Assembly (NCBI GenBank): GCA_030390025.1
Contig: CM059427.1
Coordinates: 20,274,001 to 20,338,000, forward strand
DNA length: 64,000 nucleotides
Reading direction: 5' to 3'
Source: Squalus acanthias
Lineage: Eukaryota
Program-made: the position numbers and the translations under genes
Part shown: positions 1 to 64,000 of the stretch, piece by piece
Numbering within the stretch: position 1 is the first letter of the stretch
Layout: each line of letters opens with the position of its first letter
Notes under the pieces: generated by a model
Databases searched by the model: none
What the model was told of the DNA's origin: nothing
What the model saw: only the letters and a program-made list of their open reading frames with translations

Positions 1-963
1 ACATTTGATATACACCCACAATTATCAAACTAGTGGTTCAAAATTGTCACCTATTTTCATTAAAGTTACTCATTTAGGCTAGAAAGAAAGAAATTGCTGC
101 TTCCCTGGACAAATGATTTTGTAAGTTATCAGCTCACAGACTGTGATACTGAAGGAAACAAACAAGTATAGAGCTATTCCGATGTCAATCGTAGCTCCAT
201 TATTGTTATATCAACTATATACAACTAAATATAGAGGTCAATCCTATGTCAGCGCCTTTCTGCATAGTAAGTCTTCAGTGTAGATTTAAGCATTTGTATT
301 AGAATTCTTAAGCAGAATTTTCAGTTTTATTTCTAAATCCTTATGTTGTCTTTCCCCTCTCAAATCCTCTTCAAAGCACTTTTGGAACACTCATTTCCCT
401 GGCACTGCAGAGAGAAAAAGAGGGCAGATATGTCAGGTCTATGCCCCTTTAAACTTGTCTTGGGTTTTCAGGGGTTCTTCACACAGGCAGCACTGGGCCT
501 ATACCTACTGCCGTCACAGGACCAGGTCAGCCATGGAAATGAGGTGGGAGGAGGTGTTTCCAGTCCACCTGCCTCACTTTCTTCTCTGTGTGTCAGAAGA
601 GTGCCTGAAAAAGCTGGCTTGGGACCCCACCCAAATTAAAGGGTTTGAGAGGGTCAGGCAGCAAGGCCCATGAGGTCAGAAGAGGTATGTACTATCTTTT
701 ACTGCTTCCCACTGGATCTTTGGCCTGGAGCCCTTCTGGTGGCTGTTCTCCAGTGGCCTCTCCAGTGGTCAGTACTAGACCTGTAGCTATTTTGATATAT
801 TGTGAAGCTGTCTGCTAAACAACAACGGCTCTTCAATCTATTATAGTTTATCTAAGGTGGAAAAAAATGGGATTTGGCTGTGTTTAAAGGAAGAGGCTGC
901 AGTATGTTTACAAGTGTTTTTGCTTATTAAAGTTGAGGCATTGTCATATTCTGTGCTTTCTAG

Positions 964-1111
964 GTTATTGAGGGAGTGCAAGACTTAGAATTTACTGTCC
1001 CTGACCTTTTCCAAGGAAGAGACTACCTATTTAAAATTTCAGCCTGTAACAAATGTGGCCCAGGCGAACCTGCATATATTGATGAACCTGTTAATGTATC
1101 TGCACCAGCAA
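964..1111 (+). CDS. TTN: Titin exon 1 of window: C-terminal half of Fn3 (I/A junction)
   Basis: ttctag|gtt...gcaa|gtaagt; [38 protein letters not shown]; not in ORF track. Confidence 0.93.
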
Positions 1112-4100
1112 GTAAGTATTTAGCTTTGTTAATCCTTTATATTGAATCTTAGGATATTTCCTTTGTAAATAAAGCCAAATAGATCTATTTTGTTTCTCTT
1201 TAAATGTATGCAGCACAGTTCCCCTTTAAATATGTTTCACAGCATTCTTTTACTCACATGCTAAAATATATAATAATAGTAAATGAATAAGGACACAAAA
1301 TAGCATTGCAAGCCAAGATCTTTCCTAAAATGTTTTAGCAAGCAGTTTTGTCGATCAGCTCTAAGGGCTATTAATTTAATTTAAGCTGAATATGTTTCCT
1401 CAACCACTCCCTTAATCTTGCTATACTGTTTAATCATTCAAAAGAAAGTTATAAGAACATAAGAACATAAGAAATAGGAGCAGGAGTAGACCAATCGGCC
1501 CCTCGAGCCTGCTCCGCCATTCAATGAGATCATGGCTGATCTGATCCAACCTCAACTCTAAAGAACACAAGAAGTAGGAGCAGGACCAGGCCACTCGGCC
1601 CCTGGGCCCGCTCCGCCACCCACAGGGCCTTGACCGATCCGAACTCAAACTCATGTCCAATTTCCAGCCCGCTCCCCGTAACCCCTGATTCCCTTTACTT
1701 CTAGGAAACGGTCTATTTCTGTTTTAAATTTATTTAATGAAGTAGCTTCCACAGCTTCCTGGGGTAGCAAATTCCACAGACCCACTACCCTCTGAGTGAA
1801 AAAGTTTCTCCTCATCTCAGTTTTGAAAGAGGAGCCCCTTATTCTAAGATTATGTCCCCTAGTTCTAGTTTCACCCATCATTGGGAACATCCTCACCGCG
1901 TCCACCCGATCAAGCCCCTTCACAATCTTATATGCTTCAATAAGATCGCCTCTCATTCTTCTGAACTCCAATGAGTAGAGTCCCAATCTACTCAACCTCT
2001 CCTCGTATGTCCACCCCCTCATCCCCGGATTAACCGAGTGAACCTTCTTTGTACTGCCTCTAGAGCAAGTATGTCTTTTCTTAAGTATGGACACCAAAAC
2101 TGTATGAGACTTCATATTATTATGTTTCAATGTATTTGCACAGCAAGTGAATCTTTAAGTAGCATTAGATCTATTGAATATTTGTATCTTGCATATTGAG
2201 AATACTTATTTGTAGTTTCAAAAGTATATACCTATGAAGAGAAACTGTTTCTAAAAGTAGATGGAAAGAGAAGGGAACAGAGCTATTTTTAGTGGCTGGT
2301 ATGCTTCATCTGTGCCCAATTCATTAAGTATTTAAAAGGGGAAGAGGAAGGGCACCACTCCATGTTCCTGGCCTATGGGTGTGCTGGATGCCAAGTCCAC
2401 AGGAAACCAGGCAGGAAGGTTAACTCAGGACAGACCTTCAAGTGGGAGGGCTTTTAAAAGGCTCACAGACTTTAAAGTGTATTCTGTCCTTTTCTGAGCC
2501 TTACTTGTAATTTTTCTTATGTTTCTTTTTCATCTGGCACTTGAACGTTTGTGCCAGTATTTTTGCTCTCACTCCCATTACAGGCACCAAAAGGTTTGCC
2601 CAAAAGAGATCCTCTATGCTGAGGCTACCAATCATTTCTACAGACCCTGACACCATACCTGGGAATGACATGCGTACCTGTATTCTCAGCATTAAGTCAG
2701 TAGAGAGGCAAATGCAGAGCTGTTCCATCTGCTGCAAGGACACCTGCAGCATAGTACTGGCACATGCAGGAACAGTAATGGTCAGGTGAAACTTGGCTGT
2801 ATCTCCTTGCAGGCATGCTGCAGTTTAGATCTATTGGAATGGTATCATGGATTGGTACAGCGGACCACCCTCTTCACGAGCACCTCATGTAGTGCCACCT
2901 TGACTTCAGCAACCATCAAACAAGGGATTGAGCGCTGGGCTGTGCCTTCACTTTCCTGCAGACACAAAATTGCACCTGAGGCTCCCTTTCCCTTTATTTG
3001 TCGATCACTTTTTCGTCCCCTGTTCCTTCAGCCTTGGCAAAGGCTGCTAACAAGTTTACACTCTTTTGAGGCTCTGTAAAAGCTTTCAGCTTTTTTGACC
3101 AGGGTTCTCCTTTGTGATCCCACTCAAATCGGGAAGTACAGGTGTTGAAGCCTACTGCTGCCTCACTGCCCACGCAGAATGTACCTCCCCATTGCCCTTG
3201 TAAAGACTGCTACTGGACTTTCCTTTCCTGTTTCCATGTAAATGGAGGTAGAAGGAAGCACCTGAGTCCCCCGTTGATTTCCCTCTAGTCCATCTCAGTT
3301 ACTGTCACTTTCCGGGACCACTATGGGGAAGGTACCAGCAACAACCCCGGGTTCCTCAGTGCAGGAAGAGGGCCGTCTAGCAGACTCCTCTCCTTCCATT
3401 TTGGTCCCCACTTACCTTCGTGTGTGGGTCTCAGTCTCTGCTGAGGCCTACCAGGATGCCAATGTTCTGATCCTCGAGGTGCTTCTGGCCTTTTAACAGT
3501 CTCTCGTACTGCATTGGAAATTCCGCCATGGGCCTGCCATACCCTGACTCAAGAAATTGGATCGGGGTTCTGATAGTGATGATGGATGGAACGGAAATCA
3601 CACCCCACCAGAACACTGACACTGTGAGGACAATCCTGGTCTTTATCTCCCTTATTGTGACTCGCCCCTTTAATCATTCCAATCCCTATAAATTTCAGTA
3701 AATCATTATTCAGAGAATTGAATGCTGTCTCCATTTGACTGTTTAAGCCATACTAGCACCAGTTATAAACTGACTTAGACCTGAAGATGAAAATTAGGCT
3801 CAAGTATGTTTAATTAGTTCTTATGAAACTTTTGAACTGAAGATTTTAATTTGTAATTCTGTACTTTACAGCTGTTCCAGATCCACCAGAAAATGTCAGA
3901 TGGAGGAATCCATCTGCCAAAGGAATCTTCCTTACATGGGAACCACCAAAATATGATGGAGGCACAAGAATTAAAGGATATTTAGTAGAAAAGTGTCAAC
4001 GCACTGCTGAAAAGTGGGAGATATGTGGAGAGCCAGTTAATGAATTAAAGTAAGTTTATATATCTAATTTCCTAATGTTTACTATGTTTTAAATAATACA

Positions 4101-7100
4101 AAAGAATTGCTAAAACTGGTTATTATGTTAAATAGGATGGAAGTGACTGACCTGGAAGAAGGGGAATGGTATTCATACCGTGTTAAAGCTTTGAACAGAC
4201 AAGGTGCCAGCAAACCAAGTAAACCCACAGATGATATACAAGCAATCGATCCAAAAGGTACATTGTTACTAACTAATATAAAAGCATTTTTCCAAAACTC
4301 ATCATTTTACTAAGCCCAAGCTTTATTAATACATTTCAATCCTATTAATAAATGCAGACAGATTTATCTCACAAATATCCACATTGTATTAAATATTGTC
4401 ACTGTTGCTAGTTCAATTACTCTGGAAGAAGATAGAATATATTATGTGAGGAAGAATAGTTGACTGTGTTACTCAGTAACCTACTGAAATTAATAATGTT
4501 ACAGCTGAGATATATTGATAAATTTAGTGAGGTTATGCAACTAGCACAGAGCCTTACTGATACTCCTAATTTCCCAATTCATTCATATTGGTGATTGGGA
4601 ACTTGGAAAGGACACGAATCAGGCGTGCAGTTTTCCACGTCTGATTCTCGTGTCGACAATCCGTCGAGTGAGGCTCCATAGTGGGAGCATGGCTTTACTG
4701 AATCTAACCTATAATTTCCTTTTAAAATACATAATTTTTGGACTAAATTAATAACATATTTTCTTTGTTTTACAACAGAGGCTCCAGAGATTCGTCTTGA
4801 TGTTAAACTGCTGGCTGGCATTACTGTGAGGGCTGGAACAAAGGTTGAGCTTCCAGCTTTTATCTCTGGCAAACCTGATCCGAGAATTACTTGGACCAAA
4901 GCTGAATACCTACTGAAGCCTAACGACAGACTAACTATTGACACAAAACCCAATCATTCCACTGTGACAATCTTAGATACCACAAGGAGTGACACTGGCA
5001 CCTACATTATTGAAGCAGTAAACACCAGTGGTCGTGCCACTGCTGTTGTTGAAGTCAATATTCTAGGTAGTTCAAATGTTAAAATGCTATTTATAAACTT
5101 ATATATAATCTTGAGATAAATAAATTGTCTCAGACAAGTGCTGACCATTTCTTTTGTTTACAGACAAACCTGGACCACCAGCTGCATTTGATATCACTGA
5201 TATTACAAATGAGACCTGCAGCTTGACATGGAATCCACCGAGAGATGACGGTGGTTCACGTATTACAAATTATATCGTGGAATGTAAGGCTGGAACTAGT
5301 GAAATATGGAACAAACTCTCATCTACTATCAAAGAAACAAAATTCAAAGCAACAAATCTTACAGCATTGAAAGAATATACATTCAGAGTTAGTGCTGAAA
5401 ACATGTATGGTATTGGAGAGCCATCTCAGCATGCTCCAATTATAGCTAAATATGCTTTTGGTAAGGAAAAATATGATTTAGTATGTTATAATTGTAACAT
5501 TTGTTGCATAATTTGTACATAATATGCCATTTAGATTTTTAAAAACCATGGAAATATGATTGTATATTAGATCCACCTGGTCCTCCAACACGTCTGCAAG
5601 GTTCAGACATTGCTAAGGATTCACTGACATTGACATGGTATGAACCAGATGAAGATGGTGGCAGCCCTATCGTTGGATATTTTATTGAAAGATTTGATCC
5701 AGACACTGATAAATGGATTAGATGCAACAAGATACCTGTCAAAGACACAAGTTTCAGGTATTTATGACAATGATAATTTATACATGACCAAATTTTGAAA
5801 AGCTCTGCAATAAGTCAGGATAACTCTGACATCCTTAATCATGATTTGTTTAGAATTAGTTGATCTCCCTTGGCATTCCTCATGGGCGAAACTTTAAAAA
5901 ACACTCGCTTCCTGTAATGGTCTTTTGCTTGTTTCATACTCTAAACTCTCTCTCGCCACTCTGATACACACTCATTGATGTATCTATGGTCCTTATTTTA
6001 AAGGGCAGGGTGGGTACGATGCATACAAGCCTTGAAGTGGGTGGCACACCTGGGGAATCCAGGGACCCGGGCCCAATCTTAACAGCCGGGCCTCATTACC
6101 ATGGATGGATAGGCCTGTGGCACTAGGCCGCACAGAGGAGGGAAGGAGGGATTGCGGGGGGGGCCAGTGTCGGCTGGAGGAACTCAGGGGGACGGGTGGT
6201 AGGGGGTGTTGCTAAGAATCGGGGGGTGCAAGGATCATCGGGGGCGGGGTGCAAGGACCATCGGGGGCGGGGTACAAGGACCATCGGGGGCGGGGTACAA
6301 GGATCATCGGGGGCGGAGTACAAGGACCATCGGGGGCGGGGTGCAAGGATCATCAGGGGCGGGGTACAAGGATCATCGGGGGCAGAGTACAAGGACCATC
6401 GGGGGCAGAGTACAAGGACCATCGGGGGCGGGGTGCAAGGATCATCGGGGGACGGATTCAAGGATCATCGGGGGCGGGGTGCAAGGATCATCGGGGGCCG
6501 GGTGCAAGTATCATCGGGGGCCGGGTGCAAGGATCATCGGGTGCGGGGGTGCAAGTATCATCGGGGGCCGGGTGCAAGGATCATCAGGGGCCGGGTGCAA
6601 GGATCATCGGGGGCGGGGTGCAAGGATCATCGGGGGCGGAGTACAAGGACCATCGGGGGCGGGGTGCAAGGATCATCAGGGGCGGGGTACAAGGATCATC
6701 GGGGGCGGGGTGCAAGGATCATCGGGGGCGGGGTGCAAGGATCATCGGGGCGGGGTGCAAGGATCATCGGGGGCGGGGTGCAAGGGTCATCGGGGGCGGG
6801 GTGCAAGGATCATCGGGGGCGGGGTGCAAGGATCATCGGGGGCGGGGGTGCAAGGATCATCAGGGGCCGGGTGGTGGCCGGAGGAGCAAGGTGGGGGCGG
6901 TGGTCTGCCGAGGATTGCGGGGCGATGTGATTGCTGATAGCTACAAGCAGTAAATCAATCAGCAAGTACAAAAATGATCCTGTCATTGTGGTCACTACAG
7001 ACACAAAAAAATTAGAAAGATGCATTGCATAAAAATGAATATGTGCACATACATGTTTTGCAACCAACAGAGTGAAAGGACTTACTCCAAAGAAGAAGTA

Positions 7101-10100
7101 CAAGTTCCGTGTTATGGCAGAGAATCTAGCTGGTACTGGCAAACCTAGCAACGAAACAGACCCAATTATGGCCAAGGATCCTATCGGTATGTGTACAATT
7201 GTCTTATCAAATGAAATTTCGTAACAGTTTATATATTAAGGTAAATTTTCCACGACCCTGCACCACCAGTAGGATCTTACATGCAGCCAGCAAATATCAG
7301 AAAACCTCACCTGCAATTTTCCAATATCTGCTGGCTGTGTGCAAGGCACCATCTGTGCTGCAAAGCCTCACAGAATTGACCATATTGTGTTTACCTAAGA
7401 ATTGACCAATATTTTAATGTAAATTAATTTATAGACCCACCATGGCCTCCTGGAAAGCCTAATGTTAAAGATGTCAGGAAGACTTCAGCTTTCTTAAATT
7501 GGAATAAACCAGAACATGATGGAGGGGCAAAGATTGAGTCTTATGTTGTTGAGTTGCTGAAGAGTGGAACAGAGGACTGGGTTAGAGTGGCTGAAGGCAT
7601 TCCTACGACTGAATACTTCCTCAAAGGGCTTATGGAAAAACAAGAATACTCATTCCGCATTAAAGCTGTTAATAAAGCTGGTGAAAGTGAACCGAGTGAA
7701 CCCAGTGATCCTGTGCTGTGCAAGGAGAGATTGAGTAAGTTACACTCAACTTATACACCACATGTGTTACTTAGCAAATTTAAATTATCACAATCAATGC
7801 CAAAAGTCGTAAGTTTTTAAATATGAGAATTGTTTTCTTCCCCACAGATCCTCCTTCACCTCCACGTTGGCTTGAAGTTGTTAATATCACAAAGAATGCT
7901 GCTGATCTTAAATGGACACCACCAGAAAAGGATGGTGGCTCTCCAATTACAAACTATATTGTGGAAAAAAGAGATGTAAGACGAAAGGGCTGGCAGACTG
8001 TTGACACAACAATAAAAGACACCAAGTCCACAGTTACACCTCTTTCAGAAGGTTCACTGTATGTATTTCGGGTTGCTGCAGAAAACGCAGTTGGACAGAG
8101 TGAATACTGTGAACTGGAAGACTCAGTACTTGCTAAAGATACCTTCAGTAAGTTCTTTTGTGGATATTGTTGTGTCTCTAGTCCCAGTGTATAATTATTT
8201 GCTTCTTTGGATTCTTTTTATCTTACATATATATTTTGATTTCTCTCCAGCAACTCCTGGACCACCTTATGCTCTTACAGTCGTTGATGTAACCAAGAGA
8301 CATGTTGAACTGAAATGGGAGGCTCCCAAAAATGATGGTGGAAGACCAATACAGAGGTCATTTTAGTCTTTTTTTTTATTTAGTGCACTTTCTTACCATC
8401 ACAGTGGATGTTTTTTTATAATGTTACTATATATATTTACTAATGCATGATACTGAATGTTTACATAGGTATGTAATTGAAAAGAAAGAGAAATTAGGAA
8501 CTCGCTGGGTTAAAGCTGGCAAGACTGCAGGACCAGAATGCAATTATAGAGTCACTGATGTAATTGAGGGCACTGATGTACAATTCCAAGTCCGTGCTGA
8601 AAATGAAGCTGGCTGTGGGCATCCAAGTGAACCAACTGATATGCTTACAATTGAAGATCCAACTAGTGAGTAGAAACTGAAATTAAAAATGTAATAATGT
8701 GAATTCCCTTTAGAAAACAAATAGCATATAATATTGAATATGATATTGTTTGTGCCTAGGTCCTCCATCTCCTCCTCTTGAATTACACGTGACAGATGCA
8801 AACAGAGATCACATTTCTATTGAATGGAAACCACCAGATAAAAATGGTGGTAGCCCTATTATTGGCTATCATATTGAAATTTGTGAAGCAGGAACAGAGA
8901 AGTGGATGAGAATTAATTCTCGCCCAGTAAAGGAACTGAAATATAAAGCAGAAGAAGGCATTATCCCCGATAAGGAGTATCTCCTGAGAGTCAGGGCTGT
9001 TAATGCCATTGGAGCAAGTGATCCATCAGAAATTTCAGAAAATGTTGTGGCAAAGGATTCTGACTGTAAGAACAGCTTTCTTTTGAAATATTACCTTTCT
9101 CAATCTGAAATTGTAGTTCTGCTATTAATAGTATTACATTTTGCATATTACTTAAAAAAAATATATTTATTTTAATAGGTAACCCAAGTATCGAACTAGA
9201 GACTCAAGATATAATTGTTGTGGAGGGTGAGAAATTGAAAATCGGTGTACCCTTTAGAGCTGTACCAGTACCAACTGTTTCATGGTATAAGAATGGAAAG
9301 GAACTGAAAGCAGATGACAGAGTGACTATGAAGAGTGATTATGCCAGTGCATCCCTTGAGATTACCAACAGTGTTCATGCTGATGCTGGTGTCTACACTA
9401 TTACTTTGGAGAACAAACTGGGTTCAACGACAGGCACCATTAATGTTAAAGTCATAGGTAATAATCTGAAATGAAATGAAGGGGGATTTCTTTAATGTAA
9501 TTAATTTCTTGTCTGAAAAAATAGTTTATTTTCAGTTTGAAATAATATGCTTTTGTTTGTTTTAATTAAGGATTGCCTGGTCAGTGTAAAGATATCAGAG
9601 CAAGTGACGTCACCAAAAGTTCTTGCAAGATAACCTGGGATCCTCCAGACTATGATGGCGGCAGCCCAATTCTGCATTATGTTCTTCAACGTCGGGAGTC
9701 TGGTAGAAGAACATATACACCAGTAATGTCTGGTGAGAATAAACTGAGCTGGCCAGTAAAAGATCTTATTCCAAATAGTGAATACTATTTCCGTGTAAAG
9801 GCTGTTAACAAAATTGGTAGTGGTGAATACACTGAGCTTCGCAACCCAGTTATCGCAGAGGATCAAAAGCGTAAGTATTTCGGGAAAAAAATATCACCAA
9901 ATTATATATATCTACTTAGCATGTAATCATTGTAATATTTGGAATACTATTAAATATGTTTTTAATTTTCCTTCAGAACGTCCTGATCCGCCAATTGATC
10001 TTGAGGTCCAGGATCCAACGTCAAAATCAGCAACACTCACATGGAAACCACCTCTTTATGATGGTGGCTGTAAGATCATGGGCTATATCATAGAAAAGAT

Positions 10101-13100
10101 AGCTAAAGGAAGTGACAAATGGGAGAGATGCAATGAATACTTGGTTCCTGTTCTGTCTTATACTGTAAAGAATCTTGAGGAAGGAACTGAATACCAGTTC
10201 CGTGCACGTGCTGAGAATATTGCTGGAGTTAGTGATCCTTCAAGAATAACTCCAGGAGTCAAAGCTTTAGACCCAGTTGGTGAGTATTCTTTTTCATGTG
10301 AAACTCAGAAAAATTATTAAACGGGTCAAAACTTGATTCCTTCATTTTTATAAATTACCAGCTGAGGAAACAATTTACAACAATTTCAAGGTTGAACAGT
10401 TCAGTAATAATAAATAAGTTTTATTTACAATTACTCTGCTTTTCTGTACAGACCCACCAAAGGTCTACCTCAGTGGAAACCTTCAGCATGGATTAAATGT
10501 CAGAAGGGGTGATGAGATTGCTCTTCTAGCCCGTATTTCTGGTTCTCCTTATCCAACTGTGACATGGCTTCAAAACGATGAAGTAATCAGACCTGAAGAA
10601 ATCAAAAAGAGAGTAGTAAAAATAGTACCAGTTCGGAAGAAGGAAGTTGTAGTGGATGAGCCTTTCTATCTCAGTTTACCAGAACGTTTAACTGTTGACA
10701 ACAGCAGAGCAGGAGAGTCCGAAATTATGGTTCGGGATTCCATCAGAAGAGACTATGGAAAATTTACCATCAAAGTAGAAAATGATCATGGTGTTGCCCG
10801 TGCCAGTTGTGAAGTAGCTGTCCTAGGTAAGATTCTTTCCTAGATGTTACAATAATATTTTTATAAGAAGCTGCTAAAATACAAATATTTACAGTTGTTA
10901 CTATTAACATAATTTATGAATTTTTATTCGGCATTCCAGACACACCTGGCCCACCTATCAACTTCATATTTGAGGAAGTCAGAAAAGATTCTGTCATCTG
11001 TAAGTGGGATCCTCCTTTAGACAATGGTGGTAGTGAGATTCTGAACTATATCTTGGAGAAGAAAGATAATTCCAAAGCTGAAATCAGCTGGATTACTGTA
11101 ACAACAACTCTTAGACATTGCAAATATCATGTGACTAAACTTATTGAAGGAAAAGAATACCTTTTCCGTGTGGCAGCAGAAAATAAATTTGGTCCTGGGC
11201 CATCATGTGTCTCACAGCCACTCACTGCCAAAAATCCATTTGGTAAGCTTTTACTTTTCTTTCTCAAAATCATCATCATACACCACTTAAATGTTGCGTT
11301 ACGATTTTATTTGTCACCAACATTGTTTATCGAATTACCTCAGTGATATAACGTAGCTTCCAACTTTTTCTAACAATGTTATTTGATATTGGTTTGTTGT
11401 TACCAGTATTGCAATTTACTTATCCTCGTCATTCCTGATTTAGATCCTCCTGACGCACCTGATAAACCTGAAGTGGAGGATGTTACTAGCAATAGTATGG
11501 TTGTTACATGGAAAGAACCAAAAGACAACGGTAGCCCTATTTTAGGCTACTGGATTGAAAGAAAGGAAATTAACAGCACGCACTGGACTCGAGTTAATAG
11601 AAACTCACTAAATGCTCTAGAAACACGGGTTGAAGGCCTCATGGAGGGATTAACATATATATTCAGAGTCTGTGCAGAAAATGCAGCTGGCCCTGGAAAA
11701 TTCAGCTTACCTTCGGAACCCAAGACAGCACGAGACCCAATTTGTAAGTACTGGCTTAACAGTAGCTGCTAAACTAAAAAGCACAAAAATTGTATGCACC
11801 TCTTATTCATTTTACAATTAATATTGTTTTTTTTTCCTGTTTAAGTGCCACCTGGGCCACCAATACCAAGAATCCATGACACATCTGCAACATCAATAGA
11901 TGTAGAGTGGGATCCTCCCATCTACGATGGTGGTGGTGACATCATAGGTTATCATGTTGACAAGCAACTTATAAGATCAAAGGAATGGTCACGCTGCACA
12001 GAAAGACTAGCTAAAGACTGCAAGTTCACAGTCTTTGGGGTTAGAGAAGATGCAGATTATATAATTCGTGTGGTGGCAGTCAATAATGCTGGAGAAGGAG
12101 CTCCTGGTCAGACACAAGCTGTAACCGTAAGGGAGCCAAAAGGTATTAAGAATTATGCAATTACTTCGTAATAGGTTTATATTTTTTGATTTTCTTTCTG
12201 TTTTTATTGAAACACATCTTGTTTTACAGAGCCTCCAGTAGTAGAACTTGATGTCAGTGTATGTGCAGGTATTCTAAAACAAGCTGGAGAAACCATTAGA
12301 CTTCCTGCCACTGTAACAGGCCGACCAACTCCAGAAATTAAATGGATCAAGGAAGAAGGAAAACTTGATGAAAATCATGTAGTTATCGAAACAGTTGGTA
12401 CTAAGACAGAGTTAATTATAAAGAATTCACAAAGAAGCGATTTTGGCAGATACATAGTCACTGGTACAAATAGCAGCGGCTCCAAATCTGCATGGACCCG
12501 AGTGGATATCGTAGGTAAGACACATACTAAAGAAACAAAAGTAAAATAGGTTGGTGTTCTACATCAATATCTTGGTTAAATCTAAATGGTATGTGCGACC
12601 TTTTCTTTCAGATGTGCCCGGCCCTATACTGGATCTAAAGCCTGTAGTTGTTACAAGAAAGATGATATTACTTAACTGGTCTGAACCCACAGATGATGGT
12701 GGTAGTGATATCATTGGCTATGTTGTTGAGAAAAAGGATGCTAAAATGCATTCCTGGAGACAACCAATGGAGACAGAAAAATCCAAATGTGACATTGTTG
12801 GTCTTCTTGAAGGACAGGAATACATGTTCCGTATTTGTGCTCAAAATAAGTTTGGCTGTGGTCCTTCTGTTGAACTTGGACCTATAGCTGCAGTTGATCC
12901 CCTAGGTAAGCTATAAGGAAAACAGGGGAATTAAATCATTTCTGTTCATATATATTACATGTTTGAATTGAAAATGTATTTTAATTGTAGGTCCACCAAC
13001 TTCGCCTGAGAAGTTTACATATACAGAGAGAACAAAGTCAACAGTCACACTTAAGTGGAAACCTCCACGAAATGATGGTGGTCGTCCCATTTTAGGATAC

Positions 13101-16100
13101 ATTGTTGAAAAGAAAAGACATGACCAGCCTGAATTTGAGAGAGTTAACAAACAGGTTTGTCCAGATACAACTTTTGTGGTTGAGGATCTACAAGACCTAC
13201 ACATGCATGACTTCCGTGTCAGAGCTGTCAATGAAATTGGAGAAAGTGAACCATCAATTACTATTAATGTAATAGTACAAGATGATGAAGGTACATGCAG
13301 TCAGTAGTTATGTCCTGTGCTATTGACCTGTAACTAACATGTTGAAAATATAAGTACAATTTTTTCAAATTTCCATGTTTTTCTTTAACATTTTTGTTCT
13401 TGTTTGATTTGCTTATTTTCCTAACAGTGCCTCCAACTGTGAAACTGCTGCTGAGAATTAAGAAAGATGTTATAGCTGTTAAAGTTGGTGAACCAATTGA
13501 AATTCCAGCTGAGGTGGAAGGCCTCCCTTTTCCCAAAATTCAGTGGAGTAAAGGAGAGACTGTTGTGGAAAACTCAACTGACCGACAGAAGATAGATACT
13601 GAAGTAGTATCAAGGACTAATGCAATGACGAAGTTTAGTATTCCTGCAACTGTTAGAAAGGACACAGATACTTACACTATTACTGTTTCAAACCGCCTAG
13701 GATCAGCCTCCCAGTCTGTGAATGTTAATATTCTAGGTGAGAAAACAAAACAATTACAACAAAGAATTTGAGAAAATGTTATGAGGCTTGTATAATAAAT
13801 TTGCAAAAAGTGACTCTTTTGTTTAAATATTGACTTAATTTGCAATTTTTTAACTTCAGATAAACCTTCACCACCAAGAAACCTTAACGTTTCTGATATC
13901 AAAGCTGAATCCTGCTATCTGACTTGGGATGCCCCTGAGGACAATGGTGGCAGTGAAATAACTAACTATATTGTTGACAAGCGTGATGCAAGCAAGAAGA
14001 AATCTGAATGGGAGGAGATCACAAACTTTATTATTGAAAGACGATATGGCGTAATGTTTCCTTTTAATATTATTGCATTAGGTTTATGTTTTCAACAGCT
14101 TCTTACTACAGTTTAGAAAATTGTGTAACCAATGTTTTCTTCTTTTTAGGTATGGAAACTGACAACTGATGGAGAATATCAATTTAGAGTTAGAGCAGAG
14201 AACAAGTATGGAATTAGCGATGGCTGTATGTCTGAAAAAGTGACAATCAAAGACCCATTCGGCCTCCCAGGACCACCAAGTAAACCAATAGTGTCTGATG
14301 TTTCAAGGTCTTCTATGCTTGTATCTTGGGACCCTCCATTGGACAATGGTGGTGCTACAATCACAGGTTACTATATAGAGAAGAGAGAAGTGGGTGGTGT
14401 GTATTGGTCACGCATCAACAGAGCTCCACTGACAAAGCCAGCTGTAAAAGGCCTAAACTTCACTGTCCTCCGCTTGATAGAAGGTGTTGAGTATCAGTTC
14501 AGAGCCATGGCTGTAAATGCTGCTGGAGTTGGACCTCCTAGTGAACCTTCTGATCCTGTTTTGGCAGCTGATCCTATAAGTAAGTTTCAGTAAATCCATA
14601 GATATCAGTTATACATTTCTGCTTCTTCGTTGAAGACACAATAGTTGATTAAAACTTTTATTAAGATAAAACTTTCCTAAAATAATCCACATACAATCAT
14701 AAATGTGACAGTAATACTTGAATTAATGTAAGCAAGATAAGTATAACATTGTAAAATATATTTTATTTTTATTACTCTTAAAGCAAACCAATAGTATTGA
14801 GACATATTTAAACATACTGCAAAAATGGGGGAAATCAACATAAGTATGAAAAGTTGTTCTTTTTTCCCCCCCAAGATCCACCAGGTGCTCCATCCTGTCC
14901 TGCAGTCACTGACAAAGCTAAGAATACAATATCACTTGCATGGAAACGCCCAGAAAAAGATGGTCATAGCCCAATCCAAGGTTATATTGTTGAGATGCAG
15001 GAAGAGGGCTCACCTGATTGGACAAGAGCGTCAGAGCCAGATAAACTGGTTCCTAACTGTGAATATGTGGTGCCCAACTTACAAGCACTCAAGAAGTACA
15101 GGTTCCGGGTTAAAGCTGTTAATGCTGCAGGAGAATCTGAACCAAGTTTATCAACTTCAGATATAATTATGAAGGAAATTCTAGGTCAGTACCTCTAGAT
15201 TTAATACTTTAGAGTATTAGAACATACTTCTTACAGGTTATAACCAACATATTTTTCTTCATAATTTACAGAGGAACCAGATATTACATTGGAACTTGGT
15301 GCACAAGATTTCCTCAATTGCCGTGCCGGTGCACCTTTGAGAATTCCAGCGATTGTAACAGGCCGTCCTTTTCCAAAGATTAATTGGGAGTTTGAAGGAC
15401 AAGCTAAGACAGTGATAAAGGTATGAAATATTTTAATTATATGTAGGTATGTATAGTCACACCTCTGTCCCCAGGAAGGAATCCTCAAAGCCATTCCAAT
15501 TCAATTGGGCATGTGGAATTGAGAATGACCACACTTTCTCAGTTTGTGCTCTAGGGAGTTACTATAGTGAAGTTCATTTGCCAGCTGTGATAAGACTGAA
15601 CAACATACCCTGACAATCAAGAGATTATATACATTTTGTTTGCTGTTTCCTGATAATATAAATTAGTTGCCTTTTGTTGCTGAGGCTGGTGTAGCTGATT
15701 TGGACTTTTGTTTCATATGGCTTGTACTTTTAAGGCTGTTGGGGATGGAAAGAGCTGCTCTCAGCTGATCCTCTCTACCTACTTGATACCTCCCTGTGAA
15801 ATGTTTTGTCCACTTAATCCCTATCAAAGTGTGAAGAACTTGCCACAGTTTGTATAAAACCTTGGCTGCTCTATGACCAGGGGTAGATTTCAATCTGTAC
15901 CACCACAGTGTAAAGTATCATTTGGGCAGAGGGCAGAAAGGTAAGTCTGATGGGGAAGATCACATATGCATGATGCAGCCTGCTTGTTTTTTCTTCCAAT
16001 TAATTCCACTCAATTTCCCCCCCCCTCTAATTTTCAAATATTTCTGATATCAGAGATGATTAAATGCATTCACAATTAGCAGAAAATAAGGGATATTACT

Positions 16101-19100
16101 CCAATTATTTAAAGTGTGCCGAAGAAATTAGGACTCCACCGCATATGGAATCTTAGGAAACTAAACCAATCCCTAAACAAAAAATCTCAAGATGGTCACC
16201 CTATGTCATTTCATCCAGACAGTATGCTTTACTTTAGCCCTTGACTGATGCCCAAGGTGTTCACCATGTACCTTTCAGTAGTTGCTGCACCAACAATGAT
16301 GCAGCATCTCCACGTGTACTGGTTAATCAAGGTTCTTAGCTGGTACTCTGCCAGGCAGACAGCTCAAAAGTGCTCACTTCCAGGAATTGGGCTTCACATT
16401 TAAACATCTAAAATCCCAACTTGTTCCCATAACAGAACCTGATATTTTTCAGGAGCATCTCTGCCTAGTTCAATAGAGAGTGTTCTTACTCTTAGAGCAG
16501 ATCACAGTGCTCTGCGATATTACCTCCCCACCTCCTTCCTGGATGGATCTATCATAATAGAAGTTTATTTGTGGGTACTTGATCTTATGCTTGCAAAAGA
16601 CTCGGATCCTAAATTAGCAATCTCACTGACCAGTGAGATCACTGGATGGCTGGTGTGGGAAAAGGAAATATATCACACTGATGTAGTAGGGGGCTCTCTA
16701 ATACACAGTTGAAAACTCTTTATTTCAATTTCCGCAGTAAGTAGTCATCCTACAATATTCCCATGCCCCATCTAAGCAAATAAGTTCAGGATCTCCTACT
16801 TTGGGATCAAAATAGCAATATCTTATAAGGGTGTTCTCCTGCATCTAGCTGTCCTGCAAATACCCCCGTTTAAGTCTGGGGAGCACATCTTTAAGAGAAG
16901 TGGGCACAGAGCAACAGTATGAAGGAACAGTCCATGTGGCACATCAACCACTAGCATTTATAAGCATTGGGGCGCTGCATTTAGTTACTAGATCAAGGCA
17001 GAATAGTAAATCAACAATATTGCAAAAGTCATTCTGATAAGCCCATAATGGATGAACTAGCTGCAATTTGAGGGCATGGAGGGTACCAATGTAACATCTT
17101 TATTACATCAATAAACAGCACACAATGCTACCGTGCCATGTTGATTATTTACTGGGTATCTTCAAAACATCATCTAGCTGGGTGCACTAAGGCACCTCAC
17201 AGTTCATTGACATGAAAAGAAGATTCGTATGGATCTTCAAGGTATGGCATTGGACGTCAATAGGCTTGTGTGCATTTGCAGAAAATGATCAATTCCCTTA
17301 TTTCTACTCCAGGAGAGGTAATTGGACAGCTTCTCCTTTTCCTGAACACTAAAGTTTTTGTGTGCATTACCTCTACTTCCCCCTGTCCCCAGGGTACTAC
17401 AGAAAGCCTATTCAGAAAAAGCAAAAATTATTCTGATAATGTAATAATGCCCCCCCCCCCCCCACCCACCCCGAGCCTCGATGACCCCCCCCCCCCCCCA
17501 GTCTTTCTGATCTCCCCCTGGCCCTTCTGAACTCACCCTGGCCTTTCCGATCTCCCTCCCCCTCCAGCCTTTCCAATCCCTCCCTCCCTCCTTCCTCCAC
17601 GCTCCCCATCGTGGCCTGCTGCTGAAGGCCTGCCAGCCTGTCAATCTGGCTGGCTGCTGCCGGGAAACAAAAACAAAAAATGTCAATCAGGTTCTGCCGT
17701 TAAATTCGGCTGGACCTGAGGGAAACCCTTTCTTCCGGGTTTCCCAAACACAAAACAACTCCCTGCCTCCCGCTCCCCGTAAAAATGGTTAAAGCTCCTC
17801 AGCAGGGGAGTGCCCCACCGGATTCTGTATTAGTTTTAGTGTGCTATTGGCTCTACAGTATATGAAGGATGTCTAATTAAAGAAGGGTGGTCTTCTTTCT
17901 TTAAATCATAGGTATCTTTCACAAACTATGGCCCCTCCCAGCTATCGCCTCCGACATGCTGGGCTTGCTTTTTTGATCTGGCTGGGTATTTTCTTGTTTG
18001 AAGTTGGTTTAGATCAGCTTCAGGTCAAAATGAAATGGCACCATCATGCAGGCTCTGGGTGAAGATCACATGTGGCACCATTCAGTATGCCATCATGACA
18101 AAAATAATTGGGGGAAGGTGAACATGAAATCTTCTCTACAACAAATCAATCATCAATAATCACAGATTTCTTCTCAAAAAAAATAAAGATTAAACAGATT
18201 TTGTAACCTTTGATATTTTACTGTTTTGTTTAGGATGATGGACATAATCTACCAGCTGAGGCCCAGGTAATAATTTGGTTAATGATTCATTTACAGTATC
18301 ATGTTTGAAATTTTGGAATGTAGAAATGGAATTTGCATTTTAGTTACTGATTTATTGTATGAGGCGCGAGTTAGCTAGGATGGATTGGGGAGCGTTACTT
18401 AAAGGGTTGACGGTGGATAGGCAATGGCAAACATTTAAAGATCGCTTGGATGAACTACAGAATTTGTTCATCCCTGTTTGGCATAAAAATAAAACAAAAA
18501 AGGTGACTCAACCGTGGCTAACAAGGGAAATTAGGGATAGCATAAGATCCAAGGAGAGGACATATAAATTGGCCAGAAAAAGCAGCAAACCTGAGGATTG
18601 GGAGCAGTTTAGGATTCAGCAAAGAGGACAAAGGGATTAATTAAGAGGGGGGAAATAGAATAAGAGAGTAAGCTTGCAGGGAACATAAAAACTGACTGTA
18701 AAAGCTTCTATAGATATGTGAAGAGAAAAAGATTGGTGAAGTCAAGCGTAGGTCCCTTGCAGTCAGAATCAGGGGAATTTATAATGGGGAACAAAGAAAT
18801 GGCAGACCAATTAAATACATACTTTGGTTCTGTCTTCACAAAGGAGGACACAAATAACCTCCCAGAGATGTCGGGGAACATAGGGTCTAATGAGAGGGAG
18901 GAATTGAATGAAATCAGTATTTGTAGGGAAATGGTGTTAGAGAAATTGACGGGATTGAAGGTCGATAAATCCCCAGGGCCTGATAATCTACATCCTAGGG
19001 TACTTAAGGAAGTGGCCCACGAAATAGTAGATGCATTGCTGGTCATCTTCCAAAATTCTATAGACTCTGGAACAGTTCCCATGGATTGGAGGGTAGCTAA

Positions 19101-22100
19101 TGTAACCCCACTATTTAAAAAAGGTGGGTGAGAAAAAACGGGGAATTATAGACCGGTAAGCCTGACGTCGGTAGTGTGCAAAATGCTAGAGTCCATTATA
19201 AAAGATGTAATAGCAGAGCACTTGGAAAACAGTGACAGGATCGGACAAAGTCAACATGGATTTACAAAAGGGAAATCATGCCTGACTAATCTACTGGAAT
19301 TTTTTGAGGATGTAACTGGTAGAATAGATAAGAGCGAACCAGTGGATGTGGTGTATTTGGACTTTCAGAAGGCTTTCGATAAGGTCCCACATAAGAGATT
19401 AGCGTGCAAAGTTAAAGCACATGGGATTGGGGGTAAGGTACTGATTTGGATAGAGAACTGGTTGGCAGACAGGAAACAAAGAGTTGGAATAAACGGGTCT
19501 TTTTCCGAGTGGCAGGCAGCGACTAGTGGGGTACCGCAGGGATCGGTGCTAGGACCCCAGCTATTCACAATATATATTAATGATCTAGACGAGGGAACTA
19601 GATGTAATATCTCTAAGTTTGCAGACAACACAAAGCTGGGTGGGCGTGTGTGCTGTGAGGAGGATGCAGAGAAACTCCAGTATGATTTGGACAGGTTGGG
19701 TGATTGGGCAGATGCATGGCAGATGCAGTATAATGTGGATAAATGCGAGGTTATCCACTTTGGTGGCAAAAACAGGAAGACAGATTATTATCTGAACGGC
19801 AATAGATTGGGAAAAGGGGAAGTGCAACGAGATCTGGGAGTCCTTGTGCACCAGTCGCTGAAGGTAAGCATGCAGGTGCAGCAGGCAGTTAAGAAGGCAA
19901 ATGGTATGTTGGCCTTCATAGCGAGAGGATTCGAGTACAGGAGCAAGGATGTCTTGCTGCAGTTGTACAAGGCCTTGGTGAGACCACCCCTTGAGTATTG
20001 TGTGCAGTTTTGGTCGCCTTATCTGAGGAAGATTCACCAGACTGATACCTGGGATGGCAGGAATGACGTATGAAGAGAGATTGGGTCGATTAGGCTTATA
20101 TTCGCTAGAGTTTCGAAGAATGAGAGGGGATCTCATTGAAACTTATAAAATTCTAACAGGATTAGACAGACTAAATGCAGGAAGGATGTTCCCGATGGCG
20201 GGGGAGTCCAGAACCAGAGGTCACAGTCTAAGGATAAGGGGTAAGCCATTTAGGACTGAGATGAGGAGGAATTTCTTCACCCAGAGAGTGGTGAACCTGT
20301 GGAATTCTCTACCACAGAAGGCAGTTGAGGCCAATTCATTAAATATATTCAAGAAGGAGATAGATATATTTCTTAAGGCTAAAGGGATCAAGGGATATGG
20401 GGAGAAAGCAGGGACAGGGTACTGACTTTGGATGATCAGCCATGGTCTCATTAAATGGCGGAGCAGGCTCGAGGGGCCGAATGGCCTACTTCTGCTCCTA
20501 TCTTCTATGCTTCTATGCTTCTATTCATCTTTTTGTCTTTTGTAGGTCGAAAGTAAAGAAACAAAGACAGCTGTGATTGTTCCGGAATGTAACAGAAGCC
20601 ATTCTGGTCGATATAGTATTACTGCTAAGAACAAGGCTGGACAAAAGACAGTACATGTCAGAGTAAATGTTCTTGGTATGTAATTGTTTTATTGAAGTAT
20701 ATTTGAAATAGAATGAATTGTATTAGTTTAATGTGATTATTAAATGAAATATCTTTTGTGTGTTTCAGATATGCCAGGACCACCAAAAGATCTCAAAGTA
20801 AGTGACATTACAAGGAGTACCTGCAGACTTTCATGGAAGCCCCCAGACAATGATGGTGGAGATAGAATTAAATGCTACGTTGTGGAGAAAAAGACTGTAG
20901 AAGGAAAGGCTTGGGTAAAAGCTAATGCTTCATGTGCAGGCACATCATATGTTGTGCCTGATCTTATTGAAGGGCAGGAGTACTTCTTCCGTGTCCGGGC
21001 AGAAAACCGATTTGGCATTGGTGCACCAGTAGAAACCATTCAGAGGACCAGGGCTAGAGATCCAATTCGTAAGTTTATAGTTTTAGAAACATATACTAGT
21101 CCAGTTCAGATATCAGTATAATTCATTTTAGTGGTTCTGCTTTTTGTTAACAATTTTTTTTTTGATGAATGCACTTTTACATTTCAGATCCCCCCGAGCC
21201 TCCAACAAAACTCAAAATTGTTTTGGCTACTAAGAATTCTGTTTCGCTTACTTGGAGGCCACCAAAGAAAGACGGAGGGGCTCCAGTAACACATTACATT
21301 ATTGAATGTCTTGCCTCGGATCCTACTGGACAAAAGAAGGAATCCTGGAAGCAGTGCAACAGACGTGATGTGGAAGAAACCAAGTTTACAGTAGAAGATC
21401 TTAATGAGGGTGGAGAGTATGAATTCCGTGTAAAAGCTGTTAATGAAGCTGGCACTAGTAAACCATGTAACTCTGTTGGACCTATTATTGTGAAAGATCA
21501 AACATGTAAGTACTGACACAATTATGCCATAATGTACCAATGTAAATATAGAAAACACAAGATTTAAATCTACCTAAAATGTACTAAATATTCCCATGTC
21601 TAGGTGCACCTGCAATTGACCTTAAAGAATTCTTAGAGGCAGAACAACATACAGACATCAGCATTGTAGCTAAAATCAAGGGCACACCATTCCCAACTTT
21701 GACATGGTACAAAGCACCTGCCCAGAAACCAGAAGAAAAATCTAAAGTAGAATATGATCAGCATGTTAACAAAATTGTGACTGAGGATGGTTGCACTCTA
21801 CTAGTTCATCAGTCTCTCCGAAAGGACACTGGTCTTTATACCCTCACTGCTACGAACAATTTCGGAACTGCTTCCAAGGAAATGAGACTCAATGTTCTTG
21901 GTAATCTTTTTTATAACTTATCTCTTTAAATTTCTAGTTTTGGTAATGCAATAATAAGTCCATTCCTGTCATTTACTATAACGAGTGTATTTGAGAATAT
22001 TCATATTTTTGACTTTGTTCTAATAATTAGGTCGTCCTGGTCCTCCAGTTGGTCCTATTAAGTTTGAAGGAATTAGTGCTGAGAAGATGACCCTATCATG

Positions 22101-25100
22101 GCTACCTCCAAAAGATGATGGTGGCTCCAAGATCACCAACTATGTTGTTGAAAAGAGAGAAGCAAGTAGGAAGACTTGGATTCAGGTTACCAATGATGTT
22201 AAAGAGTGTATTTGCACAGTACCCAAGTTACTGGAAGGACATGAATATGTATTCCGCATCATGGCTCAGAATAAATATGGTGTCGGTGAACCTCTTGACA
22301 GTGAACCAGAGACAGCAAGAAACCTGTTTAGTATGTATTGAAATACATTTCCTTCAGATATTCTATATTTTGATATTGCCAGCTTTACAGATGCATCCAT
22401 AAATACAGTTCAATTCTGTATATTTAATAATGGCTAGCAAAATTGTTTATCTTGAGTTCTAAGTTCAGACTGTTGATTGTTTAACAAAAAATACTTAAGT
22501 TAAAATACGTACCAGTAATTGTACAGGCTTTATAATTCTCTGCATTCACTAACAAAAGTGATTTAAATTTTGTGCTGGAGTTGTCCAATAGTTTTTGGAA
22601 CTGTACTCAAGTTAACTTCTGTTGTAGATTCAGAAAATACCAATAAAATGTATATTTTTTTACAGCTGTACCTGGAGCTTGCGACAAACCAACTATAAGT
22701 AGTGTGACCCACGATGGTATGATAGTCAACTGGGAAGAGCCAGAATATGATGGCGGCTCTCCAGTAACTGGCTACTGGTTAGAGCGTAAAGAGACCACTG
22801 GGAAGAGATGGAATAGAATAAATCGTGATCCAATTAGGATTATGCCACTTGGAGTCTCCTATCACGTAACTGGCCTTATTGAAGGCTCAGATTATCAATT
22901 CCGTGTGTTCGCCATCAATGCAGCAGGCATTGGACCCCCAAGCATGCCTTCTGACCCAGTAATAGCAAGAGATCCTATAGGTAGGTATATTGGCGCACTG
23001 GTGCAGCTATTTACACATTCCTAGGGACCAGCTATCCTAACTTCCGGCAATGTCATCTATCCATAAGGAAAACAATGCGATATTGCAAACAATATTTTTT
23101 GTTACTATTTAGCAACAGAAACAACATGCAAGTAAGTCAACAAATACAGAAATCTGATGACCGCATTCCCTCGTGAACCCCCTAGATGCCAGTTTGAAAA
23201 CCTATGCTTTATGATGCACATAGATTAACAACATGGTGTTGATAGCTTGTACTGAATATTTCCTTTTTTTTTAACAGCACCACCTGGTCCTCCATTTCCT
23301 AAGGTGACAGACTGGACTAAGTCAACTGTAGATCTTGAATGGGCTCCACCAACAAAAGATGGTGGATCCAGAATTACTGGCTATTTTGTTGAATTTAAGG
23401 AGGAAGGAAAGGAAGAATGGGAGAAGGTAAATGCATCAATAATGATTTTATATATTTTACATATAGGGGCTGATTTCCTGGTACCGCCCCTCTGCCTTTG
23501 CCAGGCACTGGATCGGCAGAGCATACCTGGAGGGCAGTCTGCCTGTCCAGGCCTCAGAGTGCCCAAATTTGGTGGTCAAAATCATTAAAATGGCTCAGTC
23601 GCACCCTCGTTACTGCTTCGCCCCTTAGCATGGCTTTAAAACGAGGGTAAAAACGAAAGCACAGCTGGAGCCTCTCAGACCTGCAGTGGCAGTACTGACC
23701 ATTAACCTCAGTCCTTACTGGCTACTGTTGGAGAACAGCAGCTACAAGGCCTCCAGGTCCAAAGTTCTGAAGGGACCCTGCAACAAAAAGGTCTATCACC
23801 ATTTTGGGCCACCTTCACTTTGTCACCTGACTCCCTCAGACCCTCCTATATGAGAAGACCCAGACTCGAGGCCCACCACCAGCATCTCCGGCTGCCCCTG
23901 CATTTAGGTCCTCTTGAAGAGCAATGACAGGAAAATGATGTTGTAGAGCTGGAAATGCATCCTGCTACTTCATTTCCATGACAACGCTTGGCCAGCACCA
24001 ATTGTAAGCACAGGCCTTATTCTACTCTTCAGGTGAAGCACCAGAAATCCCAGGGCAGTGAAAGGGGCAGAAATCTGGCATCATAGGTTTCTGCCTCCAC
24101 CCCCCATTTTCCTGACATTTATACATGGGAAATAGGTGTTCCCCAGGTGCTGACGTCAAGAAAATTGAATCTATAATGTTCAGTTTTGGCTAACGTGTTT
24201 GCCTTTTATGGTGTTTCGTCATAGGTTAAAGACAAAGAAGTTAGAGGCACAAAGTTTGTTGTACCAGGACTGAAGGAAGGAAGTTTCTACAGATTTAGAG
24301 TAAGGGCAGTAAATGCTGCTGGAGTTGGTGATCCAGGAGAGGTTTCTGATGCCGTTGAAGTCAAGGATAGAACAGGTAAAAAAATGAAGACCTTTGTTGC
24401 ATTTCTTCAGTATTACTATGGCAATGGTAAATATCTGACATAATTGTTTTTTATTCTAGTCATTCCTGACATTAACTTGGATGCCAGCATGAGAGACAGA
24501 ATTGTAGTACATGCTGGTGGTGTGATTCGTATCTTGGCATATGTATCAGGTAAACCACCTCCAGAGATCACATGGAAAAAAGATGATAACCCAATACCAG
24601 AAGAAGCTACAATTGAAACTACAGTTATCAGCTCCGGTCTTGTTATTAAGAAATGTCAGAGAAAGCATCAAGGGGTGTACAATCTTATTGCTAAGAATGC
24701 AGGAGGCGAAAGAAGAAAGACTGTTATTGTTGATGTTTTAGGTAAATATCTTTACTTTCTGCTTTTGCACAATGCAGTCAATTTTTCTGAAGTATTTAAG
24801 TAAAATTAATAATTTTTTAATTGCAGATGTTCCTGGGCCAGTTGGCGAACCTTTCCGCTGTGAAAACCTAACGAATGATTCTTGCAAATTAGTCTGGTTC
24901 ATTCCAGAAGATGATGGTGGCTCTGCTGTTACCAACTATATCATTGAAAAGCGTGAAGCTGACCGTCGAGGCTGGTCACCTGTCACATACACAGTTACCA
25001 GACAGAATGCTGTCGTTCAGAGTCTGATTCAAGGAAGTCCTTATTTCTTTAGAATTGCAGCTGAAAATATCATAGGCATGGGCCCATGGGTGCAGACAAC

Positions 25101-28100
25101 ACATGAAACTATAGTTAAAGAACCAATATGTAAGTAATGGTTCTAGTTGCATGTTTTTCCTATCTTTACATATTAAACAAATAAATTTTAACCACTGAAT
25201 ACATTAAACTTAATACATTTTTCGAACTTGCAGCTGTCCCTGAACGCCCTGAAGAGCTTGAAGTAACAGCAGTCACAAAGCAATCGGTTAGCTTGAAATG
25301 GAACCCTCCTAAATACGATGGTGGCTCGGATATTACGATGTACATTCTTGAGTGCCGTCTTATTGGCAAAGATAAGTTCACCAAAGTTACTACAGAGAAA
25401 TTGTTAGATCGGATTTCTACACATAGTGGCTTAAAGGAAGGTGACACTTATGAGTACCGTGTCAGTGCAGTGAATGCTGTTGGCCAAGGGAAACCATCGT
25501 TCTGTACAAAACCAATAACTTGCAAAGATCAACTTGGTAAGACTTCTTACAAAAATGTTTTAAGAAATATCGTTTTTTTTTCCAGAAAGGCAATAACAGT
25601 GTAATATTATCTTTAGAACCACCAACACTTGAGCTGGATTTCCGCGACAAGTTTGTTGTGCGTGTTGGTGAATCTTTCAGCCTGACGGGAAAATATAAAG
25701 GGAAACCTGCACCAAAACTTTCTTGGTTTAAGGATGATGTTGCAGTTGAAGAAACTGATCGCCTAAAAATAAACACTACTCCATCAAAACTTTGTCTGGG
25801 AATTCTGAAAGGTATTCGTGATGACTCGGGTAAATACTGTGTAGTTGTGGAGAACAGCACAGGAGTACGAAAAGGTCTCTGTCAAGTGACCGTTGTTGGT
25901 AAGTTGGTTATTTTTTTAACCTTTTCAGTTTAAAATCTTGTAATATTGAGCTAGAAAACAGGATTGAAACAAAACGTTACTTTTTTCAGATCGTCCACAA
26001 CCTCCAGTTGGCCCAGTTGTGTTCCATGAAGTTCACAGAGATCACATGGTTATTTCCTGGAAACCGCCACTTGATGACGGAGGCAGTATGATCACTAATT
26101 ATATTGTTGATAAGAGAGACGCAAACCGAGAACTCTGGATGCCGGTTACTTCTTCAACTACTAACACAACTTGCAAGGTTCCAAAATTAATTGAGGGAAG
26201 AGAGTATATTATCCGTATCTATGCCGAAAACATGTATGGAATCAGTGATCCTTTGCTTTCAGAAGAAGTTAAAGCCAAAGATCGTTATAGTAAGTGTTGG
26301 ACTTCATAATTTTCTAGTCAGTATATTAAGCAGAAGACACAAGAAACAAGCAAATACTCAAAATAGCAAATTAAAAATCTTGCATTTTCTCCTAACTAGT
26401 TTCACCTAAGTAAGACAACATTCTGGTTTTGTATTAAGTATTATATTAAATATTTAACTTTTTAAATATTAAAAAATCACTTTAGTTATAAGTGTTGCGC
26501 ACAACAAACATGTTCTGTCTCATATTTTATCAACATGTTTGCAATGTATTAATAGTGGGTATATGTCAGGGAGAAATCTTTGGTTTTTTTTTTGTTTATT
26601 CAGTTTTTATTGTTTTCTCTAAAGGGGTTCCTGAAGCACCAGAACAACCAGTTATAAAGAATATTACGAAGGATTCTGTTGTGGTGGTTTGGAATAGACC
26701 ACGTGATGGCGGCAAGCCTATCATTAAATATATTGTGGAAAAGAAAGAAACCATGTCCAAACGCTGGTTAAGAGTATCCAGGGAGCCAATTTACCCAGAC
26801 ACTCAGTTCAAAGTAACTGATCTCCTTGAAGGCTGTGAATATGAATTCCGTGTTATGGCAGAAAATGAAATAGGAGTTGGTGATCCTAGTCCGCCATCCA
26901 AGCCCATCTTTGCAAAGGATCCAATTGGTATATAAAACTTATATTCAATTTTTCTTTCCTTAGAAATAATACTTTATGATGTATTTGTCAGATTTATGAT
27001 GACCATATTTTTAACTTTTTATTCAGTCAAACCAAGCCCACCTATTAATCCTGAAGCAGTGGACAAAACTAAATCTACTGTTGATTTGTCGTGGCTACCT
27101 CCGCGCCATGATGGAGGAGGCAAAATATTAGGTTATTTAGTGGAGTACCAGAAAGTTGGTGACGAAGACTGGAAGAAAGCTAATCACACACCGGATTCCT
27201 GCCCTGACACTCATTTGAAGGTGACGGGTCTTACTGAAGGTGATACATATAAATTCCGGGTTATGGCAGTCAATCAAGCTGGCGAATCAGATCTGGCTTA
27301 CGTCCGCGATCCAGTTCAAGCAAAAGACAGGCTTGGTGAGTGTTTTATAGGAATACCATGCGGATCATTCCACGTTGAAAAGTTTTGCTATTATTCCTAT
27401 TCTGTGTGGTTGATTCTGTTTACTCAAAATCTTTTTATTCCCGTTACAGAGGCTCCTGAATTGTTTGTGGACGCTAACATGACTCGACATATAAACCTAA
27501 AAGCAGGAACTACTTTAAACCTCAGTGCAACTATAAAGGGAATACCATTTCCAAAGGTCACATGGCAAAAGAATGACAAGGAAGTACCAATGAAAGCTGA
27601 TATTGAAATTACTTCAGTTAGCAGCAAGCTTGAAATCCGTAATACCGTTAGAGGTGACAGTGGATGTTATTCACTGACTGTTGAAAATGAAGCTGGAAGC
27701 AAGAATGCTGTGTGTACAGTTGCTGTATTAGGTAATATGGCTGGCGCATAAGGATTGTAGGAACAATCCGTGTTTTTAACTGAATCTTGATCTATTTGCC
27801 TTTTTTCCAGTAATTACAATATTAAGAATATGTTACTTATTTTCAGATAAACCTGGTCCACCACAAAACTTGAATATTAGTGAAGTTAGAAAGGATTCCT
27901 GCTATCTGACATGGAAGGAACCAGAAGACAATGGCGGTGCTGTCATCTCTAACTATATAATTGAGAAACGAGATGTTGCAGCCCCTAAGTGGATCCCTAT
28001 CTCATCCACAACCAAAAAGCACAGCATTATGGCTAGGTACTTAATGGAAGGCACCCAGTATTTGTTCCGTGTGGCTGCTGAAAATCAATACGGTAGAAGT

Positions 28101-31100
28101 AGCTTTACTGAATCAACAAAACCGATAAAGGCAACTGATCCAATATGTAAGTTCTTATTCACTAAAATTAATAATTTCACTTATTTAAGCTCACACGTTT
28201 GTACCCACAAAGGCTAAATTATCATGTTATTAACTTATTTTTATAGCTCCCCCTGGCCCTCCTAAGAACTTACACCATGTTGATGTAGACAAGACAGAGG
28301 TGTCTCTTCTTTGGAATTACCCAGATCGTGATGGAGGTTCTGAAATCACAGGATTTTTAGTTGAATACCAGGAAGAAGGGACACAAGACTGGATTAAATT
28401 CAAAACTGTTAGCATACCAGAATGTGTCGTAACTGGTTTAGAGCAAGGAAAGACATACAAGTTCCGTGTTAAAGCTCAAAATGCAGCTGGGCTTGGTCGT
28501 CCAGATACAACAGTGCCTATACTGTGCCAGGAGAAATTAGGTTTGTTATTTATATTGACTCATATTATTGCTTTGTGTTTTCCGTTGCTTTCAATCTGTA
28601 TTTCAGTGACATTTTCATGACATTCATTGGTTCATATATCCTTTTGTTTTATAGTGTCACCCTCGGTGGATATAGATGTAAAGTTGATTGAAGGTCTTGT
28701 TGTGAAGGCTGGCAGCACAGTCAGACTTCCTGCTTTGATGAGAGGTATTCCTCCTCCTTCAGTGAAGTGGGTCACTGACACTACTGAACTTAAATCAGAA
28801 GGCAATTACAAAATTGATACTGACAACTGCTCAACGGTGCTTACTATTAAGGATTGTACCAGAAAACATACTGGTGAATATATCCTTACTGTTTCCAATT
28901 CAGCTGGTAGCAAGACAGTGGCTCTACACTTAACAGTCCTGGATGTTCCTGACCCTCCAATTGGTCCAATCAATATCCTCGAAGTGACACCACAGCACAT
29001 GGTTATCTCTTGGCGTCCACCTAAGGATGATGGTGGAAGTCCTGTCATGAATTATATTGTTGAGAAACGAGAAACTAAGAAAGAAACCTGGGCTGTTGTT
29101 AGCTCTGGAGGCACAAGCACCCAAGTTAAAATTCCACGTCTTCAAAAAGGATGTGAATACATTATGCGTGTTCGAGCTGAAAACAAAATTGGCATTGGTG
29201 AACCACTAGAGTCTAAACCAACTGTCGCCAAGTACATGTTTGATGTTCCAGGCCCACCTACTAAACCAACTGTTTATGATATCACAGAAAATGCAGTAAC
29301 AGTTTCTTGGGGCATACCAAAGTATGATGGTGGTAGCCCAGTTATTGGTTACATTATGGAACGCAGAGAAACAACTGGTAAATGGATACGGGTGAATAAG
29401 ACACCAGTATTAGATCTAAAGCTGAGAACTGTTGGACTTTATGAAGGAAATGTGTATGAATTCAGAATATTTGCTGAAAATATTGCTGGTCTGAGTAACC
29501 CATCACCAATCTCTGATGCAGTCTCAGCAGTGCGTCCTTTCAGACCACCTGGACCACCCGTCAATCCGAAACTGAAAGACAAGTCTAGAGAAACTGTTGA
29601 CTTAGTCTGGACAAAGCCCACCAAGGATGGAGGCAGCCCAATTTTAGGATATATTGTAGAATGTCAGAAAGCGGCTACTACGGCGTGGAATAGAATTAAT
29701 AAAGATGACTTAATCAAACAATGTGCTTTTAGAGTACCTGGTCTAATTGAAGGCAATGAATACAGATTCCGTATAAAGGCTGCCAACGTTGTTGGTGAAG
29801 GTGAGCCAAGAGAACTACCAGAATCTGTAATTACAAAGGACATTCTTCATCCTCCAGAGCTAGCACTTGATATTGTTTGCCGTGATCTGGTCTCAGTTCG
29901 TGTGGGACAAACTATCACCATAACTGGGCGTGTTAAAGGCAGACCGGATCCAGAAATTACATGGTCAAAAGCTGGCAAGGTACTTTCTGCTGAGAAACGT
30001 ATAGAAATGAATAACGACTACCCTGTTATACAGCTCTTGATTAAAGAAGCAACCAGAGCTGACCATGGTAAATATAGTGTTGTTGCTAAAAATAGTAGTG
30101 GACAAGCCCAAGCTGCTGTTACCGTCAACGTCCTTGATAGACCTGGCCCTTGTAAGAATATCAAGGTAAGCTATGTCACTAAAGATTCCTGTATGCTTTC
30201 CTGGGAAAATCCAGAAGATAACGGAGGCTCAGAAATTACTAACTACATAGCAGAAAACCGTCAACCCAGCCAGAGAGGATGGTCTGTGATCTCATCTGAT
30301 TTGACTAAACGCTTGGTCAAGGTTCAAATTACAACAAATCAGGAGTACTTCTTCCGCGTTTGTGCAGAAAACAAAGTTGGACTAGGTCCAACTGTTGAAA
30401 CCAAAACACCAATCTTAGCCATTGATCCTGTTGAAAAGCCTGGAGAACCTGAAAATCTTCATGTTGCTGATATAGGAAAGACATTTGTTCTGCTTAAATG
30501 GAGGAGACCCGATTATGATGGTGGCAGTCCTAACCTGTCATATCATGTTGAAAGAAGGTTAAAGGACTCCGATGAATGGGAAAGAATACACAAAGGAGCT
30601 ATTAAAGAGACTAGTTTCATGGTTGACAGATGTATTGAGAACCAGAGCTATCAGTTTAGAGTTCAAACTAAGAATGAAGGTGGTGAAAGCAACTGGGTAA
30701 AGACAGATTATATTATTGTTAAGCAAGAATTGCAGAAACCAGTCTTGGATCTAAAGCTAACTGGAATACTAACTGTAAAAGCAGGTGAAACCATCAGAAT
30801 TGAGGCTACTCTAAGAGGCAAACCTCAACCAGAAGTTGTTTGGGTAAAGGACAAAGATGCAATTGATCTTAGCAGATCACCTCGAGCTAAGATTGAAACA
30901 ACTGCTGATGCATCCAGATTTATCGTAACTAAAGCTAAACGTGAAAACAGTGGCAAATATATAATCACTGCAACTAATCCAGCTGGTAGCTTTACAGCTT
31001 ATGCTACCGTGAATGTTTTGGACGTACCAAGTGAAGTGAGAAGCCTAAAGGTCTCTGGCATTGCAAGTGATAGGTGTAGAGTCAGCTGGGACCCACCAGC

Positions 31101-34100
31101 GGATGATGGTGGTTGTGAAATTCAAAGCTATACTCTGGAGAAATGTGAAAGTAAGCGAATGGTCTGGTCCGTATATTCCACTTCTATAATTTCTGATTAT
31201 GCAAATGTCACTCGTCTTATTGAAGGAAATGAATATATCTTCAGGGTACGTGCAGAAAACAAAATAGGTACAGGTCCACCAACAGAAACTAAGCCAATTG
31301 TAGCTAAGACACAGTTTAATAGACCTGGCCCTCCAGATGCACCAGAGATCAGTAAAGTTAGCAAGGAAGAAATGACTGTTGTATGGAATGCACCAGAAGA
31401 TGATGGTGGAAGATCAATCACAGGATATATATTGGAGAAGAAAGAGAAAAGATCTGTTAGATGGATACCAGTCACCAAGAGTCCAATCCCAGAGAGACGT
31501 ATGAAGGTTACAAATCTGATTCCTGGATATGAATACCAGTTTCGTGTCAAAGCTGGAAATGAAGTTGGATTAGGAGACCCAAGTGCACCTTCAAGACCAG
31601 TATTAGCAAAGGATCCTATGGGTATTTATTTTTTTAACATTTTGTGAATTTTCTAAACAGGAATATTTTGGTTCCTTTTTCACTCTTTAAATTTGCTGTC
31701 ACTCACACCGCATTCTCCTAATTCATTTCCTATTTTTTCTGTGCGCAGAACCTCCTGGTCCTCCAAGTGGTCTAAAGGTGATTGATAGTACAAAGACCTC
31801 CATTTCTCTTGGCTGGACCAAGCCAGTGTATGACGGTGGTTCTCCCATCACTGGTTATGTTGTTGAAATGAGACCAAAAGGTGTCAGCGAATCTCCTGAA
31901 GAAGGATGGAAGAAATGTAATGTTGCAGCTCAGCTTGTTCATACTCAATGTACTATGACCAGCCTCAATGAGAAAGAAGAATATGAATTTAGGGTTTCTG
32001 CACAGAACCAGGTTGGAATTGGTCAACCTGCTGAACTAAAAGAAGCAGTATCCCCAAAGGAGGTGTTGGGTATGTACTGCATTTTGCCTTTTTTCCCTTT
32101 GTGATGTAAGTAAAACATTTTGTTTATGTGATAATATTTCTTTACAGCAAAATAATTTCACACACACAATGGATTTTTTTCAGAACAACCAGAGATTGAC
32201 TTAGATGCAAGCCTGAGAAAGCTTGTAACCGTCAGAGCAGGATGTCCTATCAGGTTGTTTGCCACTATCAGAGGCCGACCCGCACCTAAAGTTGCCTGGA
32301 GGAGAATGGGAATAGACAACGTTGTCAGAAGGGGTCAAGTAGACTTAATTGACACAATGGCTTTCCTCGTCATTCCTGATAGTACTCGTGATGATTCTGG
32401 CAAATATTCACTGACACTTGTAAACGCAGCAGGCGAAAAGGCAGTGTTTGTGAATGTTAAAGTTCTGGGTGAGTAGTATTCAGTTTTTTTTTGTTCTCGA
32501 TGTTTCCTGATCTGAATTGATCATGGGGGAGGAATTTCTGAAGTGTGTTCAGGAGAACTTTCTTGATCAGTATGTTTCCTGCCCAACGAGGAAGGAGGCA
32601 GTGCTGGATCTAGTCCTGGGGAATGCAGTGGGTCAAGTGGAGAATGTCACAGTGGGGGAGCATCTCAGGAATAGTGATCATAGTATCATAAGGTTTAGAT
32701 TATGGAGAAGGATAAGAAGCAATCTAGAATAAAAATACTTAACTGGAGGAGGGCTAATTTTAGCGAATTGAGGAAAGATCTGGCTCGGGTAAATTGGAGT
32801 CAAAGACTGGCAGGCAGAAATGTAATGGAGAAATGGGCGGCCTTTAAAGAGGACATGGTTTGGGTACAGGTCTAGGTACATTCCTCAAGGGGGAAATGGA
32901 GGGCAACCAAAGCCAGGGCTCCCTGGATGATGAAGGAGTTAGAGAGTAGGATGAAGCAGAAAAAGGGGGCGTATGACAGATGTCAGCTTGATAATAAAAG
33001 GGAGAATCAGGCTGAATATAAAAAGTACAGAGGAGAAGTGAAAAAAGGATAAAAGAGGGGCAAAGAGACAATATGAGAATAGATTGGCAGCTAACATAAA
33101 AGGGAATCTAAAGGTCTTCTATGGGACAGTAAAAGGGTTGTCACAGGAGCGGTGGGGCCGATTAGGGACCAAATGGAGATCTATTGGTAGAGGCAGAAGG
33201 CATGGTTGAGGTACTGAGTACTTTGCATCAGTCTTTACCAAGGAAGAGGACTTTGCCAAAGCTATGGTAAATGAGGAGGTTGACAGGATACTGGATGAGA
33301 TAAAAATAGATAAAAAGGAAATGATAGAAAGGCTGGCAGTACTTAAAGTGGATAAGTCACCTGGTCCGGCTGGGAGGCATCCTAGGTTGCTGAGGGAAGT
33401 AAGGGTAGAAATTGTGGAGGTGCTGGCTACAATCTTCCAATCCTCCTTAGATACAGGGGTGGTGCCAAAGGACTGGAGTATTGCAAATGTTACACCCTTG
33501 TTCAGAAAAGGGGAGAAGGATAAACCTGGCAATTACAGGCCAGTCAGTTTAACGTCGGTGGTGGGGAAGCTTTTAGAAACAATAATCCGGGAGAAAATTA
33601 ACAGCCACTTGGACAAGCATGGACTAATAAAGCAGAGCCAGCACGGATTTGTTAAGGGCAAATTGTGTTTGACTAACTTGATTGAGTTTTTTCATGAGGT
33701 AATAGAAAGGGTGGATGAGGGCATTGCAGTTGATGTTGTGTATATAGACCTTCAAAAGGCATTTGATAAAGGACTAGATAATAGGCTTGTTAGCAAAATT
33801 GATGTTCAAGGGATAAAGGGGGCAGTAGCAACATGGATACAAAATTGGCCAAGGGATAGAAAATAGAGATTTATGGTGAATGGCAGTCTTTCGGACTGGA
33901 AGGAGGTATAGAGTGGAGTTCCCCAGGGTTCAGTACTAGGACCACTGCTGTTTTTGATATGCATTAATGACTTTGACTTGTACAGGGCACAATTTTGAAA
34001 TTTGCAGATGACACAAAACTTGGAAGTGTAGTAAACAATGAGGAAGGTAGTAATAGACTTCAAGAGGACATGGAATGGGTGGACACACGGTGGAATGGGT

Positions 34101-37100
34101 GGACACACGGCGGATGAAATTCAACACAGAAAAGTGTGAGGTGATACATTTTGGTAGGAAGAATGAGAGACAATACAAGCGAAATAGTACAATTTTAAAG
34201 GGGATACAAGAACAGAGAGACCTGGGGTGTTTGTGCACAAATCTTTGAAGGTGGCAAGACAGGTTAACAAAGCAATTAATAAAGTGTATGGGATCCTGGG
34301 CTTTATAAATAGAGGTGCATAGAGTATAAAGGCCAGGAAGTTATGCTAAACCTATATAAAACACTAGTTTGGCCCCAGCTGGAGTATTGTGTCCAATTCA
34401 ACTTTAGGAAGGACGTAAAGACTTTGGAGCGGTACAGAAGAGATTTACTAGAATGGTTCCATGGATGAGGGATTACAGTTACATGGATAGACTGGAGAAG
34501 CTGGGGTTGTTCTCCTTAGAGCAGAGAAAGCTGAGAGGAGATTTGATAGAGGTGTTTAAAATCATGAAGGATTTAGATTTGTAGAGATTAACTTATCTCT
34601 AGTCTTTCAAATAATCAGGATCGAGTGCAAACCAGTATGGTGGGTATATTGTATTTAATCAGAGTTTAGGACGGAATATAACACACTAGTTACACAACAA
34701 AAACATATAACCGTGACAAGCAGCTGGTACCGGACCCGATCGGACAGATGGCTGGCGTGCACGAACAACTCTTATTCATTCTCCTTCTTGTCTCACGTGT
34801 GTCTCTCTCTCTCTTTCTGAACTACCCAAGAGTGCTACACTAGGGTCAGCATGGGTCCACCCTCTGAAGAGTGTTAGACCACCGATTTCACTCTTGGGAG
34901 CCCCTCGCTCCACGGTCTCTTTTTAGTGGAGGGCCTGAGGTAGAATATGGACAGGACCATTTAACCCCTTAAAACAAGGTGCCCAATGGCATGTCGAGTT
35001 CTTTGCCTAAACGTACAGATGAAGACCCTCCCTCAAGGGGGGTGGGGTCTTCACAACCATTACACATGCTCTCTTGTTAATACGGTTTTGAAGGCCAATC
35101 CATCTGGATCCCTCTTGTCTCATCCAGCCCTGTCCTCCTTGGTGCAGCCAATGCATGTGCCAGGCACAATCTTGGGCCATTAAATCAGAGGCCCCAACTA
35201 GAGCTGTCTGCTCAACCAGCCACTATCCAAACTATCTCCTCTTAATCTAACAGACTATTCCATCCTGAGATAATACCTTAACTCCCATAAATTCCTTCTA
35301 TTCTATGTCCTTTATATTAATTAACTTTTAATTATCTTTGCAAGCAGTTCTGTTAAACGAACTCCAATTTCTACCTTAGCATTATAATATGGTTATTAGT
35401 AATAATGGAAGAAACATAGGTTGGGTCTTCATTGGCCAAATTAAAGACACATTAAACAAGGTCAAAATCCTAACTTACAAACAACTGACAGCTGGCCTGG
35501 CAGGCAAGGTCATGCTGTGGGCCCCTATGTGGAATGTTATGTATCATCTAATCTAACTAACTAAAACACTTTGTCTCAACTCTAATACAAGTTTTCCAGG
35601 AAATTGAAACTTATGCAGTTCCAGTAAGACACAACTTATACATTAACCCCTTACTTGTCTCGAGCAGAAACATACAATCATTTAAACACAGTATTATTCA
35701 CGTCACAGTTTCATTCACATAACCGTATACGTTTTTAGGCATCCTAATTTCTAACAGATTGAGTATATAAAGAGAAACTTTCCAATGGTTGAAGGTTCGA
35801 TAACCAGAGGGTACAGATCTAAGGTGATTGGCAAAAGAACCAGAGGCGAATTGAGGAAAACATTTTTATGCAATGAGTGGTTAGGATTTGGAATGAGCTG
35901 CCTGTTGGGGTGGTGGAAATAGATTCAATAGTAGCTTTCAAAAGGGAATTGGATAAATACTTGAAGGAGAAAAAATTGCAGGTATATGGGGAAAGAGCGG
36001 GGAGTGGGACTAACTGGAATGGTCTTCGAAAGAGCCGGCGCAGACTCGATGGGCCAAATGGCCTCCTTCTGTGCTGTACTATTCTATGATTCTAACTGAT
36101 TATTATCAATATGTTTTTTCACTTTCAGACACACCTGGGCCTGTCTCAGACTTTGAAGCTTCAGATGTTACAAAAACGGCATGTCATTTGTCTTGGTCAA
36201 TACCTGAAAATGATGGTGGTAGTCAAGTGACTCACTATATCTTGGAGAAGCGGGAAGCAGACAGAAAGACCTGGGGTAGTGTGATAAAAGATTTAAAGAA
36301 AACTAGTTTTACAGTGACCAACCTAGTGCCTGGAAGTGAATACTACTTCAGAGTAACTGCTGTCAATCAATATGGTTCTGGGGTTCCAAAGGACATTGCC
36401 AAACCAATTTTGGCAAGCGATCCAATCAGTGAGTAATTTATTTTTGTATTTTTCCTGTTAAACTAAGAAAAAAGAGCTGGATTGGCCAAATTGCCTTTTC
36501 TCACCACTAGCCTTATATTCTGGATATTATTTGATATCAAATAGTCTCAAAATAACAGTTTGCAATTTGATTTTTAGGTGAACCAGATCCACCCAAGAAA
36601 TTGGACGTCATTGATATGACGAAGAATAGTGCTTCACTGGCATGGTTACCACCTATTAGGGATGGAGGTGCTAAAATTGATGGTTATATCGTTGAATACC
36701 AGCAAGAAGACCAACCTGAGAAGCAGTGGACAGGATACTCTATCATCAAGGACCTGGCCATTCTTGTAACAGGCCTTAAGGAAGGAACTAAATACAAATT
36801 CAGAGTTGCAGCTAGAAATATTGTAGGGGCCAGCTTGCCCAGGGAAACTGAAGGAGTTTTTGAAATTAAAGAACAGCTGAGTAAGTAAACAGTAAATAAT
36901 TTCTTACAAATAAAGTGCCAGAATTGAAACAAACTTAAAAAAAAACACTGATGGAGACTTTCCAGATTGAGCATGATATCAGCTCATTATGGCAGTCGGA
37001 AAGCTTGAACCACTTTCAGGTTCATGCCTCATTAACATTATGTCAGCAAGCTGTAGATGCCAAATAGGTGCCATGCTGCAGCTCTCTGGTTTCCTACGAC

Positions 37101-40100
37101 GGAAAATTGTCCGCTGTAGCACACAGTCCCCCGGCAGGTAAAGCCTGTCGGGGGAGGGAGCAGATCTCGGGAGTGTAAGAACGGGCCGTCAGAGGGCCAA
37201 AAGAATTTTGTGGGGTCTGGAGGAGCACTCCTGCCCTTTCTGGACCCACCTTTTTGGAGGATTGCTGATTCGGCTTCTCAACACCTAGAGAAATAGGACT
37301 GGCGGGTGCTGTGCATGCTTCATCCATTTCTCTTTGAAAGTTGTAATTGGGGTACTCCAACAGGCGTAGGTTGCCTAACTAAACAGCTTCCTGTCTGTTT
37401 TGAGCGGGGTGCTCAGCTTCCATTTAGTCCCGCCTGAAAATTGATTCTGAGGGGCAAATGGACGCATTGAGGTCCCCACCAGAATTTCAATTGCCGGTCA
37501 CCCGTTTTTCAAGCGTGAAACGGGTGGCTAGTAGTTGAAATTCAACCCCTATGACTTTTTCAAGATATTTTCACATTTTAAGAAGATTTATATATATATA
37601 TATATTTATCACATTTCTCAGAGACATTTCAAGTGCTTCACATACAATGCATTACTTTGGCGTGCAACAACTACAATTTTGTAGGCAAGCATGGTAGCCA
37701 TTTTATACCCAGCAAAGTGCCATAAACAGCAATGACCTGAATAGTACCATCAAATTTGGAATGGACACCTGAATAGGGGCCTCAGTTTAACATCTTACAG
37801 TAACAAATTGGCACTTCCAACAACGCAGTACTCAATACTGCATTGAAGTGGCAGCCTAAATTATCTGTTCAAGTCCTGGACTGGAGCTTGAATCCACAAC
37901 CTTCTGACACGGAGGCAAAAGTTTACCAACAGAACTGAGCTGACATTTGGTAATTGTAGAAACATTGTGTAATAGTGGAAAGTATTAATAATTTGTTAAT
38001 AATTGTTAAGTAATTTAAGATGCTGACATAATAGGACCAAGTTCCTGAGTACGTACTGCTGGCGGGGAAGCTTGCCAGCTGGCTGTAATTATTGGGAGAT
38101 TGGGAAGCTCCCTGCCAGCAGCACATACTTGAAAAGTTGGCACTGATACATTTTAAGGAAGCATACAAATTTTAACAAAGGTTCACTCTGCATTAAGATT
38201 GAATTAATGCCATGTTTTTCTTATAGTGGCACCAAAGATTATCATGCCTGAATTCATAACTATCAAAGCTGGGCAGAAGCTTAGAATTGAAGCTCATATA
38301 GCTGGCAAGCCTGCACCAATTTGCAAGTGGTTGAAAAGTGATCAAGATATAATTCCATCTAGCCGCCTAGTTGTGCATAAGACAAAGAACTCTTCTGTAC
38401 TCATCATCAAAGATGTTACCAGGAAAGATAGTGGCTATTACACTCTTTCTGCCGAAAATAGCTCTGGCATCACCTCCCAGAAAATCCGTGTGGTGATAAT
38501 GGGTTTGTATATTTGTTACTTTGTGTCATGCTATGGATTTGCATGAACTGGAGCTGAGTAAATTGTTTTATATTAATCGTATTTGACAAAAACAGTATTA
38601 TTTAATCATTTCCTTATTGATGGTTAATGTCTTTCAGATATTCCTGGACCACCACAGCCACCATTTGACATTTCAGAAATTGATGCTGATGCATGCAGCC
38701 TTAATTGGCATATTCCATTTGAAGATGGTGGCAGCAACATAACAAACTATGTCGTAGAGAAGTGTGATTTAAGCCGTGGTGACTGGGTTACTATTGTGGC
38801 ATCTGTAACGAAAACAAACTGTAGAATTGGAAAACTTATCCCTGGACAAGAGTACATATTCCGTGTTCGTGCAGAAAATAGATTTGGCATTTCAGAACCT
38901 CTCACCTCTGATAAAATGATTGCAAAATATCAATTTGGTAAACTATGACAAAGTATTTGGGCTACACATTTTTCTTAATACACAAAATCTTGCTTGAGAG
39001 CTGACTATAATTAATTTTTATTTTTGTCCACAGATGTTCCGAGTGAACCAAGGAATGCACATATCACAAAGGTGAACAAAGACTGCATGTTTATAGCATG
39101 GGATAGACCAGAAAGTGATGGCGGTAGTCCCATCAGTGGATATGTTATTGAACGTAAAGAGAGAAACAGTCTTCTTTGGGTAAAGGCAAATGACACTGCT
39201 GTCCGTACCACTGAGTACCCGTGTTCCGGTCTGATTGAAGGGCTAGAATATACTTTCAGAGTCAGTGCACTGAACAGAGCGGGATCCAGCAAGCCTAGTA
39301 AACCAACTGAGTTTGCAACAGCTAGGACACCTGTTGGTAAGTATTCTAAAAAAAAAAATTGAAAATAATTATAAAATTAACTTTATAAGGTATTCTTAAA
39401 TTCTTTGGATTTTGTATCTTAAAGTTTTTGTATGTAAACTTAGAAACATGTACCCTTATTTTACAACAGATCCACCAGGCAAACCTGAAGCCACTGATGT
39501 CACAAATAGTACTGTTGCTCTTGTCTGGGCAAGACCCAAACATGATGGTGGGAGCAAACTAATTGGCTATTACGTTGAAGCCTGTAAATTACCTGGTGAT
39601 AAGTGGATACGGTGCAATACCAACTGCCAAAATGTACCTCATGAAGAATTCACTGTTACCAGTCTTGAAGAAGGAGCCCAGTATCAATTCAGGATCATTG
39701 CAAAGACTGCAATTAATATAAGCAAGCCATCTGAACCTTCAGACCCAGTGACCATCCTGGCAGAACATGGTACAAATTAATGTCATTTTATTGTATTATT
39801 TCCTACCTGATTCTCATCTTTCTGACATTGCAATTTTATAAGGCATGATAATTTTAGTGTCTTAACTTATAGAATAAAAATTATTCATATAATGCTTTGT
39901 TCAATTTACAGTTGCACCAAAAATTGATTTGGGTGTGTCCATGAAGTCTTTGATCACTGTAAAGGCTGGATCTAATGTGTGTCTAGACGCTAATGTCTTT
40001 GGAAAACCCATGCCAAAGATCACATGGAAGAAAGATGGTACAATAGTAATGTCTGCCGAAGGCATTAAGATAGCCAGAACAAGAAATCTGTGCACACTCG

Positions 40101-43100
40101 AATTATATAGTGTACAAAGGAAAGAAACTGGAGAGTACACTATTGTTGCAGAGAACCCAAGCGGATCCAAATCAGCTAATGTAAAACTTAAAGTACTAGG
40201 TAAAAAGATTTTAAAATGCTTCATAAAATATATGTGTGAATCTACTGTTAATTGTACAATAGCTTCATAAAATGTGTATGTGAATGTGCATCTATATATT
40301 TAATAGCTTCATAAAACATATGCACTTTCTTGAGAAACTAATGAAAAAGGGGAAAACAAGATTTTTCATTTTTAAATTAATATTTAATTTAAAAATATAA
40401 CGTTTCTAAAATATTAATGCAGCCTTACTTTCTATTTTTTTTCCAGATAAACCTGGTCCACCAGCTTCTATCAAAATTAACAATATTTATTCAGATCGTG
40501 TTACTGTGAATTGGGAACCTCCTCTTGAGGATGGAGGTGCTGAGATTACTAACTACATTGTTGATAAGCGTGAGACGAGCCGTCCTAATTGGGCTCTAGT
40601 TACTGCCAATTTACAACTTACAAAGTGTGGTATAGAAAAGTTGATAGAAGGACATGAATACCAGTTCCGCGTCAGTGCTGAAAACAAATATGGTGTCGGT
40701 GACCCAATCATGGCCAATCCAGTTGTTGCTAAGAATCCCTATAGTAAGTAAAACACTTTTTTTTAGTTCTGTAGCTATTTTTGATTTTAATTGCTAAACA
40801 GACAAAAGATATTTAACATTTACTTGTATTCTTTACAGATGTACCTGGGCCATGTGATCCTCCAATAATTAGCAACATCACAAAAGATCATATGATTGTT
40901 AGCTGGAAAGTGCCATCAGATGATGGTGGCTCTCCGGTGACTGGATACTTACTGGAGAAACGTGAGTCAAACGCTGTTACTTGGTCAAAAGTCAACAGGA
41001 AACCAGTATTGGAAAGAACAGTTAAAGCTACAGGACTTCAGGAAGGCACTGAGTATGAGTACCGAGTTATTGCTTTGAATAAAGCTGGACCAGGCAAACC
41101 CAGTGAATCTTCAAAAGCAGCAACTGCCCTTGATCCTCAATGTAAGCAGATATGTGATATATTATATATTATATATATGTATGTGTACTATATTTCAGTC
41201 TCTTATTTTTTAAACTTTTTTTCACACAAATTATTTTATTTCCATTCAGATCCTCCAGGACCTCCTGCCTTCCCAAAAGTGGTTGATACAACTAGGAGTA
41301 CTATCAGCTTGTCCTGGAGTAAGCCAGCATATGATGGTGGCAGTCCAATCTTGGGATATCTAGTTGAAGTTAAGCGTGGAGATGGTGAAAACTGGATAAA
41401 AAGCAATGTACCAAAAAGTCTTCGTGATACACACTATATTGTTACAGGACTATCTGAAGGCACTGAATATCAGTTCCGCGTAAGCGCAGTGAACAAAATA
41501 GGCTACAGTGATCCAAGTGAAGTGCCTGAAAAACATACTGCCAAGGATATTTTGAGTAGGTTTTCATTACTCGTGTGAAGCAAATTAAATATCGTCACTA
41601 AACATTATAATAATACTCAGCAGGGCAGGCAGCATCTGTGGAGAGATAAACAGTATTTTTCTGAAGTTGCCATCTCCATTATTTAAATGGAAGCATTATC
41701 CCATTTTAAGTAAATGGGTTAATGCCTTTGCTAAAAAAGTAGAGGGGGAATTTCAGATAAAAATTTTAAATGTTCCTAGTCCAGTATCCGACAGCATAAT
41801 TTCAGAGTCCGTGTTTTCTCTCTTTTAATCTGTCCCTGGGTTTCTGTTACTATCCCCTTTTATTCCGTGTTTCTTTGTTAATATCCATCTCTCTCCCTCT
41901 CTCTTTCACTTTCTCTCTTTCTCGCTATGTTCCTGGGACCAGAGCTGCTGCACTATGGAGAGCCATGAGAAGGGGAGCATGGGAAACTGACAGAACCATT
42001 CCTGAGCAGAGAGCATGGGGAGGGAATGGGAGAGTGTAGATCAGCTGGAACTAGCACCAGACATGCATGCCCTTGGCGTGCTGTAAATGTGCATACATTC
42101 TTCAAACTGGCCCTTAGGAAAGTGGCCTGGGTTGGTCACTGCCATGGTGCATAGTAGTGCCATCTTTCTAATAGGGAAGGTGTATACAGACTCAGGTTGT
42201 GCTTTTTAGTGGGAATGGTTAGATGTTGAAGTGATTGTAATGTGAAATGGGAATTTTATGGGTAAGTTTATGACTATTTTTGTACAATATTGATTTTTTT
42301 TGTTTTAGTTATGTAATAAAGATACTTTGAGGTATACAGTCGGGTGGATGAAGCAATTTTTGCATGGAATGTGACTGAAACAAATGACATCATAGTGGTG
42401 GTCATGTGACATTGTTCTGGGATCTGATTGAACAGACAGGTTGAAGTGACAATGTTCTCTGGGATGTAACTGGTTGAAGAGATAGTGGCCTCTGGTTCTG
42501 TGATCTGTTTGGGAGAAGCGACTGTATGACATTGTGACACGCAAACACATCTTGACATGTACTGAAGATTTTTAATAATAAAGATTGAAATATATTTTTT
42601 TTCTGAACAGTTGCTCCTGAAGCAGATCTGGATGCTGAGTTAAGGAAGGTACTTGTTCTGCGTGCTGGTGTCACAATGAGAATCTATGTACCAGTGAGAG
42701 GTCGGCCTCCACCGAAGATTAGTTGGGCTAAAAAGGATGCCAACATCAAGGATAGACAAGGACTTGAAATCAGAACTTCAGAATATGACACAATGTTGTA
42801 CTGCGAAAATGTGGATCGATACGATGCTGGAAAGTACATTTTAACTTTAGAAAATAGCAGTGGAATAAAGGCATACACACTTATTGTAAAGGTTCTTGGT
42901 AAGTTGTTACTAATTATTTCCTTGTCATAAAAAGTAAAATGTTATTATTGTAAAGCTAGTTGATTGTAATTGTTTTATTCAGTGAGACAACTATTTACTT
43001 TTTTTTTACTTTTTAATTAGATACTCCTGGTCCTCCAGTTAATCTTATAGTTAAAGAAACATCAAAGGATTTTGCTGTTATATCATGGGATCCTCCTCTT

Positions 43101-46100
43101 GTGGATGGTGGCAGTCCAGTTAAAAATTACATTGTAGAGAAACGAGATGCTGAAAGAAAGGCGTGGTCAACTGTAGCAACTGAATGTGCCAAGACAAGTT
43201 TCAGAATTATTAACTTGGAAGAAAGTAAATATTACTACTTCAGAGTTCTGGCTGAAAATGAGTATGGCATTGGTGAACCTTGTGAGACAAAAGATGCTGT
43301 GAGAGCTTCAGGTAAAGAATAAAATAATACCTGTTAGAGTGTAGCATAATTATTTTTCATAATGTAATACAGAGCAAAAAACTATGCATATTGTAATTTT
43401 TTGCCACTAAAAATAATGCATTTTATTAATATAGAAGAACCTGGGCCTGTGATAGACTTGAAGACTGCAGCTGTGTCCAAGAAATCTTGCACTTTGACAT
43501 GGAAAAAACCAATCAGTGATGGTGGAACCCGAATTATTGCTTATGTTGTTGAAATGATGCTTGAAGGGGACAGGTTGCACGAGTTGATGAGGTCCAAGAA
43601 TATGACATTTATAACAAATGAACTGGAAGAAGGAAAAGAATACACTTTCAGAGTAAGAGCACAGAATGATGCTGGATACAGTGTCCCACGTGAAATTACA
43701 GTTCTAGCAAAGGATCAAATTGGTGAGTAATTTTTCACATTACTATAGTAACAAGCTCCTATTGACGTCTACAGTTTGTCTTGCAATAAATACAAGTTTG
43801 ATTACAAGTGTGAATCGTTGAAAGTAGAATAAATAATATTTGGTAATGGTAGCTAACCAAACTAGACCTAGATAGACACATGACACTTTACCTTGTCCTC
43901 AGAATGTTCTAAAGTGCTTCATAGCTAATAAATTACTTTTAAAGTGTAGTCACTGCTGTTATGTAGACAAATATGGCAGCCACTGGAAATAAGGCGAATA
44001 ACCAGTACACTTTTTTGTTGAGGAAGGAATGTTGTCCAGGATTTCAGAAAAATTCTCTATTCTTCTTCAAATTGTGCCATGGTATCTTTTACATGCACCT
44101 GAACCACCAAAGCAGATTGATGGAGCCTCAATTTAACATCTCAGCATTTCCTCAATACTACATTCAGTTGTCAGCCTAGATTACATGCTCAAGCCCAAAT
44201 GGAGCTTGAACCTACAAAGTTCTGACTGTGAGATGGGTGTGCGAAATGAGGCACACTAACACCTAATCCTACAACAACTACAACCTTTAAAATGGCACTT
44301 AACCCTGTAACAATCCTGTAAAGCCTATACGTGTAACAATTTAATCTGGAGGTAGGTGAGCTTTAAAAAAAAAATGTGGTAATCTGCTTGGCAATTAACA
44401 GGTTTAAACTAAAACTACAACAATCAGATAGGATGTTTTGAATTTAAAAGGGAACCTCACCACCAGTAAACTAAACTATTAGGTCATGTCTGACTAATCT
44501 AGTTGAATTCTTTGAGGAGGTCACTAACAAGGTGGACAGAGGAGTGTCTATGAATGTTATCTATATGGATTTCCAGAAGGCATTTGATAAGGTTCCGCAC
44601 AAGAGATTATTAGCAAAATGAGAGCTAAGAAAGACAAATCGTAATATTTTCTTAATGGCGAGAGACTAGGAGCTGTAGAGGAGCAAAGGAATTTGGGTGT
44701 CCAGGTACACAAATCACTAAAAGCTAGTGCACAGGTACAAAAAGTAATCAAAAAGGCTAATGGAATGTTGTTGTTTGTCTCAAGAGGGTTGGAATACAAA
44801 GGGGAGGAAGGTATGCTTCAGTTGTACAGAGCCTTGGTCAAACCATCAGGAGTATTGCATTCAGTTCTGGGCACCGCACCTCAGGAAGGATATATTAGCC
44901 TTGGAGTGGGTATAGCACAGATGCATTTTCTTGAGTTTAAAAAGTTGAAGGGTGATCGAATTGAGGTGTTTAAATTGATAAATGGATTCAATAGAGTAGA
45001 TACAGAGAAGCTATTTTCTCTGGTGGAGGAATCCAGAACATGGGGATACAATCTTAAAATTAAGACTAGGTCATTCCTGAGTGAAATCAGGAAGTACTTT
45101 TTCACACAAAGGGTAGTGGAAATATGTAATTCTTTCCCCCCAAAAGGCTGTGGATGCTGAGACAATTGAAATTTTCAAAACTGACATTAACAGATTTTTA
45201 TTAGGTTAGGGTATCAAGGGATATGGATTGAAGGCAGGTAAATGGAGTTGAGTTACAGATCGGCCAAGATCTAATTGAATGGCGTGACGTCGAGAGGCTG
45301 AATGGCCCACTCCTGTTCCTATTATAGGATATACATAGTATTTCCACCTTTATTTATAAGGTTCCAAGTCTTAATAAATTACATTTTTCTTACATTATTA
45401 AGGTTGGCACAAGCTAAATACACAATATGAGCAGTGGTTCTAATAGTTACATCAGTTGGTCAGTGACCGTTATAATAATCTCATTGAAATTGTTTAGCCT
45501 ATGTCACCTATGGTAAATTATTTTAAGTCAATCCTCAATCTACACAGTATACCTTCTTAAGGTTTTACCTATAATAAAACATTGCAAGTTATTATTAAAA
45601 CATAAGAGCGGTTTCAAAATATAATTATCAAAATTGAAATTTGAACTTATTAAACTAAATCACTCTCTTTTTCTCAATAGTACCACCAAATATTGATTTA
45701 AGAGACATCCCTGACCTAACATACATTGCCAAGGAGGGAAGTAGTATCCGTATAAAGATTCCAATCAGTGGCAAACCTGCACCAAATGTAACATGGAAGA
45801 AAGGTGAAGACCAGCTACAGGAAAGTGGAAGAGTATATGTGGAATCCACAGCAATTAATACAACACTCGCAGTGCGAGATTGTCAAAAGAATGACGCTGG
45901 AAAATACACAATCAACTTGAAGAATGCTGCTGGCACGAAAGAAGCTGCACTATTCATGAAAGTAGTTGGAAAGCCTGGAATACCAACTGCACCTTTACGT
46001 TTTGATGACGTAACGGCAGATGCACTTACTTTAATCTGGGCCCCCCCTAAGGATGATGGTGGTGCAGAAATTACTAATTATATTTTAGAAAAGCGAGATA

Positions 46101-49100
46101 ACTTCACCAATAAATGGGTGACATGCGCCTCTGCTGTACAAAAAACAACATTCAGAATTACAAGGCTTCATGAAGGAAATGAGTACATGTTTAGAGTCAG
46201 TGCTGAGAATAAATATGGAGTGGGTGAAGGCCTGAAATCCGACCCTATCATAGCCAGGCATCCATTTGGTAAGCATCAATGCAATTTGCAACTAAACTTT
46301 AATTATAGTGCTACATTCATTTTTAAACTGATTAATATTTCTCTCTCTCCCTCCCCCAAGATGTGCCTGATGCTCCTTTACCACCAGAAATAGTTGCAGT
46401 CAGACATGACTCTGTCTCCCTTACTTGGACGGATCCAAAGAGGACTGGTGGCTCCCCTATCACAGGTACAAAGTATAAATTTCTCCCTTTTGACCAGCAA
46501 TTAAACATATATAACTTTGCAACATTTATTTTAAACTATTTATTTTTTTGCACCAGGTTATCATGTTGAGTATAAAGAAAGAAACAGCCTCCTTTGGAAG
46601 CGAGCAAGCAAGACCGCACTAAGAATGAAGGATTTTAGAGTGCCAGGCTTGACTGAAGGTCTTGAATATGAATTTAGAGTTATAGCAATTAACTTGGCTG
46701 GTGAAGGCAAACCTAGTGGACCATCACATCCCGTTACTACACTTGATCCAATTGGTATGTGAAATCCATTGCACAGTTGCTCATTTGTTATTATTACATA
46801 TTATAAATGATAAAATCATCATCTGACATATAAAATGTTTTTCTTTTCAGATCCTCCTGGAAAACCTGAAGTCATTAATGTTACCCGGAACTCTGTGACC
46901 CTAATCTGGACTGAGCCAAAGTATGATGGTGGTCACAAACTAGTTGGCTACATTGTTGAGAAACGTGACCTGCCTTCAAAGGCCTGGATGAAAGCAAATC
47001 ATATTAACATTCAAGAGTGTGCTTTTACTGTTAATGATCTTACTGAGGGCTGTAAGTATGAATTCCGTGTAAGAGCAAAGAATGGAGCAGGAGCAATTAG
47101 TCCACCATCTGAAACTACAGGAACCATTATCTGCCAGGATGAATATGGTATGTCATTTTCTTTTTTTGCCACATGATTAAAAAAAATGTAAAAAATACAT
47201 TTAGTATTACTAATACACTTCTTTATTTCTTTTACACCCACAGTACCACCAACAATTGTAATTGATCCGACTATTAAAGAAGGCTTAACAGTTAAAGCTG
47301 GTGAAACTATTATAATTACTGCTACTAGTATTCTTGGCAAACCTCCACCAACATCAGTATGGTCTAAGGGTGGAAAAGACTTCAAGGTCTCTGACATTGT
47401 CCAAATTGAAAAAACTCCAACTTCCTCAACACTGTCTGTTAAATACGCTACTAGAAAAGATTCTGGCGAATATACTATCGCTGCCAGCAATCCATTTGGC
47501 ATCAAAGAAGAACATGTGCATGTGAAAGTGTTGGATGTTCCAGGTCCTCCAGGACCTATTGAAATAAGCAATGTTTCATCTGAGAAAGTTACACTAAATT
47601 GGTTACCTCCAGCTGAAGATGGAGGTTCTCCAGTCAAATCTTACACAATCGAAAAGAGAGAAACCAGTCGTCTTCTCTGGACTTTAGTTGCCGAAAATGT
47701 TCCAAGCTGCAGATATGTTGCAAGCAAACTTATACAGGGAAATGAATATATCTTCCGTGTCTCTGCTCTAAATCATTATGGGATTGGTGAGCCAGTACAG
47801 GCGGAACCAGTTAAGATGGTGGATAGTTTTGGTAATCACATTTATTTTAAAATATTGAGCATTACATGACTTTTGTATATTTGGCTTGATAGAAATATAA
47901 ACTTCATTTGTGATATTCCTCTTTCAGGTCCCCCTGGCCCACCTGCAAAGCCTGAGGTTACTAATGTTACCAAAAATACAGTTACTATTGGCTGGAAGAG
48001 GCCAGCTGATGATGGTGGTAGTGAAATCACAGGATACATTGTGGAGCGTAAAGAAAAGAAAGGCCTCAGATGGGTTAGAGCAACAAAGAAACCAATCTCA
48101 GATCTACGACATAAAGTAACAGGACTCAGTGAAGGAACTGAGTATGAATTCCGTGTCAGTGCAGAAAATAAGGCAGGCATTGGCGCACCAAGTGAACCGT
48201 CACAACCAGTATTGACAAAAGATGTAGCATGTAAGTATTAAATTTACATCACAGTTTTCTCATCTTTGTTATCAGTGAATTATTCTGTGAAAATAGACAT
48301 ACTTAAATATAACTATGTTATTTTCTTTTCATTTAATTTATACAGATGTACCTGGACCGCCTTCTAACCCAAGAGTGGTTGACACAACAAAGACTACTGC
48401 TAGTTTGACTTGGGGAAAACCCCACTATGATGGTGGCCTTGACATTATTGGCTATATAGTCGAACACAAGAAAGAAGGAGATGAGAACTGGATAAAAGAC
48501 ACAACAGGCACTGCACTCAGAATAACTGAATTTGTTGTTGCTAACCTTCAGACAGGAGAAAAATACCACTTCCGAGTTAGTGCCCTCAATGCAGAGGGTG
48601 TTGGTGAACCTGCACAAGTTGAAGGTGTTATTGAAATTAAGGAACGTGAACAAGGACCTGATTTTGAGTTAGATGCTGAGCTGAGAAGAACTCTTGTTGT
48701 CAGAGCTGGAGTAACCATTCGCATTTTTGTACCAATCAAGGGACGTCCAACTCCTGATGTCACATGGTTTAAAGGAGACATCCCTGTTAAAGGCCGTGCC
48801 ACTGTAGAAACCACAGATTCATACACATTTCTGCATATCCCAGACTGCACAAGATATGATGCTGGAAAGTACACAATGTGTCTTGAAAATGTTGCTGGTA
48901 AAAAGAGTGGTTTTGTAAATGTGAGAGTCCTAGACTCACCAGGACCACCTATAAATCTCAAAGCCAGAGAAATAACAAAAGATAGCATTACAATCCAATG
49001 GGATACGCCAATGATTGATGGTGGTTCACGGGTAACCAATTACATTATAGAAAAGCGAGAATCAACTCGGAAGGCATACTCTACCATCACAACCAATTGC

Positions 49101-52100
49101 CAGAAATGTTCACTCAGAATTGTCAATTTGTCAGAAGGATGTGAGTATTATTTCAGAGTAATGGCAGAGAATGAATATGGCATAGGTGAACCAGCTGAGA
49201 CTGCAGATCCTTTAAGAGCATCTGAAGCCCCATCACCTCCAGAACGCCTGCATATTATGGATATAACTAAGCATACTGTTAGTCTAGCTTGGCCAAAACC
49301 AGAACATGATGGCGGTAGCAAGATTACAGGATATGTACTTGAGGCACAGAAGAAAGATTCTGAAAAGTGGCTGCCTCTGGCAACTGTAAAGGCACTAGAT
49401 TATGTTGCAAAGAATCTTAATGAAAATGAAGAATATACATTCCGAGTCATAGCAGTAAATGCTGCTGGAAGGAGTGATCCACGAGAAAGCAAACCCGTTG
49501 TTGTCAAGGAACAAACAATGCTTCCAGAATTTGATCTGCGTGGCGTATACCAGAAGCTTGTGATTGCAAAGGCAGGTGATAATATCAAAGTTGATATCCC
49601 TGTTCTTGGTCGGCCAAAACCAACAGTCACATGGAAGAAGGAAGACCAGCCTTTGAAGCAAACACAGAGAATAAATATTGAAAATACAGCAAACTCAACC
49701 ATACTTAACATCAATGAATGCATAAGAAATGACTGTGGCAAGTTTACACTGACAGCTAGAAATATACTTGGTGAAGTAAGTGACATCATCACTGTTCAGG
49801 TTCATGACATACCTGGACCCCCCAAAGGGCCAATTAAATTTGATGAAATTTCATCTGACTACCTTTTGCTGTCATGGGAGCCTCCTGAAAATGATGGTGG
49901 AGTGCCAATAAACAATTACATTGTAGAAATGCGTGAGACCAACAGTACTTCATGGGTAGAGCAAGCAGCTACTGTAATACGTACATCATTTAAAGCTCCT
50001 CACCTTACGACTGGAACTGAATACCAATTCCGAGTTAAGGCTCAAAACAGATATGGTACTGGTCCTGCAATTGCTTCAGAGGCTGTTGTTGCAGCATATC
50101 CATTTAAGGTGCCTGGACCTCCTGGAACTCCACAAGTTATTGCCGTTAATAAGGATTCAATGACTATCACCTGGAATGACCCTGTTTCTGATGGTGGAAG
50201 TCCCATTTTGGGATACCACATTGAAAGAAAGGAAAGAAATAGTATACTGTGGCAAACTATAAGTAAGACTTCGGTTGTAGGCACCACGTTTAAATCAGCT
50301 GGGCTTACAGATGGCATTGCATACGAATTCCGTGTTGTAGCAGAAAACATGGCTGGGAAAGGTAAACCAAGTAAACCATCAGAATCAGTATATGCATTGG
50401 ACCCCATTGATCCTCCTGGTAAACCAGTTCCACTTAACATTACAAGACATTCTGTAACACTCACCTGGACAAAACCAGAATATGATGGAGGCTTTAAGAT
50501 AACTGGTTACACAGTTGAAAAGAGAGATATGCCTAATGGCCGCTGGCTTAAGGCAAACTTTAGCAATGTGCTAGAGACTGTGTTTACTGTCAGTGGTCTT
50601 AATGAAGGTGACACATATGAATTCCGCATAGTAGCTCGAAATGCTGCTGGTTCGGTAAGCAAGCCATCTGAGCCTACTGATGCAATAATATGCAGAGATG
50701 ACATTGAAGAACCCAGAATAATGGTTGATGCTAAATTCAGGACTGTTTTACTATTGAAAGCTGGTGAAAACTTCAAACTTGAGGCGGATGTTAGAGGACA
50801 GCCACCACCAACAATGGTTTGGACGAAAGATGGAAATGATCTTGAAGAAACAGGAAAAATAGAAGTAAAGATGACAGATTTCTCTACTGTTCTAATCCAC
50901 AAAGACAGTGTAAGAAGAGATGGTGGTGCTTATACACTTACTGCATCCAATCCTGGAGGATCAGCGAAGCATGTTTTTAACGTCAAGATTTTGGATAGGC
51001 CAGGACCTCCTGAAGGACCTATAGTAATTTCAGACGTCACATCAGAAAAATGTGTGATATCATGGTTGCCACCACCAGATGATGGCGGTGCAAAGATTGA
51101 ACATTATGTAGTTGAAAAACGTGAAACCAGTAGACTTGCGTGGACAAGTGTGGCTGCAGATGTTCAAATAACCAAATTAAAGATAACCAAACTTCTGAAA
51201 GGGAATGAATATATTTTCCGTGTTATGGCAGTAAATAAATACGGGGTTGGTGAGTCATTAGAATCTGATCCTGTTGCTGCTGTTAATCCATTTGTACCAC
51301 CTAGCCCACCAAAGACACCTGAAGTTACAGCAATTACAAAGGATTCAATGGTGGTTTGTTGGGGACATCCTGATTCTGATGGTGGAAGTGAAATTACTAA
51401 CTACATTGTTGAGAGGCGTGACAAGACAGGAATGCGTTGGGTTAAATGTAACAAAAGAACAGTCACTGATTTACGATACAAAGTTGGTAGGCTCACAGAA
51501 GGACATGAATATGAATACAGAATCATGGCTGAAAATGCTGCTGGTGTAAGTCAACCCAGTTCTTCCAGCTCATACTACAAAGCAATTGACACTGTATTCA
51601 AACCTGGACCACCAGGTAACCCTAGAGTGCTAGATACCAGCAGATCTTCAATCACTATTGCATGGAATAAACCTATTTATGATGGTGGCTCAGAAATTAC
51701 AGGTTACATGGTTGAAACAAGTCTACCTGAAGAAGATGAATGGACAGTTGTAACACCACAGAGTGGACTCAAGGCTACATCATTCACAATCACTGATCTA
51801 AAAGAAAACCAAGAATACAAAGTTCGCATATATGCTATCAACTCTGAAGGTATTGGAGAGCCTGCACAAATTCCTGGAACAGCTAAAGCTGAAGAAAGGT
51901 TATTGCCTCCTGAGATTGAGCTTGATGCAGACTTGCGCAAAGTGGTATCTATAAGAGCTTGCTGCACTTTGAGATTATTTGTTACAGTTAGAGGAAGACC
52001 AACACCTGAGATTAAATGGGCAAGGGCAGATGGGGAGCCCCTAGATAGAGCTTCAATTGAAACTACAAGCTCATACACTCTCCTTATCATTTCAAATGTA

Positions 52101-55100
52101 AATCGATTTGATAGTGGCAAATATGTCTTAACAGTAGAGAACAGTGGCGGCAGCAAGACTGCTTTTGTAAATGTTAGAGTTCTGGATACCCCAGGAGCAG
52201 CACAAAATCTTAAAATTAAGGAAGTTTCCAAAGACTCTGTTACAATTACTTGGGAGCCCCCACTCATTGATGGTGGCTCCAAGATTAAGAATTACATAGT
52301 GGAGAAAAGAGAATCGACAAGAAAAGCATACTCTACAGTGATTGCCAACTGTCATAAGACAAGCTGGAAGGTGGATCACTTACAAGAAGGTTGTAACTAT
52401 TACTTCCGTGTCCTAGCTGAAAATGAGTATGGAATAGGTCTTCCTGTTGAGACAGCTGACTCAGTTAAAGTATCAGAAAGACCACTTCCACCAGGCAAAG
52501 TAACTCTTGTGGATGTGACAAGAAACAGTGCAGTTTTGTCATGGGAAAAACCAGAGCATGACGGAGGCAGCAGAATTTTAGGATACATAGTGGAAATGCA
52601 AAGTAAAGGCAGTGAAAAGTGGACAACATGTACGACCGTGAAAGTAACTGAAGCCACCATAAAAGGTTTGACACAAGGTGAAGAGTATATGTTCCGAGTA
52701 TCAGCACAAAATGAGAAAGGTGTCAGTGATCCTCGACAGCTGGGAGTCCCTGTAATTGCGAAGGATCTTGTGATTGCTCCTGCTTTTAAGCTTCTATTTA
52801 CCACATTCAGTGTCCTAGCAGGAGAAGATTTAAAAGTTGATGTACCATTTATTGGACGCCCTATACCAACAGTATCTTGGCTGAAAGATAATCAGTCATT
52901 AAAACAAACAACAAGGATTAATGCTGAGAGCAAAGATAATAAAGCAGTTCTGATCATCAAGGAGGCCTGTCGTGAAGATGTTGGTCAGTACAATATAAAA
53001 CTTACAAATACTGCTGGTGAAGCATCTGAAAATCTTAGTATTGTTGTTTTAGACAAGCCTGGGCCTCCAACTGGACCAGTCAAAATTGATGAGGTTACTG
53101 CGGACAATATCATTATATCATGGAATCCGCCAGAATATGATGGTGGCTGTCAAATCAGTAATTATATTGTTGAAAAGAGAGACACTTCAACCACTGTCTG
53201 GCAGATTGTTTCTGCTACTGTTGCCCGAATAACTATCAAAGCTGCACGTTTAAAGACTGGTACCGAATATCAATTCAGAATTGCAGCTGAAAATAGATAT
53301 GGAAAGAGCAGTTATCTTACTTCTGAATCCGTTGTGGCACAATACCCTTACAAGACCCCTGGTCCACCTGGTACTCCTTTCATAACAAATATTTCAAAGG
53401 ACAGCATGGTAGTACAATGGAATGAACCTGTCAATGATGGTGGCAGCAAGATTCTAGGTTACCATCTTGAACGCAAAGAAAGAAACAGCATCTTATGGAT
53501 CAAACTGAACAAGTCAATTATTTCTGATACTAAATTAAAGTCCATTAATCTTGAGGAGGGCATTGAATATGAATATAGAGTGTACGGTGAGAATATTGTT
53601 GGCATTGGCAAACCTAGCAAAGTATCTGAATGTGTAGCAGCTAGAGATCCTTGTGATCCTCCTGGTCGTCCTGAAGCTCTAATTGTCACTAGAAATGCAG
53701 TGACACTGCAGTGGACCAAACCTGAATATGACGGTGGCAGCAAAGTCACTGGCTACATTGTTGAAAAGAAAGAACTTCCAGATGGTCGTTGGATGAAGGC
53801 CAGCTTTACTAATGTCATTGATACCCAGTTTGCTGTAACTGGCTTAGTAGAGGACCAGAGATACGAGTTCAGGGTAATTGCTAGAAACGCAGCTAGTGTA
53901 TTCAGTGAACCATCTGAATCCACTGGTCCAATTACTGTTAGAGATGAAGTAGACCCACCTCGAATTAGCATGGATCCACAATATAGGGAAACTATTGTAG
54001 TACATGCAGGTGAATTATTCAAAATTGAAGCTGATGTTTATGGCAAACCAATACCTACAATCCAGTGGATGAAAGTAGAGAAAGAACTTGCAAATACAGC
54101 TCGGCTTGAAATTAAAAGTACAGACTTTAACACAATTCTGACTGTCAAGGAAACTATTCGTGTCGACAGTGGCCAGTATACCCTGTTGGTAAAGAATGTA
54201 GCTGGTCAAAAGTCTGTTGCTGTTAATGTGAAGGTGCTAGACAGACCAGGACCACCAGAAGGGCCAATTGCTATAACTGGGGTAAATGCTGAGAAATGCA
54301 CATTAAACTGGAAGCCACCAAAACAAGATGGTGGCAGTGATGTTTCACATTACATTGTTGAAAAAAGAGAAACAAGTCGTTTGGTTTGGACAGTAGTTGA
54401 GTCTAATCTACAGACTCCGAGTTGCAAAGTTACCAAACTTCTGGAAGGAAATGAATATATCTTCCGTGTTATGGGTGTAAACAAATATGGTGTCGGTGAG
54501 GCACTTGAATCTGATCCAGTAATAGCAAAGAATCCATTTGTACGCCCTGATGCACCAAAAGCACCTGAGGTTACCGCTGTCACAAAGGACTCAATGGTAG
54601 TTGTATGGGAAAGACCTGCATCCGATGGTGGTAGTGAAATTCATGGTTATATTTTGGAAAAACGTGACAAGGAGGGCATAAGATGGACAAGGTGTAACAA
54701 ACGGCTGGTTAGTGAACTACGTTTCAGGGCAACTGGACTTGTTGAAAACCATAATTATGAATTTAGGGTATCTGCTGAGAATGCTGCTGGTGTCAGTGAA
54801 CCAAGTCCATGCTCCATTTTCTACAAGGCATCTGACCCTATCTACAAACCTGGACCACCCAACAATCCTAAAGTAACTGATTTTACAAGATCTTCTGTTT
54901 TCCTTTCATGGGGAAAACCCTATTTATGATGGTGGATGTGAAATCCAAGGATACCTTGTAGAGATGTGTGATATAAGTACTGATGAATGGACAATGTGCA
55001 CTCCAGCAAGTGGCATTAAGCAGACCCGATTTGAAGTGGATAAATTGGTGGAAAAGCATGAATACAAGTTCCGTGTCTGTGCTGTCAATAAGGCTGGAGT

Positions 55101-58100
55101 TGGTGAACATGCTGACATTCCTGACACTGTCCTTTTGGAGGATAAATTAGAAACCCCAGATCTTGACCTTGATGCTGATTTAAGGAAGGTTATTAATGTC
55201 AGAGCTAGTTGTTCATTGAGATTATTTGTTCCTATCAGAGGGCGTCCTGCTCCAGAAGTGAAATGGACCAAGGCAGATGGTGAAATAAGGGATACCGCAC
55301 AGATTGAAGTTTCTGAAAGTTATACATTACTTGTAATTGATAATGTTAACAGATATGACTCTGGCAAATACATATTAAATTTAGAAAACAGTAGCGGAAC
55401 AAAATCTGCCTTCATTACTGTGAGAGTCCTTGATACACCAAGCCCACCAATTAATCTTAAAGTAAAGGAGATAACAAAGGATAATGTCACCTTATCCTGG
55501 GAACATCCTCTGTTGGATGGAGGTGCTAAAATTAAGAATTTCATTGTAGAAAAGCGAGAATCAACAAGGAAAGCCTACTCAGCTGTTATCACCAACTGTC
55601 ACAAGACTTCTTTTAAGATAGAACAACTTCAGGAAGGTTGCAATTATTATTTTAGAGTAACTGCTGAAAACGAGCATGGAATTGGATTACCTGCAGAAAC
55701 TGTTGACCCAGTTAAAATATCTGAGGTGCCACAGCCTCCAGGAAAAATAACAGTGGTTGATGTGACAAGAAAGACTGTGTCCCTTAAGTGGGAGAAACCA
55801 GAACATGATGGTGGTAGCAAAATTATCCAGTATATTGTAGAAATGCAAACTAAAGGTAGTGAAAAATGGTTAGCATGTGCTCATGTAAAATCACTTGAGG
55901 CAATAATCAATAGCCTGACACAAGGAGAGGAGTATCTGTTTAGAGTCATGGCAGTAAATGAAAAAGGCAAGAGTGACCCAAGAACTCTTGCAGTGCCAGT
56001 CGTTGCTAAAGATCTAGTGATTGAACCAGATGTCAGACCAGCATTTACTAGTTATAGTGTACAGGTAGGACATGACTTAAAAGTTGAGATCCCTATAGCT
56101 GGACGTCCTAAACCAAAAATTACTTGGACAAAGGATGGTCAGCCACTCAAGCAGACAACTAGAGTCAATGTTATTGATTCTGACAATAATACAGTACTAA
56201 GCATCAAGGAATCAACTAGAGATGATAGTGGATTGTACGGTATCACTGTAGCTAATGTTGTTGGACAAAAGGCAGCATCTATTGAAATAATAACACTTGA
56301 TAAGCCTGGTCCACCAAGTGGCCCTGTAAGGTTTGACACAGTTAGTGCTGAAAGCATCGCAATTTCATGGGATCCACCAAGCTTTACTGGTGGCTGTCAG
56401 ATTACTAACTATGTAGTTGAGAGGAGAGATACAACTACCATAAACTGGGAGATTGTTTCAGCTACAATTGCTAGAACAAGTCTAAAGATAACCAAACTTA
56501 AAACTGGAGCAGAATATCAGTTTAGAATATTCGCCGAAAATAGGTATGGTAGAAGTTTTGCTTTGGATTCTGAGGCAGTTTTAGCACAGTATCCATTTAA
56601 AGAGCCTGGCCCACCAGGTACACCATTCGTAGCAACTGTTACTAAGGACAGCATGGAGGTGCAGTGGCATGAACCAATTAATGACGGAGGTAGCAAAATC
56701 TTGGGATACCATCTTGAGCGCAAAGAAAGAAACAGTATTCTTTGGACAAAAATCAATAGAACCATTATACAGGACACAAGATTTAAGACCACAGGACTTG
56801 AAGAAGGCATTGAATATGAATTCAAAGTATATGCTGAAAATATTGTTGGTATTGGAAAACCCAGCAAAGTGTCTGAATGCTATGTTGCTCGTGATCCATG
56901 TGATCCTCCAGGTTGTCCGGAAGCCATTATCGTAACCAGGAACTCAATATCACTTCAATGGACAAAGCCAGAATACGATGGTGGCAGCATCATTACTGGA
57001 TATATAGTAGAGAAACGTGATTTACCTGAGGGTCGCTGGATGAAGGCAAGCTTTACAAATGTCATTGAAACTCAATTCACTGTAACTGGTCTCACTGAAG
57101 ATGAAAAGTATGACTTCAGGGTTATCGCTAAGAATGCTGCAGGTACAATTAGCAAACCATCTGATAACACAGGGCCAATCACTGCAAAGGATGAAGTTGA
57201 ACCACCTAGAATATCTATGGATCCAAAATACAGAGACACAATAGTGGTTAATGCAGGTGATGCATTTAAGCTAGATGCTGATGTTCATGGCAAACCACTG
57301 CCCATTATCCAGTGGTTCAAAGGTGAAAAGGAAGTTGAAGAATCGGCAAGACTTGAGGTTAAAAATTCTGATTTCAAAGCTTTACTTCATGTTAAGGATG
57401 CAATCAGAGTGGATGGTGGGCAGTACATTCTTCAAGCTTCTAATGTGGCTGGTACAAAATCTGTTCCTATCAATGTAAAAGTGTTGGACAGACCAGGACC
57501 TCCAGCAGGTCCAATCCAAGTTACTGGTGTGACTGCTGAAAAGTGTTCATTATCTTGGGGCTCACCACAACATGATGGTGGAAGTGATATTTCACACTAT
57601 ATTATTGAGAAAAGAGAAACTAGTCGCCTTGCTTGGACTGTTGTGACTTCAGATGTCAAAGCTACTATGCATAAAGTTACCAAGCTTTTGGAAGGTAATG
57701 AATATATCTTCCGTATAATGGCTGTCAACAAGTTTGGTGTTGGTGAACCCTTGGAGTCTGCACCCGTTCTAATGAAGAACCCATTTGTACCTCCTGGTCC
57801 ACCAAAATCTTTGGAAGTGAGCAATATTGCAAAAGACTCAATGACTGTCAGCTGGAATAGACCAGATAACAATGGTGGTAGTGACATTATAGGTTATATT
57901 GTAGAGAAGAGGGACAGGACTGGAATCAGATGGATAAAGTGCAACAAGCATAGAGTAACAGATTTGCGCTTCAGAGTCACAGGACTCGCAGAAGACCATG
58001 AATATGAATTTAGATTATCTGCTGAAAATGCTGCTGGAATTGGTGTACCAAGTCAGCTAACACATTTCTATAAAGCATGTGATCCTGTTTACAAACCTGG

Positions 58101-61100
58101 GCCACCAGCAAATCCACACGTTGCAGACACTACCAAAGATTCGATTGTGCTTGTTTGGGGAAAACCAATTTATGATGGTGGCAGTGACATTCAAGGATAC
58201 ATAGTAGAAATCCGCAAAGCAGATGAGGAAGACTGGGCAATGTGCACGCCACAATCTGGACTACAAGTCACCCGCTTTGAAATTGGAAAACTTACTGAAC
58301 ATCAGGAATACAACATTCGTGTATGTGCCATCAACAAGGTTGGAGTTGGTGAGCCAGCATCAGTACCCGGTACAGTTAAAACAGAAGATAAACTTGAAGC
58401 AGCTGAAATTGAACTTCCAGCAGAGTTAAGAAAAGGAATCACAGTCAGAGCTGGTAATACTGCCAGAATCTTTATACCATTTAAAGGTAGACCAATTCCC
58501 GAGATCAGCTGGTCAAAGGATGAGGGCGAACTACCTGAAAAATCTCAAGTAGAAAAGGGCCTAAATTATACTCAAGTAACAATAGACAACTGTGATAGAA
58601 ATGATGCTGGGAAATATATTCTGACTTTGGTGAACAGCAGTGGTACTAAGTCTGCGTTTGTTACAGTAAAAGTTCTTGACACACCTGGAGCGCCACAAAA
58701 TTTAACTGTAAAGGATATAAGGAAAGAATCAGTTACATTACTGTGGGAACCACCCATTATTGATGGAGGTGCAAAGATTAAAAACTATGTTATTGATAAG
58801 CGAGAATCAACCAGAAAAGCTTATGCTAATATAACTGCTAAATGTAACAAGTGCAGTTTCAAAGCTGAGAATCTCACTGAAGGAGCTACTTATTACTTCC
58901 GAGTGATGGCAGAGAATGAGTTTGGTGTTGGTATACCTGTTGAGACTACGGATGCTGTAAAGACTTCTGAGCCACCTTTACCACCAGGAAAAATCACCCT
59001 TGTTGATGTCACTCAAAAGAGTGTGTCTCTAATTTGGGAGAAGCCCGAACATGATGGAGGTAGCAGAATCATGGGATACTTGGTTGAAATGCAGCCTAAA
59101 GGATCTGACCAATGGGCTGTTGTTACCCAATCCAAGACATGCGATGCAGTAATTCCTGGGCTCAGTTCAGGGCAGGAATATCTCTTCCGTGTAATTGCTT
59201 TCAATGAGAAAGGAAAAAGTGACCCTAGACTCTTGGCTGTGCCAGTGATAGCTAAAGATCAAAGTATTGCACCTGAATTCAGACTCATGTTCAACACATA
59301 TAGTGTCCAGGCCGGGGAGAACCTAAAGGTTGAGGTTCCATTTATTGGCCGTCCTAAACCTAAGATTATATGGATGAAGAATGAGCAGACACTAAAACAG
59401 ACAACAAGAGTTAATGTGGAGGAAGCAGCAACAGCAACAATCCTTTTTATTAAAGAAAGTCACAGAGATGACTATGGGAAGTATTCAGTAAGTGCTTCAA
59501 ATAGTGCCGGGACAGTAACAGAAGAGATTGGCATTATTGTGCTTGATAAGCCAGGTCCTCCAGTTGGACCATTACGATTTGATGAAGTTAGTGCTGATTT
59601 TGTCATAATATCTTGGGATCCACCAGAGTATACTGGAGGCTGTCAAATTAACAACTACATTGTTGAAAAGCGGGACACAACCACTACTGCTTGGCAGCTG
59701 GTGTCTGCAACTGTGGCAAGAACAACTATTAAAGTTAGTAAACTTACCACAGGATCTGAATATCAGTTCAGAATCTTTGCTGAAAATAGATATGGAAAGA
59801 GTTCATCTTTAGATTCTACAGCAGTCATTGCACAGTACCCATACAAACAACCTGGTCCACCAGGTACTCCATTTGTGTCAGCTGCTACAAAGGACACCAT
59901 GATAGTACAATGGAATGAACCAGTGATTGATGGCGGAAGTAACATTTTGGGTTACCATCTTGAACGCAAAGAAAGGAACAGTATTCTTTGGACAAAATTG
60001 AACAAAACAATTATTCAAGATACCCATTACAAGTGTAATAATCTAGAAGAAGGTATTGAATATGAGTTCAGAGTTTATGCAGAGAATATTGTTGGCACTG
60101 GAAAATCTAGCAAGGTGTCTGAATGTTTTGTAGCCCGTGATCCTTGTGATCCTCCTGGCCGTCCTGATGCTGTTGTCATCACAAGAAATTATGTTACTCT
60201 ACAATGGAAAAAACCTCAGTATGATGGTGGTAGCAAAATTACTGGATACGTGGTAGAAAAGAAAGAACTTCCTGATGGCCGCTGGATGAAAGCTAGTTTT
60301 ACCAACATAATTGACACTGAATTTACTATTACTGGATTAACTGAAGATGCAAGATATGAATTTAGAGCAATTGCGAGAAATGCAGCTGGTATTTTCAGTG
60401 AACCATCTGAAAGCACTGGACCAATTACAGCAAGAGATGAAATTGAAGCTCCAAGAGCTTCCATGGACCCTAAGTACAAAGATGTAATAGTTGTTAATGC
60501 AGGGGACAGCTTTGTACTGGATGCTGACATCTATGGTAAACCTGTACCTGATGTAACATGGATCAAAGATGGCAAAGATATTGAAGCAAATGTTGCCAGA
60601 ATGGAGACTAAATCTACCATTCAAAAAACTAGTCTGACTGTCAAGGACTGTATACGAATTGATGGAGGACACTATGTACTTAAGCTCAGTAATGTAGGTG
60701 GAACAAAATCTATTCCAATAACTGTTAAGGTCCTTGATAGGCCTGGTCCTCCTGAAGGTGTTTTGACGGTTTCTGGTGTAACTGCTGAAAAGTGCTACTT
60801 GGCTTGGAACCCACCTTCTCAGGATGGCGGTGCCAATATTTCTCACTACATAATAGAAAAGAGAGAAACTTCCAGACTTTCATGGACACAAGTAGCACCT
60901 AATGTGCAAGCTATTAGTCACAAAGTAACCAAACTTCTTCCGGGTAATGAGTATATATTCCGTGTAATGGCGGTAAACAAATATGGAATCGGTGAACCAC
61001 TGGAATCTGAGCCAATTGTGGCTAAAAACCCATTCCATACACCGAGTGCACCAACAGTGCCTGAGGTTGCAACTATTACGAAAGACTCTATGGTTGTGAC

Positions 61101-64000
61101 ATGGGGGCACCCTGTTGATGATGGCGGAACTGAAATTGAAGGTTATATACTGGAGAAGCGAGACAAAGATGGAGTTAGATGGACAAAGTGCAATAAAAAG
61201 AGGTTGAGTGATTTAAGGTTTAGAGCTACTGGTTTAACAGAAGATCATTTCTACGAATTCCGTGTATCTGCTGAAAATGCTGCTGGTGTAGGTGATCTAA
61301 GTGAGCCATCCACTTTCTACAGAGCTTGTGATGTAGTATATGTTCCTGGTCCACCAAGCAATCCAAAGGTGGCAGACACAACATGTTCAACAGTAGCCCT
61401 TGCATGGGGCAAGCCAATTTATGATGGTGGAGCTAAAATTAAGGGTTATACTGTAGAGATGAAAGAAACTAAAAATGATGACTGGATCACATGCACGCCT
61501 CCAACAGGTGTGCAATCAACACATTTCACAGTAGCAGACTTGAAGGAGAATACTGAGTATAACATCCGCATCTGTGCCATTAATTCAGAAGGAGTAGGAG
61601 AACCTGCTAGTGTTTCTGGTACTGTAATTGCAGCTGATAAACTTGAGCCACCAGAAATTGAGCTAGATGCTAATCTCAGAAAGGTTGTGACTGTACGTGC
61701 TGGTGGTACTTTGAGATTATTTGTTCCTATTAAAGGCAGACCTGAGCCTGAAGTAAAATGGGAAAAAGCTGAAGGTGCTCTAAGTGAGCGAGCCCAGATT
61801 GAAGTTACAAGCTCTTACACCATGTTGGTTGTAGATAATGTTAACAGATTTCACAGTGGCAAGTATAATTTGACTTTGGAAAATAACAGTGGTGTTAAAT
61901 CTGCTTTTGTTAACGTCAGAGTACTTGATTCACCAAGTACTCCTGTGAACCTACACATAAAAGAAGTGAAGAAAGATTCAGTGACTATATCATGGGAACC
62001 ACCTCTTATTGATGGTGGTGCAAAAATCACTAATTACATTGTTGAAAAACGTGAGTCTACCAGAAAGGCTTATGCTGCTGTTACCAACAATTGTACTAAA
62101 AACACATTCAAAATTGATTCACTTCAAGAAGGCGGTACTTATTTCTTCCGTGTAATGGCAGTCAATGAGTATGGAATAGGCTTGCCAGCAGAGACTGCTG
62201 AGCCCATTAAAGCATCTGAGATACCCTTACCTCCTGGCAAAGTGACATTGGTAGATATAACACGAAATAGTGCAACACTTACCTGGGAGAAACCTGAGCA
62301 TGATGGAGGTAGCAAAATAACTTCCTACATTGTTGAAATGCAGATGAAAGGAAGTGAAAAATGGATTTCATGTGCTCAAGTAAAAGCACTAGAGACAACA
62401 GTGAAAGGACTAACCACAGGTGAGGAATACACCTTTAGTGTAAAAGCTGTGAATGAGAAAGGAAAGAGTGATCCAAGACAGTTGGGAGTACCAGTGATTG
62501 CAAAAGATGTTGAAATTGAGCCATCTGTTGAGCTTCTTTTCAACAGTTTTAGTGTAAAGGCTGGTGATGACATCAAGATTGATATACCATTTAGAGGAAG
62601 ACCTTTGCCAACTGTAACCTGGAAGAAAGATGGCCAGGCTTTGAAACAGACAACACGAATAAATATTCAGACATCAAAGACATCAACACTTCTGAGCATC
62701 AAGGAAGCCATAAAGGAAGATGTTGGAAAATATGAAGTAACTGTTTCCAATAGTACAGGATCAAAAACCTTCTTAATTACCATTATTGTTCTTGACAAAC
62801 CTGGACCACCTGGTTCTATTCATATTGATGAAGTCAGTTCTGATAATATAACTATATCTTGGAAGGCACCAGAGTATGATGGTGGTTGCCAAATTAACAA
62901 TTATATTGTTGAAAAGAGAGACACTACTACAACAGCATGGGTAACTGTTTCTGCTACTGTAGCAAGAACATCAATTAAGGTCACACGCCTTACAGCAAAA
63001 TGCGAATACCAGTTCCGTGTTTATGCAGAAAACCGATATGGCAAGAGCCACCATAGTGAATCTTCTGCTATTGTTGCAGAGTATCCATTTAAACCACCTG
63101 GTCCTCCTTCAACTCCTATTGTTGCACATGCTACCAAAGGTTATATGATTGTAAAGTGGAACGAACCAGTTATTGATGGAGGTTCCAAAATTGTTGGGTA
63201 CCACCTGGAATGCAAAGAAAGAAGCAGTATCTTGTGGACAAAGATGAATCGAGGTCCTATAATTGACACAAAAATGAAAGTAACTAGCCTTGAAGAAGGT
63301 CTAGTGTATGAGTATCGTGTGTATGCCGAGAACATTGCTGGTATTGGTAAAAGCAGTAAGGTTTCTGAAGCTGTTGCAGCAAGGGACCCATGTGATCCTC
63401 CAGGTCAACCTGAAGTAACATATATTACCAGAACCTCTGTTTCACTATCTTGGACCAAGCCGGAATATGATGGTGGTGCTAAAGTTACTGGTTATATTGT
63501 TGAAAGCAAGGAGCTACCCGATGGACGCTGGCTTAAGTGTAATTTTACTAACGTCCAAGAAACGTATTTTGATGTTACTGGTCTTAATGAAGATCAGCGC
63601 TATGAGTTCCATGTTATTGCAAAGAATGCTGCAGGTTCATTCAGTGAACCATCTGAATCAACAGGTCCCATTACTGTAAAGGATGATATGGAAGCCCCAA
63701 GAATTATGATGGATGCCAAATTTAAAGAGGTTGTTGTTAGGGCTGGTGACACTGTCAAGGTTAATGCAGATATTGCGGGTCGTCCTCTTCCAGTGATATC
63801 ATGGACAAAGGATGGTAAGGAGCTTGAAGGACAAGCTAGAGTTGAAATCCAGTCAACTGACAACAACACTGCAATTGTCATTAAGGACTGTATTAGGCGA
63901 GACTCGGGACAATATGTTGTAACACTGCAGAATGTTGCAGGAACAAGATCCCTGGCTATTAATTGCAAGGTACTTGATAGACCAGGTCCACCTGCTGGTC
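964..64000 (+). CDS. TTN: Titin (connectin), partial gene: I/A junction, D-zone and C-zone Ig/Fn3 region, 69 exons (approx. human meta-transcript exons 258-326)
   Basis: Spliced exons give alternating Ig-I and Fn3 domains with titin motifs (PGPP, W.PP..DGGS.I.GY.VE, YEFRV.AEN..G). Order: 6xFn3, then (Ig-Fn2-Ig-Fn3)x6, then (Ig-Fn2-Ig-Fn3-Ig-Fn3)n. The A71-like Fn3 [20 protein letters not shown] at ~50403 anchors the numbering. All introns are GT-AG and phase-consistent. Confidence 0.99.
1451..2104 (-). mobile_element. 5'-truncated CR1-clade LINE (C-terminal end of ORF2, duplicated 3'UTR, (GTTCTTAT)n tail)
   Basis: ORF 1651..2130(-) [24 protein letters not shown]...TRGH...[10 protein letters not shown] is the CR1 ORF2 C-terminus; tail ataagaac repeats at 1451-1472. 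Confidence 0.93.
3872..4049 (+). CDS. TTN: Titin exon 2: N-terminal part of Fn3
   Basis: tacag|ct...ttaaa|gtaagt; [30 protein letters not shown]. Confidence 0.95.
4136..4257 (+). CDS. TTN: Titin exon 3: C-terminal part of Fn3
   Basis: aatag|g...aaag|gtacat; [23 protein letters not shown]. Confidence 0.95.
4571..4688. repeat. Cluster of short inverted repeats (possible MITE remnant)
   Basis: Arms ttcccaattca/tgattgggaa, gacacgaatcaggcgtg/cacgtctgattctcgtgtc, tcgac/gtcga and gctcc/ggagc. Confidence 0.55.
4779..5066 (+). CDS. TTN: Titin exon 4: Ig domain
   Basis: aacag|ag...ctag|gtagtt; [26 protein letters not shown]...[11 protein letters not shown]. Confidence 0.96.
5164..5460 (+). CDS. TTN: Titin exon 5: Fn3 (first of six tandem Fn3)
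   Basis: [31 protein letters not shown]; GT-AG. Confidence 0.96.
5571..5757 (+). CDS. TTN: Titin exon 6: Fn3 N-part
   Basis: [33 protein letters not shown]; ends ag|gtattt (phase 2). Confidence 0.95.
5988..6945 (+). mobile_element. GC-rich dispersed-repeat (MITE-like) insertion hosting the minisatellite
   Basis: Abrupt GC-rich block in an AT-rich intron; flank motifs resemble the reverse complement of 17450-17790. Confidence 0.4.
6221..6872 (+). repeat. G-rich minisatellite, 23-bp unit CAAGGATCATCGGGGGCGGGGTG, 28 copies
   Basis: 28 CAAG-anchored units counted directly, with variant units (gacc/gatc, tgc/tac, ccgg) and occasional +/-1 G. Confidence 0.97.
7071..7186 (+). CDS. TTN: Titin exon 7: Fn3 C-part
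   Basis: aacag|a...atcg|gtatgt; [21 protein letters not shown]. Confidence 0.95.
7240..7381. mobile_element. Short palindromic MITE-like element
   Basis: Termini ggtaaatttt / agaattgacc; internal ~29-bp imperfect inverted arms at 7276-7304 and 7317-7345. Confidence 0.45.
7435..7734 (+). CDS. TTN: Titin exon 8: Fn3
   Basis: [30 protein letters not shown]...[12 protein letters not shown]. Confidence 0.96.
7848..8147 (+). CDS. TTN: Titin exon 9: Fn3
   Basis: [30 protein letters not shown]. Confidence 0.96.
8251..8356 (+). CDS. TTN: Titin exon 10: Fn3 N-part
   Basis: [34 protein letters not shown]; phase 2 end. Confidence 0.94.
8469..8665 (+). CDS. TTN: Titin exon 11: Fn3 C-part
   Basis: [28 protein letters not shown]. 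Confidence 0.95.
8760..9065 (+). CDS. TTN: Titin exon 12: Fn3 (last of six tandem Fn3)
   Basis: [30 protein letters not shown]. Confidence 0.96.
9179..9457 (+). CDS. TTN: Titin exon 13: Ig (A1, start of D-zone)
   Basis: [35 protein letters not shown]. Confidence 0.96.
9571..9870 (+). CDS. TTN: Titin exon 14: Fn3 (A2)
   Basis: [30 protein letters not shown]. Confidence 0.96.
9977..10279 (+). CDS. TTN: Titin exon 15: Fn3 (A3)
   Basis: [30 protein letters not shown]. Confidence 0.96.
10452..10826 (+). CDS. TTN: Titin exon 16: Ig with charged insert (A4)
   Basis: [38 protein letters not shown]...[14 protein letters not shown]. Confidence 0.95.
10940..11242 (+). CDS. TTN: Titin exon 17: Fn3 (A5)
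   Basis: [30 protein letters not shown]. Confidence 0.96.
11444..11743 (+). CDS. TTN: Titin exon 18: Fn3 (A6)
   Basis: [29 protein letters not shown]. Confidence 0.96.
11846..12142 (+). CDS. TTN: Titin exon 19: Fn3 (A7)
   Basis: [29 protein letters not shown]. Confidence 0.95.
12230..12514 (+). CDS. TTN: Titin exon 20: Ig (A8)
   Basis: [38 protein letters not shown]; not in ORF track. Confidence 0.95.
12612..12905 (+). CDS. TTN: Titin exon 21: Fn3 (A9)
   Basis: [30 protein letters not shown]. Confidence 0.96.
12991..13290 (+). CDS. TTN: Titin exon 22: Fn3 (A10)
   Basis: [36 protein letters not shown]. Confidence 0.95.
13428..13736 (+). CDS. TTN: Titin exon 23: Ig (A11)
   Basis: [39 protein letters not shown]. 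Confidence 0.96.
13860..14050 (+). CDS. TTN: Titin exon 24: Fn3 N-part (A12)
   Basis: [30 protein letters not shown]...ERRYG|gtaatg (phase 0). Confidence 0.94.
14150..14579 (+). CDS. TTN: Titin exon 25: Fn3 C-part plus Fn3 (A12-A13)
   Basis: [21 protein letters not shown]...[19 protein letters not shown]. Confidence 0.95.
14876..15184 (+). CDS. TTN: Titin exon 26: Fn3 (A14)
   Basis: [29 protein letters not shown]. Confidence 0.96.
15272..15420 (+). CDS. TTN: Titin exon 27: Ig N-part (A15)
   Basis: [49 protein letters not shown]|gtatga. Confidence 0.95.
17450..17790 (-). repeat. C-rich dispersed-repeat fragment with poly-C tracts, related to 5988-6250
   Basis: Reverse complement shares ordered motifs (aggcct..aggcc, ggaaggaggga, ggattg, ggctggagg, tcatcg..cggggtg) with the flank of the minisatellite. 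Confidence 0.4.
18234..18266 (+). CDS. TTN: Titin exon 28: 33-nt microexon within Ig A15 ([11 protein letters not shown])
   Basis: ttttgtttag|gat gat gga cat aat cta cca gct gag gcc cag|gtaata; phase 0-0; fills the gap between KTVIK and VESKETK. Confidence 0.9.
18357..20523 (+). mobile_element. 5'-truncated CR1 LINE, defective reverse transcriptase, (TTCTATGC)n tail
   Basis: ORFs 18359, 18718, 19174 and 20054 give [45 protein letters not shown] and TRGH; stops at 18661 and 19129, frameshifts, 3' tail. Confidence 0.97.
20546..20675 (+). CDS. TTN: Titin exon 29: Ig C-part (A15)
   Basis: [43 protein letters not shown]. Confidence 0.95.
20769..21068 (+). CDS. TTN: Titin exon 30: Fn3 (A16)
   Basis: [30 protein letters not shown]. 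Confidence 0.96.
21188..21505 (+). CDS. TTN: Titin exon 31: Fn3 (A17)
   Basis: [30 protein letters not shown]. Confidence 0.96.
21604..21900 (+). CDS. TTN: Titin exon 32: Ig (A18)
   Basis: [34 protein letters not shown]...[11 protein letters not shown]. Confidence 0.96.
22031..22330 (+). CDS. TTN: Titin exon 33: Fn3 (A19)
   Basis: [31 protein letters not shown]. Confidence 0.96.
22666..22980 (+). CDS. TTN: Titin exon 34: Fn3 (A20)
   Basis: [30 protein letters not shown]. Confidence 0.96.
23278..23426 (+). CDS. TTN: Titin exon 35: Fn3 N-part (A21)
   Basis: [29 protein letters not shown]...EEWEK|gtaaat. Confidence 0.95.
23466..24170. repeat. GC-richer intronic insertion, probable old non-autonomous DNA-transposon remnant
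   Basis: Compositional shift; starts ggggctgattt like other shark MITE-like termini; no clean TIR pair. Confidence 0.3.
24225..24375 (+). CDS. TTN: Titin exon 36: Fn3 C-part (A21)
   Basis: [33 protein letters not shown]. Confidence 0.95.
24460..24741 (+). CDS. TTN: Titin exon 37: Ig (A22)
   Basis: [38 protein letters not shown]. Confidence 0.96.
24827..25129 (+). CDS. TTN: Titin exon 38: Fn3 (A23)
   Basis: [31 protein letters not shown]. Confidence 0.96.
25234..25536 (+). CDS. TTN: Titin exon 39: Fn3 (A24)
   Basis: [30 protein letters not shown]. Confidence 0.96.
25617..25898 (+). CDS. TTN: Titin exon 40: Ig (A25)
   Basis: [36 protein letters not shown]. Confidence 0.95.
25990..26289 (+). 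CDS. TTN: Titin exon 41: Fn3 (A26)
   Basis: [31 protein letters not shown]. Confidence 0.96.
26625..26927 (+). CDS. TTN: Titin exon 42: Fn3 (A27)
   Basis: [29 protein letters not shown]. Confidence 0.95.
27027..27335 (+). CDS. TTN: Titin exon 43: Fn3 (A28)
   Basis: [30 protein letters not shown]. Confidence 0.96.
27450..27731 (+). CDS. TTN: Titin exon 44: Ig (A29)
   Basis: [38 protein letters not shown]. Confidence 0.96.
27847..28146 (+). CDS. TTN: Titin exon 45: Fn3 (A30)
   Basis: [30 protein letters not shown]. Confidence 0.96.
28247..28540 (+). CDS. TTN: Titin exon 46: Fn3 (A31)
   Basis: [30 protein letters not shown]. Confidence 0.96.
28655..31621 (+). CDS. TTN: Titin exon 47: 2,967-nt D-zone exon, 10 domains (A32-A41; human exon 304 equivalent)
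   Basis: ORF 28627..31647; Ig-Fn-Fn-Fn-Ig-Fn-Fn-Ig-Fn-Fn; atag|tg ... atgg|gtattt. Confidence 0.97.
31749..32069 (+). CDS. TTN: Titin exon 48: Fn3 (A42, end of D-zone)
   Basis: [30 protein letters not shown]. Confidence 0.96.
32184..32468 (+). CDS. TTN: Titin exon 49: Ig (A43, start of C-zone repeat C1)
   Basis: [38 protein letters not shown]. Confidence 0.96.
32521..36094 (+). mobile_element. Decayed CR1 LINE (end of APE endonuclease, RT, 3' tail ATTCTATG), interrupted by a solo-LTR-like insert
   Basis: [28 protein letters not shown] (APE end), [30 protein letters not shown]; resumes at 35757 and ends ctattctatgattcta; many frameshifts. Confidence 0.95.
34580..35756 (-). mobile_element. 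Probable solo LTR (ERV/Gypsy-type), 1,177 bp, TSD GATT
   Basis: Starts TG, ends CA; GATT at 34576-34579 and 35757-35760; imperfect terminal inverted repeat TGTAGAGATTA / TAATTTCTAACA; minus-strand TATAAA at 35311-35316 and ATTAAA at 34654-34659; CR1 resumes exactly after it. Confidence 0.8.
36129..36428 (+). CDS. TTN: Titin exon 50: Fn3 (A44)
   Basis: [30 protein letters not shown]. Confidence 0.96.
36578..36880 (+). CDS. TTN: Titin exon 51: Fn3 (A45)
   Basis: [30 protein letters not shown]. Confidence 0.96.
36950..37550. repeat. GC-rich MITE-like dispersed repeat remnant
   Basis: CpG/GC-rich block ending ttgaaattcaacccc, with short internal palindromes such as acccgtttt..aaacgggt. Confidence 0.35.
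37590..37946 (-). mobile_element. tRNA-derived DeuSINE (SacSINE1-like), decayed
   Basis: Minus-strand tRNA-like head (tcagaaggttgtggattcaagctcc, B-box like), Deu-like ggggcctcagtttaacatct; clearly homologous to 43882-44262. Confidence 0.72.
38227..38502 (+). CDS. TTN: Titin exon 52: Ig (A46)
   Basis: [34 protein letters not shown]. Confidence 0.96.
38638..38937 (+). CDS. TTN: Titin exon 53: Fn3 (A47)
   Basis: [31 protein letters not shown]; not in ORF track. Confidence 0.95.
39034..39336 (+). CDS. TTN: Titin exon 54: Fn3 (A48)
   Basis: [30 protein letters not shown]. Confidence 0.96.
39470..39769 (+). CDS. TTN: Titin exon 55: Fn3 (A49)
   Basis: [27 protein letters not shown]. Confidence 0.96.
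39912..40199 (+). CDS. TTN: Titin exon 56: Ig (A50)
   Basis: [38 protein letters not shown]. Confidence 0.96.
40447..40743 (+). CDS. TTN: Titin exon 57: Fn3 (A51)
   Basis: [30 protein letters not shown]. Confidence 0.96.
40839..41141 (+). CDS. TTN: Titin exon 58: Fn3 (A52)
   Basis: [30 protein letters not shown]. Confidence 0.96.
41250..41555 (+). CDS. TTN: Titin exon 59: Fn3 (A53)
   Basis: [30 protein letters not shown]. Confidence 0.96.
41611..41653 (+). repeat. Short fragment of a common chondrichthyan repeat (possibly a Penelope-like terminal repeat)
   Basis: aatactcagcagggcaggcagcatctgtggagagataaacag, recognised from memory only. Confidence 0.35.
42611..42898 (+). CDS. TTN: Titin exon 60: Ig (A54, start of C2)
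   Basis: [38 protein letters not shown]. Confidence 0.96.
43021..43311 (+). CDS. TTN: Titin exon 61: Fn3 (A55)
   Basis: [30 protein letters not shown]. Confidence 0.96.
43435..43722 (+). CDS. TTN: Titin exon 62: Fn3 (A56)
   Basis: [30 protein letters not shown]; acceptor could be 43435 or 43438. Confidence 0.94.
43882..44262 (-). mobile_element. tRNA-derived DeuSINE (SacSINE1-like), decayed
   Basis: aagtgtagtcactgctgttatgtag, gtgccatggtatcttttacatgcacctga, gtcagcctagattacatgctcaag..cttgaacc; homologous to 37590-37946. Confidence 0.75.
44481..45323 (+). mobile_element. Internally deleted CR1 LINE fragment with 3' end
   Basis: [27 protein letters not shown], then a jump to [27 protein letters not shown]; 3' ggctgaatggcccactcctgttcctat. 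Confidence 0.92.
45681..46268 (+). CDS. TTN: Titin exon 63: Ig plus Fn3 (A57-A58)
   Basis: [34 protein letters not shown]...[18 protein letters not shown]. Confidence 0.96.
46361..46465 (+). CDS. TTN: Titin exon 64: Fn3 N-part (A59)
   Basis: [34 protein letters not shown]. Confidence 0.95.
46557..46754 (+). CDS. TTN: Titin exon 65: Fn3 C-part (A59)
   Basis: [41 protein letters not shown]. Confidence 0.95.
46851..47147 (+). CDS. TTN: Titin exon 66: Fn3 (A60)
   Basis: [27 protein letters not shown]. Confidence 0.96.
47244..47831 (+). CDS. TTN: Titin exon 67: Ig plus Fn3 (A61-A62)
   Basis: [35 protein letters not shown]...[17 protein letters not shown]. Confidence 0.96.
47928..48230 (+). CDS. 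TTN: Titin exon 68: Fn3 (A63)
   Basis: [30 protein letters not shown]. Confidence 0.96.
48346..54920 (+). CDS. TTN: Titin giant C-zone exon (human exon 326 equivalent), part 1: A64 to start of A86
   Basis: ORF 48315..54929; acceptor tacag|at; super-repeats C3 and C4; ends at the frameshift WGKP. Confidence 0.98.
48655..64000 (+). repeat. C-zone 11-domain super-repeat, ~3.25-kb coding periodicity (C3-C7)
   Basis: Equivalent ELDA.LR motif at 48672, 51924, 55171, 58417 and 61666 (spacings 3252, 3247, 3246, 3249). Confidence 0.93.
54922..64000 (+). CDS. TTN: Titin giant C-zone exon, part 2 (shifted frame): rest of A86 to ~A116, open to window end
   Basis: Frame starting att tat gat ggt gga (IYDGG) stayed titin-like at every point sampled, through aat tgc aag gta ctt gat aga cca ggt cca cct at 63961; ~3,026 codons; absent from the ORF track, consistent with no stop before the window end. 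Confidence 0.96.
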   Translation, partial: MYDGGCEIQGYLVEMCDISTDEWTMCTPASGIKQTRFEVDKLVEKHEYKFRVCAVNKAGVGEHADIPDTVLLEDKLETPDLDLDADLRKVINVRASCSLRLFVPIRGRPAPEVKWTKADGEIRDTAQIEVSESYTLLVIDNVNRYDSGKYILNLENSSGTKSAFITVRVLDTPSPPINLKVKEITKDNVTLSWEHPLLDGGAKIKNFIVEKRESTRKAYSAVITNCHKTSFKIEQLQEGCNYYFRVTAENEHGIGLPAETVDPVKISEVPQPPGKITVVDVTRKTVSLKWEKPEHDGGSKIIQYIVEMQTKGSEKWLACAHVKSLEAIINSLTQGEEYLFRVMAVNEKGKSDPRTLAVPVVAKDLVIEPDVRPAFTSYSVQVGHDLKVEIPIAGRPKPKITWTKDGQPLKQTTRVNVIDSDNNTVLSIKESTRDDSGLYGITVANVVGQKAASIEIITLDKPGPPSGPVRFDTVSAESIAISWDPPSFTGGCQITNYVVERRDTTTINWEIVSATIARTSLKITKLKTGAEYQFRIFAENRYGRSFALDSEAVLAQYPFKEPGPPGTPFVATVTKDSMEVQWHEPINDGGSKILGYHLERKERNSILWTKINRTIIQDTRFKTTGLEEGIEYEFKVYAENIVGIGKPSKVSECYVARDPCDPPGCPEAIIVTRNSISLQWTKPEYDGGSIITGYIVEKRDLPEGRWMKASFTNVIETQFTVTGLTEDEKYDFRVIAKNAAGTISKPSDNTGPITAKDEVEPPRISMDPKYRDTIVVNAGDAFKLDADVHGKPLPIIQWFKGEKEVEESARLEVKNSDFKALLHVKDAIRVDGGQYILQASNVAGTKSVPINVKVLDRPGPPAGPIQVTGVTAEKCSLSWGSPQHDGGSDISHYIIEKRETSRLAWTVVTSDVKATMHKVTKLLEGNEYIFRIMAVNKFGVGEPLESAPVLMKNPFVPPGPPKSLEVSNIAKDSMTVSWNRPDNNGGSDIIGYIVEKRDRTGIRWIKCNKHRVTDLRFRVTGLAEDHEYEFRLSAENAAGIGVPSQLTHFYKACDPVYKPGPPANPHVADTTKDSIVLVWGKPIYDGGSDIQGYIVEIRKADEEDWAMCTPQSGLQVTRFEIGKLTEHQEYNIRVCAINKVGVGEPASVPGTVKTEDKLEAAEIELPAELRKGITVRAGNTARIFIPFKGRPIPEISWSKDEGELPEKSQVEKGLNYTQVTIDNCDRNDAGKYILTLVNSSGTKSAFVTVKVLDTPGAPQNLTVKDIRKESVTLLWEPPIIDGGAKIKNYVIDKRESTRKAYANITAKCNKCSFKAENLTEGATYYFRVMAENEFGVGIPVETTDAVKTSEPPLPPGKITLVDVTQKSVSLIWEKPEHDGGSRIMGYLVEMQPKGSDQWAVVTQSKTCDAVIPGLSSGQEYLFRVIAFNEKGKSDPRLLAVPVIAKDQSIAPEFRLMFNTYSVQAGENLKVEVPFIGRPKPKIIWMKNEQTLKQTTRVNVEEAATATILFIKESHRDDYGKYSVSASNSAGTVTEEIGIIVLDKPGPPVGPLRFDEVSADFVIISWDPPEYTGGCQINNYIVEKRDTTTTAWQLVSATVARTTIKVSKLTTGSEYQFRIFAENRYGKSSSLDSTAVIAQYPYKQPGPPGTPFVSAATKDTMIVQWNEPVIDGGSNILGYHLERKERNSILWTKLNKTIIQDTHYKCNNLEEGIEYEFRVYAENIVGTGKSSKVSECFVARDPCDPPGRPDAVVITRNYVTLQWKKPQYDGGSKITGYVVEKKELPDGRWMKASFTNIIDTEFTITGLTEDARYEFRAIARNAAGIFSEPSESTGPITARDEIEAPRASMDPKYKDVIVVNAGDSFVLDADIYGKPVPDVTWIKDGKDIEANVARMETKSTIQKTSLTVKDCIRIDGGHYVLKLSNVGGTKSIPITVKVLDRPGPPEGVLTVSGVTAEKCYLAWNPPSQDGGANISHYIIEKRETSRLSWTQVAPNVQAISHKVTKLLPGNEYIFRVMAVNKYGIGEPLESEPIVAKNPFHTPSAPTVPEVATITKDSMVVTWGHPVDDGGTEIEGYILEKRDKDGVRWTKCNKKRLSDLRFRATGLTEDHFYEFRVSAENAAGVGDLSEPSTFYRACDVVYVPGPPSNPKVADTTCSTVALAWGKPIYDGGAKIKGYTVEMKETKNDDWITCTPPTGVQSTHFTVADLKENTEYNIRICAINSEGVGEPASVSGTVIAADKLEPPEIELDANLRKVVTVRAGGTLRLFVPIKGRPEPEVKWEKAEGALSERAQIEVTSSYTMLVVDNVNRFHSGKYNLTLENNSGVKSAFVNVRVLDSPSTPVNLHIKEVKKDSVTISWEPPLIDGGAKITNYIVEKRESTRKAYAAVTNNCTKNTFKIDSLQEGGTYFFRVMAVNEYGIGLPAETAEPIKASEIPLPPGKVTLVDITRNSATLTWEKPEHDGGSKITSYIVEMQMKGSEKWISCAQVKALETTVKGLTTGEEYTFSVKAVNEKGKSDPRQLGVPVIAKDVEIEPSVELLFNSFSVKAGDDIKIDIPFRGRPLPTVTWKKDGQALKQTTRINIQTSKTSTLLSIKEAIKEDVGKYEVTVSNSTGSKTFLITIIVLDKPGPPGSIHIDEVSSDNITISWKAPEYDGGCQINNYIVEKRDTTTTAWVTVSATVARTSIKVTRLTAKCEYQFRVYAENRYGKSHHSESSAIVAEYPFKPPGPPSTPIVAHATKGYMIVKWNEPVIDGGSKIVGYHLECKERSSILWTKMNRGPIIDTKMKVTSLEEGLVYEYRVYAENIAGIGKSSKVSEAVAARDPCDPPGQPEVTYITRTSVSLSWTKPEYDGGAKVTGYIVESKELPDGRWLKCNFTNVQETYFDVTGLNEDQRYEFHVIAKNAAGSFSEPSESTGPITVKDDMEAPRIMMDAKFKEVVVRAGDTVKVNADIAGRPLPVISWTKDGKELEGQARVEIQSTDNNTAIVIKDCIRRDSGQYVVTLQNVAGTRSLAINCKVLDRPGPPAG

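What the first reader, a model, noticed from the sequence alone, without database searches (positions are those of the whole stretch)
54909..54930. 1-bp frameshift in the giant constitutive A-band exon of titin
Seen: tgg gga aaa ccc tat tta TGA (stop at 54927-54929). The paralogous positions in neighbouring super-repeats read W.KPIYDGG (aaa cct att tat gat at ~51669, aaa cca att tat gat at ~58162, aag cca att tat gat at ~61411). Removing one C from ccc restores WGKPIYDGG and a frame open for ~3,026 codons. Super-repeat spacings are 3252, 3247, 3246 and 3249; only the one spanning this site is not a multiple of 3. No splice signals rescue it. Known: heterozygous A-band titin truncations cause dilated cardiomyopathy in humans and homozygous ones are lethal in vertebrate models. 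Inference: most likely an assembly indel in the ggggaaaaccc homopolymer run, since no other exon here is disrupted. If real, it would be a natural titin-truncating allele in domain A86.
Basis: partly seen in the sequence, partly recalled or inferred. Interest (0 to 1): 0.7.

Follow-up and report, generated by a model that had tools for sequence, protein, structure and literature searches.

The report
Assembly typo in shark titin gene
One extra letter breaks the titin muscle gene in this shark genome assembly, but three more one-letter breaks sit in the same gene and other big genes are broken just as often, so it is most likely a sequencing error rather than a real mutation.

Summary
At 54909 the window reads TGG GGA AAA CCC TAT TTA TGA. 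The frame shifts by +1 in FN3 domain A86 of titin's giant A-band exon, and no plausible splice rescues it. All 48 alignable long homologues, whale shark included, are open there, and G000 has one titin locus.

Beyond the window the same gene carries three more one-base frame switches: N2B exon, late-PEVK exon and domain A167. Of 14 unrelated large exons elsewhere in the assembly, 3 are also broken by one base. That is about 1 break per 26 kb in titin against 1 per 31 kb in controls. The protein downstream of A86 shows no relaxed evolution.

Best reading: a run-length indel error of the assembly (about 0.95). A real heterozygous truncating allele is unlikely (about 0.03) but not excluded, because no read, contig or protein of the same organism could be seen over the site. 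Its argument 'no other exon is disrupted' holds only inside the window; the other breaks are the best evidence for error. No earlier scan finding matched 'titin frameshift'.

The parts
54918..54920 (+). CCC run holding the extra base (after G4 and A4); the frame moves by +1 here
   Evidence: Sequence; read-through gives WGKPIYDGG; 88 of 120 homologues switch frame here in tblastn
54927..54929 (+). Premature TGA, three codons after the CCC
54846..55131 (+). FN3 domain A86 (last domain of C-zone super-repeat C4), split over two frames
   Evidence: HMM halves 54846-54920 and 54913-55131, count back from A170; 8BNQ match
48345..54917 (+). Giant A-band exon, part before the break (A64 to the start of A86; 2,191 codons)
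54919..64000 (+). Giant A-band exon, part after the break; it continues past the window to A121 (about extended position 65445), 3,507 codons in all
51663..51689 (+). Paralogous motif in A75 ([18 protein letters not shown]), in frame
58156..58182 (+). Paralogous motif in A97 (WGKPIYDGG), in frame
61405..61431 (+). Paralogous motif in A108 (WGKPIYDGG), in frame

Best explanation
The assembly has one base too many in a short C run inside titin domain A86, and this is most likely a consensus error of the genome assembly, the animal's gene probably reading AAA CCT ATT (K-P-I) in an unbroken frame. Shown: the break, the stop, intact homologues, three more one-base breaks in this gene, three in 14 control exons, and no decay downstream. 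Inferred: that these breaks are run-length errors left after long-read consensus and polishing. The sequencing technology of G000 is not known to me.
For: (1) Four one-base frame switches in about 102 kb of titin coding sequence examined. They are A86; A167 at G000:C3:~20365645, where 102 of 120 homologues switch frame and sturgeon P0197 reads [17 protein letters not shown] straight through; the N2B exon at ~20112135, where skate titin P0363 aligns 1-488 in one frame and 484-1090 in the next; and a late-PEVK exon at ~20235210 (overlapping ORFs at an A6 run, internal evidence only). Two lie upstream of A86, so they cannot be decay after an A86 stop. (2) Controls: 3 of 14 large exons elsewhere (94 kb) are broken by one base (sacsin-like on C27, Xin-repeat genes on C3 and C8). 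That is 1 per 31 kb against 1 per 26 kb in titin (binomial P 0.55); the control rate predicts 3.3 breaks in titin, P(at least one) 0.96. (3) All seven can be read as a one-base change in the length of a run (my reading). (4) 48 of 49 long homologues align over the site in one frame, with Pro at the break. (5) No relaxed evolution after the stop: own against sister changes 76:90 upstream and 128:170 downstream versus P0126 (Fisher p 0.33-1.0 over three outgroups); all A-band domains to A170 and the M-band Ig domains are present. (6) One titin locus only (16 of 16 matches at E 1e-15 lie in it), and homozygous A-band truncations kill zebrafish embryos by 4-10 days (PMC12854356, passages), so a fixed break is not viable. 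(7) Homopolymers are a known source of residual assembly error that causes frameshifts (PMC12212083, passages).
Against: No read, contig or protein of the same organism was seen over the site: 0 of 4 laid runs cover it, and the best identities in three protein searches were 86%, 92% and 80%. In high-accuracy human HiFi assemblies about 78% of genes with frameshifts were supported as true variants (PMC12212083, passage), so a frameshift in an assembly is not an error by default. Real slippage mutations also change run length. The control breaks were not checked against reads and some may be real alleles. A C run of 2-3 is short for an error hot spot. Against whale shark one of three outgroups gave a borderline shift (63:98 up, 87:86 down, p 0.05; the other two p 0.27 and 0.33). 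The long-homologue search could only return unbroken frames, so it cannot show that no relative is broken.
Confidence: 0.95

Rival explanations
1. The extra C is a real heterozygous titin-truncating allele in the sequenced animal, and the assembly shows the mutant haplotype. Its transcripts would stop in A86 and lack most of the C-zone, the kinase and the M-band.
For: The sequence shows frameshift and stop in an exon that is open in 48 of 49 homologues. Heterozygous fish survive (PMC12854356, passage). A recent allele would show no downstream decay, as seen. Most frameshifts in HiFi human assemblies are real.
Against: It needs the other three titin breaks and the three control breaks to be errors or further real nulls; the background rate alone predicts 3.3 breaks in titin. 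That real truncating alleles in constitutive exons are carried by under about 1% of people is recalled; the paper read gives up to 3% for all TTNtv.
Confidence: 0.03
2. The assembled haplotype is an old null allele of titin, sheltered in heterozygotes, which gathered several frameshifts after a first hit.
For: Four breaks in one assembled copy of the gene.
Against: No in-frame stop in the 3,507 codons after A86, no excess of amino-acid change, and the same break rate in unrelated genes on C27, C8 and elsewhere on C3.
Confidence: 0.01
3. The extra C is fixed in the species and ribosomes slip +1 at CCC-U (or the polymerase slips in the G4-A4-C3 run), so full-length titin is still made.
For: In-frame CCC followed by T lets a proline tRNA re-pair at CCT after a +1 slip (sequence); that CCC-U sites are prone to +1 slips is recalled.
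Against: No homologue keeps a break here. The G GGA AAA heptamer fits the recalled -1 pattern, but the frame needs +1. An abundant structural protein would need near-complete slippage, and three other breaks would need their own rescue.
Confidence: 0.005
4. A cryptic intron spanning the site is spliced out and restores the frame.
For: 634 GT-AG pairs of the right length class exist within 600 nt.
Against: 0 of 634 have both sites at or above the 5th percentile of the gene's inferred sites; any would remove conserved FN3 sequence that homologues keep.
Confidence: 0.005

Closest known systems
Titin/connectin of cartilaginous fishes (elephant shark, PMC12241362, abstract and Results read; whale shark model P0162)
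   Same: Same A-band layout to A170, N2B exon, middle-Ig super-repeats and M-band; 86% identity to elephant shark P0032 over 310 aa around the site, 89% to whale shark over the giant exon.
   Different: Those sequences are open at A86; this assembly has a +1 break there and three more elsewhere. The middle-Ig segment here has 75 domains against 63 and 51.
Residual indel errors of long-read assemblies that cause false frameshifts (PMC12212083, passages read)
   Same: One-base run-length changes in coding exons of unrelated genes, with otherwise intact proteins.
   Different: Not confirmed by reads here. In that paper's HiFi human assemblies most frameshifts were real and about 106 genes per haplotype carried one; the rate here, about 1 per 30 kb of large-exon coding sequence, is far higher (my comparison).
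A-band titin-truncating variants (TTNtv) of people and the zebrafish ttn.2 e201 line (PMC12854356, passages read)
   Same: If real, a frameshift with a stop in the mid A-band, distal to the Cronos start (position inferred), would remove the kinase and M-band.
   Different: No read support, no genotype, no phenotype; other breaks lie in the same assembled copy.

Membership tests
Vertebrate titin (TTN/connectin) | A-band of Ig and FN3 domains with eleven 11-domain C-zone super-repeats ending at A170 | tested here: met
   Domain string and count; matches to titin chains 8G4L, 8Q6T, 8BNQ, 2NZI
Vertebrate titin (TTN/connectin) | Giant A-band exon of about 5,700 codons | tested here: met
   2,191 + 3,507 codons here; homologous ORFs of 5,618-5,804 aa
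Vertebrate titin (TTN/connectin) | N2B, middle-Ig and M-band regions in the same gene | tested here: met
   the kinase was placed by position between A170 and the first M-band Ig, not by a profile search
Assembly indel error | One-base change in the length of a run | tested here: met
   CCC where homologues imply CC
Assembly indel error | Absent from accurate reads of the same individual | tested here: inconclusive
   0 of 4 laid runs cover the site
Assembly indel error | Homologues intact and no decay of the downstream protein | tested here: met
Assembly indel error | Similar breaks at a similar rate in unrelated genes of the assembly | tested here: met
   3 of 14 exons, 1 per 31 kb against 1 per 26 kb
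Titin-truncating variant (TTNtv) | Frameshift with premature stop in a constitutive A-band exon | tested here: met
   Met in the assembly only; constitutive use of the exon is recalled from human titin
Titin-truncating variant (TTNtv) | Allele present in reads, with an intact second haplotype | tested here: inconclusive
   No cover; no second copy of the stretch in G000
Titin-truncating variant (TTNtv) | Stands out from the assembly's background of breaks | tested here: not met
Titin-truncating variant (TTNtv) | Truncated protein, lowered transcript or muscle phenotype | not testable with these tools
   No run on record as RNA holds the stretch
Programmed +1 ribosomal frameshift | Frame break and shift site kept in related species | tested here: not met
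   48 of 49 long homologues are open at the site; the search could only return open frames
Programmed +1 ribosomal frameshift | Trans-frame product shown by peptides or ribosome profiling | not testable with these tools
   none

The most novel reading that the evidence does not exclude
The extra C is real: this shark carried a natural A-band titin-truncating allele of the kind that causes dilated cardiomyopathy in people, hidden among the assembly's errors. I found no such report for a shark in the paper searches.
Probability: 0.03. Interest if true: 0.45.

Novelty: not a real feature. Interest (0 to 1): 0.07.

Why it matters
As an error it matters only as a warning. This assembly seems to break about one codon frame per 30 kb of large-exon coding sequence, so single frameshifts or 'pseudogenes' called from it need reads before they are believed, and its titin model will be split or patched. 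If the allele were real it would be a natural carrier of an A-band titin truncation in a cartilaginous fish with one titin locus, useful for asking how such alleles persist outside mammals and teleosts.

Tried and rejected
Read evidence: the look-up of sequencing runs listed 23 runs, five of one organism holding 0.94-0.96 of the sampled words, no RNA holder listed. That share cannot place a difference: one indel would remove only about 3 of 324 words (my estimate), so it is no evidence either way. Four runs laid on 53500-56500 gave no cover of the site (X1 and X4 nothing, X5 one short piece at 53947-53976, X6 short pieces elsewhere); the tool notes that a filter drops contigs, so this is no finding. 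A same-species protein over the site was sought in three searches (lengths 544-2000, 1833-5833 and 275-875 aa; best 120 listed in each) and not found; the two members of the nearest cluster are 88-89% identical, another species; the exact upstream ORF is not in the collection. A second titin copy or haplotig: none. Splice rescue: rejected at A86, A167 and the PEVK break; two passable pairs (893 and 944 nt) exist at the N2B break, but the skate protein aligns across that stretch. A -1 slip at G GGA AAA: wrong direction. Weak tblastn frame switches at 8220, 22260, 24780 and 25560 (one protein each): 22260 was viewed and is an open exon; the others fall at exon-intron edges in the domain scan. 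The junction at 4050-4135 that the intron scan missed is an ordinary intron. One control hit was left out of the count: a 308-aa plectin-repeat frame amid simple repeats on C1560. One-base differences between the duplicated I-band units were looked at and give no verdict on error. Supplements of the papers were not opened.

Full report
Observation. The window reads TGG GGA AAA CCC TAT TTA TGA from 54909, with the stop at 54927-54929. An ORF of 2,210 codons ends there, and a second in the +1 frame starts at 54877 and runs to extended position 65502. In the giant exon every spacing between successive W..P..DGG motifs is a multiple of three except the one across this site. Read through at the C run, the protein is [20 protein letters not shown]. 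Dropping a G or an A instead would give WENPIY or WGNPIY; homologues favour the C.

The gene. It is titin of a cartilaginous fish: 86% identity to elephant shark titin around the site and 89% to a whale shark model over the giant exon. Profiles built from the locus find the A-band domains in the expected order, and counting back from the FN3 domain before the kinase region makes the split domain A86. The read-through matches PDB 8BNQ, which is A84-A86 of super-repeat C4 (PMC10665226, passages). DNA and protein searches of G000 find this one locus only (16 of 16 protein matches). Elephant shark titin has nearly the same A-band layout as human (PMC12241362, abstract and Results).

No rescue. A splice model trained on 109 inferred A-band introns of this gene finds 0 of 634 frame-restoring GT-AG pairs with both sites at or above the 5th percentile. 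Of 49 homologues of 4,500 aa or more, 48 align over the site in one frame with Pro at the break; one tunicate protein gave no alignment there. That search returns only unbroken frames, so it shows conservation, not that no relative is broken. A programmed slip would have to be +1; the G GGA AAA heptamer fits the recalled -1 pattern, which is the wrong direction.

Direct test failed. Five public runs of one organism hold 94-96% of the sampled words, but none of four runs laid on 53500-56500 covers the site. Three protein searches found no same-species sequence over it. The verdict below is therefore indirect.

More breaks in the same gene. I read 190 kb upstream and 50 kb downstream; the 5' end of the gene was not examined. 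With 120 homologues, tblastn shows two well-supported frame switches: at 54919 (88 proteins) and at extended 91645 (102 proteins). The second lacks one base in A167, just before A168 (2NZI match); sturgeon P0197 reads straight through. Upstream, the N2B exon switches frame in an A-rich run at G000:C3:~20112135; skate titin P0363 aligns 1-488 in one frame and 484-1090 in the next. A large late-PEVK exon switches at an A6 run near 20235210, on internal evidence only. That makes four breaks in about 102 kb of coding sequence examined. Short PEVK exons were not scanned. Inside the window A86 is the only break.

Controls. Four Pfam searches of G000 (Plectin, HEPN, Xin, SAMP) gave 15 large-exon stretches; one 308-aa frame amid simple repeats was left out. 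Of the 14 kept (94 kb), 11 are open: sacsin, five plakin-type exons on C8, C18, C24, C2339 and C3242, two on C9, one on C1560, APC and APC2 (gene names are recalled from domains and motifs). Three are broken by one base: a sacsin-like gene on C27 just before its HEPN domain, a Xin-repeat gene on C3 in the middle of its repeat array, and a Xin-repeat gene on C8 at or near a G6 run. The rate is 1 per 31 kb against 1 per 26 kb in titin (binomial P 0.55), and it predicts 3.3 breaks in titin by itself. These controls were not checked against reads either.

No decay. After the stop come 3,507 open codons. Against P0126 the window's lineage has 76 own changes to 90 of the sister upstream and 128 to 170 downstream; Fisher p is 0.56, 0.33 and 1.0 with three outgroups. 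Against whale shark p is 0.05, 0.27 and 0.33, with own and sister changes about equal downstream. An old null allele is not supported; a recent one would not show.

Mechanism. Shown: seven one-base breaks in large exons of unrelated, otherwise intact genes. Inferred: run-length errors in the assembly consensus. Homopolymers are a known source of residual error that leads to frameshifts; the same paper reports that about 78% of genes with frameshifts in HiFi human assemblies were true variants, about 106 genes per haplotype (PMC12212083, passages). That counts against assuming error, but the rate here is far higher and hits one essential single-copy gene four times. Homozygous A-band truncations kill zebrafish embryos by 4-10 days while heterozygotes survive (PMC12854356, passages), so only a heterozygous allele is a live alternative. 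I put assembly error at 0.95, a real heterozygous allele at 0.03, an old null haplotype at 0.01, recoding and cryptic splicing at 0.005 each.

Novelty. As an error it is not a biological feature. Searches (listings only, apart from the papers named above) showed no report of a natural titin truncation in a shark. The scan's own notes hold no titin frameshift finding; one note reports a frameshift in another gene of this genome, which I did not check.

Noticed in passing
L007:7645 (G000:C3:~20365645): Second titin frameshift: one base missing in FN3 domain A167, just before A168.
   Followed up: yes
L026:~8135 (G000:C3:~20112135): Third titin frameshift: one base missing in an A-rich run of the N2B exon; skate titin P0363 reads through.
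   Followed up: yes
L013:~1210 (G000:C3:~20235210): Fourth candidate: +1 switch at an A6 run in a large (about 800-codon) K/E/P-rich exon near the end of the PEVK region; no homologue was checked.
   Followed up: partly
L023-L021 (G000:C3:~20138400-20160300): A 7.76-kb unit of 12 Ig exons (two 6-Ig super-repeats) is present about three times at 98-99% DNA identity, introns included. The middle-Ig segment thus has 75 domains, about ten 6-Ig repeats, against eight in whale shark and six in elephant shark. Either a very recent lengthening of the titin spring or a false duplication; read depth would tell.
   Followed up: partly
L045:~5618 (G000:C3:~41159618) and L047 (G000:C8:~32060040, minus strand): Both Xin-repeat genes found (XIRP2- and XIRP1-like, names recalled) carry one one-base frameshift in their giant exon.
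   Followed up: yes
L040-L041 (G000:C27:~985200-996200): A second, divergent sacsin-like giant exon (3,569-codon frame, 31% identical to the C7 sacsin) with a one-base break just before its HEPN domain.
   Followed up: partly
L042-L043 (G000:C3242:~165200-176500): A plectin-like last exon of 3,765 codons with about 11 plakin-repeat domains spaced about 984 nt apart, several scoring identically; human plectin has six (recalled). Recent internal expansion or an assembly expansion.
   Followed up: no
window 15402-20549 (elements at about 18660-20420; also 33200-33900, 44600-45200): LINE-like reverse-transcriptase fragments in titin introns (recognised from recalled motifs), one inside the intron that splits Ig domain A15.
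   Followed up: no
window 6127-6950: A G-rich tandem repeat open in all three forward frames, inside the intron that splits an FN3 domain of the I/A junction.
   Followed up: no
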